Below, piece after piece: positions 1 through 64,000 of a DNA stretch of 64,000 bases. The notes below the pieces were generated by a model. That model was not told the origin of the DNA. It worked only from the letters and a program-made list of their open reading frames with translations, and ran no database searches. Where the stretch lies: NCBI GenBank assembly GCA_049719955.1, contig JBNARC010000003.1:9953-73952 (forward strand), given 5' to 3'. Made by a program: the position numbers and the translations under genes. Source of the DNA: Moorellales bacterium. Lineage in GTDB: Bacteria; Bacillota; DSM-521; Neomoorellales; SLTJ01. The number at the start of each line of letters is the position of its first letter. Position 1 is the stretch's first letter.

Positions 1-175
<175 letters not shown>

Positions 176-212
176 GGGCGCTAACCGCACCGACTGAGGG
201 GGTATAGTCCGG

Positions 213-1454
213 TTGAAAAGGCGGGTGGTCATAACCGGCGTCGGAGTAATTTCTCCGGTGGGGACGGGCAAGGAGAAGTTTTGGGAGGCTCTAAAGGCGG
301 GACGCTCCGGCATAGGTCCGGTAACTCGCTTTGCTGCCGACGGGTTTCCTGCCCGCATCGCCGGCGAAGTAAGGGATTTCGAGCCTGGTGATTTCCTAGA
401 GAGGAAAGACATCAAGCGCATGGATCGTTTCGCCCAATACGCTGTAGCCGCCAGCAAGATGGCGGTGGCCGATGCCGGTATAGACCTGAGCCGGGAGGAC
501 AGGGAAAGAATCGGGGTCGTACTCGGTACCGGCATAGGCGGCACCGAGACCTTCGAGGAGCAGCACCAGATACTGCTGGAGAGGGGCCCGGGGAGAATAA
601 GTCCCTTCTTCATTCCCATGATGATCGCCAACATGGGTGCAGCTCAGATAGCGATCATACTGGGATTAAAAGGTCCCAATTTTACCGTCGTGAACGCCTG
701 CGCGGCCTCGGCCAGCGCCCTCGGCTCCGCCCTGCGGATCCTCCAGTACGGAGAGGCGGATGTGGTTATTAGCGGGGGCGCCGAAGCCTCGGTAACGCCC
801 ATGGCCCTAGGAGGCTTCTGCGCCATGAAGGCCCTCTCCCTTCGAAATGAAGAGCCAGAGCGCGCCAGCCGACCCTTTGATCGTTCGCGCGACGGTTTTG
901 TCCTGGCCGAGGGTGCAGGGGTCTTAGTACTGGAAACTCTGGAACACGCTTTGGCGCGAGGCGCCCGCATCTACGCCGAATTGGTAGGCTACGGGTGTAC
1001 GTGTGATGCCTACCATATCACCGCCCCGGCTCCGGATGCCGAGGCGGCAGCGAGGGCGTTGAGACTGGCTTTGGAAGATGCCGGTTTGAGCGTTGATGAG
1101 GTTGACTATATCAACGCCCACGGTACCTCGACCGACCTTAACGACAAGCTGGAGACGGAAGCCATCAAGAAGGTCTTCGGGCCTCGGGCCTACGAACTGG
1201 CCATCAGCTCTAACAAATCCATGATCGGACACCTACTTGGGGCGGCCGGAGCGGTGGAGCTAATAGCCACTACCCTAACCATCTACGAAGGGATTGTACC
1301 TCCGACGATCAATTACGAGCACCCGGATCCGGAGTGTGATCTTGACTATGTTCCCAATAGCGCGCGCCAAATGCGCGTGAGAGCCGCCCTCTCTAACTCC
1401 TTAGGTTTTGGGGGCCACAACGTGGCTTTGGCGGTGCGGCAGTATCGGGGGTAG
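213..1454 (+). CDS. fabF: 3-oxoacyl-ACP synthase II
   Basis: RRVVITGVG N-terminus, NACAAS catalytic Cys, INAHGTST and KSMIGHLLGAAG His motifs. Confidence 0.96.
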   Translation: MKRRVVITGVGVISPVGTGKEKFWEALKAGRSGIGPVTRFAADGFPARIAGEVRDFEPGDFLERKDIKRMDRFAQYAVAASKMAVADAGIDLSREDRERIGVVLGTGIGGTETFEEQHQILLERGPGRISPFFIPMMIANMGAAQIAIILGLKGPNFTVVNACAASASALGSALRILQYGEADVVISGGAEASVTPMALGGFCAMKALSLRNEEPERASRPFDRSRDGFVLAEGAGVLVLETLEHALARGARIYAELVGYGCTCDAYHITAPAPDAEAAARALRLALEDAGLSVDEVDYINAHGTSTDLNDKLETEAIKKVFGPRAYELAISSNKSMIGHLLGAAGAVELIATTLTIYEGIVPPTINYEHPDPECDLDYVPNSARQMRVRAALSNSLGFGGHNVALAVRQYRG

Positions 1455-1463
1455 GCCCCAAGG

Positions 1464-2171
1464 ATGATCGAGGAGGCGCGATACCAACAACTGGCGGAAC
1501 TGGCCCGCCTCTGCGGGGTAGAGGCGGCCGATCCCAAGCTCCTTAACGTTGCCCTTACCCATCCGACCTACGTATTCGAAAACCGGCAAGTGGCGGAGGA
1601 ACATAATCAACGCCTGGAGTTTCTGGGAGACGCCGTTCTCGGAATGCTGCTGGCCGAGTATCTGTACCTGGTCTATCCGGATAAGCCGGAGGGTGAACTA
1701 TCGAAGATGCGGGCCGCCGTGGCCTGCGAAGCCACGCTGGCCCGCAAGGCCAAGGAACTGGGGTTGGGTCGCTTCTTGCTCTTGGGACGGGGAGAAGAAA
1801 TCTCCGGCGGACGGGAGCGACCTTCCACCCTGGCGGACGCTTTTGAGGCCGTGGTAGCGGCAATTTATTTGGCCTGTGGCCTGGCGGCCGCCCGTCGGTT
1901 TGTCTGGGACCAACTCTCACCAGAACTGGAAAGTACTCCTTATAAAGATTTTAAGACCGAGCTCCAGGAACTGGTCCAGAGGCGAGGCGAAAGCGTCATC
2001 TACCGGGTGTTACAAGAAATGGGACCGGATCACAACAAGCGTTTTCAGGCCGGCGTTTTTCTTAAGGAGAAGCTTTTGGCCACTGGTTGGGGGAGAAGCA
2101 AGAAGGAGGCAGAGCAGCAGGCGGCACGAGGAGCACTCGAAAGGCTACGGCAGGAATTCCCTTCTACCTAG
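1464..2171 (+). CDS. rnc: Ribonuclease III
   Basis: NQRLEFLGDAVL signature and C-terminal dsRNA-binding domain (DFKTELQE...SKKEAEQQAA). Confidence 0.96.
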   Translation: MIEEARYQQLAELARLCGVEAADPKLLNVALTHPTYVFENRQVAEEHNQRLEFLGDAVLGMLLAEYLYLVYPDKPEGELSKMRAAVACEATLARKAKELGLGRFLLLGRGEEISGGRERPSTLADAFEAVVAAIYLACGLAAARRFVWDQLSPELESTPYKDFKTELQELVQRRGESVIYRVLQEMGPDHNKRFQAGVFLKEKLLATGWGRSKKEAEQQAARGALERLRQEFPST

Positions 2172-2179
2172 TCGAATAT
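2150..2179 (+). promoter_or_regulatory. Sigma-H-type promoter for spoVS
   Basis: GCAGGAATT (2150-2158), 12 bp spacer, GTCGAATAT (2171-2179); matches the AGGA...GAAT sigma-H consensus, and spoVS is sigma-H dependent in B. subtilis. Confidence 0.7.
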
Positions 2180-2238
2180 AATGCCTTGGGTGCTAAACCA
2201 CCAAGGGAGGGCTAGCGAATACAAGGGGGGTAACGGAC

Positions 2239-2499
2239 GTGGAAGTGCTCAAGGTATCGGCGCGCTCTAATCCTAAATCGGTGGCCGGAGCGCTGGCGGC
2301 GGTCTTCAGGCAGAACGGCAGAGCTGAAATTCAGGCGGTGGGGGCGGGAGCGGTTAACCAGGCGGTCAAAGCCATAGCGATTGCCCGGGGATATGTGGCA
2401 CCGAACGGAATTGATCTGGTAATGATTCCCGCATTTTCGGAGATCTCCATCGAGGGAGAAGAGAGAACGGCGATCCGCTTCATAGTAGAGCCGCGTTAA
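2239..2499 (+). CDS. spoVS: Stage V sporulation protein S
   Basis: 86 aa, MEVLKVSARSNPKSVAGALA...AVGAGAVNQAVKAIAIARG, typical SpoVS. Confidence 0.96.
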   Translation: MEVLKVSARSNPKSVAGALAAVFRQNGRAEIQAVGAGAVNQAVKAIAIARGYVAPNGIDLVMIPAFSEISIEGEERTAIRFIVEPR

Positions 2500-2595
2500 C
2501 CAGCCGGGAGAATGTCCCCTTGCTCTGGACTGCTCGCAAGAGCAGTTTTTTTATGCTAGAATGGAATTACCTTCCAAATTATGGAGGAGTAGACT

Positions 2596-5500
2596 TTGCA
2601 TATCCGAGAGTTGGAGGTAAGCGGTTTCAAATCCTTTCCCCACCGCATCCGTCTCGAATTCACCCCCGGCCTGACCGCCATCATTGGTCCCAACGGCTGC
2701 GGCAAGAGCAACCTGGTAGACGCCATGCGCTGGGTTCTGGGAGAGCAGAATCCGCGGGTCCTTAGGGCCGACCGCATGGAAGAACTAATTTTTGGCGGTA
2801 ACCACCGCCTGAAACCATTGGGCCGGGCGGAAGTATCTTTAACCCTGGATAACACCGACGGTCGTCTGGGCCTAGACTACGGAGAAATCAGGATTACCCG
2901 TCGGTTGTTCCGGTCCGGAGAAGGCGAATACTTGTTAAATCAAGTTCCCTGCCGCCTGCGGGACATTCAGCAGTTACTATGGGATACGGGCGTAAGTCGG
3001 CAGGGATTCGCGGTGATAGGTCAGGGTCAGGTGGAGGAGTTCCTGGCCGCCACTCCGGAAGAACGACGGGTGTTCCTCGAGGAGGCGGCAGGCGTCGTAC
3101 GGTACCACCATCGACGGAGAGAAGCAGAATTGAGGCTGGCCGAAACCAGAGCCCACCTGTCCCGCCTCCAGGACCTGTTGGCGGAACTGAGTACCCAACT
3201 AGCCAGTATGGAACCCGAGGTCGAAAGGGCCAGACGCTACCAGCAGGTGGAACAGGAAATTCGCGACCTGGAAAAGAAATTGCGCCTACTCCGCCTGCGT
3301 CATCTGGACGGACGGAGGGCCAAACTGGTGGAACGCCTCAATCAACTCTCGGCGGAGCGGGAGAAGGTCTGGATCCAAGCGCAAGAACTAGAGCGAGAGA
3401 AGAACGAACTGCAAAGCCGCCTGGAGGAGGCGGATCAAGCCCGCAGTTCCGGCCGACGTTTGTGGGAAGAAGCGACCGCCCGGCGCCAGGAATGGGAGAT
3501 CCGCCTAGAGTCCTCTGTTCGGGAGCGGGAAAGCGGCGAACGGGAGGAAACCCGACTGAAAGCGCGGCTAAATACGCTGCAAACGGCGTGGTTACGAAAC
3601 GAAGAAGAAATGCAGGCCATCCGGGCGGAGCTGGAAGCCCTGGAAGCCGAACGCTGCGGATTGGAGGCGGAGGAGAAGGTACAAAGAGCGGAATTGGCGG
3701 ACTTGGAGGCCCGGTGGGCGGAAGCGCTTCAGCGAGAACGGGAACGCCGCGCCCACTGGCACCAACGTTGGTCGGAATGGTTGGAGCTTCAGAATCGCTG
3801 GCGTGCCGCTACGGAACGGTGGCAACATTTTCGCATTCAGGGACAGCGGCTGTATGCCGAACGGGATCGGCTGCGGCAGGAGCAACTTCAGCTTAAGACC
3901 GAAATCCGCCACCTTCAGAGCCTGGTGACGGATGCCGACACCAGGGTGCGGGAGCTACAATCCCGACTGGTTCACTTCGATCGAGAGATGGGCCGTGGCA
4001 GAGAACGGCTGGGGTACCTGCGGGAAGAGGCAGAGCGGATCCGCCAGCGCTGGCAGGAAGGAAACCACCGCCTGACCGTGTTGCGGGAGTGGCAGCAAAA
4101 CTATGAAGGGTACTCGCAGGCGGTAAAAGCTCTCTTCTCTGCCCGTGAACGATTATGGCCCGACCATCAGGGACTGATAGGGGTAGTAGCCGAAGTACTA
4201 AAGGCTCCGCCGGAACTGGAAGTCGCCATTGAAGCCGCCTTGGGCTCCGCCCTGCAGTTTGTAGTCACCCGAACCGAAGCCGATGCCCAACGGGCCATTG
4301 CCTATCTAAAGGCCACCGGCTCCGGTCGGGTTACCTTCCTGCCACTCGACGCCATTAGACCCCGCCGCCTGCCGGTAGACCGATCAGTGATCGGCTGGGC
4401 AGGGGTGGTGGGTATAGGTTCAGAGCTGGTGAGCACGGCAAAGGATTGCGGGCCGGTGGCGGCCCACCTGTTGGGCGACCTCTTAATCATGGAGCGGCTG
4501 GAGCAGGCCTTGGCTCTGTCGCGACGTTTCGGATATCGGATACGCGTGGTCACCTTGGAAGGCGATCTGCTACATCCCGGGGGTTCCCTTACCGGGGGTA
4601 GTCTGAGAGGTCGTACCGGACGCCTGCTGTCCCGTTCGCGGGAAATCACCGAACTGGCCTTGCGCGTGGAAGCCGAGGGGCAGAAATTCGTGCGACTGCA
4701 GGGAGAAATCGCGGATCTCGAAAGGAATCTTTCCTTGCAGGCAGAAGAAGCCAAGCATCTTCAGGAGGAGTTGTGGCAGGCCAAGAGCGAGCTAGACACC
4801 CGGCGCCGCCAGGCTCAAGAAGCCTCCGAACGATTACTTGACGTCGAAAGAAAGCTGACGGTGATTCAGGCGGAGCTGGAACAGTGGGAAGAGGGATTTC
4901 GGGAAATGACTTCCCACCGAGAACAGTTGGAGCGGGACATAGCCGGTGGCCAACCAATGTTACCGGAGGATCCCGACGGCGCTCCGGACGTTCTTAGCCG
5001 GGAATTCGAAGCTCGCCGTGAGGAACTGCTGGCGTCGGCCGCCGAAACCCGGGGGCGCTTGGCGAACGTAAGGCAGCTAGAAGAACGGGCGCGAGGACGT
5101 CTGGCCGGGCTTAGTGAGGCGCAGGCCCGCCTACTAAAGGAGACGGAAGGAGAGGAGGCGGCCCTCGCCCAGGTGCGCGCTCGCCTGGAGGCGGTGGGGC
5201 AAGAAGGGGATCGGGCCCGGAGCCGGGTTCAAGAGTGGAGGGCCCGCGAACAGGCTCTTCGGCAGGCCTACCTTGAGGCCGAGGCCCGTTACCGGGAGAC
5301 AGAAGCCGCGTTGCGTGGCAAGGAAAGAGCACTGGCAGCCGCCCTTGAGCAGCAAAGGTCCTTGGAGCGTAGGTTAGAAGACATGGATAGAGAAAGGCGA
5401 GAGGTAGACTCCGCCCGAAAGGCGGAACTGGAGTTACTACGGGAACTCTACGGCTGGGACGAGCAGGCGGAATCTCCCCAGTTCAACTGCACCGAGCCCG

Positions 5501-6174
5501 AACTCCGGCGGTTACTGGATTCCAAGTTGGGTGAAAGGGAGGAACTGGGGAAGGTAGACCTGGCGGTGTTGGCCGAATACCGAAGGCTCCAAGACCGATA
5601 CCGAGCGCTGTCGGAGCAGGTGGCCGATCTAGAGGCGGCCCGCTCTGCCTGCTGCCGGGCAATTGCTGAAGTGGAAAAGCTAATGGAAGAAAGATTAGGC
5701 AATACTTTGGCGGCAGTAAATGGGCACCTGGAACGTCTTTTCCCTGCTTTATTCGGAGGCGGACAGGCCTGGCTCGACGCCCCCGCCGGTGCCAGGCTAC
5801 TTGACGGGGGAGTAGAATTGAAAGTTCGTTTGCCCGGCAAGCGAATACCCAACCTTGCCCTCCTATCGGGAGGGGAGAAGGCCTTGGCGGCCGTCGCGGT
5901 GCTTTTCTCCTTATTGCTGGTCAAGCCAAGCCCCTTCTGCCTCCTGGACGAGATCGATGCCTCCCTGGATGAAGCCAACGTGAGGCGGTTCGCCGACTTC
6001 TTACGCCGGCTGGCCGCCGAGCAGCAGTTTATCGTAGTCTCCCACCGCGCCAGTACCGTGGAGGTGGCGGACACGGTTTACGGCCTCACCATGGAAGAAG
6101 AAGGAGTATCGAAGTTGGTTTCCGTAAGGCTACCCGGGGATAGGCAACCCGGCAAAGACCGGAACATTGTCTAG
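2596..6174 (+). CDS. smc: Chromosome segregation protein SMC
   Basis: GFKSF, Walker A GPNGCGKSN, long coiled coils, hinge GRVTFLPLD, LSGGE signature, LLDEIDASLD Walker B. Confidence 0.96.
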   Translation: MHIRELEVSGFKSFPHRIRLEFTPGLTAIIGPNGCGKSNLVDAMRWVLGEQNPRVLRADRMEELIFGGNHRLKPLGRAEVSLTLDNTDGRLGLDYGEIRITRRLFRSGEGEYLLNQVPCRLRDIQQLLWDTGVSRQGFAVIGQGQVEEFLAATPEERRVFLEEAAGVVRYHHRRREAELRLAETRAHLSRLQDLLAELSTQLASMEPEVERARRYQQVEQEIRDLEKKLRLLRLRHLDGRRAKLVERLNQLSAEREKVWIQAQELEREKNELQSRLEEADQARSSGRRLWEEATARRQEWEIRLESSVRERESGEREETRLKARLNTLQTAWLRNEEEMQAIRAELEALEAERCGLEAEEKVQRAELADLEARWAEALQRERERRAHWHQRWSEWLELQNRWRAATERWQHFRIQGQRLYAERDRLRQEQLQLKTEIRHLQSLVTDADTRVRELQSRLVHFDREMGRGRERLGYLREEAERIRQRWQEGNHRLTVLREWQQNYEGYSQAVKALFSARERLWPDHQGLIGVVAEVLKAPPELEVAIEAALGSALQFVVTRTEADAQRAIAYLKATGSGRVTFLPLDAIRPRRLPVDRSVIGWAGVVGIGSELVSTAKDCGPVAAHLLGDLLIMERLEQALALSRRFGYRIRVVTLEGDLLHPGGSLTGGSLRGRTGRLLSRSREITELALRVEAEGQKFVRLQGEIADLERNLSLQAEEAKHLQEELWQAKSELDTRRRQAQEASERLLDVERKLTVIQAELEQWEEGFREMTSHREQLERDIAGGQPMLPEDPDGAPDVLSREFEARREELLASAAETRGRLANVRQLEERARGRLAGLSEAQARLLKETEGEEAALAQVRARLEAVGQEGDRARSRVQEWRAREQALRQAYLEAEARYRETEAALRGKERALAAALEQQRSLERRLEDMDRERREVDSARKAELELLRELYGWDEQAESPQFNCTEPELRRLLDSKLGEREELGKVDLAVLAEYRRLQDRYRALSEQVADLEAARSACCRAIAEVEKLMEERLGNTLAAVNGHLERLFPALFGGGQAWLDAPAGARLLDGGVELKVRLPGKRIPNLALLSGGEKALAAVAVLFSLLLVKPSPFCLLDEIDASLDEANVRRFADFLRRLAAEQQFIVVSHRASTVEVADTVYGLTMEEEGVSKLVSVRLPGDRQPGKDRNIV

Positions 6175-6191
6175 AGGGAAGGAGATCTGAG

Positions 6192-7100
6192 GTGGCCCTG
6201 CTGGATAAACTCAAGGAAAAGCTCCACAAGACCCGGACCAGTTTTGCCAGCCGACTGGGCGATCTGTTTCAACGTTTTCCCGAACCCGACGAGAATTTCT
6301 TTGAAGAATTGGAAGCCGTTCTCATCGCTGCCGATGTGGGAGTAGAATCCAGTACCGCCTTAGTGGAAAGCTTGCGCCGTCGGGTGAAGGAAGAACGCTT
6401 ACATGACCCCGAGGTCATTCGTACTACCCTTCGACAAGAGATACAGGCCATACTGGAGGCCGGACATGTACCCTTGCAGCTCGAAGGAAAACCGGCCGTA
6501 GTAATGGTGGTGGGCGTAAACGGAACCGGCAAGACCTCCACCGTAGGCAAGCTGGCCTGGCGTCTGCGCCGGGAAGGTAAAGGAGTACTGCTGGCCGCGG
6601 CCGACACTTTTCGAGCTGCGGCCGACGAACAATTGGCGGTTTGGGCGGCCAGGGCCGGCGTGGAAATACTGCGCCACCAGTCCGGCGGCGATCCCGCGGC
6701 GGTGGCTTTTGACGCCGTCACCGCGGCCAGAAACCGAGCTCTGGACGTAGTATTGGTAGATACCGCCGGGCGCTTACACACCCAGGCCAACCTCATGGCG
6801 GAACTGGAGAAGATCAAGAGGGTAATAGGCAAGGCCATGCCTGGGGCTCCGCAGGAGATTTTGCTGGTGGTTGATGCCACCACCGGACAGAACGCCCTGG
6901 TCCAGGCCCAAACCTTTCACCAAGCCCTCGGGCTAACCGGTCTAGTCCTGACCAAGTTGGACGGCACGGCGAAAGGCGGCATAGTGGTAGCCATCAAGAG
7001 GGCGCTGGGGATCCCGGTGAAGCTGGTGGGTTTGGGTGAGGGGCTAGAGGATCTTCAAGATTTTAGCCCTGAAATTTTTGCTCAGGCTTTGTTTGCCTAA
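6192..7100 (+). CDS. ftsY: SRP receptor FtsY
   Basis: GVNGTGKT, DTFRAAA, DTAGR, TKLDGTAKGG motifs; follows smc. Confidence 0.96.
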   Translation: MALLDKLKEKLHKTRTSFASRLGDLFQRFPEPDENFFEELEAVLIAADVGVESSTALVESLRRRVKEERLHDPEVIRTTLRQEIQAILEAGHVPLQLEGKPAVVMVVGVNGTGKTSTVGKLAWRLRREGKGVLLAAADTFRAAADEQLAVWAARAGVEILRHQSGGDPAAVAFDAVTAARNRALDVVLVDTAGRLHTQANLMAELEKIKRVIGKAMPGAPQEILLVVDATTGQNALVQAQTFHQALGLTGLVLTKLDGTAKGGIVVAIKRALGIPVKLVGLGEGLEDLQDFSPEIFAQALFA

Positions 7101-7124
7101 AGCCAGGATAGGAGGAGAAGAACC

Positions 7125-8174
7125 ATGCCCAAAGTTAGCCCCCTCTTCTGGGCCGAAGGGAAGCTTCACCTGCTGGATCAGAACCGGCTTCCTCACGAAG
7201 TATATTACCACGCCTGCAGTTCTTACAAACAAGTGGCCCAAGCGATTCGGGACATGACCGTAAGAGGGGCTCCGGCTATAGGCATAGCCGCGGCCTTTGG
7301 AGTAGTTCTGGCCGGCAGTCGAGCTCTGGCGGAACGCCAACCCTTGGCCACGGCCATTCCCAAGGCTATTGCTGAACTCGGCGGCACCCGCCCCACGGCC
7401 GTGAACCTCTTCTGGGCCTTAGAACGCATGCAGCGGTGCTGGGAAGAACACCAAACGCTGGCCCCGGAGGCTAGCGTAGCCGCGCTAGAAGAGGAGGCCA
7501 AGAGCATTCTCCAAAAAGAAGAGGAGGCCAACCAGCGACTTTCCGAGTTAGGCGCCACCCTAGTGCCCAAAGGGGCCCGCATCCTTACCCACTGCAACGC
7601 CGGCGCCCTAGCTACGGCGGGCTACGGCACCGCTTTGGGAGTGGTGCGCGCCGCCCACGAAGCGGGCAAGGTGGAAATGGTATACGCGGATGAAACCCGT
7701 CCTCGTCTTCAGGGGGCCCGGCTGACGGCTTGGGAACTATCCGTCGAAGGAATTCCCGTCACCGTTATCTGCGACAACATGGCCGCTTGGTTTATGGCTC
7801 AAGGAAAGATTGACCTGGTAATCGTAGGCGCAGACCGTATTGCGGCCAACGGCGACGTAGCCAACAAGGTCGGAACCTATGCTCTGGCGATCGTGGCTTC
7901 CTACCACCGCATTCCCTTCTACGTGGCCGCTCCCACCAGCACTATTGACCTTCGCACCTCCAGCGGGCGAGAGATACCAATAGAAGAAAGACCCCACGAG
8001 GAGGTTTCCCACTGGGAGGGTAGGCCGATACACCCTGCGGGGGTCGGGGTGGCTAATCCCGCCTTCGATGTTACTCCGGCAGAACTCGTCCGGGCCATTA
8101 TCACCGAAAAGGGAATTCTTCGCCCGCCTTATGGGGAAAGCCTACAGAACCTTTTTTCCTCCTGCGCCGTCTAA
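7125..8174 (+). CDS. mtnA: S-methyl-5-thioribose-1-phosphate isomerase
   Basis: VRGAPAIG, RPTAVNL, LTHCNAGALAT, ETRPRLQGARLTAWEL, NPAFDVTP. Confidence 0.93.
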   Translation: MPKVSPLFWAEGKLHLLDQNRLPHEVYYHACSSYKQVAQAIRDMTVRGAPAIGIAAAFGVVLAGSRALAERQPLATAIPKAIAELGGTRPTAVNLFWALERMQRCWEEHQTLAPEASVAALEEEAKSILQKEEEANQRLSELGATLVPKGARILTHCNAGALATAGYGTALGVVRAAHEAGKVEMVYADETRPRLQGARLTAWELSVEGIPVTVICDNMAAWFMAQGKIDLVIVGADRIAANGDVANKVGTYALAIVASYHRIPFYVAAPTSTIDLRTSSGREIPIEERPHEEVSHWEGRPIHPAGVGVANPAFDVTPAELVRAIITEKGILRPPYGESLQNLFSSCAV

Positions 8175-8207
8175 GAGGCAAGGAAAAACTCTTAGGAGGT
8201 CAGGCAG

Positions 8208-8957
8208 ATGGCAAGAGGGAAGTGGTGGCAGATGGCGGTATTGTTGGCGGGGCTAAGCCTGATAGGGATGGGTCCCAGGGGGCCGGAGCCAGCGGTGGCT
8301 CAGGGGACGGCCGGCACGGAAGCGTGGCGTTCTACCATTACCGTGCAGGGTCAAGGAGAGGCGGTGGCGGCGCCCGACCAAATGCTGCTGGATGTAGGAG
8401 TGGTTACTACCGCGGGTACGGCCCGGGAGGCCCAGCAGGAAAACGCCCGGCGGGCGGACCAGGTGATCAAGGGCCTGCTGGCGCAGGGAATCGATAGGAA
8501 GGACATACAAACGGTGAACTACGGCGTGTACCCGGAGTACGACTACCGGCCGGAGAAAGAGGGCCAACCGCCAAAGATCACCGGCTATCGGGTGATCAAC
8601 ACCCTGAGGGTACGGGTAAGGAACCTCGAACAGGCCGGCCTGATCATCGACCGGGCGGTAGGTGACGGGGCCAACCAGGTGCAGAGCCTGCAGTTCGTGC
8701 TGAGCGACACCGCCGCGGTGCAGTCTGAAGCCCTGGCCAGGGCGGTAGCAGACGCCCGGCACAAGGCCGAGGCGCTGGCCCGGGCGGTGGGTCGGTCCCT
8801 TGGCGAGGTATTGAGCGTGCAGGAGGGTGGGACGAGCGTTCCGCAGCCGATCTACCGAGCCCTCGACCTGGGTGGCGCCGGCCAGGCAGCTACACCCGTG
8901 GAGCCGGGACAACTCAGTTTTGCCGCGTCGGTGCAAGTGGTATTTGCGTTAAAGTAG
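8208..8957 (+). CDS. SIMPL/DUF541-domain secreted protein
   Basis: Signal peptide, TITVQGQGEAVAAPD, AVADARHKAEALA, C-terminal PGQ...ASVQVVF. Confidence 0.85.
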   Translation: MARGKWWQMAVLLAGLSLIGMGPRGPEPAVAQGTAGTEAWRSTITVQGQGEAVAAPDQMLLDVGVVTTAGTAREAQQENARRADQVIKGLLAQGIDRKDIQTVNYGVYPEYDYRPEKEGQPPKITGYRVINTLRVRVRNLEQAGLIIDRAVGDGANQVQSLQFVLSDTAAVQSEALARAVADARHKAEALARAVGRSLGEVLSVQEGGTSVPQPIYRALDLGGAGQAATPVEPGQLSFAASVQVVFALK

Positions 8958-9108
8958 CCTTTCGGTAGCGCGGTTCCGGTCTCGGACGCCAGCAACTCGA
9001 CGCCCGGCGGGTGCTGGTCACAACCGGTTAGGCAACCGTGGAGGGGGCCCGGGTCCCGGCCCGGGCCCGGGCCAAAAGGGATCGGATACAGTGGTGGGGA
9101 GGGAAACC

Positions 9109-10010
9109 GTGGGCAGGAAAACCTTGGCGGTAGGACTGGTTCTGGTGCTGGTGCTGGCGGCGGTGTTGGCCGACTGTGGCCGCAGCCCGAAGGTGGTACC
9201 CGCCGCCGCACCGGCACCGGCGGATAAGGCGGTAGTCCAGAAGACTTCGGAAACGCAGGCGGTGGAAGCCCTGGCCTCCGGGCTGCAAGATTCCTAGACC
9301 GGGACCGACCTGGAGCGGGCTTACGCCTCGGTGGAAGCTATGCAGGAGCGCAAGGTGGTGCGCCATGCGGAGCTTATGCTGGAAGTGACCTCGGTGGAAG
9401 AGGCGGTGAAGGAACTGGAGCGGGAGGCGGCCCAATTGGGGGGTCTGGTGGCCCAGGCCGAGTTCGACCGATACGATGCCAGGACCCGGGCGCACCTGGA
9501 GTGCACGTGCCGTCGGATAAATTGGATGTCCTTTTGGCCTGGGTGCCGGAATTGGGAGAGGTCAAAACGCAGCGCGTTTACAGCGAGGACGTCACCGAGG
9601 ATTACATTGACCTGGAGGCCCGAGTGAAAACCCTGACTGCCCAGAAAGAGCGCCTAACCGAGCTCCTTGAGCGGGCCCGCACCGTCGAAGACATCCTGAA
9701 GGTGGAGAAGAAGTTGGAGCGGGTTCGCGCGGAAAGGGAATCCTTAAGCGGAAAGCTAAACTACCTCCGTCACCGGGTTACTTACGCCCGGGTCCGTCGA
9801 GGTGAGGCAATCCCCGGTGGCAGAGCCGGTACCACCGGCTCAAGGTTTTAAGGGTTTAGGCGTCAGGACGGGCAAGGCCTTTCTTTCAGGCTGGAACGCA
9901 CTTCAGAAACTGATTGTTTCCATTGTCCTTGGATCCCGCTACTGGCGCTAGTAGCGGTTCTGGCCTGGCGATTGTGCCTCCATCGGCGTCGGGCTTCGGA
10001 CCGCCACTAC
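9109..10010 (+). pseudogene. Degraded DUF4349-domain lipoprotein gene
   Basis: GGAGGG RBS, GTG at 9109, lipobox-like LAAVLADC; in-frame TAG at 9295-9297; DUF4349-like segments (RKVVRHAEL; VPSDKLD...EDVTEDYIDLEAR...LNYLRHRVTYA; PWIPLLALV TM) split over frames by shifts near 9500, 9795 and 9925. End coordinate approximate. Confidence 0.75.
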
Positions 10011-10041
10011 CCCCGGTGCGCCATCGACGGTGCTGGAGGGG

Positions 10042-10070
10042 TTGACTTTCAACGGCAATTCCCTTAGTAT
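10042..10070 (+). promoter_or_regulatory. Putative sigma-A promoter of the ffh operon
   Basis: TTGACT-17 bp-TAGTAT, 40 bp upstream of the ffh start. Confidence 0.55.
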
Positions 10071-10110
10071 TTACCTGTAACTCAGGGGCCGCCGAGCGAG
10101 GAGGACCGCC

Positions 10111-11457
10111 GTGCCCACCCTGCAGGCACTTACCGAGAAGTTACAGAGTATATTTCAGAAGCTCCGGGGTAAGGGCAAACTAACGGAGGCCGACGTTAAC
10201 GCCGCCCTCCGAGAGGTGCGCCTGGCCCTTTTGGAAGCCGACGTAAACTATGCCGTAGTCAAGGACTTCATCGAAAAGGTCCGGAGCCGCGCCGTGGGTC
10301 AGGAAGTGATGGAGAGCCTTAATCCCGCCCAGCAGGTGGTGAAGATTGTTTACGATGAACTCACCGCCCTGATGGGCGGGGCACCCGCCGGCCTTAAGCC
10401 ACCGAGTAAGGGGCCGGCCATAATCATGCTGGTAGGCTTGCAGGGTTCAGGTAAGACCACTACCGCGGCGAAACTAGGGCTATACCTGCGCCGCCAGGGA
10501 AAGCAGCCGCTGCTGGTGGCCGCAGACGTGCGCCGACCGGCGGCGGTGGAACAGCTTAGGATCCTGGGTGAGCGCGTCAATCTTCCGGTGTTCTCCGAGG
10601 CCGGTGCGGATGCGGTGTCGGTAGCCAAGGACGGAGTACGCGAGGCCGAACGGCTGGGCCGAGACGCAGTAATAGTAGATACCGCCGGCCGTCTGCATAT
10701 CGACTCCGAACTGATGCAAGAGTTGCGGCAAATGCGGGAGGCGATTAGCCCCAGCGAGGTACTCTTGGTAGTAGATGCCATGACCGGTCAGGATGCGGTG
10801 AATGTGGCCAAGAGCTTTCACGCGGAATTAAACGTGGACGGGGTAATACTGACCAAGCTGGACGGTGATGCCCGGGGAGGGGCGGCGCTTTCTGTAAAGG
10901 CGGTGACCGGGTGCCCAATCAAGTTTGTCGGTACGGGCGAGAAGCTGGAGGGGTTGGAGCCTTTTCACCCGTCCCGGATGGCCTCCCGTATTCTGGGACT
11001 GGGGGACGTACTGACTTTAATAGAAAAGGCACAGGCCCAGGTAGATGCCGCCAAGGCGGCGGAGATGCAAAAGAAGCTTCGCCGGCAGGAGTTCACGCTG
11101 GAAGACTTCCTGGAACAGTTGCGGCAGTTGCGGCGGCTGGGATCCCTGGAAGAAGTGATCGGCCTTCTGCCCGGGGCCATGGCCAACCGGGAACTGAAGA
11201 ACCTTCGGCTGGACGAAAAGGAACTGACCCGGATTGAGGCCATTATCTGCTCCATGACGCCGGAGGAGCGCTCTCATCCGGAAATTATCAACGCCAGCCG
11301 CAAGCGCCGTATCTCCCGGGGTAGCGGCACCACCGTACAGGATGTGAACCGTTTGCTAAAGCAGTTTGCCGAAACCCAAAAGCTGTTACGTCAGATAGCC
11401 GAGGCCACGAGCGGCAAGAAATCGTTTCGGCCGTTTGGCCTTCCCTTTTGGAGGTAG
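10111..11457 (+). CDS. ffh: Signal recognition particle protein
   Basis: GLQGSGKTTT, DTAGRL, TKLDGDARGGAALS, M domain SRKRRISRGSG. Confidence 0.97.
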   Translation: MPTLQALTEKLQSIFQKLRGKGKLTEADVNAALREVRLALLEADVNYAVVKDFIEKVRSRAVGQEVMESLNPAQQVVKIVYDELTALMGGAPAGLKPPSKGPAIIMLVGLQGSGKTTTAAKLGLYLRRQGKQPLLVAADVRRPAAVEQLRILGERVNLPVFSEAGADAVSVAKDGVREAERLGRDAVIVDTAGRLHIDSELMQELRQMREAISPSEVLLVVDAMTGQDAVNVAKSFHAELNVDGVILTKLDGDARGGAALSVKAVTGCPIKFVGTGEKLEGLEPFHPSRMASRILGLGDVLTLIEKAQAQVDAAKAAEMQKKLRRQEFTLEDFLEQLRQLRRLGSLEEVIGLLPGAMANRELKNLRLDEKELTRIEAIICSMTPEERSHPEIINASRKRRISRGSGTTVQDVNRLLKQFAETQKLLRQIAEATSGKKSFRPFGLPFWR

Positions 11458-11481
11458 CCGCTGAGGAGGTGAAAGTTACCA

Positions 11482-11781
11482 ATGGCTACTCGCATTCGCC
11501 TGATGCGCATGGGTGCTAAGAAGAAGCCTTTCTACCGCATAGTGGTTGCGGACAGCCGCGCGCCACGGGACGGCCGCTTTATCGAATCCTTAGGCTACTA
11601 CAATCCTCTGCGTGAGCCGGCAGAGGTACATGTAGAGGCGGACAAACTCATTAGATGGCTCAGATTGGGCGCCCAACCCTCCGATACGGTGAAGCAACTG
11701 TTGGTCCGAACCGGCATCTGGGAGCAGTTTAGGACCAGCGGTCAACAGGTAGAGGAGGAAGGCAATGAAAGAGCTGGTTGA
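11482..11781 (+). CDS. rpsP: 30S ribosomal protein S16
   Basis: [31 protein letters not shown]. Confidence 0.97.
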
Positions 11782-11995
11782 GGTCTTGGCTAGGGCCTTG
11801 GTTGATAAACCGGAAGCGGTGGAAGTTCGACAGGTAGAAGGAGAAAAGTCGCTTATTCTAGAGCTCAGAGTGGCTCCCGAGGATATGGGCAAAGTCATCG
11901 GCAAACAGGGGCGCATAGCCAAGGCCATACGCACGGTGGTCAAGGCTGCGGCCGCCCGTGACGGCAAGAGGGTGGTAGTAGAGATTCTCCAGTAG
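11765..11995 (+). CDS. khpA: KH-domain RNA-binding protein (YlqC/KhpA)
   Basis: [18 protein letters not shown] GxxG motif; conserved position between rpsP and rimM. Confidence 0.92.
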
Positions 11996-12008
11996 GGGGA
12001 TAATACCG

Positions 12009-12539
12009 GTGGCCCGAAGGCGACCTCTTCCTGGCTTCGTCAGCGTCGGTCGTGTAACCGGCCCGCACGGCTGGAAGGGGGCGGTGCGGGTTGAACCCCT
12101 AACCGATTTTCCCGAGCGGTTTCGGGAGGTCGCATCCCTGTACCTGGTCCGGGGAGAAAACCGGCGGGAATTGACGGTCCAGGAGGTTAAGGGTCAGGGA
12201 ACGACAATAATCATCAAATTCGCCGAGGTCAACACGCTAGAAGAGGCCCAAGAGCTACGCGGTGCGCAACTAGAGGTTCCCCGGAAAGCGGTTCACACCT
12301 TACCGGAGGGGTATTTCTACGTTTATGAGCTGGTAGACCTTCCGGTTTACAGCCAGCAGGGAGAGTTTCTCGGATACCTAGAAGAGGTCATCCGCACCGG
12401 CAGTAACGACGTATACGTGGTGCGCCACCCGGAAACCCACCGAGAACTACTTCTGCCGGCTACTCGGGAGGTGGTGAAGGCGGTGGACCTGGATCGGGAG
12501 GAGATAAGGGTTCAACTTCTGCCCGGTCTGGGGGAGTGA
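12009..12539 (+). CDS. rimM: Ribosome maturation factor RimM
   Basis: VGRVTGPHGWKG, TGSNDVYVV; synteny. Confidence 0.94.
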   Translation: MARRRPLPGFVSVGRVTGPHGWKGAVRVEPLTDFPERFREVASLYLVRGENRRELTVQEVKGQGTTIIIKFAEVNTLEEAQELRGAQLEVPRKAVHTLPEGYFYVYELVDLPVYSQQGEFLGYLEEVIRTGSNDVYVVRHPETHRELLLPATREVVKAVDLDREEIRVQLLPGLGE

Positions 12540-12548
12540 AGATAGAAG

Positions 12549-13304
12549 GTGCGTATAGACATTCTAACCATCTTTCCGGAAATGTTTCAGGGCCCGCTCG
12601 AGGCCAGCATTATCAGAAGGGCTATCGACCGGGGTCTAGTAACCATCAACCTGGTAAACATCCGGGACTACTCCACGGACAAGCATCGTTCGGTAGATGA
12701 TTACCCGTACGGTGGCGGTCCGGGAATGGTAATGCGTCCCGAACCTATATTCGCGGCCTGTGAGGCCCTGGGCCGTTTGGCCGAACCTTACCAGATAGTA
12801 TTGCTGACCCCCCAGGGTAGGCTGTTCACCCAGGCCAAAGCCAAGGAGTTGGCCGGGCTGGAACAATTGGTTCTCATTTGCGGACACTACGAAGGCGTGG
12901 ACGAGCGGGTAGGCCTGTACCTGGCCCAGGAGCAACTCTCGATAGGGGATTACGTACTCTCGGGAGGCGAACTGGCGGCCATGGTGGTAGTCGATGCCGT
13001 GGTAAGATTGCTGCCGGGAGCGTTGGGATCCGTAGCCTCCCTGGAAGAAGAGTCCCTGGTAGAAGGCCTCCTGGAGTACCCGCAATACACCCGTCCCCGT
13101 GAGTATCGCGGGTATAAGGTTCCCGAAATTCTCCTTTCCGGCCATCATGAGGCCATCCGCCGCTGGCGGCGAAAGGAGGCCCTACGCCGGACCCGGGAAC
13201 GGCGGCCGGATTTATGGGAGCGCTTTAGCCCCGGGGAAGAGGACCGCAAGCTGTTGAAGGAACTAGAACAAGAGGAAGGAAGGGATGGAGCTTGGACCTC
13301 CTGA
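12549..13304 (+). CDS. trmD: tRNA (guanine-N1)-methyltransferase
   Basis: [32 protein letters not shown]. Confidence 0.97.
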
Positions 13305-13645
13305 CTACCCTGGAAAGGGAGCAAATGCGTAACGACATCCCTGACTTCGGGCCCGGTGATACGGTACGAGTGCACGTGAGGGTGACCGAAGGCGGCCGCG
13401 ACCGAATTCAAGTCTTTGAAGGAGTAGTGCTTCGCCGCCGCGGCCGGGGATGTAACGAAACGTTTACCGTTCGGCGGATATCTTACGGCGTGGGGGTTGA
13501 GCGGACCTTCCCGTTGCATTCCCCTCGACTGGAGAAGATTGAAGTAGTCCGCCAGGGACGGGTCAGACGAGCCAAACTATATTACCTGCGGGAGAAGATC
13601 GGTAAGGCGGCTAAGGTAAGAGAAAAAGAACGGGAGAGGCAGTAA
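13292..13645 (+). CDS. rplS: 50S ribosomal protein L19
   Basis: [39 protein letters not shown]. Confidence 0.97.
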
Positions 13646-13681
13646 CCTTTGCCGGGTTCGCATGAGGGACTAGCCCAGGAA

Positions 13682-14206
13682 ATGGAACTACAGAAGAAGG
13701 GCCCGGCCTGGGACACCATAGAAGCAATAGTAGTAGCGTTGGTACTGGCGCTGGCCATTCGCCTTTTTCTGTTTGAGCCTTTTATGATTCCCAGCGCCTC
13801 TATGGAGCCCACGCTTATGCCTGGGGACCGGGTAATGGTTAATAAGCTGGTGTACCGGCTGGCCGATCCCGTACCGGGGGACATTATTGTCTTTAGGTAC
13901 CCGCTGGACCCCCGAATAATTTACATTAAAAGACTAGTTGCGCTCGGTGGCCAAACGGTAGAGTTGCGCAACGGCCAGCTCTTTGTGGACGGCCGCCCGG
14001 TGGAAGAGAATTACCTGCCTGAGGATCCGGCAAGCGGAGGGGACTTTGGTCCCGTTAGAGTACCGCCAAACACCTACTTTGTAATGGGGGACAACCGGAA
14101 CAACAGTCAGGATAGTAGAGTCTGGGGACCGGTGCCCAAGGAGAACGTGGTGGGAAAAGCTCAGCTTCTATATTGGCCGCCGGGCCGCTTTCGGGTGGTA
14201 CGGTGA
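13682..14206 (+). CDS. lepB: Signal peptidase I
   Basis: TM anchor, IPSASMEPTL (Ser), YIKRLV (Lys), GDNRNNSQDSR; start could instead be TTG 13649. Confidence 0.93.
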   Translation: MELQKKGPAWDTIEAIVVALVLALAIRLFLFEPFMIPSASMEPTLMPGDRVMVNKLVYRLADPVPGDIIVFRYPLDPRIIYIKRLVALGGQTVELRNGQLFVDGRPVEENYLPEDPASGGDFGPVRVPPNTYFVMGDNRNNSQDSRVWGPVPKENVVGKAQLLYWPPGRFRVVR

Positions 14207-14209
14207 GGA

Positions 14210-15058
14210 TTGGTGAAGTGGCGGCGTCTGTTGCCCTATCTGGACGTTATTCTGGAAGTAGCCGACGCTCGTCTACCCCGTGCCAGTCGTAACGGCGAAC
14301 TTGTTTCCCGGGTGGAAGGTAAGGACCGGATTCTCCTACTCAATAAGGTGGACCTCGCGGATAGCCACCTCCTCTATCGGTGGCTTCATTACCTTCGACA
14401 TTCCGAAGGAATACCGGTAATAGGCGTTTCGGGGCTAAGCGGTCAGGGAATGACCAAGCTGGAGGCCCTCCTGGCGCGGTTGACTCGGACTCGTCCGCCG
14501 CGGCGCCAGAATCGCCCCCTGCGGGCGGTAGTGGTGGGCATTCCCAACGTAGGAAAGTCCACGCTAATAAACCGTTTACTCGGCCGGGCCGCGGCTCGGA
14601 CCGGAGCCCATCCGGGTATTACGCGGGGCGAGCAATGGCTGCGTCTGCGACCGGGCCTGGAGTTGTTAGATACCCCCGGGCGATTAAGTATCCGACAGGA
14701 CTTGCCTTTCTGGCAATTGGCGGCCCTTCGGGCGGTTCCCGCCCCGGAGGACCGGCTTCAAAGCAGCGCCGAGGATTTACTGACCGCAGTATCCCGACTC
14801 TACCCCGGCCGACTGGCCGACGTTTACGGTCAGCCCGAGCCGCCCACCCTGGAGCAGGTAGCTCGGGCCAGGGGACTTATCGGTAAGGGCGGACTGCCGG
14901 ATCCGGCTCGAGCGGCCGGAGTCGTCTGGACTGACTTCTGGAACGGGCGCTGGGGCGGTCTTACCTTGGAAACTCCCCCCGCTGACGAGACGGGCGGCCT
15001 CCCTCAGACGGCGACAATAGGAGGGTACCAAGCGAGTGACCCCGAGGGACACCAATAG
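14210..15058 (+). CDS. rbgA: Ribosome biogenesis GTPase YlqF/RbgA family (divergent N-terminus)
   Basis: Circularly permuted GTPase order: EVADAR, NKVD, GIPNVGKS, DTPG; located between lepB and rnhB. Confidence 0.85.
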   Translation: MVKWRRLLPYLDVILEVADARLPRASRNGELVSRVEGKDRILLLNKVDLADSHLLYRWLHYLRHSEGIPVIGVSGLSGQGMTKLEALLARLTRTRPPRRQNRPLRAVVVGIPNVGKSTLINRLLGRAAARTGAHPGITRGEQWLRLRPGLELLDTPGRLSIRQDLPFWQLAALRAVPAPEDRLQSSAEDLLTAVSRLYPGRLADVYGQPEPPTLEQVARARGLIGKGGLPDPARAAGVVWTDFWNGRWGGLTLETPPADETGGLPQTATIGGYQASDPEGHQ

Positions 15059-15725
15059 CTATACTGCCGGTCGATCGAGGAGAGTCCGAGAGGCCGGATG
15101 GAAGCGGGAATCGGAGTTATGGGGCCATGGGTACCGGCTGGTAGCCGGGGTGGATGAGGTAGGCCGGGGGCCCCTGGCCGGACCGGTAGTAGCCGCAGCG
15201 GTCATCTGGCCGCCGGGCACGGCTATCGAGGGTCTGCGCGACTCTAAGCAGCTTACTTCCCGGCAACGGGAGAGGCTGGCCGCACTAATACGAGCCAGGG
15301 CCCTGTGTTGGGCGATCGCCAGCCTGCCCGCCCGTTACATAGACAGGTATAACATTCATCAGGCAGCGTCTAGGGCTATGTGGCGTGCCCTTACCCGATT
15401 ACCAATTGGCCCCGAGTATGTATTGGTGGACGGGAGCGCAATCGCCGGACTTCCGTGGCCCCAGGAAGCCCTCGTTCACGGGGACGGCACCAGTGCCAGC
15501 ATCGCCGCCGCTTCCATTTTAGCCAAAGTGTGGCGCGATGCGCTTATGGAACATCTGCACCGCCGTTATCCTCAATACGGTTTTGCGCAAAACAAAGGTT
15601 ATGGTACTCCTGCCCATCTAAAGGCCCTGCGGCTTTACGGACCCTGTCCTCACCACCGGCGGTCGTTCGCGCCGGTAAGGTCCTACCTTGACGCGGGCAC
15701 TGGCGCAATACCGGAGGAGGAGTAG
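15036..15725 (+). CDS. rnhB: Ribonuclease HII
   Basis: AGVDEVGRGPLAGPVVAAA, DSKQL, SIAAASILAKV, KGYGT; exact start uncertain. Confidence 0.95.
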   Translation: MTPRDTNSYTAGRSRRVREAGWKRESELWGHGYRLVAGVDEVGRGPLAGPVVAAAVIWPPGTAIEGLRDSKQLTSRQRERLAALIRARALCWAIASLPARYIDRYNIHQAASRAMWRALTRLPIGPEYVLVDGSAIAGLPWPQEALVHGDGTSASIAAASILAKVWRDALMEHLHRRYPQYGFAQNKGYGTPAHLKALRLYGPCPHHRRSFAPVRSYLDAGTGAIPEEE

Positions 15726-15728
15726 GCC

Positions 15729-16109
15729 TTGCCTGGCCGCGGGGGGCCTCGAGATAGCCGCCGCCACCTGGGTCGCCTGGGGGAGGAGGCGGCCGTCCGG
15801 TTTTTGGAAGCGCGGGGTTATTCCATTCTCGCCCGCAACTACCGCTGCCGCTGGGGCGAGATCGATATCGTGGCGCGTCAGGGGGACACGTTGGTCTTTG
15901 TGGAAGTGCGAACCAGGACCGGAGTCTACCTGGGCGCCCCGCAAGAAAGCCTGGACCCCCGGAAGCAGTCCAGGCTGCGCCGTCTGGCCGCCTACTATCT
16001 TCACCGCCACGGTCTGGGGGAGGTCGACTGCCGGTTTGATGTGGTAGCAATAACCGTTGAGGCCGGCGGAAAAAATCTAAAGCTAGAGCTATTCGTCAAT
16101 GCCTTCTAA
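15729..16109 (+). CDS. yraN: YraN family (UPF0102) endonuclease-like protein
   Basis: GRLGEEAA, RNYRCRWGEIDIVA, FVEVRTR, RFDVVAI. Confidence 0.92.
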   Translation: MPGRGGPRDSRRHLGRLGEEAAVRFLEARGYSILARNYRCRWGEIDIVARQGDTLVFVEVRTRTGVYLGAPQESLDPRKQSRLRRLAAYYLHRHGLGEVDCRFDVVAITVEAGGKNLKLELFVNAF

Positions 16110-17363
16110 CGTCAGCATTACCAGGCCGGCCGGTAACTTGGGCCAGAAGTACGTAGACTTTTGCGGCATGCGACCGCCAAGGTCGGCCACGGCGGCAATC
16201 TGCTTTAGAGAGGGCGGATTTAGCAATACGGCTATTTGATAGCGGCCGCTACGAACCTCTCTCCAGGCCTCACCGGGGTCGCGGGTGTAGGCCACGTAGC
16301 GGCCGTCGGTAATCCGCTCGGGGGTAAGGCCGAATACCGGCCGCAAAACCAGGTCGTGGAGTACGGCTACGTCCGGTTGGACTTCCGAATACCGGTTTTC
16401 GGCAGGTGTCACCAGTTCTACCCGATCCTGCCCGGCATAGAAGCCGAAGCTCGGCCCCCGTTGTCGACCTCGATCGGCTAGGATTTTGAGGAAGTCCTCT
16501 AGCGGGTCCGGACTTTCTAATAACTGGGTATAGATATATGTCTGCCGCTCAAAACCCGGAGGAAGCGCTTCCCATCGGACTACACCCAAATCCCGAAGCA
16601 AACGGTGGGTAGGCAACACTACCAAACCCGGGTCCTCCATTTCCACCAGGGTGGCCAGTACGTACCCGTACTTTTCGCCCAGTTCCTCGGCCACCCGGCA
16701 GGCGGTTTCGTACCGGTGGTGACCGTCGGCAATGTACACCGTTCTTCCGGCAAACTGACGGCAAAGGTACTCTACGTCCTCATCTCCGTCCACCGGCCAA
16801 ATTCGGTGGGTAACCTTCTCGAGGGTGGTAGCCTCAGCCAGCGGTTCCCGATCCAGGTAGGGGCGCAGGCGGGCCGCTATCTCACCGGAGGAGTCCTTAT
16901 ACAGCCCGAAGATCGGACTGAAGTTAGCCCGGCAGGAGACTACTAGCTGGAAGCGGTCGCTCTTGGCCCGGGGGAGGGTGTCCTCGTGTGGTAGAACTCC
17001 TCCTTCAGCGTAGGGAACCGCCGCCAAAGCCACTACCAGGCCGGTACGCCGATAGACCGTACCCCCCCAACGGAATTCGTCCTGGCACAGGTAGAAGCCG
17101 GGCCTGGCCTCCTGGATCAGGATGCCGTCCTTCAGCCAGCCTTCTAAATAGGCGCGGGCGCGAGTATAGCGGTTGTAGTCCGGCCCGTCGTCCGGTAGCG
17201 CTTCTCCGAGCTCCAGGCGGATAACGTTATTCGGGTGCGCTTGATAGTAGTATTTCTGCTGTTCGGTAGAGATCACATCGTACGGCGGGCTGATAACTGA
17301 CGCGAGATCTGGTATCCGGGCGAGGTTGTACCGCAGAGCCCGGAAGGGTCGTATACGGGCCAC
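16089..17363 (-). CDS. DUF1015 family protein
   Basis: IRPFRALRY, PPYDVI, PHEDTL, YIADGHHRYET, MPQKSTYFWPK; GTG at 17363 with AAGGAGG RBS; overlaps yraN convergently by 21 bp. Confidence 0.9.
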   Translation of the reverse strand: MARIRPFRALRYNLARIPDLASVISPPYDVISTEQQKYYYQAHPNNVIRLELGEALPDDGPDYNRYTRARAYLEGWLKDGILIQEARPGFYLCQDEFRWGGTVYRRTGLVVALAAVPYAEGGVLPHEDTLPRAKSDRFQLVVSCRANFSPIFGLYKDSSGEIAARLRPYLDREPLAEATTLEKVTHRIWPVDGDEDVEYLCRQFAGRTVYIADGHHRYETACRVAEELGEKYGYVLATLVEMEDPGLVVLPTHRLLRDLGVVRWEALPPGFERQTYIYTQLLESPDPLEDFLKILADRGRQRGPSFGFYAGQDRVELVTPAENRYSEVQPDVAVLHDLVLRPVFGLTPERITDGRYVAYTRDPGEAWREVRSGRYQIAVLLNPPSLKQIAAVADLGGRMPQKSTYFWPKLPAGLVMLTLEGIDE

Positions 17364-17534
17364 GCAAGGTTCCTCCTTCTCCTTGTAACCTTCACCCATT
17401 CTAATACACCTGGCCATACTAATACAACTACCGCCACTACCGACAAGTTGGCCCCGCGCTGGCACGGGCCGGTGCCGCAGGTTCGAGGGCGCCGGTGCCT
17501 CGCCGGTGCTTGTACGCGGAGATACGCCGTAGCC

Positions 17535-17708
17535 CAGAAGGGAACGGACATTCCGGCGGCGAACTCACCCGTACAAGATTGGGCTGGACCGCACCGCCCG
17601 AAGGAGGTTGGGGGCCGACCCATGCTGGCGCGTGCCTACGGAGTTACCCTATTGGGGTTAGAAGCCCACCTGGTGGAAGTGGAAGTTGACGTCGGCCCCG
17701 GCTTGCCC
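17535..17708 (+). repeat. Left copy (attL-like) of a 174-bp direct repeat: comM leader plus first 29 codons
   Basis: Aligns without gaps to 44047-44220 with 9 mismatches; the last 54 bp (17655-17708) are identical. Confidence 0.95.
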
Positions 17709-17780
17709 CACTTGCTTCCGCTTTCGCAACTCCTGATGTCGGTGCCGCAGGTTAGCCCCCTAGAGAAACTGAATACCTAA
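17622..17780 (+). pseudogene. comM: Stranded 5' fragment of comM (29 codons) fused to 23 unrelated codons
   Basis: MLARAYGVTLLGLEAHLVEVEVDVGPGLP is identical in protein to the N-terminus at 44134, then diverges and stops at TAA 17778-17780. Confidence 0.88.
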
Positions 17781-18179
17781 CCCGACTATGTACTTTCCCT
17801 ACAAAGTACGGATTACTGCTTTATAGTTCAAGACCAGTTTGCCTTTCTGGCTTCTCACCTATAAGCTTACTAATTGAGTAGCAACAGGAGAAATCATTAA
17901 GATCCAACGTATTCCCCAGGGCGTGGTGCCTGCAGTGCCTGCCTTGAGTTCCGCTGTACGCTGGCCTTAGGTTGTGGAGAAGACGAGAGGAAGCAATGCA
18001 AAACCTGACTTATGCTGCCCGAAGCTAGTGGTGTTTCAAAAGTCGAATTGAGAAGGTGAGAGGGGGCAGAATGTTTTCGGCTACCTACGCAAATGACAAC
18101 AAAGCGCCATGGAACCCATAAGCTAGCCGGAACCAAGCCAATAGCCGAGTCTACAAAAATGGCTCCGGAGGTGCCATAA

Positions 18180-19493
18180 ATGGAAGCGAACTGGTTGGCC
18201 TCATTGGATTGGCCGAAGATCGTCCTTATATTCGTGGGTATCTCCTTGATTATAGCCGCCTTCAGCCGAAACCTACGCGCTCTGCGCTGGTTCCCTGTTC
18301 TGTTCGCGGTGGTTGCCGTGATCCAGTCTGTGGTCTTGCTCAGCGCCAATTCGCCAACGGGGCAACAGTTTCTTTCGGGCGTCTTCCAGGGATTCCTAAA
18401 CTTTAACTGGCAAAGCGCGGTTATGCTCGCCATCGGCGCCGCCCTGATCTACCTTGGCGTGGCCAGGGACGTCGAGCCTTTGTTGTTGGTGCCCATCGGG
18501 TTTGGTGCCATCCTAGTGAACCTACCGCTTACGGGCCTGATGAGTGAGGAAGGCCTTTTGCACCAGTTTTACGAGGCCGGCATTGCTACTGAGATCTTTC
18601 CATGCCTTATTTTCATCGGGGTGGGAGCCATGACCGACTTCACCCCCCTCCTTCAGAACCCCCGGGTACTGCTTCTCGGGGGAGCCGGTCAGTTCGGTAT
18701 CTTTCTTACCTTGCTTCTCGCCCTAGCCCTCGGCTTTAAGCAGTTGGAGGCAGTCTGCGTGGGCATCATCGGCGCCTGCGACGGGCCCACCGCTATTTAC
18801 GTTACCAGTCGGTACGCCCCTCAGTTGCTGGGGCCCATAGCCGTAGCTGCCTACTCCTATATGTCTCTTGTGCCCATCATCCAGCCGCCTCTAATGCGGG
18901 CCCTGACCACGAAGGCCGAGCGTGAACGGATAATGCCACCCTCCATCTATGCACGTCCGGTTTCCCGTCCGGTTAGGACTATTTTTCCCTTAGTAGTGCT
19001 GGTCGTCACCGTACTCATCGCCCCCATGGGCGCGCCCTTGATGGGCATGCTTATGCTAGGCAACTTTCTTAAGGAATGCGGCGTGGTGGAGCGCCTTTCT
19101 AAGGCGGCCCAAAACGAGATTGCGAACATCGTGACCCTGTTGCTGGGGATCTCCGTTGGTGCCACCATGAACGGCGAGGTATTTTTGCAGTTGCGGACAC
19201 TGGCCATTTTCGGGCTTGGTTTCCTGGCCATTGTGGGCGATACCGCGGCCGGTATACTCCTGGCCAAATTTATGAACCTATTCTCCCGGGACAAGCTGAA
19301 CCCCCTCATTGGAGCGGCGGGCATTTCTGCCTTCCCCATGGCGGCGCGTGTAGCCCACCGGGTAGGTGCCCAGGCTAACCCCCAAACCTATCTGCTGATG
19401 CACGCCATGGGCGTCAATACCGGCGGTCAGGTTGGTTCGGTGCTGGCGGCGAGCATCATGCTGGCCTTGCTTCACGCCACAGGGTTAACATAG
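18180..19493 (+). CDS. Sodium ion-translocating decarboxylase beta subunit (OadB/GcdB/MmdB family)
   Basis: EPLLLVPIGFGAILVNLP, GVGAMTDF, GIIGACDGPTAIY, AAYSYMSLVPIIQPP, NPLIGAAGISAFPMAARV. Confidence 0.93.
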   Translation: MEANWLASLDWPKIVLIFVGISLIIAAFSRNLRALRWFPVLFAVVAVIQSVVLLSANSPTGQQFLSGVFQGFLNFNWQSAVMLAIGAALIYLGVARDVEPLLLVPIGFGAILVNLPLTGLMSEEGLLHQFYEAGIATEIFPCLIFIGVGAMTDFTPLLQNPRVLLLGGAGQFGIFLTLLLALALGFKQLEAVCVGIIGACDGPTAIYVTSRYAPQLLGPIAVAAYSYMSLVPIIQPPLMRALTTKAERERIMPPSIYARPVSRPVRTIFPLVVLVVTVLIAPMGAPLMGMLMLGNFLKECGVVERLSKAAQNEIANIVTLLLGISVGATMNGEVFLQLRTLAIFGLGFLAIVGDTAAGILLAKFMNLFSRDKLNPLIGAAGISAFPMAARVAHRVGAQANPQTYLLMHAMGVNTGGQVGSVLAASIMLALLHATGLT

Positions 19494-19508
19494 GGAGGAT
19501 GGACGGGG

Positions 19509-19667
19509 ATGGTTCTGAACAACCTCGAATTTGGCCTGCTTATGACGGTTGCGGGAATGGGATTGACACTAATAACCCTATGGATATTGACGCTCTTGAT
19601 TCATCTTCTTAATGTTCTTTTCAAGCCCGAAGGACGCACCAATTGCGCAATTCGCAAGGATTATTAA
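19509..19667 (+). CDS. OadG-like small membrane subunit of Na+-decarboxylase (52 aa, not in ORF track)
   Basis: GGAGG RBS at 19494-19498; MVLNNLEFGLLMTVAGMGLTLITLWILTLLIHLLNVLFKPEG...; single TM helix with the xGMG pattern, directly after the beta subunit. Confidence 0.75.
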   Translation: MVLNNLEFGLLMTVAGMGLTLITLWILTLLIHLLNVLFKPEGRTNCAIRKDY

Positions 19668-19933
19668 CACTGGTTCTCCGGGCAGGCGGGTGCTCCCGCC
19701 ACGGAACAAAGTTATCACACCTATTTGGACATGGTGGGCGGCCGGGCCGACTTAAGGCGTCGCGGCCAAAAGCGCCCTGGCTGCGCACCCTTTCCTGCCG
19801 AAGACCAAGGTCCATCCTAGAAATGAGGTAGACCTGGCCGAAACCGACACAACCCGCCTGCCCACCCAGAACCTGCACGGCTCAACTGGCAAATCGAAAG
19901 TTGGCCCTCCAAAACTTCGGGCTGATGTTAGGA

Positions 19934-19970
19934 TTGAGCGGGAGCTTCGCTTATGCTAACATCATAAGCG
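19934..19970 (+). promoter_or_regulatory. Putative sigma-A promoter of the regulator with overlapping palindrome
   Basis: TTGAGC-17 bp-(TGc)TAACAT; inverted repeat CGCTTATG-N7-CATAAGCG (19948-19970) spans the -10. Confidence 0.5.
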
Positions 19971-20106
19971 GTTAGGTTAAAGACGGAAGGCGAGGTCCAA
20001 CGCTCTGAACGTCAGCGTACGGGCGGCGGTCCCAAATTGAATCGTAAGAGTTAACCTTCTAGCCTAGGTGGCACGGAAAGCGGCTACAGGGGCAAAGGAG
20101 GGTTTA

Positions 20107-22398
20107 ATGTTGGGCGTTGACCGAATGCCCGTGGTAGCTTCTGTTTCCGTATCCTTAAGCAAGGAAATACTCTCGGCTGTTCTGAATTGTATGGTAGAAG
20201 TTAACCGTATAATCTTGGAAAGTGGCAGCTTCGAGATGGCGCTTGAGCGTGTATTGGACACTGTGAGAAACGTGGTGGGCGCGGAGGGAGCCGCTCTCTT
20301 ACTCTATGACGAGGAGACGCGTTGTCTGGAGCTTCAACAGCCAGCCTTCGGGTTCTACGACGATCGGCTGGCGCAACTATATCGAGTTTCTATGGCGGAG
20401 GATACAATTGCTGTCAAGGTGTTCCAGAGCGGTGAACCGTTTATTTCTAACAATGTTCCCGCTGATCCTCGCTTTGTACAGCGAGTGGCGCCCATTGTAG
20501 GCGCCAGGACCAACCTGAGTGTGCCGGTCACGGTAGGCAGTAAGTGTATTGGAGTTTTTCATGTAATCAATAAGCCGGAAGGATTTAGCGAAAAGGATGC
20601 CGAGGTAACCACCTGGTTGGTATCCCAACTGGCCGTAGCCATAGCCAACGCTCGGTTGCTCAGCCGGGTGAGAGTTCAGGAGCAGCGCGCACGAGCTCTC
20701 TATGAGTTGGCCATGGAACTCAACCTGCGGGACGTGCGTGGTCTTGTGCGTCTGGTCGCCCAGAGACTTTGTGCCGTTCTTCGTTGCCCCCTGGCTGCGG
20801 TGGCTCTGGCCGAGTACGGGAACGATCGTAAGGGAAGGATAGCCGCAGATGTGGGGTTTAATGGTAGGCTCGTCGGGCGGATAGTCTCACTTGGCTCGGC
20901 TGAGGAGGAACTGAAGGACTTGGAGCGGGAACAGCTAAATCCATTGGAGCAAGAGGTGGCCCGCCTTGGCATGGTCATACAACTGAGCGTGCCCGTGCCC
21001 CCAGGGAGAGGGGGGCTAGGGAGGCTTTGGGTTTGGAGCGACCGGAAGCGACTGGTCCACCCTTCCGAGAGAGAGTTTGTCAGTTTGGTGGCCTATCTAC
21101 TGGGCATGGCAGTTCAAAACGCATCTCTTTACCAACAGGAAAGAGAGACAGCCAGCCGCCTTGATCGCTATCTACGGTTCCAACAACAACTCGTCAAGCT
21201 GGTATTAGAAGGTGGGGGCGTGCAGAGGATCACAAATGCCGTAGGTCGGTTTCTCGGGGCCAGGGTAGTGTTCGCCGACCACAGGTTGATGAAAAGGGCA
21301 TGGGCTCCAGTTGATTCCTCCCAGCTCCAAGAACTGGACGTTTCTTCCCTGCTCCGTACCTCGGGACAGGCCGTTTCCAAAGAGGCTATAAGTCGGAGTA
21401 CGAAACCACTTTCCGAAAGCGGTGAGACCGGCCAGGCCGTAGTTTCCACCATTGAGGCGGGTGGAAGGCTACTCGGTTATCTACTTGTTGTGCCTCCGGT
21501 GGCTCGAAAGACCGAGCTTGCCCCTGTGCTTAGCCTGGTGAGCCCTGTCTATGCCCTGGAAATGCTCAAAGAGTTGATTGCTTCTGAGGTCCAACAGAGT
21601 TTAGGCGAGGACTTCATGGGGAAACTCCTAAGCGGGAAGTATTCCGACGAGGAGGCGCTTCGCCGCGCCGAGAACCTGGGATACGATCTGAGAGGCCCAG
21701 TGGTGGCCATAGTCGTGGAACAGGTACCCGGTGGACAGGAGTCATCCGGCAATATTTCTTGGAGAGGCATTCTTGAAAAGCTACGGGACACTGTACAGCG
21801 TCTACAGGAGAGGGCTGTCTTGACCGTCGAGCAAGGCCGCTTGGTTGCAATAGTTCCTTGTCCCGGTGCGAACCAGTTGGGACAGCTTAGTCGACTACGG
21901 GGTTTTGCTACCCTTCTGAGGGAAGAGCTGAGCCGGTTAGCTGGAGTAGATGTGTATGTTGGTATCGGGCGGGTAGTCCACATCGTGAGCAAGGTCAGAA
22001 CTTCATTTCGGGATGCATGCTTTGTCTTGGAGTACCTTCGAAAGTTGTCTCCTCAGACGCGGGTACTCGCTTTCAGCGAACTCGGTATATGCCAGATACT
22101 ATCGTACGAAGGCGCTTCTGATAGCATTATGGAATTTGTGTACGAGCTTTTGGGCCCGGTCATGGAGATGGACCGCAACAGAGGAAGTGAATATCTGAAA
22201 ACGCTGGACCGCTATTACGCTGCCAATTGTAGTCTTAAGGGTGCCGCCGATGCCCTATACTGCCACGTGAACACCGTGCGTTATCGGCTAGAGCGAATTC
22301 AGAGTTTATTGCCCTTTAGCCTCGAAAGTGTGGAACACAGCTTGACCCTTCAGACGGCTCTCCGGTTATTGAAGTTCCGCCACCCCGATCTATTCTAG
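20107..22398 (+). CDS. GAF-domain PucR/CdaR-family transcriptional regulator
   Basis: Two GAF-like segments, central PucR-like region, C-terminal HTH AADALYCHVNTVRYRLERI; AAAGGAGG RBS before ATG 20107. Confidence 0.9.
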   Translation: MLGVDRMPVVASVSVSLSKEILSAVLNCMVEVNRIILESGSFEMALERVLDTVRNVVGAEGAALLLYDEETRCLELQQPAFGFYDDRLAQLYRVSMAEDTIAVKVFQSGEPFISNNVPADPRFVQRVAPIVGARTNLSVPVTVGSKCIGVFHVINKPEGFSEKDAEVTTWLVSQLAVAIANARLLSRVRVQEQRARALYELAMELNLRDVRGLVRLVAQRLCAVLRCPLAAVALAEYGNDRKGRIAADVGFNGRLVGRIVSLGSAEEELKDLEREQLNPLEQEVARLGMVIQLSVPVPPGRGGLGRLWVWSDRKRLVHPSEREFVSLVAYLLGMAVQNASLYQQERETASRLDRYLRFQQQLVKLVLEGGGVQRITNAVGRFLGARVVFADHRLMKRAWAPVDSSQLQELDVSSLLRTSGQAVSKEAISRSTKPLSESGETGQAVVSTIEAGGRLLGYLLVVPPVARKTELAPVLSLVSPVYALEMLKELIASEVQQSLGEDFMGKLLSGKYSDEEALRRAENLGYDLRGPVVAIVVEQVPGGQESSGNISWRGILEKLRDTVQRLQERAVLTVEQGRLVAIVPCPGANQLGQLSRLRGFATLLREELSRLAGVDVYVGIGRVVHIVSKVRTSFRDACFVLEYLRKLSPQTRVLAFSELGICQILSYEGASDSIMEFVYELLGPVMEMDRNRGSEYLKTLDRYYAANCSLKGAADALYCHVNTVRYRLERIQSLLPFSLESVEHSLTLQTALRLLKFRHPDLF

Positions 22399-22731
22399 TG
22401 GGTTATGTACTTGCCCTACACCCTCGGCCGTCCTCGGATGGGGTAGGGAGTGAAATTTCTTTTCGTGTACGGGTGGTCCCAGTCCGTGTCTACTGTGGTA
22501 AGGCACATCACCACGATTCATTCCTCTAGGCAGAACGTTTGCCGACAGTCATCCGCCGAAGGTACCGACCATAAGCGTAATCCGTGACGAACTGCACTGC
22601 CTTTGAGGCCCCGTTTCATGAGCTGTACGTCTTCTACAAAAACAATGGCAGGATTTTGGAGACCGCGAGGTCTTCAATAATAGTCGGGCCTCAATTTATC
22701 ATATAGAAAACAGAAAACTCAAGTAAGAGAA

Positions 22732-25224
22732 GTGAGAACTGTGGAAGCAAGCCTGGAAGAACTCGTTAGTGCGTATCGAGACCGTCAAGCGTCGCCTTTT
22801 GGTCTCAAGGCTTGTGGACGGCGGATCGTGGGGTGCCTGGGCCCGGACGTACCGGAAGAGATCTTGTACGCTGGTGGGTTCCTTCCAATAAGGGTATGTG
22901 GCGATCCGAAGGTGGGTGCAGAGGTGGCCGACCAGTATATGGAGCGAGCGTTCAACCCTCTTGTACGCTCGCAGTTCGGCCGCATTCTGGACGGTACTTA
23001 CTCCTATCTTGACTACCTTGTTGTGTCTAATTCTTCGGATATTCTTGTCCGCGCTTTCTACTATCTACGCTGTTTACGTGCCGAGGAACCTGATCTGCCC
23101 ATTCCCGAGCTCTACTTTTTCGATTTTCTCCATACTCCCTACCGTACCAGCGCCCTATACAACCGCGAACGCGTTCGTGAATTCTTGCGGACAGTGGAGA
23201 GCTGGCGCGGTCGCCCGGTTTCTCAGAAAGCCTTAAAAGGAGCAGTGGCGCTGTACCAGGAGAGCCGGCAGCTTGGGCGGAAGCTTGCCGACCTGCGGAA
23301 AGCCGAACCACCCCTAGTGAAGGGGTCAGAAGCGCTAGAGATTATCGGAGCCTCCATGTTCATGCCCCGGGATCGATACAATTCCCTGTTGACGGAATTT
23401 CTTGCCAGCGCCGAGCGACGCCCGGGTCTAGACGGGGTGCGGGTGTTTGTCACGGGCAGCACTCAGGACCATCCTTATTTCTACCAGATGGTGGAAGACT
23501 GCGGAGCGGTGATCGTAGGTGAGGACCACGACTGGGGGAACCGTCATCTGTGGGGGGACATCGATATATCCGCGGACGACCCCATAGATGCGATTGTGGA
23601 CTACTATTCACTGCGTCTACCGGCCAGTGCCGGATCTACGGTCTCCCGGCGGGTAGCGGCGCTGGTGGAGCAGGTCAGGTCCTGCCGGGCCCAAGCCGTA
23701 ATCTTCTTCATCCTGGAGTCGGACCTTGGCCCGGGCTGGGACCTTCCCGAGCAGCGCCGGGCGCTAGAAGCCATGGGTATACCGGTGCTGGTACTAGACC
23801 GCCAACCCTATCGATGGTTAGGTGGGGCGGAATTACGGGGGCAGGTAGAGGACTTCCTACAGGCCGTGCGGGGCGGAAAGCGGCAGTCGCTCGTATACGT
23901 GGCGGCCACCGAACGTGGCGGCTTCGCAGACGAACGGCCTCAGACGGGGCAAGGTACAGGCAGCCGGAAACTGCTCCGCTCGGCGGTGGAAGCTAGCGCC
24001 TACCAGCGGGAATGGTTCAAGAATTTGAGGGAGCGGGTAGCGCGAGGAGAACCCTTTGCCATTGTAAATGCCGACGTACCCCAAGAGATTTTCAGGGTCA
24101 TGGACATCCCTTATGTAGTGAACCAGTGGTGGGCGTCGCTCTGCTCGGCCAAGCAGTACTCGCCATACTATTTCGGTCTACTTCAGCAGAGAGGCTACGG
24201 CCAGGATCTTTGCCGCTACTGTTCCTTATCCCTGGCTTCGGCATTTGACCCGGAGCCGGACAAGGGGCCGTGGGGAGGATTACCCAGGCCTACGGTGGCG
24301 GTCGCGCGGCTAACCTGTGATGCTCAGGCCAAAATCTTTGACCTATGGTCGCGCGAATTAGGTATCCCGTTTTACCCGCTAGAGAACACCGTACCGCTGA
24401 TTACACCGGAAAAATGGTGGGAGAAGACTGCCAGGGATTGGGAGGAACTATTTGAAGCGCATAGGCTCGATTTAATGGTAGAGGAGTTAAAGGGCCTGAT
24501 CCGGTTTCTGGAAACTACCACGGGCAAAACCTTCAGCGAGACCCGCTTCCGGCGCATAATGGACCTGATCAACCAGCAAGAGGAGTATAATCTCTTGGCC
24601 CGCGACCTCATAGCCGAAACGGTGCCTGCCCCGGTGAGCGTGACGGACCAAATACCGAGCGTCATGATCCCGCAGTGGCACCGCGGGACCCCGTGGGCGG
24701 TAGAGGCGGCGAAGAAATTCTACGAGGAAGTAAGGGAGCGCGTGGAACGCGGGGAGGCTGCATGTCCGAACGAGCGGATCCGGTTGATGTGGTTGGGCAC
24801 AGGCCTGTGGTTTAATCTCGGTTTTTATCAGTATTTGGAGCAACGTTACGGTGCTGTGTTTGTTTGGTCCATATATCTGGCCCTGGCCGCCGACGGCTAC
24901 ATCCGGTACGGAGGCGACCCGCTCCGGGCACTGGCCAGCCGTTTTGTAGGCATGTCAGAGATGTTGCACATGCCCCCCTGGAACACCGACTGGTTTCTCA
25001 AGGAGGCGAAAAAGCATCGGATTGGAGGCGTAGTGCACCTGGTTTCAGGTAACTGCCCCCAGGCGGTCGAGGGATCGTACTTTATTAGGAAGAGGTTTGA
25101 AGAGGCAGGGATACCGGTGCTCGAGATCCGGGCGGATACCGTTGATGCCCGCGCCTGGGACCAATCGCGGATAATGGCAGAGGTAGAGTGGTTCATAGAA
25201 AACCGGTTGGGGGTGAAGCCGTAA
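22732..25224 (+). CDS. Fused two-domain 2-hydroxyacyl-CoA dehydratase / benzoyl-CoA reductase B-C family protein
   Basis: Two tandem HGD-D-like domains (VPEEILYAGG...GIPVLVLD; VPQEIFRVMDIP...LTCDAQ...GIPVLEIRAD) joined by a Gly-rich linker. Confidence 0.85.
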   Translation: MRTVEASLEELVSAYRDRQASPFGLKACGRRIVGCLGPDVPEEILYAGGFLPIRVCGDPKVGAEVADQYMERAFNPLVRSQFGRILDGTYSYLDYLVVSNSSDILVRAFYYLRCLRAEEPDLPIPELYFFDFLHTPYRTSALYNRERVREFLRTVESWRGRPVSQKALKGAVALYQESRQLGRKLADLRKAEPPLVKGSEALEIIGASMFMPRDRYNSLLTEFLASAERRPGLDGVRVFVTGSTQDHPYFYQMVEDCGAVIVGEDHDWGNRHLWGDIDISADDPIDAIVDYYSLRLPASAGSTVSRRVAALVEQVRSCRAQAVIFFILESDLGPGWDLPEQRRALEAMGIPVLVLDRQPYRWLGGAELRGQVEDFLQAVRGGKRQSLVYVAATERGGFADERPQTGQGTGSRKLLRSAVEASAYQREWFKNLRERVARGEPFAIVNADVPQEIFRVMDIPYVVNQWWASLCSAKQYSPYYFGLLQQRGYGQDLCRYCSLSLASAFDPEPDKGPWGGLPRPTVAVARLTCDAQAKIFDLWSRELGIPFYPLENTVPLITPEKWWEKTARDWEELFEAHRLDLMVEELKGLIRFLETTTGKTFSETRFRRIMDLINQQEEYNLLARDLIAETVPAPVSVTDQIPSVMIPQWHRGTPWAVEAAKKFYEEVRERVERGEAACPNERIRLMWLGTGLWFNLGFYQYLEQRYGAVFVWSIYLALAADGYIRYGGDPLRALASRFVGMSEMLHMPPWNTDWFLKEAKKHRIGGVVHLVSGNCPQAVEGSYFIRKRFEEAGIPVLEIRADTVDARAWDQSRIMAEVEWFIENRLGVKP

Positions 25225-26414
25225 TGGCAGCAGCACTGGAAGACGTGATAGTAGTAGACGTGACCCAATTTGAAGCGGGCACTGTGTGCACGGAAACCCT
25301 GGCCTGGCTGGGGGCAAAGGTGATCAAGGTGGAGCGGCCCAGAACTGGGGAACAGGGCCGGGCAGACCCCCACCACTTTGTGCTGCTCAACGCTAACAAG
25401 AAGTCCGTGACGCTGGACCTGAGGCATCCCGAAGGCAAGGCGCTCATGATGCGGCTGCTAGAGCGCGCTGATGTCTTTGTAGAGAACTTCCGCCCGGGTG
25501 CCATTGAACGGTTGGGATTTGGCTACGAAGTGGTACGCAACATTAATCCGCGAATAATCTTTGCCCAGATTAAGGGCTTCGGCAGCGATGGGCCCTACGC
25601 CAGGTTCCCGGCCTTTGACTCCATAGGCCAGGCAACAGGGGGCCTGGCCAGCATCACCGGTGAACCGGACGGCCCTCCGTTGCATGCCGGAGCCAACATA
25701 GCCGATAGCGGCACGGGTATTCATTGCGTAATTGGCATCCTCGCTGCCCTATATCAAAGGACGAGAACCGGAGTGGGCCAGAGGATCGAGGTGGCAATGC
25801 AGGATGTAGTGATAAACTTTTGCCGTTCCTCTTACGGGTGGCAGGCCATGACCGGAGAACCAGCTCCTCGCGTAGGCAACGGTATGCCCATGATGCCGGT
25901 TGCACCTTGTGGAGCCTACCCCTGTCGTCCGGGAGGGCCTAACGATTACATCTTTATTTACGTCTCGCGTTGGCCGGGCAGCAAGCAGTGGGAGCGGCTA
26001 TTGGAGGTGATGGGCCGCACCGATCTCCTATCCGATGCGCGTTTTGCCACTCCGGAGTCGCGGTACGAGTACCGGGCGGAATTGGACGAGATAATTAGTT
26101 CCTGGACCCGGCAAAAGACTAAAGTGGAGGCTATGGAGGAACTGGGGCGCGCAGGGGTGCCGGCGGGTGCGGCTTTTAGTACCGTGGAACTCTCTGCTGA
26201 TCCCTATCTGCGAAGCAGAGGAATGTTTGTGGACGTAGAATATCCGGGCCTCGGCTCGATTACCGTCCCAGGCTTTCCGCTAAAGATGTCGGGGTCTTTT
26301 GTACCCATCACCCCGGCGCCATTACTCGGGCAGCACAATCAGGAAGTATACGAAGGAATGCTCGGCATTTCTCCAGAGGAACTTGAACGGCTGCACAATG
26401 CCGGGGTCATTTGA
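25224..26414 (+). CDS. Family III (CaiB/BaiF, formyl-CoA transferase-like) CoA-transferase
   Basis: LAWLGAKVIKVERP, NANKKSVTLDL, DVFVENFRPG, catalytic Asp region GANIADSGTG, APLLGQHN; TAATG overlap with the upstream gene. Confidence 0.92.
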   Translation: MAAALEDVIVVDVTQFEAGTVCTETLAWLGAKVIKVERPRTGEQGRADPHHFVLLNANKKSVTLDLRHPEGKALMMRLLERADVFVENFRPGAIERLGFGYEVVRNINPRIIFAQIKGFGSDGPYARFPAFDSIGQATGGLASITGEPDGPPLHAGANIADSGTGIHCVIGILAALYQRTRTGVGQRIEVAMQDVVINFCRSSYGWQAMTGEPAPRVGNGMPMMPVAPCGAYPCRPGGPNDYIFIYVSRWPGSKQWERLLEVMGRTDLLSDARFATPESRYEYRAELDEIISSWTRQKTKVEAMEELGRAGVPAGAAFSTVELSADPYLRSRGMFVDVEYPGLGSITVPGFPLKMSGSFVPITPAPLLGQHNQEVYEGMLGISPEELERLHNAGVI

Positions 26415-26473
26415 GGGAAGGATGGAGTTGGCTCTTGGTGGTGGGCTTGACCAATCAACGAGGAGGTAACGCG

Positions 26474-27580
26474 ATGTCGGCTCTGAGCCTCCTAGCCGTT
26501 GGTGACGTCATTCTGGGGGCCAACGGGGAATGGCTTCTCAGCCTTGCTGCTCCTGTACTTCATGAGGCAGACGTCGTGGTTGGCCAGCTGGAAGTACCCT
26601 ATACCAAGAGAGATCCGGAGGCGTTGGCCCTAGAGCGTGAACCGGATAACTTGGCCGCGCTAGTCTCTTCAGGATTCGACGTGTTGACTCTTGCCAGCAA
26701 CCATCTTTGGGATGCCGGGCGGGCGGGGATAGAGGATACTCTGGCCTGGCTTAGGGCTCACAACCTTGGCTTTGTGGGCGCGGGAATGAATCTCTACGAG
26801 GCAAGACAACCCTGGATCGTGGAACGGAAAGGTACGCGGTTTGGTTTCTTGGCCTATAACTGCGTGGGTCCAAGGGAAACCTGGGCCACGCCTCGCCGTC
26901 CGGGTTGCGCTTACGTGCACATTATCACCCATTACGAATTAGACCATGCCACGCCCGGCGGACCTCCGGCCATTTATACCTGGGCCGAGCCCGCTAGCCT
27001 AGAAAACATGTGTGCGGACATTCGGAACCTGCGTTCATCATGCGATGTATTGGTGGTTTCATTGCACAAAGGCATAGGGCATACGCGTGCCAAGCTCGCT
27101 GCGTATGAATATCAAGTTTCCCATGCGGCCATAGAAGCGGGAGCCGACATCGTCCTAGCGCATCACGCCCATATGCTGAGAGGTGTCGAGGTATATAAGC
27201 AAAAAGCGATCTTCCATGGGCTGGGCAACTTTGCAGTCTTCCTGCCAAGCTCGGCCCTTGGTTCAGATGAGGATCCACAATCTTGGGCCCGGAGAAGAAA
27301 GGAGTTGTTCGGGTTCGAGCCTGATCCAGAATGCCCTACCTACCCGTTCCACCGCGAGGCGAGATATACCATTATCGCGAAATTCCTGGTGAAGGAGGGC
27401 AGGATATTCCGTGCCGGTTTCCTTCCTTGCTTGATCAACAGGTATGGCCAGCCGGTGGTTGTACCGCGAAAGGAGGGAGGCCAAGAGGTTTTTGATTACA
27501 TGGAGGCTATTTCTAGGGAGGCAGGCCTAGATACCAAGTATGGATGGGAAAAAGACGAGATTGTTGTCGGACTCAGGTAG
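26474..27580 (+). CDS. CapA/PGA_cap family metallophosphoesterase-fold protein 1
   Basis: AVGD, GQLE, LASNH, SLHKG, AHHAH, GLGNF motifs; AGGAGG RBS before ATG 26474; no signal peptide. Confidence 0.87.
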   Translation: MSALSLLAVGDVILGANGEWLLSLAAPVLHEADVVVGQLEVPYTKRDPEALALEREPDNLAALVSSGFDVLTLASNHLWDAGRAGIEDTLAWLRAHNLGFVGAGMNLYEARQPWIVERKGTRFGFLAYNCVGPRETWATPRRPGCAYVHIITHYELDHATPGGPPAIYTWAEPASLENMCADIRNLRSSCDVLVVSLHKGIGHTRAKLAAYEYQVSHAAIEAGADIVLAHHAHMLRGVEVYKQKAIFHGLGNFAVFLPSSALGSDEDPQSWARRRKELFGFEPDPECPTYPFHREARYTIIAKFLVKEGRIFRAGFLPCLINRYGQPVVVPRKEGGQEVFDYMEAISREAGLDTKYGWEKDEIVVGLR

Positions 27581-27660
27581 TTCTTTTCCAGTGTGATTAG
27601 TTTGACTTGGCTATACTGAGCGGTCTATGACGCCAAACACAAGGGTTAGGAGGGAATTGT

Positions 27661-28767
27661 ATGCCGCGACGGAAAAATATGCCACGGCGGAAAGCAAGCC
27701 AAATAGTTTCATGGGTACTGCTGCTGGCTGTGGGTCTTCTCTTCTTGGCGGGCGGTTGCGCCAAGTCCGAGACCATTTCGCCGGCACCGGGTGAGCAGCA
27801 GGAACAGCGGCAGCAGCCGCAGCAGGCGCCGATCGAGTTAACGTATGGTTCCATCCAGTCTGCATCTCACCATTATTCCAAGGCAGACCAGGCATGGATC
27901 GATAAGATCCACAAGGAGACCGGGGGGCGCGTCCGCATTACGCCGTATTGGGACGGCACCCTGATCAGCCCGGAAGAAAGTGTAGCCGAGCTCCTCCAAG
28001 GAGTAGCTGACATCGGTTATCTGGCGCCAGGCTACAGTAAAGCGGGCTTTGAAATCCATAAGGGTACCCTAGGATTCTACTACGGTATTCCGGGTTACGA
28101 CGATAGGCTACGAATATACGCAGAAACTACGGCCAAGTTTCCCCAAATTGAAGGAGAGTTTGCTGGGATTAAAATCCTGTGCAGATCCGTAGGGTCGACT
28201 TACCAACTCATCAGCACGAAGCCCGTGAGGGAATTGAAGGACATGCGAGGTTTGAAGATAAAGGGCACAGGCGTATATAACGAGGTAATCAAAGCCTTGG
28301 GAGCAACACCGGTCTCCATGCCCATGACCGAGGTGTACATGGCGCTGGATAAGGGAACCATTGACGCCTGCTTAGCACCCTATGAGACCCTGAAGGGCTT
28401 CAAGTTTGCGGAGGTTGCAAAATATGTTACTGTCTTGAACCTTGCCGGTTCTGTTTATCCGACGCGAGGTATGAACATGAAGAGCTGGGAAAAGCTACCT
28501 CCAGATATTCAGAAGATCTTTGAGGACAATATTGAATTTTGGTCTAACGAAGACAAGAAGTGGAGAGCGGCCGTTGATGATGAAGGGATAGCGTTTGGCA
28601 AGGCACAAGGGGTCGAGTTTATTGAGTTGTCGCCTGCGGATCAGCAGAAATTGGAGGAAGTCGTAGGAAACGTAATGAAAAAAGAGGCGGAAAAGTTGGA
28701 TGCGCTAGGCCTACCCGGAACGGCCATATTCCAAGAGGTCCGCCGCATTGCCGATACGCTGAGGTAG
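27661..28767 (+). CDS. dctP: TRAP transporter substrate-binding lipoprotein DctP (copy 1)
   Basis: Lipobox LAGGC, ETGGRV, LGATPVSMPMTEVYMALDKGTID, WEKLPPDIQK. Confidence 0.9.
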   Translation: MPRRKNMPRRKASQIVSWVLLLAVGLLFLAGGCAKSETISPAPGEQQEQRQQPQQAPIELTYGSIQSASHHYSKADQAWIDKIHKETGGRVRITPYWDGTLISPEESVAELLQGVADIGYLAPGYSKAGFEIHKGTLGFYYGIPGYDDRLRIYAETTAKFPQIEGEFAGIKILCRSVGSTYQLISTKPVRELKDMRGLKIKGTGVYNEVIKALGATPVSMPMTEVYMALDKGTIDACLAPYETLKGFKFAEVAKYVTVLNLAGSVYPTRGMNMKSWEKLPPDIQKIFEDNIEFWSNEDKKWRAAVDDEGIAFGKAQGVEFIELSPADQQKLEEVVGNVMKKEAEKLDALGLPGTAIFQEVRRIADTLR

Positions 28768-28967
28768 CGAGAGGCATTAACGGGTGGGGGGAGGGGGGTG
28801 GGGGCTCTTCTCAGAGGGCTACCCGCCCCCGGTTCCTGCAATTTCTCGTTGCTGCTAGGTACGCGCGAGGGACGCGATTTCTACAAATCAGGGGGACGTT
28901 CTGTCTCGGTCCTTTAGTAAGGCTCGGTCTTGGCGATCAGAACACGCGTAAGGAGGACGGGAGCGGA

Positions 28968-29453
28968 TTGTCACTAATTAAACTGGTTAAGCATGGTGAC
29001 AAAGTAGGAGGGTGGATAGGGCTAGTCTTCATACTGGCAGCGATGGCCGTCACCGTGGTAGCCATTCTATTACGTTTCATTAAGATTGGCTTCCCAGGAA
29101 GCTATGACCTGACCGAGATGTTTACAGTTGCGGCAGTAGGCTTTGCCCTCTTTCGAGCCACACTGGAAAAAGGACATGTTACGATGACGCTACTCGTGGA
29201 ACGCCTGCCACGACGCTTTCAGATAATCTCCGAGAGGTTCGCCTGGCTGGTCACTCTTGGCGTGTGGGCTCTGGTCGCCTGGGCAGCCTTGGACATCGCC
29301 TTGGAGAGAGGGTTGGGTGAGCGCACGGTCGGCGTATCTATCCCCTGCCTTCCGTTTCGGGTTCTTTGGCTATGTGGCCTATTGCTTCTGTGCGTCGCCG
29401 CCTTGGTGAACTTCATTGAGAGTATAAGGGTGAAGGGGGGGCACGACGAGTGA
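28968..29453 (+). CDS. dctQ: TRAP transporter small permease DctQ (copy 1)
   Basis: 4 TM helices, PGSYDLTE, GHVTMTLLVERLP. Confidence 0.88.
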   Translation: MSLIKLVKHGDKVGGWIGLVFILAAMAVTVVAILLRFIKIGFPGSYDLTEMFTVAAVGFALFRATLEKGHVTMTLLVERLPRRFQIISERFAWLVTLGVWALVAWAALDIALERGLGERTVGVSIPCLPFRVLWLCGLLLLCVAALVNFIESIRVKGGHDE

Positions 29454-30751
29454 CCCATATAGCAGCCGCTGTTATTGGCTTGGTGGTGCTGTTTGCCCTG
29501 CTATTTGCGGGCCTCCCCGTTTCTGTGGCTATGTTGCTCGTCGGTCTTGCCGGCCTGTGGGCGCTGATTACACCCAGTGCCGCGATAGCGAAACTCGCGA
29601 TTGCACCTTTCCAGACCGCGTGCAGCTACGACCTGGCGACGTTACCCCTCTTCCTCTTAATGGCGAACGTGCTCAACTATACGGGCCTAGGCCGAGACCT
29701 ATTCAACCTAGCCTACAAGTGGGTGGGCCGCCTGCCTGGCGGCGTCGCCATCACCTCCCTCGTTTCTTGCGGTATGTTCGGCGCCGTTAGCGCCTCCAGT
29801 ATAGCAACGGCTGCGACCATAGGGGCAGTTGCCCTTCCGGAAATGAAGCGGCTGGGCTACCGCAAGAGCCTGGCAGCAGGTGCCGTTGCTGCCGGCGGCA
29901 CTCTGGGTTCACTTATCCCTCCGAGCGGTCTGCTTATCATCTACGGCGTGCTGACCGAGACCTCCATCGGGAAGCTGTTTCTCGCCGCCTGGATGCCGGG
30001 CATCATAGCGGTGGCACTGTACTCGGCTGCTACCTACATCGTCTGTCGGGCTGACCCTAGTGCAGGGCCCCCAGGAGAGGGATCCACATTTAGGGAGAAG
30101 ATTGCGGCGCTCAAGAACGCTATAGAGGTAATATCCATGATGCTCGTGTTGATAGTCGGTCTCCTGGTAGGATGGTTTACGCCCACCGAGGCGGGTGCTA
30201 TTGGAGCCTTCATGGCCATACTGTCGGCGGCAATTCGGAAACGTCTAACCTGGGCGGGATTGAAAGGAGCCATAGACTCTACGTTGCGAAATGCAGGCAT
30301 GGTTTACGGAATCCTAATTGGCGCCAAATTGTTTAACTACTTTCTTGGGAGTACCGGTTTTCCCGGTTGGTTGTCCAAACAGGTTGCCGGCCTGCCCCTT
30401 TCTCCGGTGGGCGTTGTATGGATAATTACAGCAATACTCCTGCTGTTAGGCATTGTTATGGACGAAGGTGCAATGCAGGTATTGACCATACCCATCCTGT
30501 TTCCCGTTATTGTGCACCTCGGCCTTGACCCATTATGGTTCGGAATCCTCACGACCAGGCTTATCCAAATAGGCATGATCAGTCCCCCGTTAGGAATTAC
30601 CATGTTTGTGGTTGGTGGCCTTGATCGGGAACTCTCTATGACCGAAGTCTACCGAGGCGTGATCCCCTTCCTAATTGCGGATGCCGTATTCTTGTTGCTT
30701 CTGGTGTATGTACCCGAGATCGCCTTATTGCTACCGTCCTTGGGCGCTTAA
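29450..30751 (+). CDS. dctM: TRAP transporter large permease DctM (copy 1)
   Basis: LPLFLLM, ALPEMKR, AGGTLGSLIPPS, DPLWFGIL, ISPPLG. Confidence 0.92.
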   Translation: MTHIAAAVIGLVVLFALLFAGLPVSVAMLLVGLAGLWALITPSAAIAKLAIAPFQTACSYDLATLPLFLLMANVLNYTGLGRDLFNLAYKWVGRLPGGVAITSLVSCGMFGAVSASSIATAATIGAVALPEMKRLGYRKSLAAGAVAAGGTLGSLIPPSGLLIIYGVLTETSIGKLFLAAWMPGIIAVALYSAATYIVCRADPSAGPPGEGSTFREKIAALKNAIEVISMMLVLIVGLLVGWFTPTEAGAIGAFMAILSAAIRKRLTWAGLKGAIDSTLRNAGMVYGILIGAKLFNYFLGSTGFPGWLSKQVAGLPLSPVGVVWIITAILLLLGIVMDEGAMQVLTIPILFPVIVHLGLDPLWFGILTTRLIQIGMISPPLGITMFVVGGLDRELSMTEVYRGVIPFLIADAVFLLLLVYVPEIALLLPSLGA

Positions 30752-30860
30752 TCTATCTGCAGAAATGTCAGGGGCGGACAGTAGGGAGGTGAGAGATTCG
30801 AGGCAATGGACACCCCGAGGTTTTGGCGCTTTAGGAGTAGACGGGAGGGGTTGACGAGTA

Positions 30861-30900
30861 GTGCCCGAGATAGTGTGTTAGTACCCGAGATAGTGTGTTA
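30861..30900 (+). repeat. Tandem 20-bp repeat (2 copies, 1 mismatch) upstream of GRE1
   Basis: GTGCCCGAGATAGTGTGTTA / GTACCCGAGATAGTGTGTTA. Confidence 0.9.
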
Positions 30901-30966
30901 GAAAGGGTGGGCCTAGAAGCAGGAAGGGCTACCCGCCCTCTGGTTCTGGTAAGGAGGTGACTTGAT

Positions 30967-33402
30967 TTGGAGGCCCTGCAGAACCTTAATGGCTCGATTA
31001 GACTTTCAGATAGACATTCGGAAAGGATTGACCGGCTAGTAAGGAGCATTAGGAGGGAACGGTTCCCCCTTTGCATGGAGAAGGCACGCCTTATTACGGA
31101 ATCGTACAGACAGACCGAGGGTGAGCCGGAAATATTGCGGGCAGCGAAAGCATGGGCTCACCTCTTGGAGCGCTTCCCTATTTTTATCCAAGACGATGAA
31201 TGCATAGTGGGAGAGGGAGCTAGTAAGCCCTGGGGTGTAGAACTTGATCCTTTTTTGGGCGTGTGGGACGAGGGCCTAATTCGGGACGCCGAGCGCGACG
31301 GAGTTGTCGAGGTAGCACCGGAGGACTGGGAATTGATACGGGAACTGGGCTCGTACTGGAAAACCAGGTCCGTCGAGTATCAGCGCGGCAAACGCTATAG
31401 CCAGCGCATATGGGAGTTTCTACAACTGGGAGTCACCCTGCCGCCGATGGAGAAAAGAGAGGAGTTTCGCGGGCCCTATGCGGGGAGCGGCCTCTGCCTC
31501 TACTTCAATTTTACCGATGGCAGGTTGGACTACGAAAGATGGCTCGGCGGTTTGAACAATATCCTGCGCGAAATAAGGGAAGAACTGGAGGCTCTAAGAA
31601 TTCTCTCGGTTGCCGACGCCCAGAAGAGGCTGTTCCTTGAGGGGGCGGCAATCGTATTAGAGGCGATTAAGAGGCTTGCGGCCCGGTACGGCGAACTGGC
31701 GGCCAGTATGGCGGCTAGCGAGGAGAACCCTGCCAGGAAGTCGGAGTTACTTAAGATTGCCGAGGCCTGCCGCTGGGTACCGGCCAACCGGCCGCGCAGT
31801 TTCTATGAGGCCATGCAGTCTTTCTGGTTCCTGCAGCTAGTTTCTACTCCTACTTCCACCCAAAACCTGGGCAGGTTCGACCAGTTCATGTATCCCTTCT
31901 ACCGTGCCGACTGGGATAAGGGTGAGCTTTCGGATGAAGATGTCCTGGCCCTGTTATGCGAGTTAAGAGTCAAGTGCATGAGGCCCGAGAACATCAAGAT
32001 TTCTCCCCAAAAACGTATGCAGCACGGCGGCTTCGCCAAATGGCGGGTAATGACTATTGGCGGAGTAACACCCGAGGGGAACGATGCCACCAACGAGCTA
32101 ACCTACTTAGCGCTGGAGGCCGCCTCCCGAGTAAGGACTCCGCACCATACCATCGCCCTAAGGGTACACGAGGGAACGCCAATGGCGTTAATGGTGAAAG
32201 CCCTGGAGGTGGTGCGAACCGGCATTGGCATGCCGGCGTTTGCCTCCGATAGGTCTTATATTGAGTATTTCCTGGCCGCCGGGGTTCCCCTAGAAGAGGC
32301 CCGAAACTATCACATTGTCGGGTGCGTCGATCCCGCCATACCGGGCAAGGTGAGCGCCCTTGCCGGCTATTTCTTCGTTCTGCCTAAGGTTCTTGAGATC
32401 TTCCTTAACGGGGGAGTAGATCCCAGAACCGGGATAGAGTTGTGCCCGTACAAGGTGGATCCCAACTCCTTTACCACCTACGAGGATTTTTTCAAGGCCT
32501 TCAAAGAATACCTGGCGTACTTCATAGCTCTGTGGACCGAGAGTATGTACATTGCGCCCGAAGTGCTTTACTATCACTATTTCGTTGAAAATATGTTGAT
32601 GCACGATAGGATCCAGGTGGGCAAATCGTTTTACGAACATCCGGGAGCATATCCCTACAATTTCTGTGCCCGGATGATACCGGTAGGGATCATGAACGTA
32701 GTGGACTCCCTCGCAGTCGTAAAGAAGCTGATATTCGAAGATAGGAAACTGAGCATGGAGGAATTGATTGAAGCTCTAAAGGCTAACTGGAACGGTTTTG
32801 AGGAAGTACGGAAGATGTGCATGTCTGCGCCTAAGTACGGCAACGACGACGACTACGTAGACGGGATAGCCAAAGAACTTTTCAGGTTCATTGTGGCCGA
32901 AGAGGCAAAGTATCGGGGGGTTAACGGTGCAAGGGTTTGTGGCGTAGGCGGGGCATCTATTACCTCCATGTGGCCTGGAGGAGCGGTTACGGGTGCGACT
33001 CCCGACGGACGCCGGGCGGGCGAAGTAGTAGCTGACGGAACGGTATCTCCGGTCCAGGGGAGAGATAGTAAAGGGCCAACGGCGGTTCTTAAGAGTGCCT
33101 CGAAGATAGATCAGGTGTTGTGTGCCTCGACCTTGTTGAACATGCGTTTCCACCCTTCCGCCCTCAAGAGTGAGGACGATCTTAGGAAGCTGGCCATGCT
33201 CATTAAGACCTATTTCAACATGGGCGGAAAGTGGATTCAGTTTAACGTAGTCAGCCGAGAAACCCTGCTTGACGCGCAGCAGAATCCCGAGAAATACCAA
33301 GACCTAGTGGTGAGAGTGGCAGGGTATAGCGCCTATTTTGTTCAGTTAGGTAAAGCCCTTCAGGATGACATCATAGCGCGCACGGAGCACGACCTCCGAT
33401 AA
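30967..33402 (+). CDS. Glycyl radical enzyme 1 (PFL-like family, unassigned subclass)
   Basis: 811 aa; GRFDQ, Cys loop HIVGCVDP, PKYGNDDD, GATPDGR, Gly loop VVRVAGYSAYF. Confidence 0.93.
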   Translation: MEALQNLNGSIRLSDRHSERIDRLVRSIRRERFPLCMEKARLITESYRQTEGEPEILRAAKAWAHLLERFPIFIQDDECIVGEGASKPWGVELDPFLGVWDEGLIRDAERDGVVEVAPEDWELIRELGSYWKTRSVEYQRGKRYSQRIWEFLQLGVTLPPMEKREEFRGPYAGSGLCLYFNFTDGRLDYERWLGGLNNILREIREELEALRILSVADAQKRLFLEGAAIVLEAIKRLAARYGELAASMAASEENPARKSELLKIAEACRWVPANRPRSFYEAMQSFWFLQLVSTPTSTQNLGRFDQFMYPFYRADWDKGELSDEDVLALLCELRVKCMRPENIKISPQKRMQHGGFAKWRVMTIGGVTPEGNDATNELTYLALEAASRVRTPHHTIALRVHEGTPMALMVKALEVVRTGIGMPAFASDRSYIEYFLAAGVPLEEARNYHIVGCVDPAIPGKVSALAGYFFVLPKVLEIFLNGGVDPRTGIELCPYKVDPNSFTTYEDFFKAFKEYLAYFIALWTESMYIAPEVLYYHYFVENMLMHDRIQVGKSFYEHPGAYPYNFCARMIPVGIMNVVDSLAVVKKLIFEDRKLSMEELIEALKANWNGFEEVRKMCMSAPKYGNDDDYVDGIAKELFRFIVAEEAKYRGVNGARVCGVGGASITSMWPGGAVTGATPDGRRAGEVVADGTVSPVQGRDSKGPTAVLKSASKIDQVLCASTLLNMRFHPSALKSEDDLRKLAMLIKTYFNMGGKWIQFNVVSRETLLDAQQNPEKYQDLVVRVAGYSAYFVQLGKALQDDIIARTEHDLR

Positions 33403-33513
33403 ACGAGGCTGAAGTAGGGACACCGGAAAGGCAAATGTAAAGCCCAAGAAGGGGTAACAGGCCCCACGAAAGAACGAGTGTAGTTGCGCGGAGTAGGGTA
33501 AGGAGGGACTATC

Positions 33514-34635
33514 TTGCAAGGGAAAGTAATCCTGCTGGCAGTTGGGGATATTGGGCCGGAGCGTGAAGATCCTTCAACGATATTTGATTGCGTAAGGGGC
33601 TATCTGCAAGGCGCCGACGTTGTCTTTGGCCAACTGGAGGCCGTTCTTTCGCATCGAGGTAGCCAGCTACCACAGGCGCGGCTGGCCTGCCGGGCCCAGC
33701 CTGCGGTAGCCAGGGCGCTGAGGGAGGCCGGCTTCACGGTTATATCCTTTGCGAGCAATCACTGCATGGACTTGGGACGTGAAGCTTTCTTCGATACCAT
33801 AGACGCCCTCCAAGAGCAGGGGCTGGCAGTAGTGGGGGTCGGCGCCAACATTGAGGAGGCCCGCAAGCCTGCATTCATCGAACGAAAGGGTACGCGCCTG
33901 GCGTTTCTCGCCTATAATTCAATCCTGCCGTACGGTTACTGGGCGCAGACCGATCGCCCCGGCTGCGTCCCTCTTAGGGCTCATACGTATTATGAGCAGA
34001 TCGAGCACGACCAGCCCGGTACCCCCTGCCGCGTGCATACCTTTGCCCACCGGGGGGACCTGGAGGCTATGGTAAGAGATATTGAAGCGGCCAAGCGGAA
34101 CGCAGACCTGGTCATAGTATCAATCCACTGGGGGATCCATTTCATACCCGCGGTCATTGCCGACTACCAGCGGGAGATTGCCCGCGTGGCCATCGATCAC
34201 GGTGCCGATCTGATTTTGGGCCACCATGCGCATATACTCAAGGGGATAGAGGTCTACGCCGGCAAGGCGATATTTTACAGTCTCTGCAACTTCGCCCTGG
34301 AGCTGCGCGCTACTCCGGAGCTTCTTCAAAGTCCACGGCATAAGGAGATCGAGGTACTCAACCCGGATTGGGTACCGGACCCGGAGTACCCTACGTATTT
34401 CCTGCCGCGCGATTCCCGAAAGACGGCGGTAGCGAAGTGCGTGATCGACGAAGGCCGCATCGCCGCGGTATCGTTCCTCCCGGCGTACATTAACCCCCAG
34501 GCTCAGCCGGAGATCTTAAGCTCCGAAGACCCGCGTTTTGGAGAAGTATTGGAATACATGCGCCGAATCACTGCGGATCAGGGCCTAAACGCGACATTCC
34601 GGGTTGAAGGTGACGAAGTCGTTATCAAGGGGTGA
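33514..34635 (+). CDS. CapA/PGA_cap family metallophosphoesterase-fold protein 2
   Basis: AVGD, GQLE, FASNH, SIHWG, GHHAH, YSLCNF; clear paralogue of 26474-27580. Confidence 0.87.
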   Translation: MQGKVILLAVGDIGPEREDPSTIFDCVRGYLQGADVVFGQLEAVLSHRGSQLPQARLACRAQPAVARALREAGFTVISFASNHCMDLGREAFFDTIDALQEQGLAVVGVGANIEEARKPAFIERKGTRLAFLAYNSILPYGYWAQTDRPGCVPLRAHTYYEQIEHDQPGTPCRVHTFAHRGDLEAMVRDIEAAKRNADLVIVSIHWGIHFIPAVIADYQREIARVAIDHGADLILGHHAHILKGIEVYAGKAIFYSLCNFALELRATPELLQSPRHKEIEVLNPDWVPDPEYPTYFLPRDSRKTAVAKCVIDEGRIAAVSFLPAYINPQAQPEILSSEDPRFGEVLEYMRRITADQGLNATFRVEGDEVVIKG

Positions 34636-36023
34636 AGGACGTGGCGTCCGTGAACGCCTCGCGGGCGATAGCCGAGCATGTTTCCTCCGTCCGCTTCGAG
34701 GATCTTCCGGCGGAGGCGGTAGAGGCTGCCAAGAAGTCCATCTTGGATAGCGTGGGTGTCATCCTGGCAGCCTCTACACTTGGAGAAGGGTGTCGCCCAT
34801 TCGTAGAATTAGCTCTGGAGGCCGGGGGCAAGAAGGAGAGCACCATAATGGGATTTGCCGCCAAGGCGCCCTCCTTCATGGCCGCCTTTGCCAACGGTTC
34901 GATGGCTCATGCTCTAGATTATGAAGACACTCATGACGTTGCCCTGGTTCATCCCAGCGCCGCCACCGTACCGGCAGCCCTGGCAGTTGCCGAGGCGGTA
35001 GGCGGGGTATCCGGTAAGGCACTGTTGGCGGCGGTGGCGGTGGGGAACGACCTGGTATGTCGGCTGGGTCTGGCGGCAAGGGTAGATTCCCGAGAATACG
35101 GATGGTACATGCCTCCCATTCTCGGTGCCTTCGGGGCCGGCGCGGCCGCCGCCTATCTCCTCGGACTTAGTGCGGATAAGGTCCTGGCGGCCCTTTCCCT
35201 AATCCTCTGCCAGGCCACGTGCAGTGCCGAGTTGGTACACAGCCCCAACTCGGACGTAAGAGCGGTGCGGGATGCGTTTTCCGCTAAGGCCGGGGTGCTG
35301 GCGGCGTTGCTGGCCGATAGAGGTGTAAGGGGGTTTGAACGGCCCATTGACGGGGAGGCCGGGCTGTTCGCTTCGTTCTTTCGCGGTCAGTATGATTGCG
35401 AGGTACTTCTTGAGGGATTGGGCCAGGTGTTCGAGGGGGCAAAAGTAAGCTTCAAGCCGTGGCCCAGTTGCCGGGGCACTCACGGTTATATACAGGCCAT
35501 GCTGGAATTACGGGAGGAATACGGACTATCCCCTCAGGACGTAGAAGAGATCAAGCTAACTGTCAGTCCTCTAAATCGAGTGCTATGCGAGCCGCTAGAA
35601 GCGAAGCAGCGACCGACGAACGCCATTGGCGCCAAGTTCAGTTTGCCCTTTACTGTCGGAACCGCGCTGGTCCACGGGCGAGTGGGGCTGGAGCATTTCT
35701 CGTTTGCAGCCTTGGCGGACGAAGAGGTGCTCGCGGTCGCCGCCAAAGTAAGTTTCCAAGTGGATCACTCCCTGGGTGTTGGCGAGTCCACGAGAGGATG
35801 TTTGGAGGTTCGGGCAAAGGGACAGCGGTTTCTCAAGGAGATAGAACGCCCTTACGGGCACCCCGAGCGCCCGATGAAGTTGTCGGACGTAGCGGCAAAG
35901 TTCAAGGCGTGTGCGAAATATGCGTTAGAACCCGTATCGCCAGCGGCAGCCTCTGAGTTTGCCGAGTCAGTTTTAGATCTTGAAAGGGTAGAAGACGTGC
36001 GAACAGTTATGAACTTGCTTTGA
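34632..36023 (+). CDS. MmgE/PrpD family protein
   Basis: AFANGSMAHALDYEDTH...HPSA, FKPWPSCRGTH, AKFSLPF, PYGHPERP. Confidence 0.9.
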   Translation: MKDVASVNASRAIAEHVSSVRFEDLPAEAVEAAKKSILDSVGVILAASTLGEGCRPFVELALEAGGKKESTIMGFAAKAPSFMAAFANGSMAHALDYEDTHDVALVHPSAATVPAALAVAEAVGGVSGKALLAAVAVGNDLVCRLGLAARVDSREYGWYMPPILGAFGAGAAAAYLLGLSADKVLAALSLILCQATCSAELVHSPNSDVRAVRDAFSAKAGVLAALLADRGVRGFERPIDGEAGLFASFFRGQYDCEVLLEGLGQVFEGAKVSFKPWPSCRGTHGYIQAMLELREEYGLSPQDVEEIKLTVSPLNRVLCEPLEAKQRPTNAIGAKFSLPFTVGTALVHGRVGLEHFSFAALADEEVLAVAAKVSFQVDHSLGVGESTRGCLEVRAKGQRFLKEIERPYGHPERPMKLSDVAAKFKACAKYALEPVSPAAASEFAESVLDLERVEDVRTVMNLL

Positions 36024-36209
36024 GAGAGGAGGTGGTAGGAGGCAAAGGTTGTGCCAGCGAGTTCTATTCAGGCGTTAGGCATGTCGCATTGCCGTTTTTG
36101 GAGGGAGGTGATGCGATCCATCTAAGTCGGTAAGGACCCTTGTAGTTTAGTTATCGATGCAGAGGTATCCAATGCCATTTCGAGAATAGCGTTCAAGGAG
36201 GGATACGGA

Positions 36210-37316
36210 ATGAGACTATCGGTCAAATGGGTAGTGATAGCTCTGCTGCTAGTGGCAGTCTTAGCCCTGGGGCTGGTGGGCGGATGCGCGAAATCGGAAC
36301 AGGGCACCGCAAGCACTCAAGGCTCGGAGGGCGCTGCTCAACCGGCCACGCCATCCCCTTCCACCCAAACCATTGTCCTAAAGTTTGCGGCTACCTACTC
36401 GCCGAACCATCCCCAAGCTATTGCTGACCAAGCGTGGTTCGAAAAAATCGAAAAGGAAACCGGAGGGAGGGTAAAGTTCGAACCCGTCTGGGGAGGAGCC
36501 TTGATGAAGGCCGACCAGGCCTTCATCGAGTTGGCCAACGGAGTTGCCGATGTCTCCGAGTTCTCCGGTGCCTACGTAAAGGAAGGCTTTGATATTGAAA
36601 AGGCAATGCGGGTGCTCTTCTGCAACGTACCTGATCGCGAGGTAGCGCGGCGTATATACCATGAGCTTCGGGCAAAGTACCCGCAGATCGACGCTGAGTT
36701 CTCGAAAATCAAGGTGTTAGCCTACCATGCTATCACGCCTTACCAAGTAGCTACAGTGAAGAAACCCATAAGAAAGGTAGGAGATTTCAAGGGGCTAATG
36801 CTAAAGGTCTCCGGCGATCACCTGAAAATAGCCCAAGCCTTGGGCGCTGATGCTTCGCCAATCCCAATGTCGGAAACGTACGTGGCACTGCAAAAGGGAA
36901 CCATTGACGGTGCCATGGTCCCGTACGAAACCTTGAAATCGTTCCGCTTCGGAGAGGTAGTGAAGTACGTCACCGAATTGAATATGGCTACCGGTCCCAC
37001 TCCGCACAGAGGAATGAACCTTAATACATGGAACAAGCTGCCACCGGATATTCAGAAGGTATTCGAAGACAACATTGAGTGGTACGGGAGGAAGATCGAG
37101 GAAGAATTATTCAAGGCAGACGCTAGCGGTATCGACTTTGCGAAGCAGCAAGGAGTAGAATTCATCAAACTCTCAGACGAAGAACTGAAGAAGTATCGCA
37201 ACGTCGTTGACAAAGTCATTCAAGAACAGGCTAAAGCCCTTGACACGAAGGGTCTACCTGGAACCCAGATTTATGAGGACATAAAACGGCTCAGCGATCA
37301 ATACCTAAAGAAATAA
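36210..37316 (+). CDS. dctP: TRAP transporter substrate-binding lipoprotein DctP (copy 2)
   Basis: Lipobox LVGGC, ETGGRVKF, PMSETYVALQKGTIDG, WNKLPPDIQK. Confidence 0.9.
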   Translation: MRLSVKWVVIALLLVAVLALGLVGGCAKSEQGTASTQGSEGAAQPATPSPSTQTIVLKFAATYSPNHPQAIADQAWFEKIEKETGGRVKFEPVWGGALMKADQAFIELANGVADVSEFSGAYVKEGFDIEKAMRVLFCNVPDREVARRIYHELRAKYPQIDAEFSKIKVLAYHAITPYQVATVKKPIRKVGDFKGLMLKVSGDHLKIAQALGADASPIPMSETYVALQKGTIDGAMVPYETLKSFRFGEVVKYVTELNMATGPTPHRGMNLNTWNKLPPDIQKVFEDNIEWYGRKIEEELFKADASGIDFAKQQGVEFIKLSDEELKKYRNVVDKVIQEQAKALDTKGLPGTQIYEDIKRLSDQYLKK

Positions 37317-37488
37317 CCCGGTAAATGGTCCATCCTCCCGGTGTGCGCGGGAAACGTGTGCAGACGCAAAGCAACGATTATTGCGCTTGGAGCTGCTCGG
37401 CTCACGTTCCCGCGCTACCTCCTCGTTTTATGGCGGGGGAATGCACCCGGTACGGGCCAAAGGGCGGTTGAGGAGGTAAAAAGATTTC

Positions 37489-37968
37489 ATGCTCAAGCTT
37501 ATCCGAACTCTTGACAGATTTGGTGCCGCCGTGGGGGGAATTTTTCTAATAGCAATGGTGGTCCTTACGGTAGTAACTGTTCTGTCTAGGCTTAGCGGGG
37601 TCGCCATGCCGGGCAGCTACGAGTTACTGGTTCTACTTGTTGTTATTCCTGTCGGTTTCGCGCTTTTTGGAAGTACCTGGGCAAAGAGACATGTGGTTAT
37701 TGAATCTTTGGTAGAGCACCTGCCCCAACGGGCGCGGGCTGTCCTTGACCGGTGGGCGTGGGCGGTCAGCCTACTCTGGTGGATTCTAACCGCTTGGGCA
37801 GCTTTCGACATCACCCTAGATAAGGGTCTACAAGAACGCACTGAGGTCCTTAACCTTCCTTTTCTACCCTTCCGCCTAGTTTGGATTTTCGGCCTAACAC
37901 TTGTCTGTATTGCCTCGTTGCTACACCTGTTAAAGGTAAGAGAAAGGGAGGGGGATACTAGTCAATGA
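37489..37968 (+). CDS. dctQ: TRAP transporter small permease DctQ (copy 2)
   Basis: 4 TM helices, PGSYEL, RHVVIESLVEHLP. Confidence 0.88.
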   Translation: MLKLIRTLDRFGAAVGGIFLIAMVVLTVVTVLSRLSGVAMPGSYELLVLLVVIPVGFALFGSTWAKRHVVIESLVEHLPQRARAVLDRWAWAVSLLWWILTAWAAFDITLDKGLQERTEVLNLPFLPFRLVWIFGLTLVCIASLLHLLKVREREGDTSQ

Positions 37969-39266
37969 GTTCCATAGCGGTAGCAACTGTCGGGCTTGTT
38001 GCGATGTTTGCTTTGCTGCTGACCGGTGTTCCGGTCGGTGTAGCTATGGGCGTAGTGGGGCTTTTTGGGCTTTGGGCTGCAGTTTCCGAGAGCGCAGCTA
38101 TAATCAAATTGGCAGTGGTACCCTTTCAGACAATAACCAGCTACGATTTGGCAAGCCTCCCCCTATTCCTTTTTATGGCCAATGTTTTTAATTATTCCGG
38201 TATGGGACGGGACCTGTTTAATCTGGCCTACAAATGGCTAGGACGTCTTCCCGGTGGTGTAGGGCTAGCGGCTATTGCAGCGTGCGGGGGTTTCTCCGCC
38301 ATAAGTGCTTCCAGCATCGCCACGGCCGCGACTGTAGGGGCAGTAGCTCTCCCCGAGATGAAGCGCTTTAAGTACGACGATCGGCTGGCCACGGGCTGCA
38401 TCGCCGCTGGTGGTACTATCGGCACTCTTATACCGCCAAGCGGCATCTTGATCATTTACGGGATACTGACGGAAACCTCTATCGGAAAGTTGTTTCTCGC
38501 CGGCTGGATACCGGGTATGTTGGTAGTCATACTCTATGCAGCAGTGATTTTCATTATTTGCCGATTCGCTCCTGCGCTCGGGCCCCGGGGAGAGACGTCC
38601 ACGCTTCGCGAGAGGTTTCTTGCTCTCAAAGGCTGCATAGAGGTAATAGGGGTGATGCTATTCCTACTTATTGGCCTACTGGTAGGGTGGTTCACAGCCA
38701 CCGAGGCAGGGGCCGTCGGTTCCGCGGCCGCTATCATCTCCTCCTTATTCAGGAAAAAACTCACCTGGGAAGGGTTCACCAAGGCTATATGGTCTAGCTT
38801 ACGCACCTCTGGTATGATCTATGGTATCCTTATTGGCGCATTCATGTTTAATTACTTCTTGGCGTCTACTGGGTTTCCCACTTTTCTCTCTCAAACCATA
38901 ACCCACCTGAACTTGTCGCCTCTAGGTGTCATAGGAATGATCATACTGATATTCTTGATCCTTGGAACTCTGTTGGATGAGGCGGCGATGCATGTGCTTA
39001 CTATACCCATCTTCTTCCCTGTCATCCAGCATTTAGGGATAAACCCGATATGGTTCGGTATACTTACCACTAGGCTCGTAGAAGTAGCCATGATTAGTCC
39101 GCCTTTAGGCGTAACAATGTTCGTAGTTAAAGGACTTCAGCCAGAGGTACCCATGGCAAGAATATACCAGGGCGTGATACCTTTCCTGATTGCGGATGCG
39201 GTTTCTCTGCTACTCCTCGTGTTTATTCCAGAACTGGCGTTGTTCTTGCCGAACCTTGCCCGGTGA
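37965..39266 (+). CDS. dctM: TRAP transporter large permease DctM (copy 2)
   Basis: 433 aa, same length and motifs as copy 1 (AGGTIGTLIPPS, NPIWFGIL, ISPPLG). Confidence 0.92.
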   Translation: MSSIAVATVGLVAMFALLLTGVPVGVAMGVVGLFGLWAAVSESAAIIKLAVVPFQTITSYDLASLPLFLFMANVFNYSGMGRDLFNLAYKWLGRLPGGVGLAAIAACGGFSAISASSIATAATVGAVALPEMKRFKYDDRLATGCIAAGGTIGTLIPPSGILIIYGILTETSIGKLFLAGWIPGMLVVILYAAVIFIICRFAPALGPRGETSTLRERFLALKGCIEVIGVMLFLLIGLLVGWFTATEAGAVGSAAAIISSLFRKKLTWEGFTKAIWSSLRTSGMIYGILIGAFMFNYFLASTGFPTFLSQTITHLNLSPLGVIGMIILIFLILGTLLDEAAMHVLTIPIFFPVIQHLGINPIWFGILTTRLVEVAMISPPLGVTMFVVKGLQPEVPMARIYQGVIPFLIADAVSLLLLVFIPELALFLPNLAR

Positions 39267-39331
39267 GCTTTGCGGCTGTGGCCATACGCCGACGATAGAA
39301 CCGCCAGGAGATTGAGGAGGGGAGGACGGGC

Positions 39332-40528
39332 ATGGGCAAGAGGCCGGCAAGAGAACCGATATGGACCAGGGACTTCTGCTTAGTATGCTTTTCTTCTTTT
39401 TTGATCCATATTTCCATGCACATGCTCATGCCCGTGCTACCCGGTTACGTTCGGTCTTGGGGAGTAGGGGAAGGGTTGGCAGGCGCGGTGACCGGCGCAT
39501 TTGCCATTTCTGCACTTGCTACCCGTCCCGTAACGGGCCGCGAACTAGACAGGCGCGAGAGGAGGCCGGTTTACTTAACCGGACTGGCGCTGTTCGTGGT
39601 AGCCGCCTTCGCCTACCCCTGGGCATACAACCCCGGATCGGTACTCGGGACCCGGGTACTCCAGGGGTGTGGCTTCGGAATAGTATCCACCGCGGCAGGT
39701 ACCATCATAACCGACCTTCTCCCCCCCAAACGTCGAGGAGAGGGAATGGGATACTTCGGCCTCTTCAACAGCATTAGCACGGCTGTGGCGCCTGCCACCG
39801 GAATCTATCTGGCGTCTAACCTGGGTTACTACTGCCTATTTTATGCGGCCGCTGCCCTGGCGGTGGCGGCATTGTTGTTGGCCGCGGGCCTGTCACGCGG
39901 ACAGGTTGTATCTCACAGAACAGAAACCTATTCCAGGTTGGCCATCTTTGAGCCGGGGGCGGCTCCTGCCTCCCTGGTTGCCCTGTTTGTATCGGTGGCG
40001 TATAGCTCGGTTGTTACTTTCATCCAGATATATGCGAGCATGAGAGGGATTGCCAATGTTGGGGTCTTCTTTACTGTTTATGCTACTGTTATGATAGCTA
40101 TTCGATCAATATGCGGTCGCATTTACGATCTTTGGGGACCGACTCCGGTGGTAGCTCCCGGACTGGTTTTGATGGCAGGCTCCCTAACGCTGATCGCCCA
40201 TGCCTCGGGGCTAAAGGCACTCATCGTTGCTGCGGTTTTGCTTGGGCTGGGATTTGGGGCGGCTCAGCCCTCCCTGCAAGCCCTGGCAGTAGCCAAAGTT
40301 CCGCCTACGCGGCGTGGGGCGGCAAACGCCAACTTCTACTCCGCCCTCGATATAGGCCTGGGCGGCGGGTCTGTGCTCTTTGGCTTGGTGGCCGAGATGG
40401 TGGGCTACCCTTCAATGTACCAGACGGCCGCAACGGTGCCTCTGGGGGGTATAGGGGTCTACTTGCTTATGATACGTTTCTGGCGTAATACTGAGGACCC
40501 GAAAAACATGACCGTGGAGGTGAAGTAG
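39332..40528 (+). CDS. MFS transporter
   Basis: ~12 hydrophobic segments, GRELDRRERR motif A variant, RVLQGCGFG, PPKRRGEGMG. Confidence 0.88.
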   Translation: MGKRPAREPIWTRDFCLVCFSSFLIHISMHMLMPVLPGYVRSWGVGEGLAGAVTGAFAISALATRPVTGRELDRRERRPVYLTGLALFVVAAFAYPWAYNPGSVLGTRVLQGCGFGIVSTAAGTIITDLLPPKRRGEGMGYFGLFNSISTAVAPATGIYLASNLGYYCLFYAAAALAVAALLLAAGLSRGQVVSHRTETYSRLAIFEPGAAPASLVALFVSVAYSSVVTFIQIYASMRGIANVGVFFTVYATVMIAIRSICGRIYDLWGPTPVVAPGLVLMAGSLTLIAHASGLKALIVAAVLLGLGFGAAQPSLQALAVAKVPPTRRGAANANFYSALDIGLGGGSVLFGLVAEMVGYPSMYQTAATVPLGGIGVYLLMIRFWRNTEDPKNMTVEVK

Positions 40529-40529
40529 G

Positions 40530-42926
40530 GTGAACGAAAGGGTGCGGCGACTCAAGGAGAGGCTTGCGGTAGAGGAATACCCGATCTGCACTGAGAAAGT
40601 AAGGCTGGTCCTGGAATCGTTTAGGCAGACCGAGGGCGAGCCGGAGATAGTGCGAAGGGCGAAGGCCACAGCCTACTATCTCGATCATAAGACCATATTC
40701 ATTGAGGACGACGAACTTATAGTTGGGAATGTGGCGAGCAAGCCCATGGGCTTGGAGGCGGGGACGACCGGTCCCACGTGGCCGAAGGAGGACCTGGAGG
40801 AGCTCAAACAGCAGGGCATTACCATCTCCGAGGAAGACGAGGCCTTTCTGAGATCGGTGGAGGGTTACTGGAAGGGTCGTACCTTTTGGGAAAGGCAGGC
40901 GGAGTATTACGACGACGAGCGTCTGTGGCCTTTCATACAGTCGGGGGTCCTCATACCGCCGTGGAAGTCTAAAAGCGAAGGTCGGGGCCACGGATCCGCC
41001 GGCGTAGGATGGGGGCTTGGCAATGGGCTAAGCCTCATAGTGGTAGATTTCGCCAAGGTACTGTACGAGGGCCTGAACCGGATTATTGAAGACGCCGAAC
41101 GTGAACTAAGGGAACTCAGGTTTATGAGTGCGGAGGCGCTCAAGAAGGCCGACTTCCTTCGGTCGGTCATCATCGCCGATTCAGCGATCATCCGCCTAGC
41201 CCACCGATTTGCCGACCTGGCGGCGGACATGGCAACCAGGGAGCCCAGTCCCAGGCGTCGGGAAGAACTGGAGCGGATAGCCGAGGCCTGCCGCTGGGTT
41301 CCGGCCAACCCGGCACGCACTTTTTACGAAGCGATCCAGTCCTTCTGGTTCATTTGGATGATGATTGCCTCAGGCACCGCCGCCGCTGGCCGCTTCGACC
41401 AATACATGTACCCGTTCTACAAGAGGGATAAGGAAGAGGGCAGGATCACCGACGAGGAAGTCCTGGAGCTTTTGGAGTGCCTGCGCATCAAAATCATGCA
41501 GTTCAACCTGGTGGGAGGGGTGAGCGGAGGCGGCCGGGACCAACGCCGCAAATGGTCAGGGCTGGCCCGGTGGAACAATTTCGTAGTCGGTGGTGTAACG
41601 CCCGAGGGGGCGGATGCTACTAATGAATTGTCTTACCTTATCTTGGAAGCGACCAAGGATTGCCCCACTCCTCACCCCACCATAACCGTAAGGGTGCACG
41701 AGAAGACACCCGAAGACTTTATATTGAAGGCGCTGGAAGTCGTCAAGGCCGGCATAGGTATGCCGGCCTTCATCAGCGACAAGTCCTACATTGACTATCT
41801 GGTCAGCCAGGGCGTACCGCTGGAAGAGGCCCGCGACTACGCGCTGGGCGGCTGCCTGGACGTGAACCTTCCCGGCAAATCGCGAATCAACGCCTTCGGC
41901 ATGTTCAACGCGCCCAAAGTACTGGAGATTACCATAAACAATGGGGTTGATCCCCGGACCGGTCGGCAACTCGGTTTGAAAACCGGCGAGTTTGAAAGCT
42001 TTCAGACTTTCGACGAGTTCATGGAGGCGTTTAAGAGGCAGCTCGCTCATTTCATGAGCCTGTTGGCGGAGGAGCACAACATCTCCCTGGTGGTCCAGGC
42101 CCAGCTTTATCCCGACCCGGTGCACTCTTCGCTAATGGCGGACGCCATAAAGGTAGGTAAGGATGTCAACGAACGCACCATGCCGTTCGAGAACGGGTCG
42201 GTAATGAACGTGGTAGGGATGATAAATGTCGCTGATTCCCTGGCCGCAATCAAGAAATTGGTTTTTGAGGAGAGGAAGGTGGGCGCGAGCGAGCTGAAGG
42301 AGGCATTAGCGGCGAACTGGGAGGGTTACGAAGAGATCCGTAGGCAGTGCCTAGCCGCACCCAAGTACGGTAACGGTGATGAATTCGTGGACGAGATCGC
42401 CGCCGACCTGTACCAGTTTTGGGCGGAACAGGCTACTTCTTACCCCACCGCGCTTGGAGGTACTCACAAGCCTTCGGCCATCTCCATAACCGCGCACGGC
42501 CCAGGCGGCGCCATAGTCGGAGCTACTCCTGACGGGCGGTATGCTGGCGAGACCCTGGCGGACGGAAGCATGTCTCCGGCGCAGGGCCGGGACACCCGGG
42601 GGCCCACGGCGGTGCTCCGCAGCGCTATGAGGATTAAGCAAACTCTTTACCAGGCAACGCTCCTCAATATGAAGTTCCACCCCTCCGCTTTGAAGACCAC
42701 GGAAGACTTAAGAAAGCTTTCGGCGCTCATACGCACCTACTTCGCCTACGGGGGCAAGCACGTGCAGTTTAACGTGGTAGATAAGGTGACCTTGCTCGAG
42801 GCCCAGAGGCATCCGGAAAAGTATCGGGATCTGATCGTTAGGGTGGCCGGGTACAGTGCCTATTTTGTGCAGTTAGACAAGAAGATTCAGGACGAGATTA
42901 TCGCCCGCACCGAGCACGGCTTATGA
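40530..42926 (+). CDS. Glycyl radical enzyme 2 (PFL-like family, unassigned subclass)
   Basis: 798 aa; GRFDQ, Cys loop YALGGCLDV, PKYGNGD, GATPDGR, Gly loop IVRVAGYSAYF. Confidence 0.93.
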   Translation: MNERVRRLKERLAVEEYPICTEKVRLVLESFRQTEGEPEIVRRAKATAYYLDHKTIFIEDDELIVGNVASKPMGLEAGTTGPTWPKEDLEELKQQGITISEEDEAFLRSVEGYWKGRTFWERQAEYYDDERLWPFIQSGVLIPPWKSKSEGRGHGSAGVGWGLGNGLSLIVVDFAKVLYEGLNRIIEDAERELRELRFMSAEALKKADFLRSVIIADSAIIRLAHRFADLAADMATREPSPRRREELERIAEACRWVPANPARTFYEAIQSFWFIWMMIASGTAAAGRFDQYMYPFYKRDKEEGRITDEEVLELLECLRIKIMQFNLVGGVSGGGRDQRRKWSGLARWNNFVVGGVTPEGADATNELSYLILEATKDCPTPHPTITVRVHEKTPEDFILKALEVVKAGIGMPAFISDKSYIDYLVSQGVPLEEARDYALGGCLDVNLPGKSRINAFGMFNAPKVLEITINNGVDPRTGRQLGLKTGEFESFQTFDEFMEAFKRQLAHFMSLLAEEHNISLVVQAQLYPDPVHSSLMADAIKVGKDVNERTMPFENGSVMNVVGMINVADSLAAIKKLVFEERKVGASELKEALAANWEGYEEIRRQCLAAPKYGNGDEFVDEIAADLYQFWAEQATSYPTALGGTHKPSAISITAHGPGGAIVGATPDGRYAGETLADGSMSPAQGRDTRGPTAVLRSAMRIKQTLYQATLLNMKFHPSALKTTEDLRKLSALIRTYFAYGGKHVQFNVVDKVTLLEAQRHPEKYRDLIVRVAGYSAYFVQLDKKIQDEIIARTEHGL

Positions 42927-42976
42927 GGGTCGGTGAAACCACTCCCCACTCATTACTTTGGGAGGAATGAGCCATC

Positions 42977-43909
42977 ATGCCAAACGCTACCGTCGAATCC
43001 GTGCAAGGAGTAATCTTTAACATTCAGCGGTACTGCATTCATGACGGTCCGGGGATCCGCACCACGGTGTTCCTAAAGGGCTGCCCTCTGCGGTGCGTCT
43101 GGTGCCAGAACCCTGAGTCCCAAATGGTACAGCCCGAAGTTTTCTTTAACCGGGAAAAGTGCGTTGGCTGCGGCCGGTGCGCCGCCGTCTGCCCCAACGG
43201 AGCCATCGAGATCCACCAGGGGAGGGCCAGGACCGACCGGGGGCGGTGCAAAGGAACGGGCAAGTGCGCGGAAGCGTGCCCCAATGAAGCAAGAAGCCTC
43301 ATGGGACGCTATGTGTCCGCGGGCGAGGTTTTTCGCGAGGTTGCGGAGGACGAGATATTCTACGAGGGTTCCGACGGTGGAGTCACCCTGAGCGGCGGCG
43401 AGCCGCTGGCTCAGCCGGAATTTGCTGCGGCCGTCCTCAGGCTATGCAAGGAAGCCGGCATTCACACCGCGGTGGATACCTCTGGGTACGCCAGGTGGGA
43501 AACGGTCAAGGAGGTACTTGATTACGCCGACCTGGTGCTCTTTGACTTCAAACACATGGACTCTGCGGAACACCAGAGGCATACTGGCGTGCCTAACTAC
43601 CTCATTCTTGAGAACGCGAAGAGGATTTATCGAGAACTAGGCCGGCCCATGTGGGCGCGGATTCCGGTAGTGCCAGGGTACAACGACACGGAGGAGAATG
43701 TCCGGGCCACGGCCGAGTTTATAGCCCGCGAACTTGATAACCTGGTCAAGGTCCATCTTCTGCCGTACCACAAGATGGGAGAAGTGAAGTACGACCGCCT
43801 GGAAAGAAGGAACGGGGCCTTGGGGATAAAGCCGCCGAACGAAGAGAGGATGGCCGAGCTAAAGGGGATCGTAGAATCCTTCGGGCTAGAGACAGTTATT
43901 GGCGGCTAG
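42977..43909 (+). CDS. Glycyl radical enzyme activase (radical SAM) with ferredoxin-like insert
   Basis: HDGPGIRTTVFLKGCPLRCVWCQNPES (CX3CX2C), insert CVGCGRCAAVCP / CKGTGKCAEACP, GGVTLSGGEP, LLPYH. Confidence 0.95.
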   Translation: MPNATVESVQGVIFNIQRYCIHDGPGIRTTVFLKGCPLRCVWCQNPESQMVQPEVFFNREKCVGCGRCAAVCPNGAIEIHQGRARTDRGRCKGTGKCAEACPNEARSLMGRYVSAGEVFREVAEDEIFYEGSDGGVTLSGGEPLAQPEFAAAVLRLCKEAGIHTAVDTSGYARWETVKEVLDYADLVLFDFKHMDSAEHQRHTGVPNYLILENAKRIYRELGRPMWARIPVVPGYNDTEENVRATAEFIARELDNLVKVHLLPYHKMGEVKYDRLERRNGALGIKPPNEERMAELKGIVESFGLETVIGG

Positions 43910-44046
43910 CCCAAATTCTATGCTTTCAATTCAAGCTCATTTTTGGTATGGACAGGTGAACAGCCATCTAACCGGGTTACTTCGACTCGGCGTCGGCAAT
44001 ACCGGATATCATGTGCACCAAGTGCCGTTCATTGATGTAGCGCCTG

Positions 44047-44220
44047 CAGAAGGGAACGAACAACCCGGCGGCGAACTCACCCGTACAAGATTGGGCTGGA
44101 CCGCGCCGCCCGAAGGAGGTTGGGGGCCGACCCATGCTGGCGCGTGCTTACGGAGTAACTCTCTTAGGGTTAGAAGCCCACCTGGTGGAAGTGGAAGTTG
44201 ACGTCGGCCCCGGCTTGCCC
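44047..44220 (+). repeat. Right copy (attR-like) of the 174-bp direct repeat, supplying the start of intact comM
   Basis: Aligns to 17535-17708; 44167-44220 identical to 17655-17708. Confidence 0.95.
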
Positions 44221-45669
44221 GGGTTTAACCTGGTAGGGCTCCCGGACGCTTCGGTTCAGGAAGCCCGGGAAAGAGTACGGACGGCGATACGCAACTCGGG
44301 TTTTGAGTTTCCGGCCCGAAGAATTACGGTGAATCTGGCGCCGGCGGATCTGCGTAAAGAAGGCCCCGGACTGGATTTGGCCATTGCCCTGGCCTTGCTC
44401 GCGGCTACCGGTCAGGTTCCGGCCGAGCCCCTCGCTGAGTACCTCTTGGTGGGGGAATTGTCCCTGGAGGGAAACCTCCGTCCGGTCACGGGGGTACTGG
44501 TAGTGGCCGGTACGGCCAAGGAGCAGCGATGGAATCGCCCTCTAATCGTTCCCAAGCCTAATGCTGCTGAGGGAGCGCTCTTAGGAGGGGAGGTAAGAGT
44601 CCTGGGCGCCACCACCTTAGCAGAAGTGGCCGCCTTCCTGCGGGGTGAGACCGAACTACCTGCCGGTTATGCCGAAATGCCGACCGATGGTGGTGCTCCC
44701 TTCGCCGGTCCGGATTTGTCAGAGGTGTTCGGTCAGCGGCTGGCCAAGAGAGCTCTGGAAATTGCTGCCGCCGGCCACCACAACCTGCTGCTGATAGGTC
44801 CGCCGGGTACCGGCAAGACTATGCTGGCCCGCCGTCTGCCCGGCCTACTCCCCCCGATGACTCTGGAGGAAAGCCTGACGGTCAGCAAGATCTACAGCGT
44901 AGCCGGCCTATTACCCCCGGACCGGCCTTTGGTTACCACCCGCCCCTTTCGCTCACCTCACCACACTGCCTCACCGGTCAGTATAATTGGCGGAGGGCGC
45001 ACCCTTAGACCCGGCGAGATAACCCTGGCTACTCACGGCGTGCTTTTCTTGGACGAACTCCCGGAGTTTCCCCGCCAAGTACTGGAGGCCCTGCGCCAGC
45101 CTCTGGAGGAACGGCAGGTAACCATAACTCGCGCTGCGGGTAGCGTGGTCTACCCGGCGGACTTCTTGCTTGCGGCTGCGGCCAACCCGTGCCCTTGTGG
45201 CCGCCTGGGGTCGCCGGGTAAGAGCTGCCAATGCTCGGAGCGGGATCTGAGGCGCTACCGCAGCCGCCTTTCCGGCCCGCTTGTAGATCGGGTGGACCTC
45301 ATCGTCGAGGTCCCGGCAGTGGACTGGGGGGAGTTGAAACGCACCGGAGAGGGCCCCACCTCTGCCCAGGTGCGGGAACGGGTAACCGAGGCGAGGCGGC
45401 GCCAACTCCAGCGTCTCTCTCCTTACGGTCTCACCACCAATGCCCAAATGGAGTCCCGTCACCTTCGCCGTTTTTGTTCCCTTTCCCCCAAGGCGCAGGC
45501 CCTACTCCGACAGGCCTACCAGCGGCTGGGGCTTTCCCTGCGAGCCCACGATCGGCTGCTGAAGGTGGCCCGCACTATTGCTGACCTCGAGGATTCGGAG
45601 ACCATCCAGGAAGCCCATGTCGCCGAGGCCATTCAGTACCGAAGCTGGGACTGGCACCATACCCCGTAG
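44134..45669 (+). CDS. comM: YifB/ComM Mg-chelatase-like AAA+ ATPase
   Basis: VGLPDASVQEARERV, ITVNLAPADLRKEG, GPPGTGKT, RPFRSPHH, LFLDELPEF, NPCPCG, ARTIADL. Confidence 0.93.
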   Translation: MLARAYGVTLLGLEAHLVEVEVDVGPGLPGFNLVGLPDASVQEARERVRTAIRNSGFEFPARRITVNLAPADLRKEGPGLDLAIALALLAATGQVPAEPLAEYLLVGELSLEGNLRPVTGVLVVAGTAKEQRWNRPLIVPKPNAAEGALLGGEVRVLGATTLAEVAAFLRGETELPAGYAEMPTDGGAPFAGPDLSEVFGQRLAKRALEIAAAGHHNLLLIGPPGTGKTMLARRLPGLLPPMTLEESLTVSKIYSVAGLLPPDRPLVTTRPFRSPHHTASPVSIIGGGRTLRPGEITLATHGVLFLDELPEFPRQVLEALRQPLEERQVTITRAAGSVVYPADFLLAAAANPCPCGRLGSPGKSCQCSERDLRRYRSRLSGPLVDRVDLIVEVPAVDWGELKRTGEGPTSAQVRERVTEARRRQLQRLSPYGLTTNAQMESRHLRRFCSLSPKAQALLRQAYQRLGLSLRAHDRLLKVARTIADLEDSETIQEAHVAEAIQYRSWDWHHTP

Positions 45670-45674
45670 CCGGT

Positions 45675-47612
45675 TTAAGGCAAAGGCCAGAACAGCAGGC
45701 GCAAGGGAAGGTTGGCCCCGCCCGGAGGCATGAAGAAGATTTCCGCCTCGCGGCCGGGGGAAAGATGGGCCACCTTCACCGCTTCGGAAGGAGCTGCCCC
45801 CACCCCGGTACGGGGCAGGGGCACAATAGAACCGTTCACCCGCACCGCTCCCGCCACCCCGCCGCCTCGAGGATTGAGCAACACGGCCCGTTCCTCCCCA
45901 GTAGTCAGTCTAAGCGAGTACAACAGGCCGTAACCGCCGCGATTGGTCGCCATCAGACCGGTGAGAGCGTCCAAACCCTGGACCGCGCTTACGGGAAAGG
46001 TTATGGCCGTCGGACGGCCTGAAGGTAGGGCGGCTACTACTTGGTAGTCGGCGTTGGCGAAGGTACCGCGGCAGTGGACGTTATCGGGAGTTAGGACGGC
46101 CAGCCGGTAGTACTCGGATCGCAACTGGGTGTCAGGGGGCAGGGCTACCACGGCCAGGTCCATTCGGCCCACTACCTCCAGTTCGTAGATGCCGTGGACT
46201 ATTTCCCCCGGCCTGGCCGACCGATACTGGGCGAAGTTCAGCACGTATAGTTCCCCTGGCTCCAGGACGATCTCCGGCGAGGGGGCGGAGTCCCAATAGC
46301 GGAGCATGGCCTTGCGCCCCACCCCGAAGGCATCGCGGTCCGGCCCGGCAAGGCCCTCCTTTAGCACCCTAAGCCGAGCGGGTGAGACCGCCTTGTTCTC
46401 CGCCAACACTACTACCTGTAGGGGTTGGGCGGTTCCGTTAGCGTGCCAATAAAACAGTCGGACCGCACCTTCGACGGCGTCGCGATACAGGATCCCCGGA
46501 CCGGGAATGTTTTCCGGGCTGTTGCTCAAAAGCAGAGTAGTTCCACCCGTCGCCTGCTCGACCGAAAGGGAGGCCATCTCCGGCCAGCGGTTGGCCGGAA
46601 CGGTAAAGGTTTCGCCGGGTAGGGTGTAGCGAAGATTGTAGGTGAGTTCGTCCATGAGCACTCGGTTGGTGACGGTGAGGTTTATGCTATATGGCTCGCT
46701 CCATAAACCTCGGGAATCTTTCACCCGCAGGCTCACGGTGTAGGTTCCGGGAGAGAAGAAAACCTCCCGTTTGCCCCGCCACTCTCTCGCCTCCAGGGCA
46801 TCACCGTCCGGATCGTAGCTGTCGTCTATGTACTCCACCTTTTCGCCCTGGGCTACTACACTCTTTGATACCTGAAAGCGCGCTACCGGCGGGCGATTGG
46901 GCGGAGGCATTACCTCTACCGGGGCCTGGGCGGGTAGACTCCACCGTCCCTTTTCATCTTTAACCTGCAAGGTGATGGTATACTGGCCGGGAGCGGTCCA
47001 CGGGGGCAAGTTCTCCCAACGCTCCTCCACCAGCGATAACCCTTCCGGACTAAAGCTGGCGCTACGATATTGGAGCTTTTCCCCCAGATAGAGGCGGGTC
47101 TTGTCCAGCATAATTACCGCTACCGGCAGTTGCTCCCGGGGATACACCAGAATTTGTTTAGTTTCCGGCCGGTAGACCACCTCGCCGGCCAGGTTCTGGG
47201 CCACAAGGCGCAAGGGAACCAGTACCGTGCCCCCATCTACTATAGGCGCCGCTGCTAGCCTTTCTTCCCGGTCACCCACCCGTACCACCGGATTGCCCAC
47301 CTGTAATCGGATCGCGGGAGTGGCCGCGATGGTAACCGTTCGGCTACCCGGATCCCAATTCACGGCAACGCCTAAGGCCTCGGCCAGAAAGCGCAAGGGT
47401 ACCAAAGTGGTGCCTTCCACTACCCGAGGCGCAACGGCCAGTTCCACCTCCCGTTCCCGAACCCAAGCCAAACGGCTCCCGAGTTGAAGCCTCACTAATT
47501 CCTTCCTGGGCGCCTGGTCGACGTCAGCCAGGGCAGGAAAGGGAAGGGTAACACCCGTAATGAGTGCCACGGCGGCCACTACTCGACGGAGGACGCCAAA
47601 CCCCAAGTTCAT
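45675..47612 (-). CDS. Secreted protein with copper amine oxidase N-terminal (stalk) domain and PKD-like repeats
   Basis: Signal peptide, repeated TLVPLRF / VLVPLRL motifs, PGQYTITLQVKD and PGTYTVSLRVKD PKD-like motifs; start 47612 or 47630. Confidence 0.8.
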   Translation of the reverse strand: MNLGFGVLRRVVAAVALITGVTLPFPALADVDQAPRKELVRLQLGSRLAWVREREVELAVAPRVVEGTTLVPLRFLAEALGVAVNWDPGSRTVTIAATPAIRLQVGNPVVRVGDREERLAAAPIVDGGTVLVPLRLVAQNLAGEVVYRPETKQILVYPREQLPVAVIMLDKTRLYLGEKLQYRSASFSPEGLSLVEERWENLPPWTAPGQYTITLQVKDEKGRWSLPAQAPVEVMPPPNRPPVARFQVSKSVVAQGEKVEYIDDSYDPDGDALEAREWRGKREVFFSPGTYTVSLRVKDSRGLWSEPYSINLTVTNRVLMDELTYNLRYTLPGETFTVPANRWPEMASLSVEQATGGTTLLLSNSPENIPGPGILYRDAVEGAVRLFYWHANGTAQPLQVVVLAENKAVSPARLRVLKEGLAGPDRDAFGVGRKAMLRYWDSAPSPEIVLEPGELYVLNFAQYRSARPGEIVHGIYELEVVGRMDLAVVALPPDTQLRSEYYRLAVLTPDNVHCRGTFANADYQVVAALPSGRPTAITFPVSAVQGLDALTGLMATNRGGYGLLYSLRLTTGEERAVLLNPRGGGVAGAVRVNGSIVPLPRTGVGAAPSEAVKVAHLSPGREAEIFFMPPGGANLPLRLLFWPLP

Positions 47613-47774
47613 TCTCCTTGCCACCTCCACCGCTCTCCATTTCTACATCCGTCCGTGTATATAGACGCGGTGGTTTGGCGACCGGTTCCAACGCCTTTTA
47701 TTCCCCCGTCATCGCCGGTCTCTGGAAGAAAAGGGCGCAGAAACTCTGCCGGATCGCATGGGCCCCGACGGATT

Positions 47775-47783
47775 TGGTATAAT
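47775..47783 (+). promoter_or_regulatory. Extended -10 element (TGgTATAAT)
   Basis: Perfect TGnTATAAT 23 bp upstream of the ATG at 47807. Confidence 0.55.
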
Positions 47784-47806
47784 TTGAAGTAAGTGGGGGG
47801 CCAACC

Positions 47807-48589
47807 ATGACCGGTCTTGGCGCTTGTGGAGGAAAAAGAACGGTTGTGCTTCTGACCGATTTCGGCAACGATAGTTACGTGGGCATAGTGAAAGGAGTAA
47901 TCCTGAGCCTTTGTCCGCAGACCACCATAGTCGACCTGGCCCACCACGTGGAACCGCAGGCAGTACGACAGGCAGCGTGGCTACTGTTGACCGCCTACTC
48001 ATTCTTTCCTCCGGGAAGCGTCTTTCTGGTGGTGGTGGATCCGGGAGTAGGAACCGAAAGACAAGCCCTCGCGGTGCAGGCGGGCGATTATTGTTTTGTG
48101 GGTCCGGACAACGGGGTGTTGTACCCGGCGGCTATCTCGGCCGGGGAAACGTTGCAGGCGGTGGCGTTACCCGTTCCCGAGGGGGCTAGTTCTACTTTTC
48201 ACGGCCGGGACGTTTTCGCCCCTGCGGCGGCTAAACTGGCCAGCGGTAGACCGCTGACGGAACTGGGGTCGCGGACCGAAATGCAAGCCCGGTTGCAATT
48301 TTACCTCTCCGGAAGGGAGGGAGAAGTGGTAACGCTGGACCGTTTCGGCAACGTGATTACCAATCTTCCTCCCGTGCCGGGACGAAGACGGTATCGAGTG
48401 ACCTTATGCCGCGAAGGAAGGCAGTATTGGCAAGGTGAGGTTCCCTGCTACCGGGCTTACGCACATGCGTCCGAGGCCAGCCCCTTTCTCATTGTAGGCT
48501 CCGCGGGAACGCTGGAGCTCAGTATAAGAAACGGCTCGGCGGCGGAGAGCCTGGGGGTTCGAATGGGCGATTACCTCCGGGCGGAATGA
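47807..48589 (+). CDS. SAM hydrolase / SAM-dependent halogenase family (DUF62)
   Basis: LLTDFG, VVVDPGVGTER, GPDNG, SSTFHGRDVFAP, DRFGNVITN. Confidence 0.9.
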   Translation: MTGLGACGGKRTVVLLTDFGNDSYVGIVKGVILSLCPQTTIVDLAHHVEPQAVRQAAWLLLTAYSFFPPGSVFLVVVDPGVGTERQALAVQAGDYCFVGPDNGVLYPAAISAGETLQAVALPVPEGASSTFHGRDVFAPAAAKLASGRPLTELGSRTEMQARLQFYLSGREGEVVTLDRFGNVITNLPPVPGRRRYRVTLCREGRQYWQGEVPCYRAYAHASEASPFLIVGSAGTLELSIRNGSAAESLGVRMGDYLRAE

Positions 48590-48610
48590 GGCCAAAAGGA
48601 GGGCCGAAGC

Positions 48611-49813
48611 GTGGATCGAGGGGCAAAAAACTGGCATTTACTGGGGGGAAAGGTGGTGAGCGGCGGCCGGACCTTATCTCCGGGAGAGGTGTGGGTTAGG
48701 GAGGGAAGGATAACGAGCGTAGGTCCGCCCGGGGAGAAGGAAACGAAAGAACCGGAACCGTACCCCACCCTAGCGTTCCCACAGCATTGGTTGGTGCCGG
48801 GTTTCATCGACCTGCACCTTCACGGCGCGGTCGGAGCGGACTTGATGCAAGCTTCAGTGGAAGGTCTCGGCCAGGTAGCCCTCTTTCTGGCCAGCCAGGG
48901 CACTACCGGCTTTTTGGCCACCACCCTCAGCGCCTCCTTAGAAGAAGTGACGGCGGTCTGCCGGACGGTCCACCAGACTCGGGAAATGGCTTCCCCGGGA
49001 GCCCGGATCCTGGGCCTGCACCTGGAGGGCCCTTACTTAAGCCCCGAGTACGCGGGAGCGCACCCGCCGCCCAGGCTTCGAGTTCCCAAGGCAACAGAGG
49101 TGCGAGAACTCCTGGCCCGGGGCACAGGATTAATCAAAATGGTCACCTTGGCTCCGGAACTGAACGGTGCGGACGATGTGATTGAGATTTTACAAAGCCA
49201 CGGAGTGGTAGCGTCGGCCGGTCATTCCGGTGCCGGTTACCTTCAGGCCCGCCGGGCCCGACAGGCAGGGATTAGTCATGTCACCCATCTCTTCAATGCT
49301 ATGAAGCCTTGGCACCACCGGGAACCGGGACTGGCGGGGCTGGCTTTGACGGAACCGGGCATCAGTTTTGAACTGATCGCCGACGGGCACCATTTGCACC
49401 CGGCCGTAGTCGATATGTGCCTCCGGGCGGCAGGTGACAGGGCGGTACTGGTTTCCGATGCCCTGCCGGCTATGGGCCTGCCTGGGGGGCGATACTTGTG
49501 GGCCGGACGGGAAATACTGGTGGACGGAGAAGTCGCCCGCTTTTCCGACGGCCGCCTGGCCGGAGGTCTCCTGGGACTGAACACGGCGCTCAGGAACGTC
49601 TCCCGGTGGCTGGGCGCTCCGCTGGAGGAGGTGATTCCTCTGGTTACCCGCAATCCGGCGCGAGTGCTGGGCATGGAAGCGGAGAGGGGGGATCTACTTC
49701 CGGGAAGATGGGCAGATCTGGTAGTACTTGACGACGACGGAACAGTTTGCCTTACAATGGTAGAAGGCGAGATCGTGTATGTCCGTCCCGGTTTCTTGAG
49801 GTTGGGTAGGTAA
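48611..49813 (+). CDS. nagA: N-acetylglucosamine-6-phosphate deacetylase
   Basis: PGFIDLHLHG, GLHLEGPY, TLAPE, GHS, THLFNAM, IADGHH. Confidence 0.92.
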   Translation: MDRGAKNWHLLGGKVVSGGRTLSPGEVWVREGRITSVGPPGEKETKEPEPYPTLAFPQHWLVPGFIDLHLHGAVGADLMQASVEGLGQVALFLASQGTTGFLATTLSASLEEVTAVCRTVHQTREMASPGARILGLHLEGPYLSPEYAGAHPPPRLRVPKATEVRELLARGTGLIKMVTLAPELNGADDVIEILQSHGVVASAGHSGAGYLQARRARQAGISHVTHLFNAMKPWHHREPGLAGLALTEPGISFELIADGHHLHPAVVDMCLRAAGDRAVLVSDALPAMGLPGGRYLWAGREILVDGEVARFSDGRLAGGLLGLNTALRNVSRWLGAPLEEVIPLVTRNPARVLGMEAERGDLLPGRWADLVVLDDDGTVCLTMVEGEIVYVRPGFLRLGR

Positions 49814-49867
49814 CCTGGCAGGGCAGCTCGATATCCATATCACTTTGAGAGAGGGAGGTTGTTAGAG

Positions 49868-50326
49868 ATGTATCCGATGCGATGGGAGCGCGGCCCCTTC
49901 GGGGAGCTAATGCGGGAGATCGGTCGACTAAGGGAAGAAGTTGACCGCGTAATGAGCAACGTATTTCAGCAGTTGCCCTTTGTCGGTCGGGAGGCTGCGG
50001 CGTGGCAGCCGAATATTGAGCTGTTCGACACGGACAACGAAGTGGTTTTCCGGGCCGACTTACCGGGCGTGGACCCTAAGGAACTGGAGGTAGAAGTTCA
50101 GGAACGGGAGTTGACCATCAAGGGGCAGCTCCGGGAAGAGAAGGAGACCCAGGCGGAGAACTACTACCACGCCGAGCGCCGCTATGGCAGCTTTTTCCGC
50201 CGAGTACCGCTTCCCGTGCCGGTAAAGGCCGCAGAGAGTAAGGCCGCCTACAAGAACGGAGTGCTGGAGGTAAGAATGCCTAAGTTACAGCCCCGACAAA
50301 AAGGATATCGGGTGCCTATTGAGTAG
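49868..50326 (+). CDS. Hsp20/alpha-crystallin small heat shock protein
   Basis: ADLPGV, ERRYGSFFR, AAYKNGVLEVRMPK; GGGAGG RBS. Confidence 0.92.
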   Translation: MYPMRWERGPFGELMREIGRLREEVDRVMSNVFQQLPFVGREAAAWQPNIELFDTDNEVVFRADLPGVDPKELEVEVQERELTIKGQLREEKETQAENYYHAERRYGSFFRRVPLPVPVKAAESKAAYKNGVLEVRMPKLQPRQKGYRVPIE

Positions 50327-50380
50327 AAACTTCTTTGTCACCTGACCCTGCCAGGTATCAGGAAATGGGGGCCGGCACCT

Positions 50381-51490
50381 ATGGACACTCCGGGCGAGGA
50401 TCGGCGCCCGTTCTGGTTGGGGCTCAATCGGATCGAGGGCGTTAGGCGTAGTCGCCTTCTGCAATTAGTCCAACATCTGGGCTCTCCGGAAGCGGCCTGG
50501 AAGGCCTCACCGGAACGGCTGGCCGAGGTCCCCGGATGGGGGGAAAGAGCCGTTCGGGTTTTTCTCCGCCAGCGCGCCGAAATCGTTCCAGATAAGGAGG
50601 CAGAATTGGTCGGGAGATCGGGGGTTCGTTTCTGGACCTGGGAGGATCCCGAATATCCGCCGCAACTACGGGAGATAGGAGATCCGCCCCTGGTTCTCTA
50701 CGTCTGCGGACAAGATTTGCCCCCGCAGACGCCACTGGTGGCGGTGGTGGGTACCCGGCGGGCCACCGCCTATGGCCGCCAGGTGGCCAGGAAACTGGCT
50801 CGGGAGTTGGCCGAGGCCGGCATTGGCGTAGTAAGCGGCCTGGCCCTGGGAGTCGATAGTATGGCCCACCTGGGCGCCTTAGAAGCCGGAGGGTTTACGG
50901 TGGGGGTCTTGGGTTGCGGCCCTGACGTTGTGTACCCTCCGGAGAACGCCCGGCTTTACGAAGCGGTGGCCAGCCGGGGCGTGCTGGTAACCGAGTATCC
51001 TTTGGGTACCCAACCCCGACCATGGCACTTTCCCGCCCGCAACCGCATCATCAGCGGATTGACCTTGGGAGTAGTGGTGGTGGAGGCAGGCTCCAGGAGC
51101 GGGGCCTTAATCACCGCCGATCTTGCCTTGGAGCAGGGAAGGGAAGTTTTTGCCGTGCCCGGACCGGTCACCAGTCCGTACAGTCAGGGCTGCAATGAAC
51201 TCATCAAACAGGGAGCCAAGCTGGTGCAGACAGTGGCGGATATCCTGGAGGAGTACGGCTTGGAAACGGGTCCGGCGGTCGCCTCCAAGAATTCGGGGCT
51301 GCGGGGCCTGGGCGGACCGGAGAAAAGAGTGCTTCGCCTTTTGCGCGGCGGTCCGGTTCAGTTTGAGGAACTGGCGGAAGTAAGCGGATACAATACAACC
51401 GAACTGGCCCAAATCCTTACTTTCTTGGAGGTAAGGGGCCTGGTGCAGGCACTTCCGGGCAAACAGTACGTGGCCAGAAACCCGGATTGA
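50381..51490 (+). CDS. dprA: DNA-processing protein DprA
   Basis: VAVVGTR, VSGLALGVD, FPARNRIISGL, SGALITA, GREVFAVPG. Confidence 0.95.
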   Translation: MDTPGEDRRPFWLGLNRIEGVRRSRLLQLVQHLGSPEAAWKASPERLAEVPGWGERAVRVFLRQRAEIVPDKEAELVGRSGVRFWTWEDPEYPPQLREIGDPPLVLYVCGQDLPPQTPLVAVVGTRRATAYGRQVARKLARELAEAGIGVVSGLALGVDSMAHLGALEAGGFTVGVLGCGPDVVYPPENARLYEAVASRGVLVTEYPLGTQPRPWHFPARNRIISGLTLGVVVVEAGSRSGALITADLALEQGREVFAVPGPVTSPYSQGCNELIKQGAKLVQTVADILEEYGLETGPAVASKNSGLRGLGGPEKRVLRLLRGGPVQFEELAEVSGYNTTELAQILTFLEVRGLVQALPGKQYVARNPD

Positions 51491-51501
51491 GGTGAGGAAG
51501 G

Positions 51502-53574
51502 TTGGCCAAGACCCTACTCATTGTGGAATCACCGGCCAAAGCCAGGACGTTAACCCGCATTCTGGGACGCAACTATGTGGTCAAGTCTTCCATGGGCCAC
51601 GTGCGGGACCTCCCCCAGAGCCAATTCGGGGTAGACGTAGACCACGGTTTCGAGCCAAAATATATCACTATCCGAGGCAAGGGCGAAGTAGTACGCGAAC
51701 TACGGGAGGCGGCCAAGAAAAGTCACCGGGTACTGCTGGCCTCGGACCCCGATCGCGAGGGAGAAGCCATAGCCTGGCACCTGCAGCACCTTCTCCAGCT
51801 CGACGGTTCCGAGCCCTGCCGGGTGGAGTTTCATGAAATCACTCCCCCGGCGGTTACGGAGGCGGTAAGAAAGCCTCGCCCTATAGATCACCGCTTGGTA
51901 GAGGCGCAACAGGCCCGCCGGGTGCTGGACCGTCTGGTAGGGTATAGCCTTAGCCCTCTTCTATGGCGCAAGATCCGGCGCGGTCTTAGTGCCGGTCGGG
52001 TTCAGTCAGTGGCCGTCCGGCTGATTTGCGAGCGTGAAGAGGAAATTCGCAACTTCGTTCCCGAGGAATACTGGAGCTTGACCGCCAAACTGCTTACCCC
52101 GGTGGACCAACCGTTTGAGGCCCGCCTGGTCAGTTCAGATCGAATACCCAGCCGAGAGGCCATGGATAACCTCCTGCGGGCTCTGGAAGGGACCAGTTTT
52201 ATAGTAGAAGAGGTCAAGAAAAAGGATAAGCGGCGCCAGCCGCCTCCACCCTTTATTACTAGCACCCTGCAACAAGAGGCGGCCAAGCGGCTCAATTTTA
52301 CCGCCCGCCGTACCATGACCGTGGCCCAGCAACTGTACGAAGGGGTCTCGCTGGGCAAGGAGGGGCCGGTGGGTCTAATAACCTACTTGCGAACCGATTC
52401 CACGCGCGTTTCCGCCTTGGCCCAGGAGGAGGCGCGCCGATATGTGCGGGACCGGTTTGGGGAACGCTACTTGCCCGGTCAGCCTCCTAAGGCGAGAAAT
52501 AGGGAAGCAATGACCCAAGACGCGCACGAGGCCATCCGGCCTACGAGCGTGTTTCGGGAACCGGACAGCATTAAGGAGTTCCTTACTCCCGATCAGTATC
52601 GCCTTTACCGCCTCATTTGGCAGCGTTTCCTGGCCAGTCAGATGATGCCCGCTCAGTTCGAGGTCACTACCGCAGACATCCGGGCCGGATCCTACCTTTT
52701 TCGGGCCAGCGGTCGGGTTCTCCTCTTTGGGGGGTTTCTGGAGGTCTACGAGGAAGCCCTGGAGACGGAGACTGAAGATGAAAACGAACTCCCGAACCTC
52801 ACGCCGGGCATGGTACTGACGTTAGTAGAATTAAGCCCCAAACAGCATTTTACTCAGCCACCCCCACGATATACCGAGGCCTCACTGGTGAAGGTCTTAG
52901 AAGAGAAGGGCATTGGCCGACCCAGCACCTATGCCCCGATTATCGAAACCATCCTGGCCCGGGGTTATGTGCGTCGGGAAGACAAACAATTCGTTCCCAC
53001 CGAACTGGGATTCGTAGTAGTGAACCTGCTGAAGAAGTACTTCTCCCAAGTAATCGACGTAGAATTTACGGCGCATATGGAAAAGCAGCTCGACTTAGTG
53101 GAAGAAGGCAAGGCCGACTGGAGAGAAGTAGTGGGCGAATTCTACCGTCCCTTCCAGGAGGTACTGGCCCGCGCAGAAAGCGAGATCGGAGTAATAGAAG
53201 TAGCGGAGGAAACCACGGAAGAAACCTGCCCCAAGTGCGGCCGACAGATGGTGGTCAAGAGCGGGCGTTTCGGCAAATTCCTGGCCTGCCCTGCGTTTCC
53301 CGAATGTAGAACCACCAAGCCCTATCAGGAGGAGATCGGAGTAACCTGTCCGCTGTGCGGGGGAAAAATAGTCTTGCGGCGGGCTAAGAAGGGCCGACCT
53401 TTCTATGGTTGCAGCAATTATCCCCAGTGCACCTTTACTTCGTGGGACCGGCCGACGGAAAAATCCTGTCCCGAGTGCGGCGAGCGCCTATTCGTCAAAG
53501 GCACGCGCTCCCGGTGGCTGAAATGTTCCCGGTGTGGGCACCAGGAAAAGGAGGAGCCAAATGAGAACGGTTAG
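51502..53574 (+). CDS. topA: DNA topoisomerase I
   Basis: [34 protein letters not shown]-terminal C4 zinc ribbons. Confidence 0.97.
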
Positions 53575-54865
53575 GGTGATAGGGGCGGGGCTGGCCGGTT
53601 GCGAAGCCACTTGGCAGTTGGCAAAGCGCGGTATAGAAGTGGAACTATGGGAAATGCGGCCGCACAAGCTCACTCCCGCCCACCGTACGGGGTATTTAGC
53701 CGAGTTGGTTTGCTCCAACTCCCTTCGTTCCCAAAACCCTACCACCGCCCCCGGGCTCCTCAAAGAGGAGATGCGGCGGCTGGATTCGATTATTATCCGG
53801 TGGGCGGACGCCACCCGCGTGCCGGCCGGCGAAGCCCTGGCTGTAGATCGGGAGGCTTTTGCCTCTGGTATCACCGAAGAACTCGAGAGTATACCTCAAG
53901 TAAGACTGATTCGGGAGGAGCTAAGGGAATTACCGGAGGGTCCGGCAATTGTGGCCACCGGACCCCTCACCTCCGATGACCTGGCGAAAGCCATTGGCGC
54001 TTTTTTCGGCGAGGACTACCTCTACTTCTACGATGCCCTAGCGCCCATCGTGAGCGCCGAATCCCTCAACTACGACCGGATTTTTCGCGCCTCCCGGTAC
54101 GGAAAAGGGGAGGAAGCCTATCTGAACTGTCCGCTGACCGAAGAGGAATACTATACCTTTTACCGAGCCCTCCGGGAAGCAGATATCCACACCGGACACG
54201 ACTTCGAACCTCTTAGCTTCTTCGAAGGCTGTCTGCCCATTGAGGAGATGGCCGCGCGGGGACCGGATACCTTACGTTTTGGCCCCATGAAACCGGTAGG
54301 CCTCATCGACCCTCACACGGGAAAGCAACCTTTTGCGGTAGTGCAGTTACGACCGGAGAATAGGGCGGAAACCATGTATAACCTGGTAGGATTCCAAACT
54401 CGACTGCGGTGGGGCGAACAGGAACGGGTATTCCGGTTGATACCCGGGCTGGAGCAGGCGGAGTTCTTGCGCTTCGGAGCCATGCACCGCAACACTTACC
54501 TAAACGCTCCCAAGTTGCTTCTACCGACGTTTCAGACTCGACGGGAGCCCACTCTATTCTTTGCCGGTCAAATCACCGGCGTGGAAGGCTATATAGAGTC
54601 AGCGGCTTCGGGCCTTATTGCTGGAATTAACCTGGCCCGCATTCTTTCGGGAAAACCGCCGGTAGTGTTCCCGGCTCAGACCTGCCTGGGGGCCCTCAGC
54701 CGCCACATCACCACCGCCGTCCAACCTTTTCAGCCCATGAACATCAACTTCGGGTTGTTACCTCCTTTGGAACGAAAACCCAGGAACCGGCAGGCCCGAC
54801 GTCAGGCCCTGGCCATGCGAGCCTTGAAGGCGTTAGAGGAGTTCAAGGAAAAGGAACTAAGGTGA
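53561..54865 (+). CDS. trmFO: tRNA (uracil-5)-methyltransferase TrmFO (Gid)
   Basis: [36 protein letters not shown]; GGAGGAG RBS before ATG 53561. Confidence 0.96.
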
Positions 54866-54896
54866 TCTTGTCAGAACATTAGTGATGTGCTAGTAT
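54866..54896 (+). promoter_or_regulatory. Putative sigma-A promoter of xerC-hslVU-codY with overlapping CodY-box-like site
   Basis: TTGTCA-17 bp-(TGc)TAGTAT; TCTTGTCAGAACATT matches AATTTTCWGAAAATT at 11/15. Confidence 0.55.
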
Positions 54897-54937
54897 AAAC
54901 CGAAAGACCTTGGGTAATACTCTGGGGAGGGGAAATC

Positions 54938-55822
54938 TTGGTAGCAGATCTGGCCGCCTTCCTCCAGTACCTGCACCTGGCGAGGGCGGCTTCGGAGCAC
55001 ACTTTAAGGGCATACAGAGTCGATATCGAGGAGTTTCTGCAGTTTTGTCGCGAACGGGGAGTAACCATGGAGCAGGTGGACACGTGGATGGTCCGGGCCT
55101 ACCTGGCCAGCCTTTACCGCCGAGAAGTTGGCCGCGCCACGGTAGCCCGCAAGCTGGCCGCCCTGAGATCTTTCTACCGTTACCTGCTGCGGGAAGGGAG
55201 AATCTCGGCCAACCCGTTCCGCGTAGTTAGGGCACCGAAAATCGGTAGACGCTTGCCCCGGTTTCTTTACTATCACGAGATAGAGGCCTTACTGGCGCTG
55301 CCGAAAACCAGCACCGCCCGAGGGAAGAGGGACCGAGCCCTGCTGGAGTGTTTATATGCCACCGGAGCCCGGGTGGAGGAGATCGTAAGACTCAATCTCA
55401 GTGATCTGCGCCTAGAGGAAGGCTGGGCGTTGGTACGAGGCAAGGGAGGAAAGGAACGCCTGGTATTCCTGGGAGAAAAGGCAGTAGCCGCCCTACGGTG
55501 TTATCTGGAAACCGGCCGCCCCCATTTGGTCGGCAAAAAATCATCAGAAGCAGTGTTCCTGAACCGCCGGGGGGAGCGGCTAACTCAAAGAGGGGTTCGC
55601 TACCTGGTTTATCGCTATCTTCAAAAGGCAGGTTTGGATAAGAGGGTGGGACCGCATACTTTTCGTCATTCTTTTGCTACTCACCTGGTAGAAAGAGGGG
55701 CCGACCTCAGGACCGTACAGGAATTGCTGGGTCACGCCAGCCTTTCCACCACCCAGATTTATACCCACGTCAGCGGTGCCCGTCTGCGCTCGGTCTACGA
55801 GCGAACCCACCCCCGGGCTTAA
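54938..55822 (+). CDS. xerC: Tyrosine recombinase XerC (CodV)
   Basis: RDRALLECLYATGAR, GKGGKER, PHTFRHSFATH, LLGHASLSTTQIY; first gene of the cod operon. Confidence 0.92.
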   Translation: MVADLAAFLQYLHLARAASEHTLRAYRVDIEEFLQFCRERGVTMEQVDTWMVRAYLASLYRREVGRATVARKLAALRSFYRYLLREGRISANPFRVVRAPKIGRRLPRFLYYHEIEALLALPKTSTARGKRDRALLECLYATGARVEEIVRLNLSDLRLEEGWALVRGKGGKERLVFLGEKAVAALRCYLETGRPHLVGKKSSEAVFLNRRGERLTQRGVRYLVYRYLQKAGLDKRVGPHTFRHSFATHLVERGADLRTVQELLGHASLSTTQIYTHVSGARLRSVYERTHPRA

Positions 55823-55835
55823 GGAGGGGTGAAAA

Positions 55836-56369
55836 ATGCGCTTTCGCGGGACCACCATTGTTGCCGTTCGACGCTACGGCCGGGTGGCGCTGGGTGGCGA
55901 CGGGCAGGTAACCATGGGGGAGAGCATGGCCATTAAGCACCGGGCCCGCAAGATTCGGCGCCTGTACGAGGGTCGGGTCCTGGCCGGTTTCGCCGGAGCG
56001 GTAGCCGACGCCCTTACCCTTTTTGAGAAGTTCGAGGGGCGGTTGCAGGAGTTTCAGGGTCACCTGGTACGGGCAGCGGTGGAACTAACCAAGGAATGGC
56101 GCACCGACCGTTATCTCCGTCGTCTGGACGCCCTGTTAGTGGTTGCCGACCGGGAAAGGCTGTTGGTGATCTCGGGTTCGGGAGAAGTACTGGAGCCCGA
56201 CGACGATATCGCCGCGGTAGGTGCCGGTGCGGCCTATGCCTTGGCCGCAGCCAGGGCGTTAGTGCGCCATACGGAACTGGAGGCCGCCGCCATTGTGCGT
56301 GAGGCTTTGCTTATTGCTTCCGGTATCTGCGTCTATACTAACGACCAAATTGCGGTAGAGGAGCTATAG
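55836..56369 (+). CDS. hslV: ATP-dependent protease subunit HslV (ClpQ)
   Basis: [38 protein letters not shown]. Confidence 0.96.
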
Positions 56370-56376
56370 CACCGGT

Positions 56377-57750
56377 ATGCAGGAGCTAACCCCTAAGGCC
56401 ATTGTGCGCGAGCTGGATCGGTATATTATCGGTCAGGACAAGGCCAAAAAGTGCGTGGCCGTGGCTCTGCGCAATCGCTACCGTCGCCTGCGGGTGCCCC
56501 CGCCGCTTCGAGACGAGATCGCGCCCAAGAACATCCTCATGATTGGGCCTACAGGAGTGGGCAAGACGGAAATAGCCAGGCGACTGGCCAAGCTGGTCAA
56601 CGCTCCCTTTATTAAGGTGGAGGCCACCAAGTATACGGAGGTGGGATATGTAGGTCGAGACGTCGATTCCATGGTTCGAGACCTGGTGGAGACCGCGGTG
56701 CGCATGGTAAAACAGGAAAGAACCGAGAGGGTTATGGATCAAGCCCGACTGCTGGCGCAGGAACGGATTCTCGATCTTCTGGCTCCGGAAACCAGAGGCC
56801 AGGTTGGCTCCTCCGGTCCTCTGCAGGCCCTGTTCCGAACCCCCGGCGGGCCTAGCCCCGATCCCAGGCTCGAAGAGCGACGGGCCATCCTCCGCCAAAA
56901 GCTGGCCAGACAGGAATTGGAGGAGGAATTGATCGAACTAGAGGTCGAGGACCGCACCTCACCGGTCCTAGGAGTATTCGGCGGGACCGGACTGGAAGAG
57001 TTGGGCCTCAACCTCCAGGATCTCCTCGGAGGATTGGTTCCCCGACGCAAACGACGGCGGAAGATAAAGGTATCAGAAGCCCGGCGCCTCCTTGCTCAGG
57101 AGGAAGCGGAGAAATTGATTGATATGGAAGAGGTTGTCAACGCGGCCATTGAACGCGTAGAGCAGCACGGGATTATTTTTATCGATGAGATCGATAAGAT
57201 CGCCGGCCGGGAAGGCGGATACGGGCCCGATGTCTCCCGCGAGGGAGTGCAACGCGATATCCTCCCCCTGGTGGAGGGATGCACGGTAACCACAAAATAC
57301 GGGCCGGTGCGCACCGATCACGTACTGTTTATCGCCGCCGGCGCCTTTAATCTCTCCAAACCGCAAGACCTTATCCCGGAACTGCAAGGGCGTTTTCCCT
57401 TGCGGGTAGAGTTGGATAGCCTCCGGGAAGAGGACCTGCGTCGAATCCTGGTGGAACCGGAGAATTCGTTATTACGACAGTATGCGGCCTTGTTGGAGAG
57501 TGAGGGAATTCGGCTCACTTTTACCCAGGGTGCAGTTGCTCAAATTGCTAAGATCGCTTATACTGTAAATTGTCAAAGTGAAAATATCGGCGCCAGACGC
57601 CTGTACACGGTTATGGAACAGCTCTTACAGGACTTGCTTTTTGAAGCACCTGACGTTCCTGCCAGCGAGGTGGTAGTTGATGAACATTACGTGGAGACAA
57701 AACTAGCAGGTATTGTCGGCGACCGGGATCTAAGCTATTACATCCTTTGA
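56377..57750 (+). CDS. hslU: ATP-dependent protease ATPase subunit HslU (ClpY)
   Basis: [42 protein letters not shown]. Confidence 0.97.
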
Positions 57751-57778
57751 TTTCAGAGATAGAGGAGGTAGGTCGACG

Positions 57779-58567
57779 GTGAAGTCATTGCTTGAAAAGA
57801 CCCGCGACATTAATCGTCTCCTCCAAAAGACCGCGGGCAATCCGGTGGACTTTAGGGAGATGGCCAAGGTTCTGTCCGAGACCATCGGCGCCAATTGCTA
57901 TCTTCTGAACCGCCAGGGAAAGATTCTGGGTTACGGGTTTATGGAAGGATTTACCTGTCCGATTATGGAGGAAATCGTGTATAGGTCGGAAGAGTTTCCG
58001 GAGGACTATAACGAGCAACTATTGCGCATGGATCGCACCCACGCCAACTTCGGGCAGGTAGGTAATGCCTGTGTGTTTAGGCCCAGCGGGGAGAAATGCC
58101 TGTTCACCGGCAAGCTGGTGACCGTGGTACCGGTTATGGGCGGCGGCCAGCGGCTCGGTACTCTGGTACTGGCCAAGTTCAACATTGAGTTCACCGAGGA
58201 AGACTTGATTCTGGCGGAGTACGGGGCCACAGTGATGGGCATGGAGCTGCTGCGCTCCAAGGCCGAGAAGATTGAGGAGGAGGCCCGCAAGCGGGCGGCG
58301 GTGCACGTAGCTCTGGGAACCCTTTCTTACTCGGAACTGGAAGCGGTGGAGCATATCTTCGCCGAGCTGGACGGAAAAGAGGGAGTGCTGGTAGCCAGCA
58401 AGATTGCTGACCGGGCTGGCATTACGCGTTCGGTAATCGTAAACGCGCTGCGCAAGTTCGAAAGCGCGGGGGTTATCGAATCCAAGTCCCTGGGAATGAA
58501 AGGCACCTACATCCGGGTACTCAACGATAACCTCTTCGAGGAACTGGCCAAGCTCCGGCACCGCTAA
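57779..58567 (+). CDS. codY: GTP/BCAA-sensing pleiotropic repressor CodY
   Basis: [48 protein letters not shown]. Confidence 0.97.
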
Positions 58568-58571
58568 GGCA

Positions 58572-58600
58572 TTGCTCCCACCAGCGGTTTGTGCTATACT
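58572..58600 (+). promoter_or_regulatory. Sigma-A promoter of rpsB-tsf operon
   Basis: TTGCTC-17 bp-(TGc)TATACT. Confidence 0.7.
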
Positions 58601-58612
58601 ACTCCTGGCTTA

Positions 58613-58692
58613 ACCCGCACGTATCGGATCCGGGTAGGGGTGCCCGGCAGCCGCCGGGTTCTACCCGGAGATGAAGATATGGAGGCCAAACC
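58613..58692 (+). ncRNA. rpsB leader (t44-like S2 autoregulatory element)
   Basis: CGCACGTATC...GGGGTGCCC...GATATGGAGGC...AACC matches the t44/rpsB leader pattern; stem TCCGGGTAG/CTACCCGGA; lies between promoter and rpsB. Confidence 0.8.
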
Positions 58693-58716
58693 ATTTTGGA
58701 GGTGGCACAAACCAGA

Positions 58717-59430
58717 GTGGCTATTATTTCGATGAAGCAGCTGCTGGAGGCGGGGGTGCATTTCGGGCACCAAACCCGCCGGTGGAACCCCAAGATGGCT
58801 CCCTATATCTTCACCGAGAGAAACGGGATTTACATCATCGACCTCCAGAAGACGGTGAAGAAGATAGAGGAAGCCTATAATTTTGTCCGGGACCTGGCCG
58901 CTCAGGGCGGCAAGATACTCTTCGTAGGCACCAAGAAGCAGGCGCAGGAGTCGATCCGGGAAGAAGCAGAACGCTGCGGAATGTACTACGTGAACGTCCG
59001 CTGGTTGGGCGGCATGCTCACCAATTTCCAGACCATCCGACAACGGATTAATCGGTTGCTTGAACTGGAACGGCTGGAAAGCTCGGGCCGGCTGACGGCT
59101 CTACCCAAGAAAGAGGCCGCGCGGTTGATGGCCGAAAAGGAAAAACTGGCCCGCTTCCTGACCGGCATTAAGAACATGAAAAGCCTTCCCGACGCCCTCT
59201 TCGTAGTAGATCCCCGAAAGGAAAAGATTGCGGTGGCGGAGGCTCGGCGCCTAGGGATCCCCATCGTGGCCATTGTGGATACTAACTGCGACCCGGAGGA
59301 AATCGACTACGTTATCCCCGGCAACGACGACGCTATAAGGGCCGTCCGCTTGCTTACCAGTAAGATCGCGGACGCCGTCCTGGAGGGGTTGCGGGGACAA
59401 GAGGCGGAGGTTGCGGAGGCTCAGGCCTAA
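58717..59430 (+). CDS. rpsB: 30S ribosomal protein S2
   Basis: [40 protein letters not shown]; GTG start inferred. Confidence 0.97.
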
Positions 59431-59459
59431 AGGTAAGCTTTTGAGGAGGGAGCATCTCT

Positions 59460-60059
59460 TTGACCACCATCAGTGCCGATTTAGTAAAAGAACTGCGGCA
59501 GCGCACCGGCGCAGGGGTAATGGACTGCAAGGAGGCCCTCCAGGCGACGGGGGGAGACCTGGACCGGGCGGTTGAATTCCTCCGCCAGAAAGGCTTGGCG
59601 AAAGCGGCCAAGAAGGCGGCGAGAGTGGCGGCCGAAGGGCTGGTAGAGGCGTACATCCATGCCGGCGGCCGAATAGGGGTACTTATTGAGGTCAACTGTG
59701 AAACCGATTTCGTAGCCCGCACCCCGGAGTTCAAGGCCCTGTGCCGGGATTTGGCCATGCAGGTAGCGGCGTCCAAACCCGAGTACATCAGCCGGGAGGA
59801 CGTACCGGCCGAGGTATTGGAGAAGGAGAAAGCCATACTTAAGGCCCAGGCCCTGAACGAGGGCAAGCCGGAACGGGTGGTAGACAAGATCGTTGAGGGT
59901 CGGCTACAGAAATTCTACGAGGAGCGCTGCCTGCTGGAGCAACCCTTCATCAGAGACCTGGACCGGTCGGTAAAGGATTACCTGGCCGAGAAGATCGCCA
60001 CCATCGGGGAGAATATCGTGGTACGGCGGTTTGTGCGCTTCGAGCTGGGCGAGCGGTAG
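59460..60059 (+). CDS. tsf: Elongation factor Ts (short form)
   Basis: [26 protein letters not shown]. Confidence 0.96.
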
Positions 60060-60062
60060 TAG

Positions 60063-60802
<740 letters not shown>

Positions 60803-60803
<1 letters not shown>

Positions 60804-61357
60804 TGCAGGAGCTCTTAAAGGACGTTAGCGAGCGCATGCAGAAGGCCTGCGAGCTCCTCCGTAAGGAGCTGGCGGCCCTGCGGGCCGGAAGGGCCAATCC
60901 CGCCCTACTGGAGAAGATCGAGGTGGACTACTACGGTGTTCCCACTCCCATTAATCAGTTGGCCACCATCACCGCCCCGGACGCGCGCCTGTTAGTAGTT
61001 CAGCCCTGGGACAAGAGTCTGGTGCCCAAGATAGAGAAGGCCATTCTTAAGTCCGACCTAGGAGTTACCCCCAACAGCGACGGAACCGTAGTTCGGGTCC
61101 CCATTCCGCCTCTAACCGAGGAACGACGAAAGGAAATGGTTAAGGTGGCGCGCAAGAAGGGCGAGGAGGCCAGGGTGGCCATCCGCAACGTGCGGCGGGA
61201 CGGTAACGAGCGGGTTAAGGCGGCAGAGAAAGAAGGTTTGGTTTCCGAGGATCAAGCCAAGAGGACGCAGGAAGAGATACAAAAGTTGACCGATAAGTAC
61301 ATCAAAGAAGTGGACAAGATCCTCGAGGCCAAAGAACAAGAAATCCTCGCCTCTTAG
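60803..61357 (+). CDS. frr: Ribosome recycling factor
   Basis: [31 protein letters not shown]. Confidence 0.97.
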
Positions 61358-61377
61358 CTTTTGGGAGGGGCCCAGTC

Positions 61378-61611
61378 ATGGCTGAACTCCCCGGCCCGGA
61401 GGACTTGATCGGGTGGCCGGCAGACCAAGCCTTCCGGCTACTGACGGAAAGAGGGGCAAAGGTGGAGATACGGCTGACTACTACTTCTCGCCGTACACGG
61501 TGGTCGGATGCCAGCTATCGGGTGGTCCGACAGCGGCAGTTAGGACCAGGTCAAGTAGAGTTGGTGGTAGCACCCTTCCCCACCGTTAGCCCTGCCGGAA
61601 CGGAAGCATAA
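61378..61611 (+). CDS. Small hypothetical protein, PASTA-like pattern
   Basis: GGGAGG RBS; fills the frr-uppS gap; DLIG...A..LL...G..V...VVRQ pattern. Confidence 0.6.
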   Translation: MAELPGPEDLIGWPADQAFRLLTERGAKVEIRLTTTSRRTRWSDASYRVVRQRQLGPGQVELVVAPFPTVSPAGTEA

Positions 61612-61662
61612 CCGTGGTTATCCCCCGCGAGGGGGTTAAAAATTTGAAGGGGAACAGCGCAG

Positions 61663-62448
61663 GTGAGTTCGTGGCTGTGGCGTAATCGACTTATATGGCC
61701 GCGCTTGCGCGCCCGCCGTCTTAGGCTAACGGTGGACCCCGGGCGCCTGCCCAGGCACATAGCCATAATCATGGACGGAAATGGCCGCTGGGCCAGACGT
61801 CGCGGCCTGCCCCGGGTGATGGGCCACCGAGCGGGGGTGGAGGCGCTAAGGTCAGTGGTGGAAGCCTGTTTAGAAGCAGGCATCCCGGTGTTAACCGTTT
61901 ATGCCTTTTCTACCGAGAATTGGAAACGTCCTCAAACCGAAGTAAACGCGTTGATGGAGCTGCTGGTGGAGTACATGCGTAAGGAGCTACCGGAACTCAA
62001 GAGAAACGGGGTACAGGTGCGGCCCATCGGCGAATTGAGCTCTTTGCCCGAGGCCGTTCAGACCGAACTGCGGCGGGCTCAAGAGGAAACTCGGAACGAA
62101 AAAGCGCTGGTGCTTAACGTGGCCGTCAACTACGGAGGCAGAGCGGAACTGGTGAGAGCCGTAAGGATGATCAGTCAGGCGGTGGCCGCAGGCATTCTGA
62201 GCCCCGAAAACATAGACGAGCAGACGGTGGCCGATCACCTTTATACCGCGGGTCTGCCCGATCCGGATCTAATAATCAGGCCTTCTGGCGAAATGCGGTT
62301 AAGTAATTTTCTGCTTTGGCAGAGTGCCTACAGCGAACTGTGGGTGACCCCCACCCTGTGGCCGGACTTTACGGCGGCCGAACTTTGGACTGCCATCAGA
62401 GAATACCAACGGCGGCATAGGCGTTTTGGCGGACTGGACCATGAATAG
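61663..62448 (+). CDS. uppS: Undecaprenyl diphosphate synthase
   Basis: [43 protein letters not shown]; exact start uncertain. Confidence 0.96.
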
Positions 62449-63217
62449 ACGGGTTCTAACCGCACTAGCGGGAATCCCCCTGATCTTGCTCCTGGCCTAC
62501 TTGGGCAAGGGGGCCTGGTTAACTGCGGTCATGGTTTTACACCTCCTGGCTACCCGGGAGTCCAAAAGACTGGGCTTGGTGCCGAAAGAGACCGTAACGA
62601 CCGGGCTGGCATACTTGGCCGTTCCGCTTTTCGAGCTATGGGCTTACGGGCGCGGTTTGCAGGGCTGGACCCATTCCCTTCTGGTGGTATTCGCCGTTAC
62701 CACCCTGGCCTACATACTCCGCTACCCCCGCTCTTCTCTGGCCTCGTGGAGTACCGAGTTCCTTACCATCACCTACCTGGGGCTATTCTGTTTCCTGGTC
62801 ATGCTGGAGAGGGTTAAGGGATGGCCGTACTTGTGGATGCTACTGTTCACCGTTTGGGCTAACGACACCGTGGCCTATTACTCGGGCAGTCGGTTCGGTC
62901 GGCGAGCGTTGGCGCCGGCGGTCAGTCCTCGAAAAACCTGGGAAGGCGCGATTTCCGGCTTGGCGGCAGCGGCGATAGTGGGGGCGGGAGCCGCCTACTA
63001 CTGGTTCGGCCAGGCCGGGTTGGGGGCCGTCCTTGGGTTGGCGGTAGCGGCGGCCGCGCAACTTGGAGATTTGTGGGAATCGGCCCTTAAGCGACAGTCT
63101 GGAGTGAAGGATACGGGAAACTTGCTACCCGGACACGGAGGCGTGTTGGACCGATTCGATAGCCTCTTGTTCGCCGCTCCGCTGGGGTTTTATCTCGTTC
63201 AATTTCTGAAACTCTAA
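62441..63217 (+). CDS. cdsA: Phosphatidate cytidylyltransferase
   Basis: [38 protein letters not shown]. Confidence 0.95.
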
Positions 63218-63227
63218 GGGGGAGGCC

Positions 63228-64000
63228 ATGAAGCGCTGGTTAATCCGGGCCCAACGGTGGTCGGCGATCCTTTTCCTGACCCTGGCCAGTTTCTATCTGC
63301 TCTATCACTTCGTTCTCCCCGCTTGCTATCATATACTAAGGACCGTAATTCCCTGGCTTCTACCCTTCGTGCTGGGTTGGTTCTTAGCCGCGCTACTAGA
63401 CCCTCCGGTAGACTGGTTGGAGAGGCGAGCCAGGTGGCCCCGTACCGTGGCCTCACTGACCCTGGTTCTCCTGACCACCGCCCTGGTAGGCGCGGCGGCG
63501 GCACTATTGGTTTCTCAGGTAACCATGGAACTTTGGCGCCTGGTGGCAGAACTTCCACGCTACGGCACCGCCCTTAGGGAAGGGCTGCAACAACTCGACA
63601 CCTTATATCGAAGCTGGCAGCTGCCTCCCCAAGTACTGGAGGCTACCGAGACCTCCATCGAAACCCTAACCCAATACCTGCAACAACTGCTGGGCCGGCT
63701 AATCCAAGATCTGGTTGGATTGGCCGCGGGAATTCCCCGTTTCTTTATCGCCTTGATCATCGTTTTGGTTAGCTCCTTCTTCTTTAGCCGGGACAAAGCC
63801 TTAATCCGTGGCGCCTTTCTTTCGGCCTTTCCCTGGCTGGGCCGGCCTCAGGCAGCCGCCATCCTGCAGGAAATGGGACAGGGGATCCTGGGATACTTCA
63901 AGGCCCAAACCCTGTTGGTCAGCTTCACCGCCCTGCAGGTGTTGACCGGACTGCACCTACTAGGTGTCAAGTATGCCGTTTCCCTAAGTCTTTTCATCGC
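63228..64000 (+). CDS. ytvI: Sporulation integral membrane protein YtvI / AI-2E family (3'-truncated by window edge)
   Basis: GGAGG RBS, ATG 63228; MKRWLIRAQRWSAILF...LLPFVLGWFLAALLDPPVDWLE...SSFFFSRDK...GYFKAQ; no stop seen before the edge. Confidence 0.8.
   Translation, partial: MKRWLIRAQRWSAILFLTLASFYLLYHFVLPACYHILRTVIPWLLPFVLGWFLAALLDPPVDWLERRARWPRTVASLTLVLLTTALVGAAAALLVSQVTMELWRLVAELPRYGTALREGLQQLDTLYRSWQLPPQVLEATETSIETLTQYLQQLLGRLIQDLVGLAAGIPRFFIALIIVLVSSFFFSRDKALIRGAFLSAFPWLGRPQAAAILQEMGQGILGYFKAQTLLVSFTALQVLTGLHLLGVKYAVSLSLFI

Follow-up and report, generated by a model that had tools for sequence, protein, structure and literature searches.

Gene content of the GRE1 locus

Glycyl radical enzymes (GREs) are oxygen-sensitive and carry out chemically hard reactions without oxygen. 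We have analyzed a GRE catalytic subunit, here called GRE1, together with its surroundings in a window of 64,000 nucleotides, which is the whole stretch of Moorellales DNA examined. GRE1 lies in an array of genes on a single strand that also holds a second GRE (GRE2), one activase, two TRAP transport systems, two PGA_cap proteins, a PrpD-family protein and a CoA-transferase with an HGD-D protein. The features of the array are listed in Table 1.

Table 1. Features of the GRE1 array, with positions in the window.
Feature	Position	Strand	Basis and remarks
GAF / GGDEF-like / PucR-HTH regulator	20068-22398	+	Pfam; head of array
Fused two-domain HGD-D protein (2-hydroxyacyl-CoA dehydratase / double-cubane reductase-like)	22732-25224	+	Pfam, two stretches
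Family III CoA-transferase	25188-26414	+	Pfam
PGA_cap family protein A	26411-27580	+	Pfam
TRAP transporter A (DctP 27661-28767, DctQ 28968-29453, DctM 29450-30751)	27661-30751	+	Pfam; directly 5' of GRE1
Shine-Dalgarno-like AAGGAGGTG	30951-30959	+	Direct sequence reading; 7 nt 5' of the GRE1 TTG
GRE1, GRE catalytic subunit, 811 aa, C-x-Asp clade	30967-33402	+	ORF and Pfam
GRE1 shortened loop 5' of GRFDQ, LVSTPTSTQNLGRFDQ, aa 291-306	31837-31884	+	Alignment
GRE1 segment HIVGCVDPAIPG, aa 449-460, surrounding GCVDP	32311-32346	+	
GRE1 Cys loop, G452-C453-V454-D455-P456	32320-32334	+	Codons GGG TGC GTC GAT CCC
GRE1 Gly loop, R783-V-A-G786-Y787, radical glycine Gly786	33313-33327	+	Sequence, alignment
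PGA_cap family protein B	33514-34635	+	Pfam, 223 bits
MmgE/PrpD family protein	34632-36023	+	Pfam; under every PrpD equivalog cut-off
TRAP transporter B (DctP, DctQ, DctM)	36210-39266	+	Pfam
MFS transporter	39332-40528	+	Pfam
GRE2, paralogous C-x-Asp GRE (GGCLDV), 798 aa, 50% identical to GRE1	40530-42926	+	
GRE activase (radical SAM enzyme), presumably acting on GRE2 and GRE1	42977-43909	+	TIGR02494, 370 bits (cut-off 174)

The HGD-D protein gives weak NCBIfam matches to the double-cubane reductase, HadB/HadC and BzdN/O models, and the CoA-transferase is formyl-CoA-transferase-like, at 368 bits under a cut-off of 442. The two PGA_cap genes are the only ones in the genome; protein B scores 118 bits against the MslH peptide epimerase model NF038314, far under the cut-off of 700. 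For both DctP proteins the nearest solved binding proteins are 4N6D, followed by 4PGN/4PGP and 4NAP. Among the Pfam-labelled genes of the array, we found none for microcompartments or for pathways of diols, choline, hydroxyproline or sulfonates. The activase gene lies 9.6 kb downstream of GRE1, and the host genome encodes three GREs but only two activases; we infer that this activase pairs with GRE1. Counts from a promoter and terminator scan of positions 26000 to 44500 were not above those for shuffled sequence, and a search for sequencing runs containing the GRE1 gene found none.

The GRE1 protein

The GRE1 ORF begins with a TTG codon. Its product has the two domains that mark the superfamily, PFL-like (PF02901, 513 bits) and Gly_radical (PF01228, 116 bits), and the AF2 model has a mean pLDDT of 86.7, a pTM of 0.90 and Foldseek TM values of 0.87-0.89 to solved GREs. 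The original prediction, made from the DNA letters, had drawn attention to a Cys loop reading GCVDP, an intact RVAGY loop and an altered region preceding GRFDQ. All three are borne out: the Asp is encoded by GAT, the glycine loop is complete, and the altered region proves to be a shortened loop, LVSTPTSTQNLGRFDQ, when compared with the ESNGHSIS-type loops of a GDH/PD-type representative, YbiW and PflD. The thiyl residue Cys453 aligns with C433 of the B12-independent glycerol dehydratase (GDH), and Asp455 sits opposite GDH E435. By way of the CutC representative P0273 (offset +2), the same pair aligns with what we take to be C489 and E491 of CutC. Cys453 and Gly786 are invariant in both of our alignments (61 and 54 sequences). 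The alignment of 54 GRE1-type sequences, drawn from several phyla, has a mean column identity of 76%, with P295 and T298 also invariant.

Relationship to known GRE families

GRE1 scores below the cut-offs of all eight full-length GRE equivalog models in NCBIfam. The scores and cut-offs, in bits, are 532 and 1000 for HpsG, 495 and 1100 for HypD, 480 and 1050 for CutC, 478 and 1109 for PRK09983, 467 and 1100 for IAD, 434 and 1000 for HpfG, 362 and 1150 for HPAD, and 119 and 994 for pyruvate formate-lyase (TIGR01255). The PFL2-3 subfamily model TIGR01774 is also not reached (591.8 bits, cut-off 678.2), and there was no PAD or AAD model among the NCBIfam output for GRE1. PFL/TdcE-type chemistry was considered and rejected, because the V-G-C-V-D loop has a single Cys rather than two adjacent ones. 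Identity to the best solved structures is 31-33%, and the type of reaction suggested for GRE1 below is extrapolated from distant relatives.

According to a June 2026 review, all characterized GRE eliminases and isomerases retain C-x-E. GRE1, with C453-V-D455, departs in this respect from GD, PD, HypD, CutC, IslA/IseG, HpsG, HpfG, YbiW, PflD and HplG. Part of the background given with the original prediction does not hold: its statement that IAD carries GCVQ was mistaken, since IAD has Cys500-x-Glu502 and the Gln belongs to phenylacetate decarboxylase (PMC9248008 and the June 2026 review). A close C-x-D homologue of known function, which would have counted against a different class, was sought in NCBIfam, in six PDB alignments, in the 2026 review and in text searches of the literature, and was not found. 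Our text searches gave no published description of a C-x-D GRE, and the titles and opening lines of the abstracts of the papers listed on Dehalococcoidia GREs contained nothing on such a clade. A link of GREs with PrpD, CapA, PGA_cap or MslH was likewise not made by any of the papers listed for these families, the matches being dominated by unrelated uses of 'PRPD' and 'capa...'.

A clade of Cys-x-Asp GREs

Among the matches listed (57-100% identity), the Cys loop reads G-C-[V/L/I]-D in 120 of 120 homologues of GRE1. Because all of them keep C-x-D, Asp455 is no sequencing quirk, and an error at its codon can be ruled out. In a tree of 246 GREs, built with FastTree only, GRE1 and GRE2 share a clade of 77 leaves with a support of 0.99. 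C-x-D is found in 71 of these leaves, and 71 of the 75 C-x-D sequences in the whole tree fall inside the clade. Asp is thus a character of the clade and not noise. It is not strictly needed, since two members carry Glu at this site and four carry other residues. In one member, P0225, the Cys is missing and the Gly loop is degenerate. The CutC representative P0273, which scores 1601 bits, one GDH/PD-type representative, and YbiW and PflD of E. coli all fall outside. The original prediction that GRE1 lies outside the known classes thus agrees with both the tree and the NCBIfam scores.

Other residues distinguish the clade as well. R350 is present in 100% of members, compared with 10% of sequences outside, and R334 in 97%, compared with 7%; K/R358-W359 takes the place of P/M-Y/F. 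In GRE1 the conserved clade-specific residues are Arg334, Arg350, Trp359 and His393. Position 558 is Arg in 93% of the clade and His in GRE1. GRE1 shows every element of an informal signature of the clade, for which no published name was found, namely its placement in the tree, C-x-D, R350, A357-x-W359 and the short loop before GRFDQ. The beta-1 region of the clade is remodelled by insertion, and HMMER and MAFFT disagree there: the site of GDH His164 is a gap across the whole clade in MAFFT and is opposite Asp184 in the pairwise HMMER alignment, so that mapping of beta-1 residues is unreliable.

Members of the clade were found in at least eight bacterial phyla, and Bathyarchaeia are also named in the source annotations; the matches listed include relatives in Dehalococcoidia and Desulfobacterota. 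At the Glu site, the lineages bordering the clade have Tyr, Leu, Val, Ile, Met or His. This variation at Cys+2 looks more like that among the decarboxylases, which differ there (E, E, Q, L), than like the invariant eliminases.

Gene neighbourhoods of related loci

Gene context was counted in 47 loci that contain a clade GRE and are 12 kb or longer and, as a control, in 54 loci whose GREs are of other kinds. The clade loci contain an activase in 31 cases, a second clade GRE in 15, PGA_cap in 12 and PrpD in 12; at least one of PGA_cap, PrpD, CoA-transferase and HGD-D occurs in 21 of the 47, which is under half. The corresponding numbers for the controls are 1 (PGA_cap), 3 (PrpD), 0 (CoA-transferase) and 1 (HGD-D). 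Parts of this partner-gene set recur beside clade members in many phyla, together with transporters for carboxylates or peptides. One locus (L092) repeats the order GRE1-PGA_cap-PrpD-DctP at 61-81% identity, and three others (L007, L012 and L094) have the arrangement activase, GRE2-type, GRE1-type. The Dpp-type ABC binding-protein family SBP_bac_5 is found in 12 of 43 core loci, while other core loci have TRAP, TAXI-TRAP, MFS or CitMHS transporters. Carboxylesterase, acyl-CoA ligase and P450 genes are present at some related loci.

Predicted function of GRE1

These observations suggest that GRE1 is probably a working catalytic subunit belonging to a coherent, uncharacterized GRE clade defined by its Cys-x-Asp loop. 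The original prediction of an active GRE of a different class holds as far as the intact domains and loops, the activase in the array and the position outside the characterized classes are concerned; activity itself is predicted from sequence. Its further suggestion that the shorter Asp would suit a larger substrate is purely speculative. The best reading is that GRE1 is an active GRE whose substrate is an organic acid brought into the cell and in which Asp455 acts as base or proton relay; the conserved neighbours suggest that this acid is broken down anaerobically by a route not yet described.

In such a route the activase would generate the radical on Gly786, from which a thiyl radical at Cys453 would form and abstract a hydrogen atom from the imported acid. 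An amino acid or a 2-hydroxy acid may be the source of the substrate, whose carboxylate would be held by the clade-specific basic residues. Asp455 might take the role of the eliminase Glu, forming hydrogen bonds and deprotonating the substrate OH or NH or the Cys, or relaying a proton to them. By analogy, a base-assisted radical elimination, ring opening or isomerization could follow. GRE2 may handle a related compound, a stereoisomer or the next intermediate, and the product, as a CoA thioester, could then pass to the HGD-D enzyme.

A bolder possibility, which we advance only tentatively, is that the C-x-Asp GREs catalyze a radical reaction new to the superfamily. Examples would be the cleavage of a C-C or C-N bond and the loss of CO2 from a carboxylate that is aliphatic or comes from an amino acid. 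The GREs would act as a pair of paralogues and, with PGA_cap, PrpD and the HGD-D-like module, form an undescribed anaerobic catabolic pathway. Such a pathway would be common among the Chloroflexota, Bacillota, Acidobacteriota, Desulfobacterota and Bathyarchaeia of sediments and digesters, and PGA_cap would serve as a metal-dependent epimerase-like enzyme.

Alternative explanations for GRE1 differ considerably in plausibility. It could remove CO2 from a carboxylic acid by radical chemistry, as HPAD, IAD, PAD and AAD do, with Asp455 protonating the Cys thiolate or a carbanion; Glu505 of HPAD and Glu502 of IAD have been proposed to donate a proton in this way. Residue Cys+2 varies in the decarboxylases, as it does in the lineages nearest the clade, the genes are flanked by carboxylate transporters, and AAD (7E7L) ranks second in the PDB for the 60-aa segment around the Cys loop. 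We nevertheless regard this as rather unlikely, given the IAD and HPAD scores far below cut-off, a full-length PDB order in which GDH, PD, IseG and CutC come before AAD and HPAD, and a gene cluster with no pointer to arylacetates. A hydroalkylase resembling the X-succinate synthases, or its reverse, which would form or cleave a C-C bond and feed the family III CoA-transferase (compare BbsEF), is very improbable. The CoA-transferase itself, the carboxylesterase, acyl-CoA ligase and P450 genes at some related loci, and the relatives in Dehalococcoidia and Desulfobacterota are consistent with it; BSS and MASS, however, rank near the bottom of the full-length PDB matches (E values of 1e-89 to 1e-92, compared with 1e-138 for GDH), no small-subunit ORFs were seen among the labelled neighbours, and the Cys loop is unlike the X-succinate synthase loop quoted with the original prediction.

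Equally hard to accept is a functionally silent change of Glu to Asp in an ordinary GDH/PD, CutC, HypD or sulfonate lyase with a known substrate, despite the chemical similarity of the two residues, the Glu of two clade members and the rank of GDH and PD as best PDB and fold matches. GRE1 remains under every equivalog cut-off and that of the PFL2-3 subfamily; GDH His164, Asp447 and the NGHS loop, as well as CutC Asp216 and Thr502, have no secure counterpart in it; and the array lacks the pathway genes that such enzymes would lead one to expect. A neutral swap would also not be expected to leave Asp in 71 of 77 clade members and in all 120 listed homologues. We find it scarcely credible that GRE1, as a paralogue of GRE2, has decayed or is not catalytic. 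No activase lies directly beside it, and the clade does include the degenerate P0225, but its frame is intact, its ribosome-binding site is strong, its Cys and Gly loops are invariant, the GRE1-type sequences are well conserved across phyla, and GRE1-type genes elsewhere lie within activase-GRE-GRE arrays.

To our knowledge, every GRE clade newly assigned so far has led to a new pathway (choline, hydroxyproline, sulfonates, anhydro-sugars). Here a large clade spanning several phyla swaps the one residue common to all studied eliminases and isomerases, and its recurring and specific set of partner genes provides a concrete entry point for a substrate search, with two TRAP binding proteins and GRE1/GRE2 plus the activase. 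The June 2026 review notes that entire GRE clades still await experimental validation and that none of the archaeal PFL-like GREs has been assigned a function.

Comparison with characterized GREs

The best PDB match to GRE1 is the GDH of Clostridium butyricum (1R8W/1R9D; E value 1.1e-138), which is also the best fold match to the GRE1 model (Foldseek TM 0.87/0.90). The two proteins are 32% identical and have in common the barrel, a single-Cys G-C-V-x-P loop, the RVAGY Gly loop and the GRFDQ/ARFDQ motif. They differ in that GDH Glu435 is replaced by Asp455, the ESNGHSIS loop (His281/Ser282) by the shorter PTSTQN, Tyr339 by Trp359 and Tyr640 by Gly; GDH His164 and Asp447 have no secure counterpart. 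No glycerol or 1,3-propanediol genes are found near GRE1. The 1,2-propanediol dehydratase (PD) of Roseburia inulinivorans (5I2A/5I2G, also 9RCO) is the second-best PDB match and the best for the 60-aa Cys-loop segment (Foldseek TM 0.87-0.89; 31-33% identity). PD has Cys-x-Glu in place of Cys-x-Asp, and microcompartment and aldehyde dehydrogenase genes are absent from the GRE1 array. Choline trimethylamine-lyase CutC (5FAU) has a TM of 0.87 with aligned Cys and Gly loops; its Phe395 corresponds to Trp359, and in the MAFFT alignment the C-x-D clade has gaps at its Asp216, Tyr208 and Thr502. CutC variants at E491 and the IAD variant E502Q are reported to lose turnover while keeping the radical. 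Because neither GDH His164 nor CutC Asp216 has a MAFFT-aligned counterpart, eliminase-type acid/base catalysis may not apply to GRE1.

YbiW and PflD of E. coli (8ID7, 8YJO) and HplG (7VUA) resemble GRE1 in having a PFL2-type fold and a single Cys; they use base-assisted radical chemistry, as is proposed for GRE1, and, unlike GRE1, keep C-x-E according to the June 2026 review and our alignments. The arylacetate decarboxylases (HPAD 2Y8N/2YAJ, IAD, PAD and AAD 7E7L) act on carboxylates, as is proposed for GRE1, and in the sources available they are the only characterized PFL-like class in which Cys+2 is not always Glu: it is Glu505 in HPAD, Glu502 in IAD and Gln in PAD (PMC9248008 and the June 2026 review), and the Cys loop of AAD reads GCVL. 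None of the four has the Asp that GRE1 carries at this position.

Identity and family assignment of GRE1

GRE1 is a genuine glycyl radical enzyme (GRE) that belongs to a large clade without a characterised member and carries an altered catalytic motif; many GRE clusters without assigned function are familiar to specialists. As read from the sequence, its frame has 811 open codons from a TTG start, with AAGGAGGTG 7 nt 5' of it; a look for expression data turned up no sequencing runs with this gene. The original prediction had singled out GCVDP, an intact RVAGY loop and LVSTPTSTQNL before GRFDQ, and all three are present where it placed them. Confidence in the AlphaFold2 model (input alignment of 61 sequences) is high overall (mean pLDDT 86.7, pTM 0.90) and lower near residues 350-360, 530-570 and 650-700. 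The model superposes on solved GREs with TM scores of 0.87-0.89; the top matches, glycerol dehydratase (GDH) 1R8W, propanediol dehydratase (PD) 5I2A/5I2G/9RCO and CutC, are all 31-33% identical to GRE1.

GRE1 falls under all NCBIfam equivalog cut-offs (bits/cut-off: HpsG 532/1000, HypD 495/1100, CutC 480/1050, PRK09983 478/1109, IAD 467/1100, HpfG 434/1000, HPAD 362/1150, PFL 119/994) and also misses the PFL2-3 subfamily model (592 versus 678). By these sequence models it is thus a real GRE outside any curated functional family. The earlier proposal of a separate class is borne out by these scores and by the named anchors, which lie outside its clade: P0273, a true CutC with 1601 bits; P0238, of the GDH/PD type with 814 bits on TIGR01774; and YbiW and PflD of E. 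coli.

Features of the GRE1 array and of the GRE1 protein
Feature	Position	Strand	Remarks
GAF/PucR regulator	20068-22398	+	
Fused HGD-D (2-hydroxyacyl-CoA dehydratase-like) protein	22732-25224	+	
Family III CoA-transferase	25188-26414	+	
PGA_cap A (MslH-epimerase-like)	26411-27580	+	
TRAP PQM, upstream of GRE1	27661-30751	+	
GRE1	30967-33402	+	
PGA_cap B	33514-34635	+	
MmgE/PrpD protein	34632-36023	+	
Second TRAP PQM	36210-39266	+	
MFS transporter	39332-40528	+	
GRE2	40530-42926	+	GGCLDV; 50% identity to GRE1
Activase	42977-43909	+	
GRE1 PFL-like domain	aa 19-656		Pfam, 513 bits
GRE1 segment preceding GRFDQ			LVSTPTSTQNL
GRE1 Cys-loop segment	aa 449-460		HIVGCVDPAIPG
GRE1 G-C-V-D-P	aa 452-456, nt 32320-32334	+	GGG TGC GTC GAT CCC
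GRE1 glycine radical domain	aa 692-792		Pfam, 116 bits
GRE1 glycine loop	aa 783-787		RVAGY

A clade with Asp two residues after the catalytic Cys

Among the matches listed, all 120 homologues of GRE1 (57-100% identity) have G-C-[V/L/I]-D at the Cys-loop site; their named sources are Dehalococcoidia, Bathyarchaeia, Desulfobacteraceae and "Deltaproteobacteria". GRE1 matches 9,648 proteins of the 50%-identity representative library at E <= 0.001; with E <= 1e-30 the number is 2,131. A FastTree phylogeny of 246 GREs (783 kept columns; rows under 700 aa excluded) was made from GRE1, GRE2, the third GRE of the genome, those of the 150 best library matches that reach 700 aa, 11 GRE1-type homologues, 87 GRE ORFs of the same minimum length from genome loci, YbiW and PflD. 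GRE1 and GRE2 fall in one 77-leaf clade with local support of 0.99, a kind of value that calls for caution, and 71 of its 77 leaves are C-x-D. Six leaves deviate: P0124 and an ORF of L028 have C-x-E, an ORF of L025 has C-x-A, P0136 C-x-G and P0142 C-x-P, and P0225 lacks the Cys and has a degenerate Gly loop. In P0225, a library protein, the catalytic Cys is replaced by Ala (DIAGALSIAIPG) and the Gly loop reads RLGGGS; it is probably a non-catalytic derivative.

The tree contains 75 C-x-D sequences, and the four outside the clade (P0191, P0224, P0233, P0241) are scattered; the D/non-D state requires at least 8 changes. Lineages bordering the clade have Tyr, Leu, Val, Ile, Met or His at Cys+2, and the NCBIfam scan gave no equivalog match for P0125, P0132, P0134, P0143, P0146 and P0156 from these lineages, nor for P0124 of the clade. 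P0124 is the closest sister of the GRE1-type group. At loci L096 and L097 such a C-x-Glu sister (GCIEV/GCIEA) stands in tandem with GRE1-type C-x-Asp genes, which offers a natural Glu/Asp comparison pair. Clade-bearing genome loci come from Chloroflexota (11), Bacillota (10), Acidobacteriota (6), Spirochaetota (5), Thermodesulfobacteriota (5), Myxococcota (4), Pseudomonadota (2) and Actinomycetota (1).

The gene array and its genome

The array genes share one strand, from the regulator to the activase. With a size of 2.16 Mb and a completeness of 99%, the source genome encodes three GREs alongside two activases. Since the third GRE has its own activase on another contig, GRE1 most likely shares that of GRE2. 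This third GRE (contig C5, 92420-96050; 848 aa; loci L002, L085) has a C-x-A Cys loop, lies outside the C-x-D clade and below all equivalog cut-offs, and is likewise uncharacterised. The array contains the two PGA_cap genes of the genome; their sole match, a weak one (88 and 118 bits versus a cut-off of 700), is to the MslH lasso-peptide C-terminal epimerase model. The HGD-D protein (830 aa) fuses two HGD-D domains, with weak matches to double-cubane reductase, HadB/HadC and BzdN/O models. No gene for an ATP-dependent HGD-D activator was found within the window; four BcrAD_BadFG genes are on other contigs.

An exact 18-bp direct repeat, CCCGAGATAGTGTGTTAG, occurs at 30864-30901 in two copies 20 bp apart, about 65-100 nt 5' of the GRE1 start, and, with up to 3 mismatches allowed, has no further copies in the window, against a chance expectation of 0.01. 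The array's regulator may use it as an operator. The catabolic array lies between housekeeping genes (region 15036-45669), with smc, ftsY, ffh, rimM, trmD, lepB, a ribosome-biogenesis GTPase gene and rnhB upstream and a ComM/Mg-chelatase-like gene (44134-45669) downstream. The G+C content of the array, 0.53-0.57, is below the 0.58-0.62 of these flanking genes, and the array is possibly a catabolic island that was inserted here. Positions 16089-19493, shortly before the regulator, carry a minus-strand DUF1015 gene and a gene for the beta subunit of a Na+-transporting decarboxylase (OAD_beta, 18180-19493).

Neighbourhoods in other genomes

We labelled 158 loci (78 genome, 80 metagenome) by BLASTP against the window proteins (E <= 1e-10, at least 40% coverage). 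A clade GRE is present in 80 of them, 44 with an activase within reach, and 47 of the 80 are at least 12 kb; labels derived from window proteins miss unrelated functional analogues, and many loci are short contigs. Among these 47, an activase is found in 31, a second clade GRE in 15, PGA_cap in 12, PrpD in 12, TRAP parts in 9, the CoA-transferase in 8 and HGD-D in 6; one or more of PGA_cap, PrpD, CoA-transferase and HGD-D occur in 21. In 54 controls, loci that are likewise at least 12 kb long but carry other GREs, the corresponding counts are 38 for activase, 3 each for PrpD and TRAP, 1 each for PGA_cap and HGD-D, and 0 for CoA-transferase.

Unbiased neighbour clustering of 43 core genome loci also placed a Dpp/Opp-type ABC system near clade GREs (SBP_bac_5 in 12), together with MerR regulators, CitMHS/MatC carriers, S15 peptidases, carboxylesterases, acyl-CoA ligases and P450s (4-7 loci each); TAXI-TRAP, GntR/FCD and MFS genes were seen at single loci each. 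Eight of 15 GRE1-type loci (at least 54% identity) have a tandem GRE2-type gene or C-x-E sister, and most others are short contigs. The order GRE1-PGA_cap-PrpD-DctP recurs in L092 at 61-81% identity. Operon-like strings such as SBP-OppBCDF-PrpD-ligase-AE-GRE2-PGA_cap-HGD-D in L013 (AE, radical SAM activase) tie these genes into one pathway. Cytochrome P450 genes lie beside clade GREs in four genomes (L014 12316-13497, L018 12783-13886, L023 5987-7198, L040 6611-9847), an odd pairing of an O2-using with an O2-sensitive family.

Proposed reaction and alternatives

GRE1 is an intact GRE, its C-x-D clade is coherent, its array includes an activase and a paralogue, and its recurrent partners handle carboxylates and CoA esters; that it is a dead paralogue is very unlikely. 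Activation would set the radical at Gly786, and a thiyl radical would arise at Cys453 and take a hydrogen atom from an imported organic acid, whose carboxylate may be gripped by the clade-specific Arg/Lys residues. Asp455 could act as base, hydrogen-bond partner or proton relay. The product would be CoA-activated and then handled by the HGD-D enzyme, and the PGA_cap and PrpD proteins may tune stereochemistry or hydration.

Between radical decarboxylation and a base-assisted reaction (elimination, ring opening or isomerisation), we somewhat favour the second. Decarboxylation is in keeping with the variation of the Cys+2 residue in the lineages neighbouring the clade and among known decarboxylases, and we regard it as a live but less likely alternative. 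We give hardly any credence to a known eliminase with a silent Glu-to-Asp exchange, and an X-succinate-synthase-like enzyme seems equally far-fetched. Three points about GRE1 are concrete and testable: that the "universal" Glu is invariantly lost, that the clade is broad, and that a specific set of partners recurs with paired paralogues.

Comparison with characterised enzymes

According to the review by Imrich et al. (June 2026, PMC13450708), C-x-E with a substrate-hydrogen-bonded Glu is kept by all six C-O eliminases, by CutC, by the three C-S lyases and by the three isomerases; two Cys-loop cysteines are confined to PFL and TdcE, and the decarboxylases HPAD and IAD work with Glu505 and Glu502, respectively. 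The original prediction had assigned GCVQ to IAD. This was mistaken, because IAD has Cys500 and Glu502 and its E502Q variant was made "to mimic PAD", Gln belonging to phenylacetate decarboxylase (PMC9248008). Literature text searches returned no report of a C-x-D GRE. Across six PDB alignments, Cys+2 is Glu in 1R8W, 5I2A, 5YMR, 7VUA and 8YJO, Leu in the decarboxylase AAD (7E7L, loop GCVL), and Asp in none.

The pocket was compared through alignments rather than coordinates, with P0273 as residue ruler for CutC; the residue numbers of D. alaskensis CutC map consistently onto P0273 at an offset of +2. The GRE1 residues opposite GDH C433 and E435 are C453 and D455, and on the ruler CutC C489/E491/G821 fall opposite C453/D455/G786. 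CutC Phe395 (GDH Tyr339) is replaced by Trp359 and Tyr506 by Phe469. The GDH loop ESNGHSIS, which bears His281 and Ser282, is three residues shorter throughout the clade (PTSTQN in GRE1); Thr298 is kept in it, and the next residue, 299, is usually His in the GRE1 type, with Gln in only 7 of 121 such sequences. The positions of GDH Asp447 and CutC Thr502 lie within a deletion. Instead of the beta-1 segment with GDH His164/CutC Asp216 there is a longer insertion that aligns differently, where MAFFT sets a gap and pairwise HMMER sets Asp184 opposite His164. Among the residues conserved in at least 85% of the clade and rare outside are Arg334, Arg350 (100% versus 10%), Ala357, Trp359, His393, Asp455 and Arg558, the last being His in GRE1 itself; at position 358, GRE1 has Lys and GRE2 has Arg. 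At the level of alignment, the loss of the diol- and choline-binding apparatus of GDH and CutC, together with new clade-specific basic residues, fits an anionic substrate.

Follow-up and report, generated by a model that had tools for sequence, protein, structure and literature searches.

We have analysed a window of 64,000 nucleotides from a Moorellales bacterium, in which an island of genes lying on one strand surrounds two glycyl radical enzyme (GRE) genes, GRE1 and GRE2 (Table 1). The GTG start of GRE2, an open frame of 798 codons, is backed by an upstream GGAGGTG Shine-Dalgarno sequence and by homologues that span 100% of the protein and whose consensus begins MNER. The closest among the matches listed share 68–75% identity with it at 100% coverage.

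Table 1. Genes and sequence features of the GRE island (positions in the window)
Feature	Position	Strand	Evidence or remark
GAF/PucR-type regulator	20068..22398	+	Head of island; Pfam GAF_2, GGDEF_2, HTH_30
Fused HGD-D 2-hydroxyacyl-CoA-dehydratase-like protein	22732–25224	+	Pfam
Family III CoA-transferase	25188–26414	+	Pfam
PGA_cap protein 1	26411–27580	+	Pfam
TRAP transporter 1 (DctP, DctQ, DctM)	27661..30751 (DctP 27661–28767)	+	Pfam
GRE1, GC-V-D loop paralogue	30967..33402	+	50% identity to GRE2
PGA_cap (CapA/MslH-like) protein 2	33514..34635	+	Pfam, 223 bits
MmgE/PrpD-family protein	34632..36023	+	Pfam; best PDB match iminodisuccinate epimerase, 132 bits
TRAP transporter 2	36210..39266 (DctP 36210–37316, DctQ 37489–37968, DctM 37965–39266)	+	Pfam
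MFS transporter	39332..40528	+	MFS_1, 163 bits; stop 1 nt ahead of GRE2 start
GRE2, GRE of the C-x-D clade	40530..42926	+	798 aa; Pfam domains and homologues
Pro/Gly-rich insertion IPPWKSKSEGRGHGSAGVG, clade-specific	40953..41009	+	Residues 142–160, directly before strand β1
A-R-W (Ala346, Trp348)	41565..41573	+	Residues 346–348; Trp348 aligns with GDH active-site Tyr339
Cys loop GGCLDV (catalytic Cys442, Asp444)	41847..41864	+	Pattern match; alignment with GDH C433/E435
Glycyl radical motif RVAGYS (Gly774)	42840..42857	+	Residues 771–776; translation, Gly_radical domain
GRE-activating radical SAM enzyme	42977..43909	+	Sole activase in island; TIGR02494 370 bits vs cut-off 174

GRE2 bears a complete PFL-like domain (PF02901, 617 bits) and a complete Gly_radical domain (PF01228, 114 bits). 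A sequence-only reading of this DNA had singled out the GGCLDV Cys loop, and translation and pattern search agree on it: a degenerate GGCLDV pattern hits the window only at the encoding GGCGGCTGCCTGGACGT, and hits none of 100 shuffles. The other motifs that it listed were likewise recovered, namely YALGGCLDVNLPG, the small-residue stretch MIASGTAAAGRFDQ (residues 278–291) and an A(K/R)W motif common to both enzymes (GLARWNN, residues 344–350, in GRE2 and GFAKWRV in GRE1). Cys442 aligns with the loop cysteines of GDH (C433), CutC, PD, IseG and HPAD, and Asp444 occupies the position of the CXE glutamate (GDH E435). With its PFL-like domains, catalytic Cys, RVxG motif and adjoining radical SAM activase, GRE2 has the features of the GRE superfamily and, judged by its sequence, is very probably an intact single-subunit GRE of the C-x-D clade described below. 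Its insertion corresponds to a 16-residue gap in GDH in the PDB alignment, and residues 120–162 found no match among PDB chains at E<=10. The clade-specific Gly-rich part, which reads EGRGxGAAGVGWGLG, is without counterpart in any solved GRE.

The activase gene starts 50 nt after the GRE2 stop, the spacing given in the sequence-only reading, and there is indeed no HpdC-like gene: among the ORFs of 30–160 aa with at least four Cys in the 30–46 kb region none stands free, each showing at least 43% overlap with an annotated gene. The activase carries a Radical_SAM domain and ferredoxin-type cluster motifs in Pfam. Its nearest equivalog is the HypD activase (368 bits vs a cut-off of 425), followed by the activases of HpsG (342 bits) and HPAD (263 bits).

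Much of the remaining gene content recurs beside related GREs. PGA_cap protein 2 matches only MslH entries in the PDB (106 bits), and the two PGA_cap genes of the whole genome both lie within the island. Elsewhere, PGA_cap genes follow GRE1-type genes in L010 and L031 and stand together with PrpD near the GREs of L030, while PrpD genes adjoin clade GREs in L006, L008 and L010 as well as in L030. TRAP systems related to transporter 2 adjoin clade GREs in L010, L011 and L035; the two DctP proteins of the island are 43% identical. The HGD-D and CoA-transferase genes occur together in L005, the CoA-transferase and PGA_cap genes in L003, and a PucR-type HTH protein adjoins the three GREs of L004. 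Recurrent neighbours also comprise MatC/CitMHS and DASS carriers, family III and family I CoA-transferases, an AMP-forming ligase and β-oxidation genes (acyl-CoA dehydrogenase, ETF, thiolase). In the other loci, GRE2-type genes do not have the MFS gene as a conserved neighbour, and the island holds no genes for aldehyde dehydrogenase, alcohol dehydrogenase or a microcompartment. The genes next to GRE2 may work in different pathways.

As had been suggested from the sequence alone, GRE1 and GRE2 are divergent paralogues. Both belong to one monophyletic C-x-D clade with SH-aLRT 100 in two trees, in which it holds 47 of 68 rows (every sixth database match taken) and 28 of 54 rows (six database matches kept and near-duplicate locus rows dropped). 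Within this clade the GRE1-type proteins form a subclade of four rows, again with SH-aLRT 100. HPAD is the outgroup branch in both trees, and in the 54-row tree the GDH-like, PD-like, CutC and HPAD rows are split from the clade at SH-aLRT 100, the first three of these groups falling outside it. Clade paralogues stand in tandem, two or three together, in 13 of 21 sources (the window and 20 loci with a clade GRE). A single activase was found in 14 of the 21 and more than one in none, absence counts that are weak because many loci are short. The predicted pocket residues differ between GRE1 and GRE2, which fits different substrates.

Our alignments show that the C-[LIV]-D loop is present in all 146 aligned clade members, down to 48% identity, and that C-[LI]-D is kept in every one of the at least 120 database matches listed. 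Pro143, Pro144 and Gly160 never vary within the clade, and the outgroup mainly has gaps at these positions; Ala346 and Trp348 are also invariant, and none of 15 outgroup sequences has Trp at the latter position. GRE2 shares all of the clade's features: the C-[LIV]-D loop, the PPW and Gly-rich insertion, the invariant Arg339, Ala346, Trp348 and Ser652, and its place within the monophyletic group. On these aligned sequences, the C-x-D enzymes are a distinct clade in which Asp always replaces the usual glutamate of Cys-x-Glu. The at least 120 matches, each at least 68% identical, come from Chloroflexota, Thermodesulfobacteriota, Bacillota, spirochaete bins and many metagenomes, and the cultured Geosporobacter ferrireducens IRF9 has a related clade pair (L003), together with CoA-transferase, PGA_cap and β-oxidation genes. 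In a phylum sample, with scoring limited to the top two candidates of each genome, 6 of 401 genomes gave GRE matches to GRE2 at E<=1e-180, and the five besides the window's own genome carry CVE or CLE loops. The clade is large, widespread and deeply divided into paralogue types.

Is GRE2 then a known type of enzyme under a slightly altered loop? Since Asp for Glu is a conservative replacement and the sulfonate enzyme HpsG is the top-scoring equivalog of GRE2, it could be argued that GRE2 is simply an HPAD, a diol dehydratase, CutC, HypD or a sulfonate lyase with such a change, and sulfonate GREs too come with TRAP transporters according to the parts seen of PMC6453916 and PMC11668362. We consider this highly improbable, because the equivalog cut-offs are missed widely. 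GRE2 scores 620.3 of 1000 bits for HpsG (NF048011, the DHPS enzyme), 559.9 of 1100 for HypD (NF043068), 553 of 1100 for IAD, 545.8 of 1050 for CutC (TIGR04394, which the control L017 passes at 1340.5), 466.8 of 1000 for HpfG (NF048009) and 442.3 of 1150 for HPAD (NF033715, best stretch residues 207–597); it also stays below the cut-off of the PFL2-3 subfamily (TIGR01774, 630.6 vs 678.2). Four other C-x-D clade members fail the equivalog cut-offs as well. The separation of the clade from the rows of known classes and the lack of a small subunit gene argue in the same direction, as do the active-site positions: by alignment, GDH His164, His281, Ser282 and Asp447 and IslA Arg189 and Gln193 do not appear to be conserved in GRE2. 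A diol dehydratase, whose catalytic His and Asp seem to be missing, and a sulfonate lyase of the IslA/HpsG type, whose Arg and Gln sulfonate clamp has no evident equivalent, were rejected on this basis. The X-succinate synthases that we found carry C-M-S loops and branch apart from the C-x-D clade.

HPAD was rejected too. The premise of the sequence-only reading, that this decarboxylase has a GGCLE loop and a small subunit, held in the HPADs recovered, which score 1511–1658 on NF033715: all five loops read are GGCLETS, compared with GGCLD in GRE2 (the sixth, of L055, lay outside the search window), and in six of six loci an ORF of 86–92 aa with 7–9 Cys directly follows the large subunit. GRE2 is thus no standard HPAD, and the label 'HPAD-like' did not survive, as the likeness is confined to the local GGCL motif and the protein as a whole is nearer to the eliminases. 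Neither outcome that would have told against the paralogue proposal occurred, since GRE1 and GRE2 do not fall in unrelated known classes.

The claim that the clade is uncharacterised agrees with the failure of all NCBIfam equivalogs and with the literature. In the sections seen of a June 2026 review (PMC13450708), no CXD class appears and the eliminases and isomerases, all of which keep the loop acid, are exclusively CXE; in those seen of PMC7079210, the PhdB loop is CXQ and those of PflB and BssA are CXS. GRE2, with C-L-D, departs from the CXE loop of eliminases and isomerases; since an acid is kept, the CXE working principle may still hold. A search of the glycyl radical enzyme literature for the CXD wording found no paper, although supplements (SSN tables) might already list the cluster, and searches combining glycyl radical enzyme with Cys loop aspartate, or glycyl radical with PrpD, found nothing. 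No GRE assignment to sulfolactate, tartrate, malonate, 2-hydroxyglutarate or L-carnitine was found in titles and abstracts, and a search of the ESM Atlas returned generic GRE clusters only. Tartrate, carnitine-like compounds, sulfolactate, 2-hydroxyglutarate and aromatic 2-hydroxy acids were weighed as conceivable substrates.

To look at the chemistry, pocket residues were mapped by hand from the sequence alignments, with residue roles in GDH and IslA taken partly from the PMC13450708 review and partly from recall. GDH His164 and IslA Gln193 correspond to Leu169 in GRE2, GDH Asp447 to Ala455, IslA Arg189 to Asn165, GDH Tyr640 to Ile651 and GDH Ser282 to Thr283, and GDH His281 is deleted. In this mapping, the leaving-group residues of diol dehydratases, CutC and sulfonate lyases are replaced in GRE2. 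Strand parity predicts mostly hydrophobic pocket-facing residues (Trp161, Leu163, Leu167, Leu169, Trp348, Ile651, Ile653), a pocket that would suit an arylacetate-type decarboxylase no less than an eliminase.

GRE2 could be a radical decarboxylase of one subunit in the manner of AAD, IAD or HPAD, taking CO2 from an imported carboxylate whose substituent is hydrophobic or stabilises a radical, with Asp444 protonating the Cys442 thiolate (Kolbe-type) or the product carbon; we rank this only a little below the elimination or isomerisation proposed next. Besides the mostly hydrophobic and aromatic predicted pocket, from which the polar leaving-group residues of eliminases seem to be missing, its loop YALGGCLDVNLPGK resembles HPAD GGCLETS and AAD YAIGGCVLHQVPGK, and for residues 380–520, around the Cys loop, AAD is the top PDB match (114.1 bits; GDH 113). 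The carriers point to carboxylate substrates, and the Fld/Had-like CoA-transferase, HGD-D and acyl-CoA dehydrogenase/ETF genes nearby are reminiscent of amino-acid fermentation, in which, as we infer, the known GRE decarboxylases work. The second and third PDB matches of DctP1, 4pgn/4pgp and 4nap, which we take to be structures holding indole compounds, were also counted for decarboxylation. In the part seen of PMC10443332, 4NAP binds a D-amino acid. AAD and IAD also do without a small subunit, according to the parts seen of PMC13450708 and PMC13598205. Nevertheless, GRE2 lies nearer to the eliminases in overall similarity and in the type of its activase, and the HPAD and IAD models score far below their cut-offs. 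Moreover, the GRE decarboxylases described so far form volatile compounds that are metabolic dead ends, they are not known to be set among CoA and β-oxidation genes with epimerases, and their loop residue varies (Glu in HPAD and IAD, Leu in AAD, Gln in PhdB), whereas the loop acid here is strictly invariant across deep paralogues.

We propose instead, with somewhat less than even confidence, that GRE2 acts on a hydroxy- or amino-carboxylate by radical elimination or isomerisation, Asp444 serving as the acid/base. Its substrate is most likely an organic acid imported by the neighbouring carboxylate transporters. The activase would place the radical on Gly774, from where it would be passed during turnover to Cys442, which would attack the substrate. 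Asp444 would act as acid/base on the substrate heteroatom, the part that Glu plays in HypD, CutC or HplG; the adjacent C–O or C–N bond would break and Cys442 would give hydrogen back, yielding an oxo-acid or isomer that the island's CoA-transferase and β-oxidation-type enzymes would process. The MslH-like PGA_cap and iminodisuccinate epimerase-like PrpD proteins would convert one stereoisomer into another, with different isomers or congeners going to the different GRE paralogues. This elimination or isomerisation is supported by the best overall PDB matches, which are eliminases (GDH 558, CutC 512, PD 512 and IseG 479 bits; the decarboxylase HPAD has 313), by an activase nearest to those of HypD and HpsG, and by the loop acid, kept in all eliminases and isomerases of the 2026 review but variable in the decarboxylases. 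The gene context, with its paralogue sets, carboxylate carriers, PGA_cap, PrpD and CoA-type genes, was also counted in its favour. Against it stand the probably non-polar residues at the polar leaving-group positions, the mostly hydrophobic predicted pocket, the AAD match around the Cys loop, the lack of aldehyde or alcohol dehydrogenase and microcompartment genes, and the possibility that the neighbours work in different pathways.

A reaction type new to GREs seems rather improbable. It could be action on acyl-CoA thioesters, as a radical alternative to the ATP-activated 2-hydroxyacyl-CoA dehydratases, a B12-independent skeleton rearrangement of dicarboxylates, or fumarate-addition-like C–C chemistry without small subunits. 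The Gly-rich insertion near β1 could form an anion or phosphate hole in such an enzyme, and CoA-transferases, AMP-forming ligase, HGD-D genes and dicarboxylate-type carriers recur in the loci; however, this reading is drawn entirely from gene context and has no precedent, CoA genes occur in some loci only, and the X-succinate synthase-like GREs, with their C-M-S loops, form a separate branch. More broadly, it is conceivable, though we hold it only tentatively, that the C-x-D enzymes make up a functional class new among GREs, teamed with cofactor-independent epimerases of the MslH/PGA_cap and iminodisuccinate epimerase/PrpD types on stereoisomeric acids or CoA esters. Their substrates might, on a similarly speculative footing, be amino- or hydroxy-(di)carboxylates, whose anions the Gly-rich insertion would bind. 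As to their reactions, which would be without an assigned GRE so far, radical C–N or C–O cleavage in an amino- or hydroxy-dicarboxylate, non-aryl decarboxylation or a radical route round ATP-dependent 2-hydroxyacyl-CoA dehydration are examples that we suggest with equal reserve.

GREs are the main anaerobic route to difficult C–C, C–O, C–N and C–S cleavages, and to our knowledge each newly assigned GRE clade has opened a new pathway (choline, hydroxyproline, isethionate, anhydro-sugars). The C-x-D clade has an invariant change in its catalytic loop that is seen in no reviewed class. It also gives MslH-like PGA_cap proteins a first catabolic context, and the window offers a compact testable set of two GREs, one activase and two binding proteins.

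Among known systems, GDH (1r8w) and PD (5i2a) resemble GRE2 over nearly the full length, and the GDH-like proteins of the phylum sample are 44–46% identical to it. They are of the same length class, have a single subunit and an acid two residues after the Cys, and use the same activase type. GRE2 differs from GDH in having Asp for Glu435, in the replacements of His164 (Leu169), Asp447 (Ala455), Tyr339 (Trp348) and Tyr640 (Ile651) and in lacking His281; from both it is set apart by the insertion before β1, its separate branch, the lack of microcompartment or aldehyde-handling genes and its score below the TIGR01774 cut-off. HPAD (HpdBC/CsdBC) shares the G-G-C-L-acid loop and probably a carboxylate substrate, but is only 35% identical over 684 residues, with the first 170 residues unaligned; GRE2 is about 100 residues shorter and lacks the N-terminal part and the insertions of HPAD. 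The AAD of Olsenella scatoligenes (7e7l) is, like GRE2, a single-subunit protein of about 800 aa with no insertion after the loop, and is its best PDB match in the Cys-loop region, although its loop carries Leu in place of the invariant Asp of GRE2 and its full-length score is 446 bits compared with 558 for GDH. HypD, HplG, HpyG and HpzG, as presented in the sections seen of PMC13450708, are paralogous GREs for stereoisomers of one carboxylate substrate, in which the loop acid acts on the leaving hydroxyl. They have CXE instead of CXD, GRE2 fails the HypD model, and the epimerases of the island, PGA_cap and PrpD, belong to other families; it is nevertheless the HypD activase that is the nearest match of the island's own activase.

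The gene under study, GRE2, starts with GTG preceded by GGAGGTG; its homologues align with 100% of its length and share a consensus that begins MNER. The product combines a full PFL-like domain, at 617 bits, with a glycyl radical domain, at 114 bits; Cys442 is the predicted catalytic residue, Asp444 the loop acid and Gly774, within RVAGYS, the predicted radical glycine. The sequence-only reading had assigned to it a GGCLDV Cys loop, and this is borne out: a degenerate pattern for the motif has the GRE2 loop as its sole match in the window and matched in 0 of 100 shuffles. The other strings quoted there, MIASGTAAAGRFDQ and GLARWNN in GRE2 and GFAKWRV and GCVD in its paralogue GRE1, are all present. 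The activase, a 310-aa radical SAM protein (370 bits on TIGR02494, whose cut-off is 174), follows 50 nt after the GRE2 stop, as had been claimed, with no HpdC-like gene between them and no free-standing Cys-rich small ORF in 30-46 kb of the window. All parts required for glycyl radical enzyme (GRE) catalysis are present at the locus.

Positions of the features discussed (nucleotides of the window unless another locus is named)
Feature	Position	Strand	Remark
GRE2 ORF	40530-42926	+	798 codons, open throughout
GGCLDV motif of GRE2	41847-41864	+	degenerate-pattern match
GRE1	30967-33402	+	paralogue of GRE2
PGA_cap (CapA-like) gene 1	26411-27580		40% identical to gene 2
PGA_cap (CapA-like) gene 2	33514-34635		
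Fused HGD-D protein	22732-25224		830 aa, two 2-hydroxyacyl-CoA dehydratase/benzoyl-CoA reductase-type halves
OAD_beta gene	18180-19667		just upstream of island regulator, 483 bits
Flank	1-16000		housekeeping: smc, ftsY, ffh, rimM, trmD, lepB, rnhB
Flank	44134-56400		housekeeping: comM-like, dprA and onward
P450/URO-D locus, Chloroflexi bin	L002:12316-14688		
Third GRE of the genome	L058:8355-10901		G000, contig C5
Neighbours of third GRE	L058:713-12075		
C-V-Y GREs	~9800-12270		in each of L012, L013, L014, L016, L051
Near-HPAD GRE	G372:C8:3828-6428		883 aa

All 120 database matches to GRE2 listed (68-100% identity, the window's own protein included) have C-[LI]-D. In an alignment of 161 GREs, composed of these matches, GRE1 and the GREs of the fetched comparison loci, C-[LIV]-D is found in 146, the remaining 15 having C-V-Y, C-V-E, C-M-S or C-A-E. 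The 146 are at least 97% conserved at 111 positions, 32 of which are rare in the 15 others, among them Glu76, Trp84, Pro143, Pro144, Gly160, Arg319, Arg339, Ala346, Trp348, Tyr420, Asp444, Glu514, Ser652, Gln704 and Lys743. The clade has an SH-aLRT of 100 in a 68-row tree (47 rows in the clade) and again in a 54-row tree, to which proteins resembling B12-independent glycerol dehydratase (GDH; 44-46% identical to GRE2) and C-L-G/C-L-A proteins were added, with 4-hydroxyphenylacetate decarboxylase (HPAD) as outgroup; here it comprises 28 rows on a branch of length 0.40, and the GDH-like, propanediol dehydratase (PD)-like and CutC rows lie together, apart from it. The proposal that GRE1 and GRE2 (50% identical) are divergent paralogues of one CxD clade therefore holds in two trees. 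Its subtypes are GRE1-type (GC[LV]DPAIPGK), GRE2-type (GCLD[VL]N[LI]PGKS) and at least one more, TGC[LV]D[GA]N. The loop-position acid is invariant across the clade paralogues, down to 48% identity. GRE1 and GRE2 differ at most predicted pocket-facing positions, those of strand β1 being Trp/Leu/Asn/Leu/Leu in GRE2 versus Leu/Leu/Phe/Phe/Asp in GRE1.

In the parts consulted, a June 2026 review (PMC13450708) assigns CXE to every eliminase and isomerase and names no CXD class, and PMC7079210 has CXQ in PhdB, with CXS in both PflB and BssA. Literature searches, supplements aside, for CXD, for aspartate in the Cys loop and for GREs together with PrpD yielded nothing. Judged by their sequences, the C-x-D GREs form a real and widespread clade, in which the catalytic loop is altered and the set of accessory genes unusual.

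Two other groups were met. The genome's third GRE (848 aa, C-L-A loop) is below every equivalog cut-off. It lies with a separate activase, the third TRAP system, and genes for MutL (PF13941) and an OYE+Pyr_redox_2 flavoprotein, and it groups with the C-L-G GREs of loci L019, L022 and L023 (SH-aLRT 100), in what looks like another uncharacterised clade. The C-V-Y GREs (GCVY[LI]ELPGKN), from Thermodesulfobacteriota-type bins, are 37-38% identical to GRE2, have no acid at the loop position and form a separate clade.

The island is co-directional, with a PucR-type regulator at its head followed by the fused HGD-D, a family III CoA-transferase whose start the HGD-D gene overlaps, PGA_cap 1, TRAP 1, GRE1, PGA_cap 2, PrpD, TRAP 2, an MFS transporter, GRE2 and the activase. 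Its G+C content (20-44 kb) is slightly lower, 0.556 versus 0.592, and both flanks have a gene order typical of Bacillota. OAD_beta (oxaloacetate/glutaconyl-CoA decarboxylase β-subunit) is followed by a 52-aa hydrophobic ORF; α and biotin-carrier subunits were not seen nearby. Near HGD-D there is no activator ATPase, and four BcrAD_BadFG genes on other contigs could encode its activator. The genome has just these two PGA_cap genes, with no poly-gamma-glutamate synthetase gene seen beside them, and a catabolic epimerase or racemase role is suggested for the family because the sole PDB relatives of the two are entries of the lasso-peptide epimerase MslH. The best PDB match of the PrpD homologue is iminodisuccinate epimerase, and that of both TRAP binding proteins is 4n6d.

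In 21 sources (the window and a further 20 loci, often short, that contain a clade GRE), two or three clade paralogues occur in 13, one activase in 14 and more than one in none. GRE2-type, GRE1-type and PGA_cap genes follow one another in L001, L031 and L032; L010 again has GRE1-type, PGA_cap, PrpD and TRAP together, and in L030 PGA_cap and PrpD adjoin the GRE pair. Among the other neighbours, the carriers are of MatC/CitMHS type (L003, L004, L006, L008, L009), with one DASS carrier, and the enzymes are CoA-transferases of families I and III, a thiolase, acyl-CoA dehydrogenase accompanied by ETF, an AMP-forming ligase and a fusion of enoyl-CoA hydratase with 3-hydroxyacyl-CoA dehydrogenase; binding proteins of the peptide/opine type occur as well. 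At L002, from a groundwater Chloroflexi bin, the clade GRE pair has next to it two cytochrome P450 genes and a URO-D-family gene, odd company for an oxygen-sensitive enzyme, as well as peptide-type ABC transporter genes.

GRE2 missed the cut-offs of all NCBIfam equivalogs, namely HpsG (620 bits, cut-off 1000), HypD (560, 1100), IAD (553, 1100), CutC (546, 1050), HpfG (467, 1000) and HPAD (442, 1150), and of the PFL2-3 subfamily model TIGR01774 (630.6, 678.2). GRE1 likewise stays below the cut-offs, as do four more clade GREs taken from other organisms; the control, the CutC of L017, passes its model with 1340.5 bits. On profile evidence, GRE2 is in no characterised GRE class, and membership of a known class, with Glu conservatively replaced by Asp, is very improbable. 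Its best PDB matches are GDH (558 bits), CutC (512), PD (512) and IseG (479), ahead of the decarboxylases AAD (arylacetate decarboxylase, 446) and HPAD (313); placement relative to IslA, HypD, IAD, PhdB and AAD is by HMM and PDB scores, not by tree. In equivalences mapped by hand from alignments, GDH His164 (IslA Gln193) corresponds to Leu169 of GRE2, IslA Arg189 to Asn165, and GDH Ser282, Tyr339, Glu435, Asp447 and Tyr640 to Thr283, Trp348, Asp444, Ala455 and Ile651, His281 being deleted. A 16-residue Pro/Gly-rich insertion stands just before strand β1, and residues 120-162 found no counterpart in any PDB chain at a limit as loose as E<=10.

The substrate would be an imported carboxylate, and Asp444 may fill the role of the CXE glutamate. 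The reaction tentatively favoured is an elimination or isomerisation that acts on a hydroxy- or amino-carboxylate, since GRE2 overall and the island activase are nearer to eliminases and their activases, since every eliminase and isomerase reviewed depends on a loop acid whereas decarboxylases vary at this position (Glu, Glu, Gln, Leu), and since the paralogue sets and putative epimerases recall the hydroxyproline-isomer enzymes. Decarboxylation, which we hold somewhat doubtful, is a close rival because the predicted pocket is hydrophobic, with no leaving-group helper residues, and the loop region resembles its counterpart in AAD and in HPAD. A new type of GRE reaction seems improbable.

An NF033715 search of 401 genomes of the phylum (cut-off 1150 bits) recovered HPAD large subunits in six (1511-1658 bits). 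Their Cys loop is GGCLETS in the five proteins read (in the sixth, L055, the loop lay beyond the stretch searched) and an ORF of 86-92 aa with 7-9 cysteines lies directly 3' in 6/6, so the premise that HPAD has GGCLE and a small Fe-S subunit was right. Of the description of GRE2 as HPAD-like, the G-G-C-L-acid motif stands and the rest does not: GRE2 reaches 442 bits and shares 35% identity with a real HPAD across 684 residues, with residues 1-170 unaligned; it lacks the insertions that HPAD carries behind the Cys loop and close to residue 597, falls about 100 residues short of HPAD in length and is without a small subunit, and its identity as HPAD is thereby ruled out. The closest sampled relative, G372, of the same family, has a near-HPAD GRE (1117.7 bits, just below the cut-off) and yielded nothing that matches GRE2 at E<=1e-180. 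For residues 380-520 the single-subunit AAD is marginally the best PDB match (114.1 vs 113 bits), with a GGC-V-L Cys loop in contrast to GGC-L-D in GRE2.
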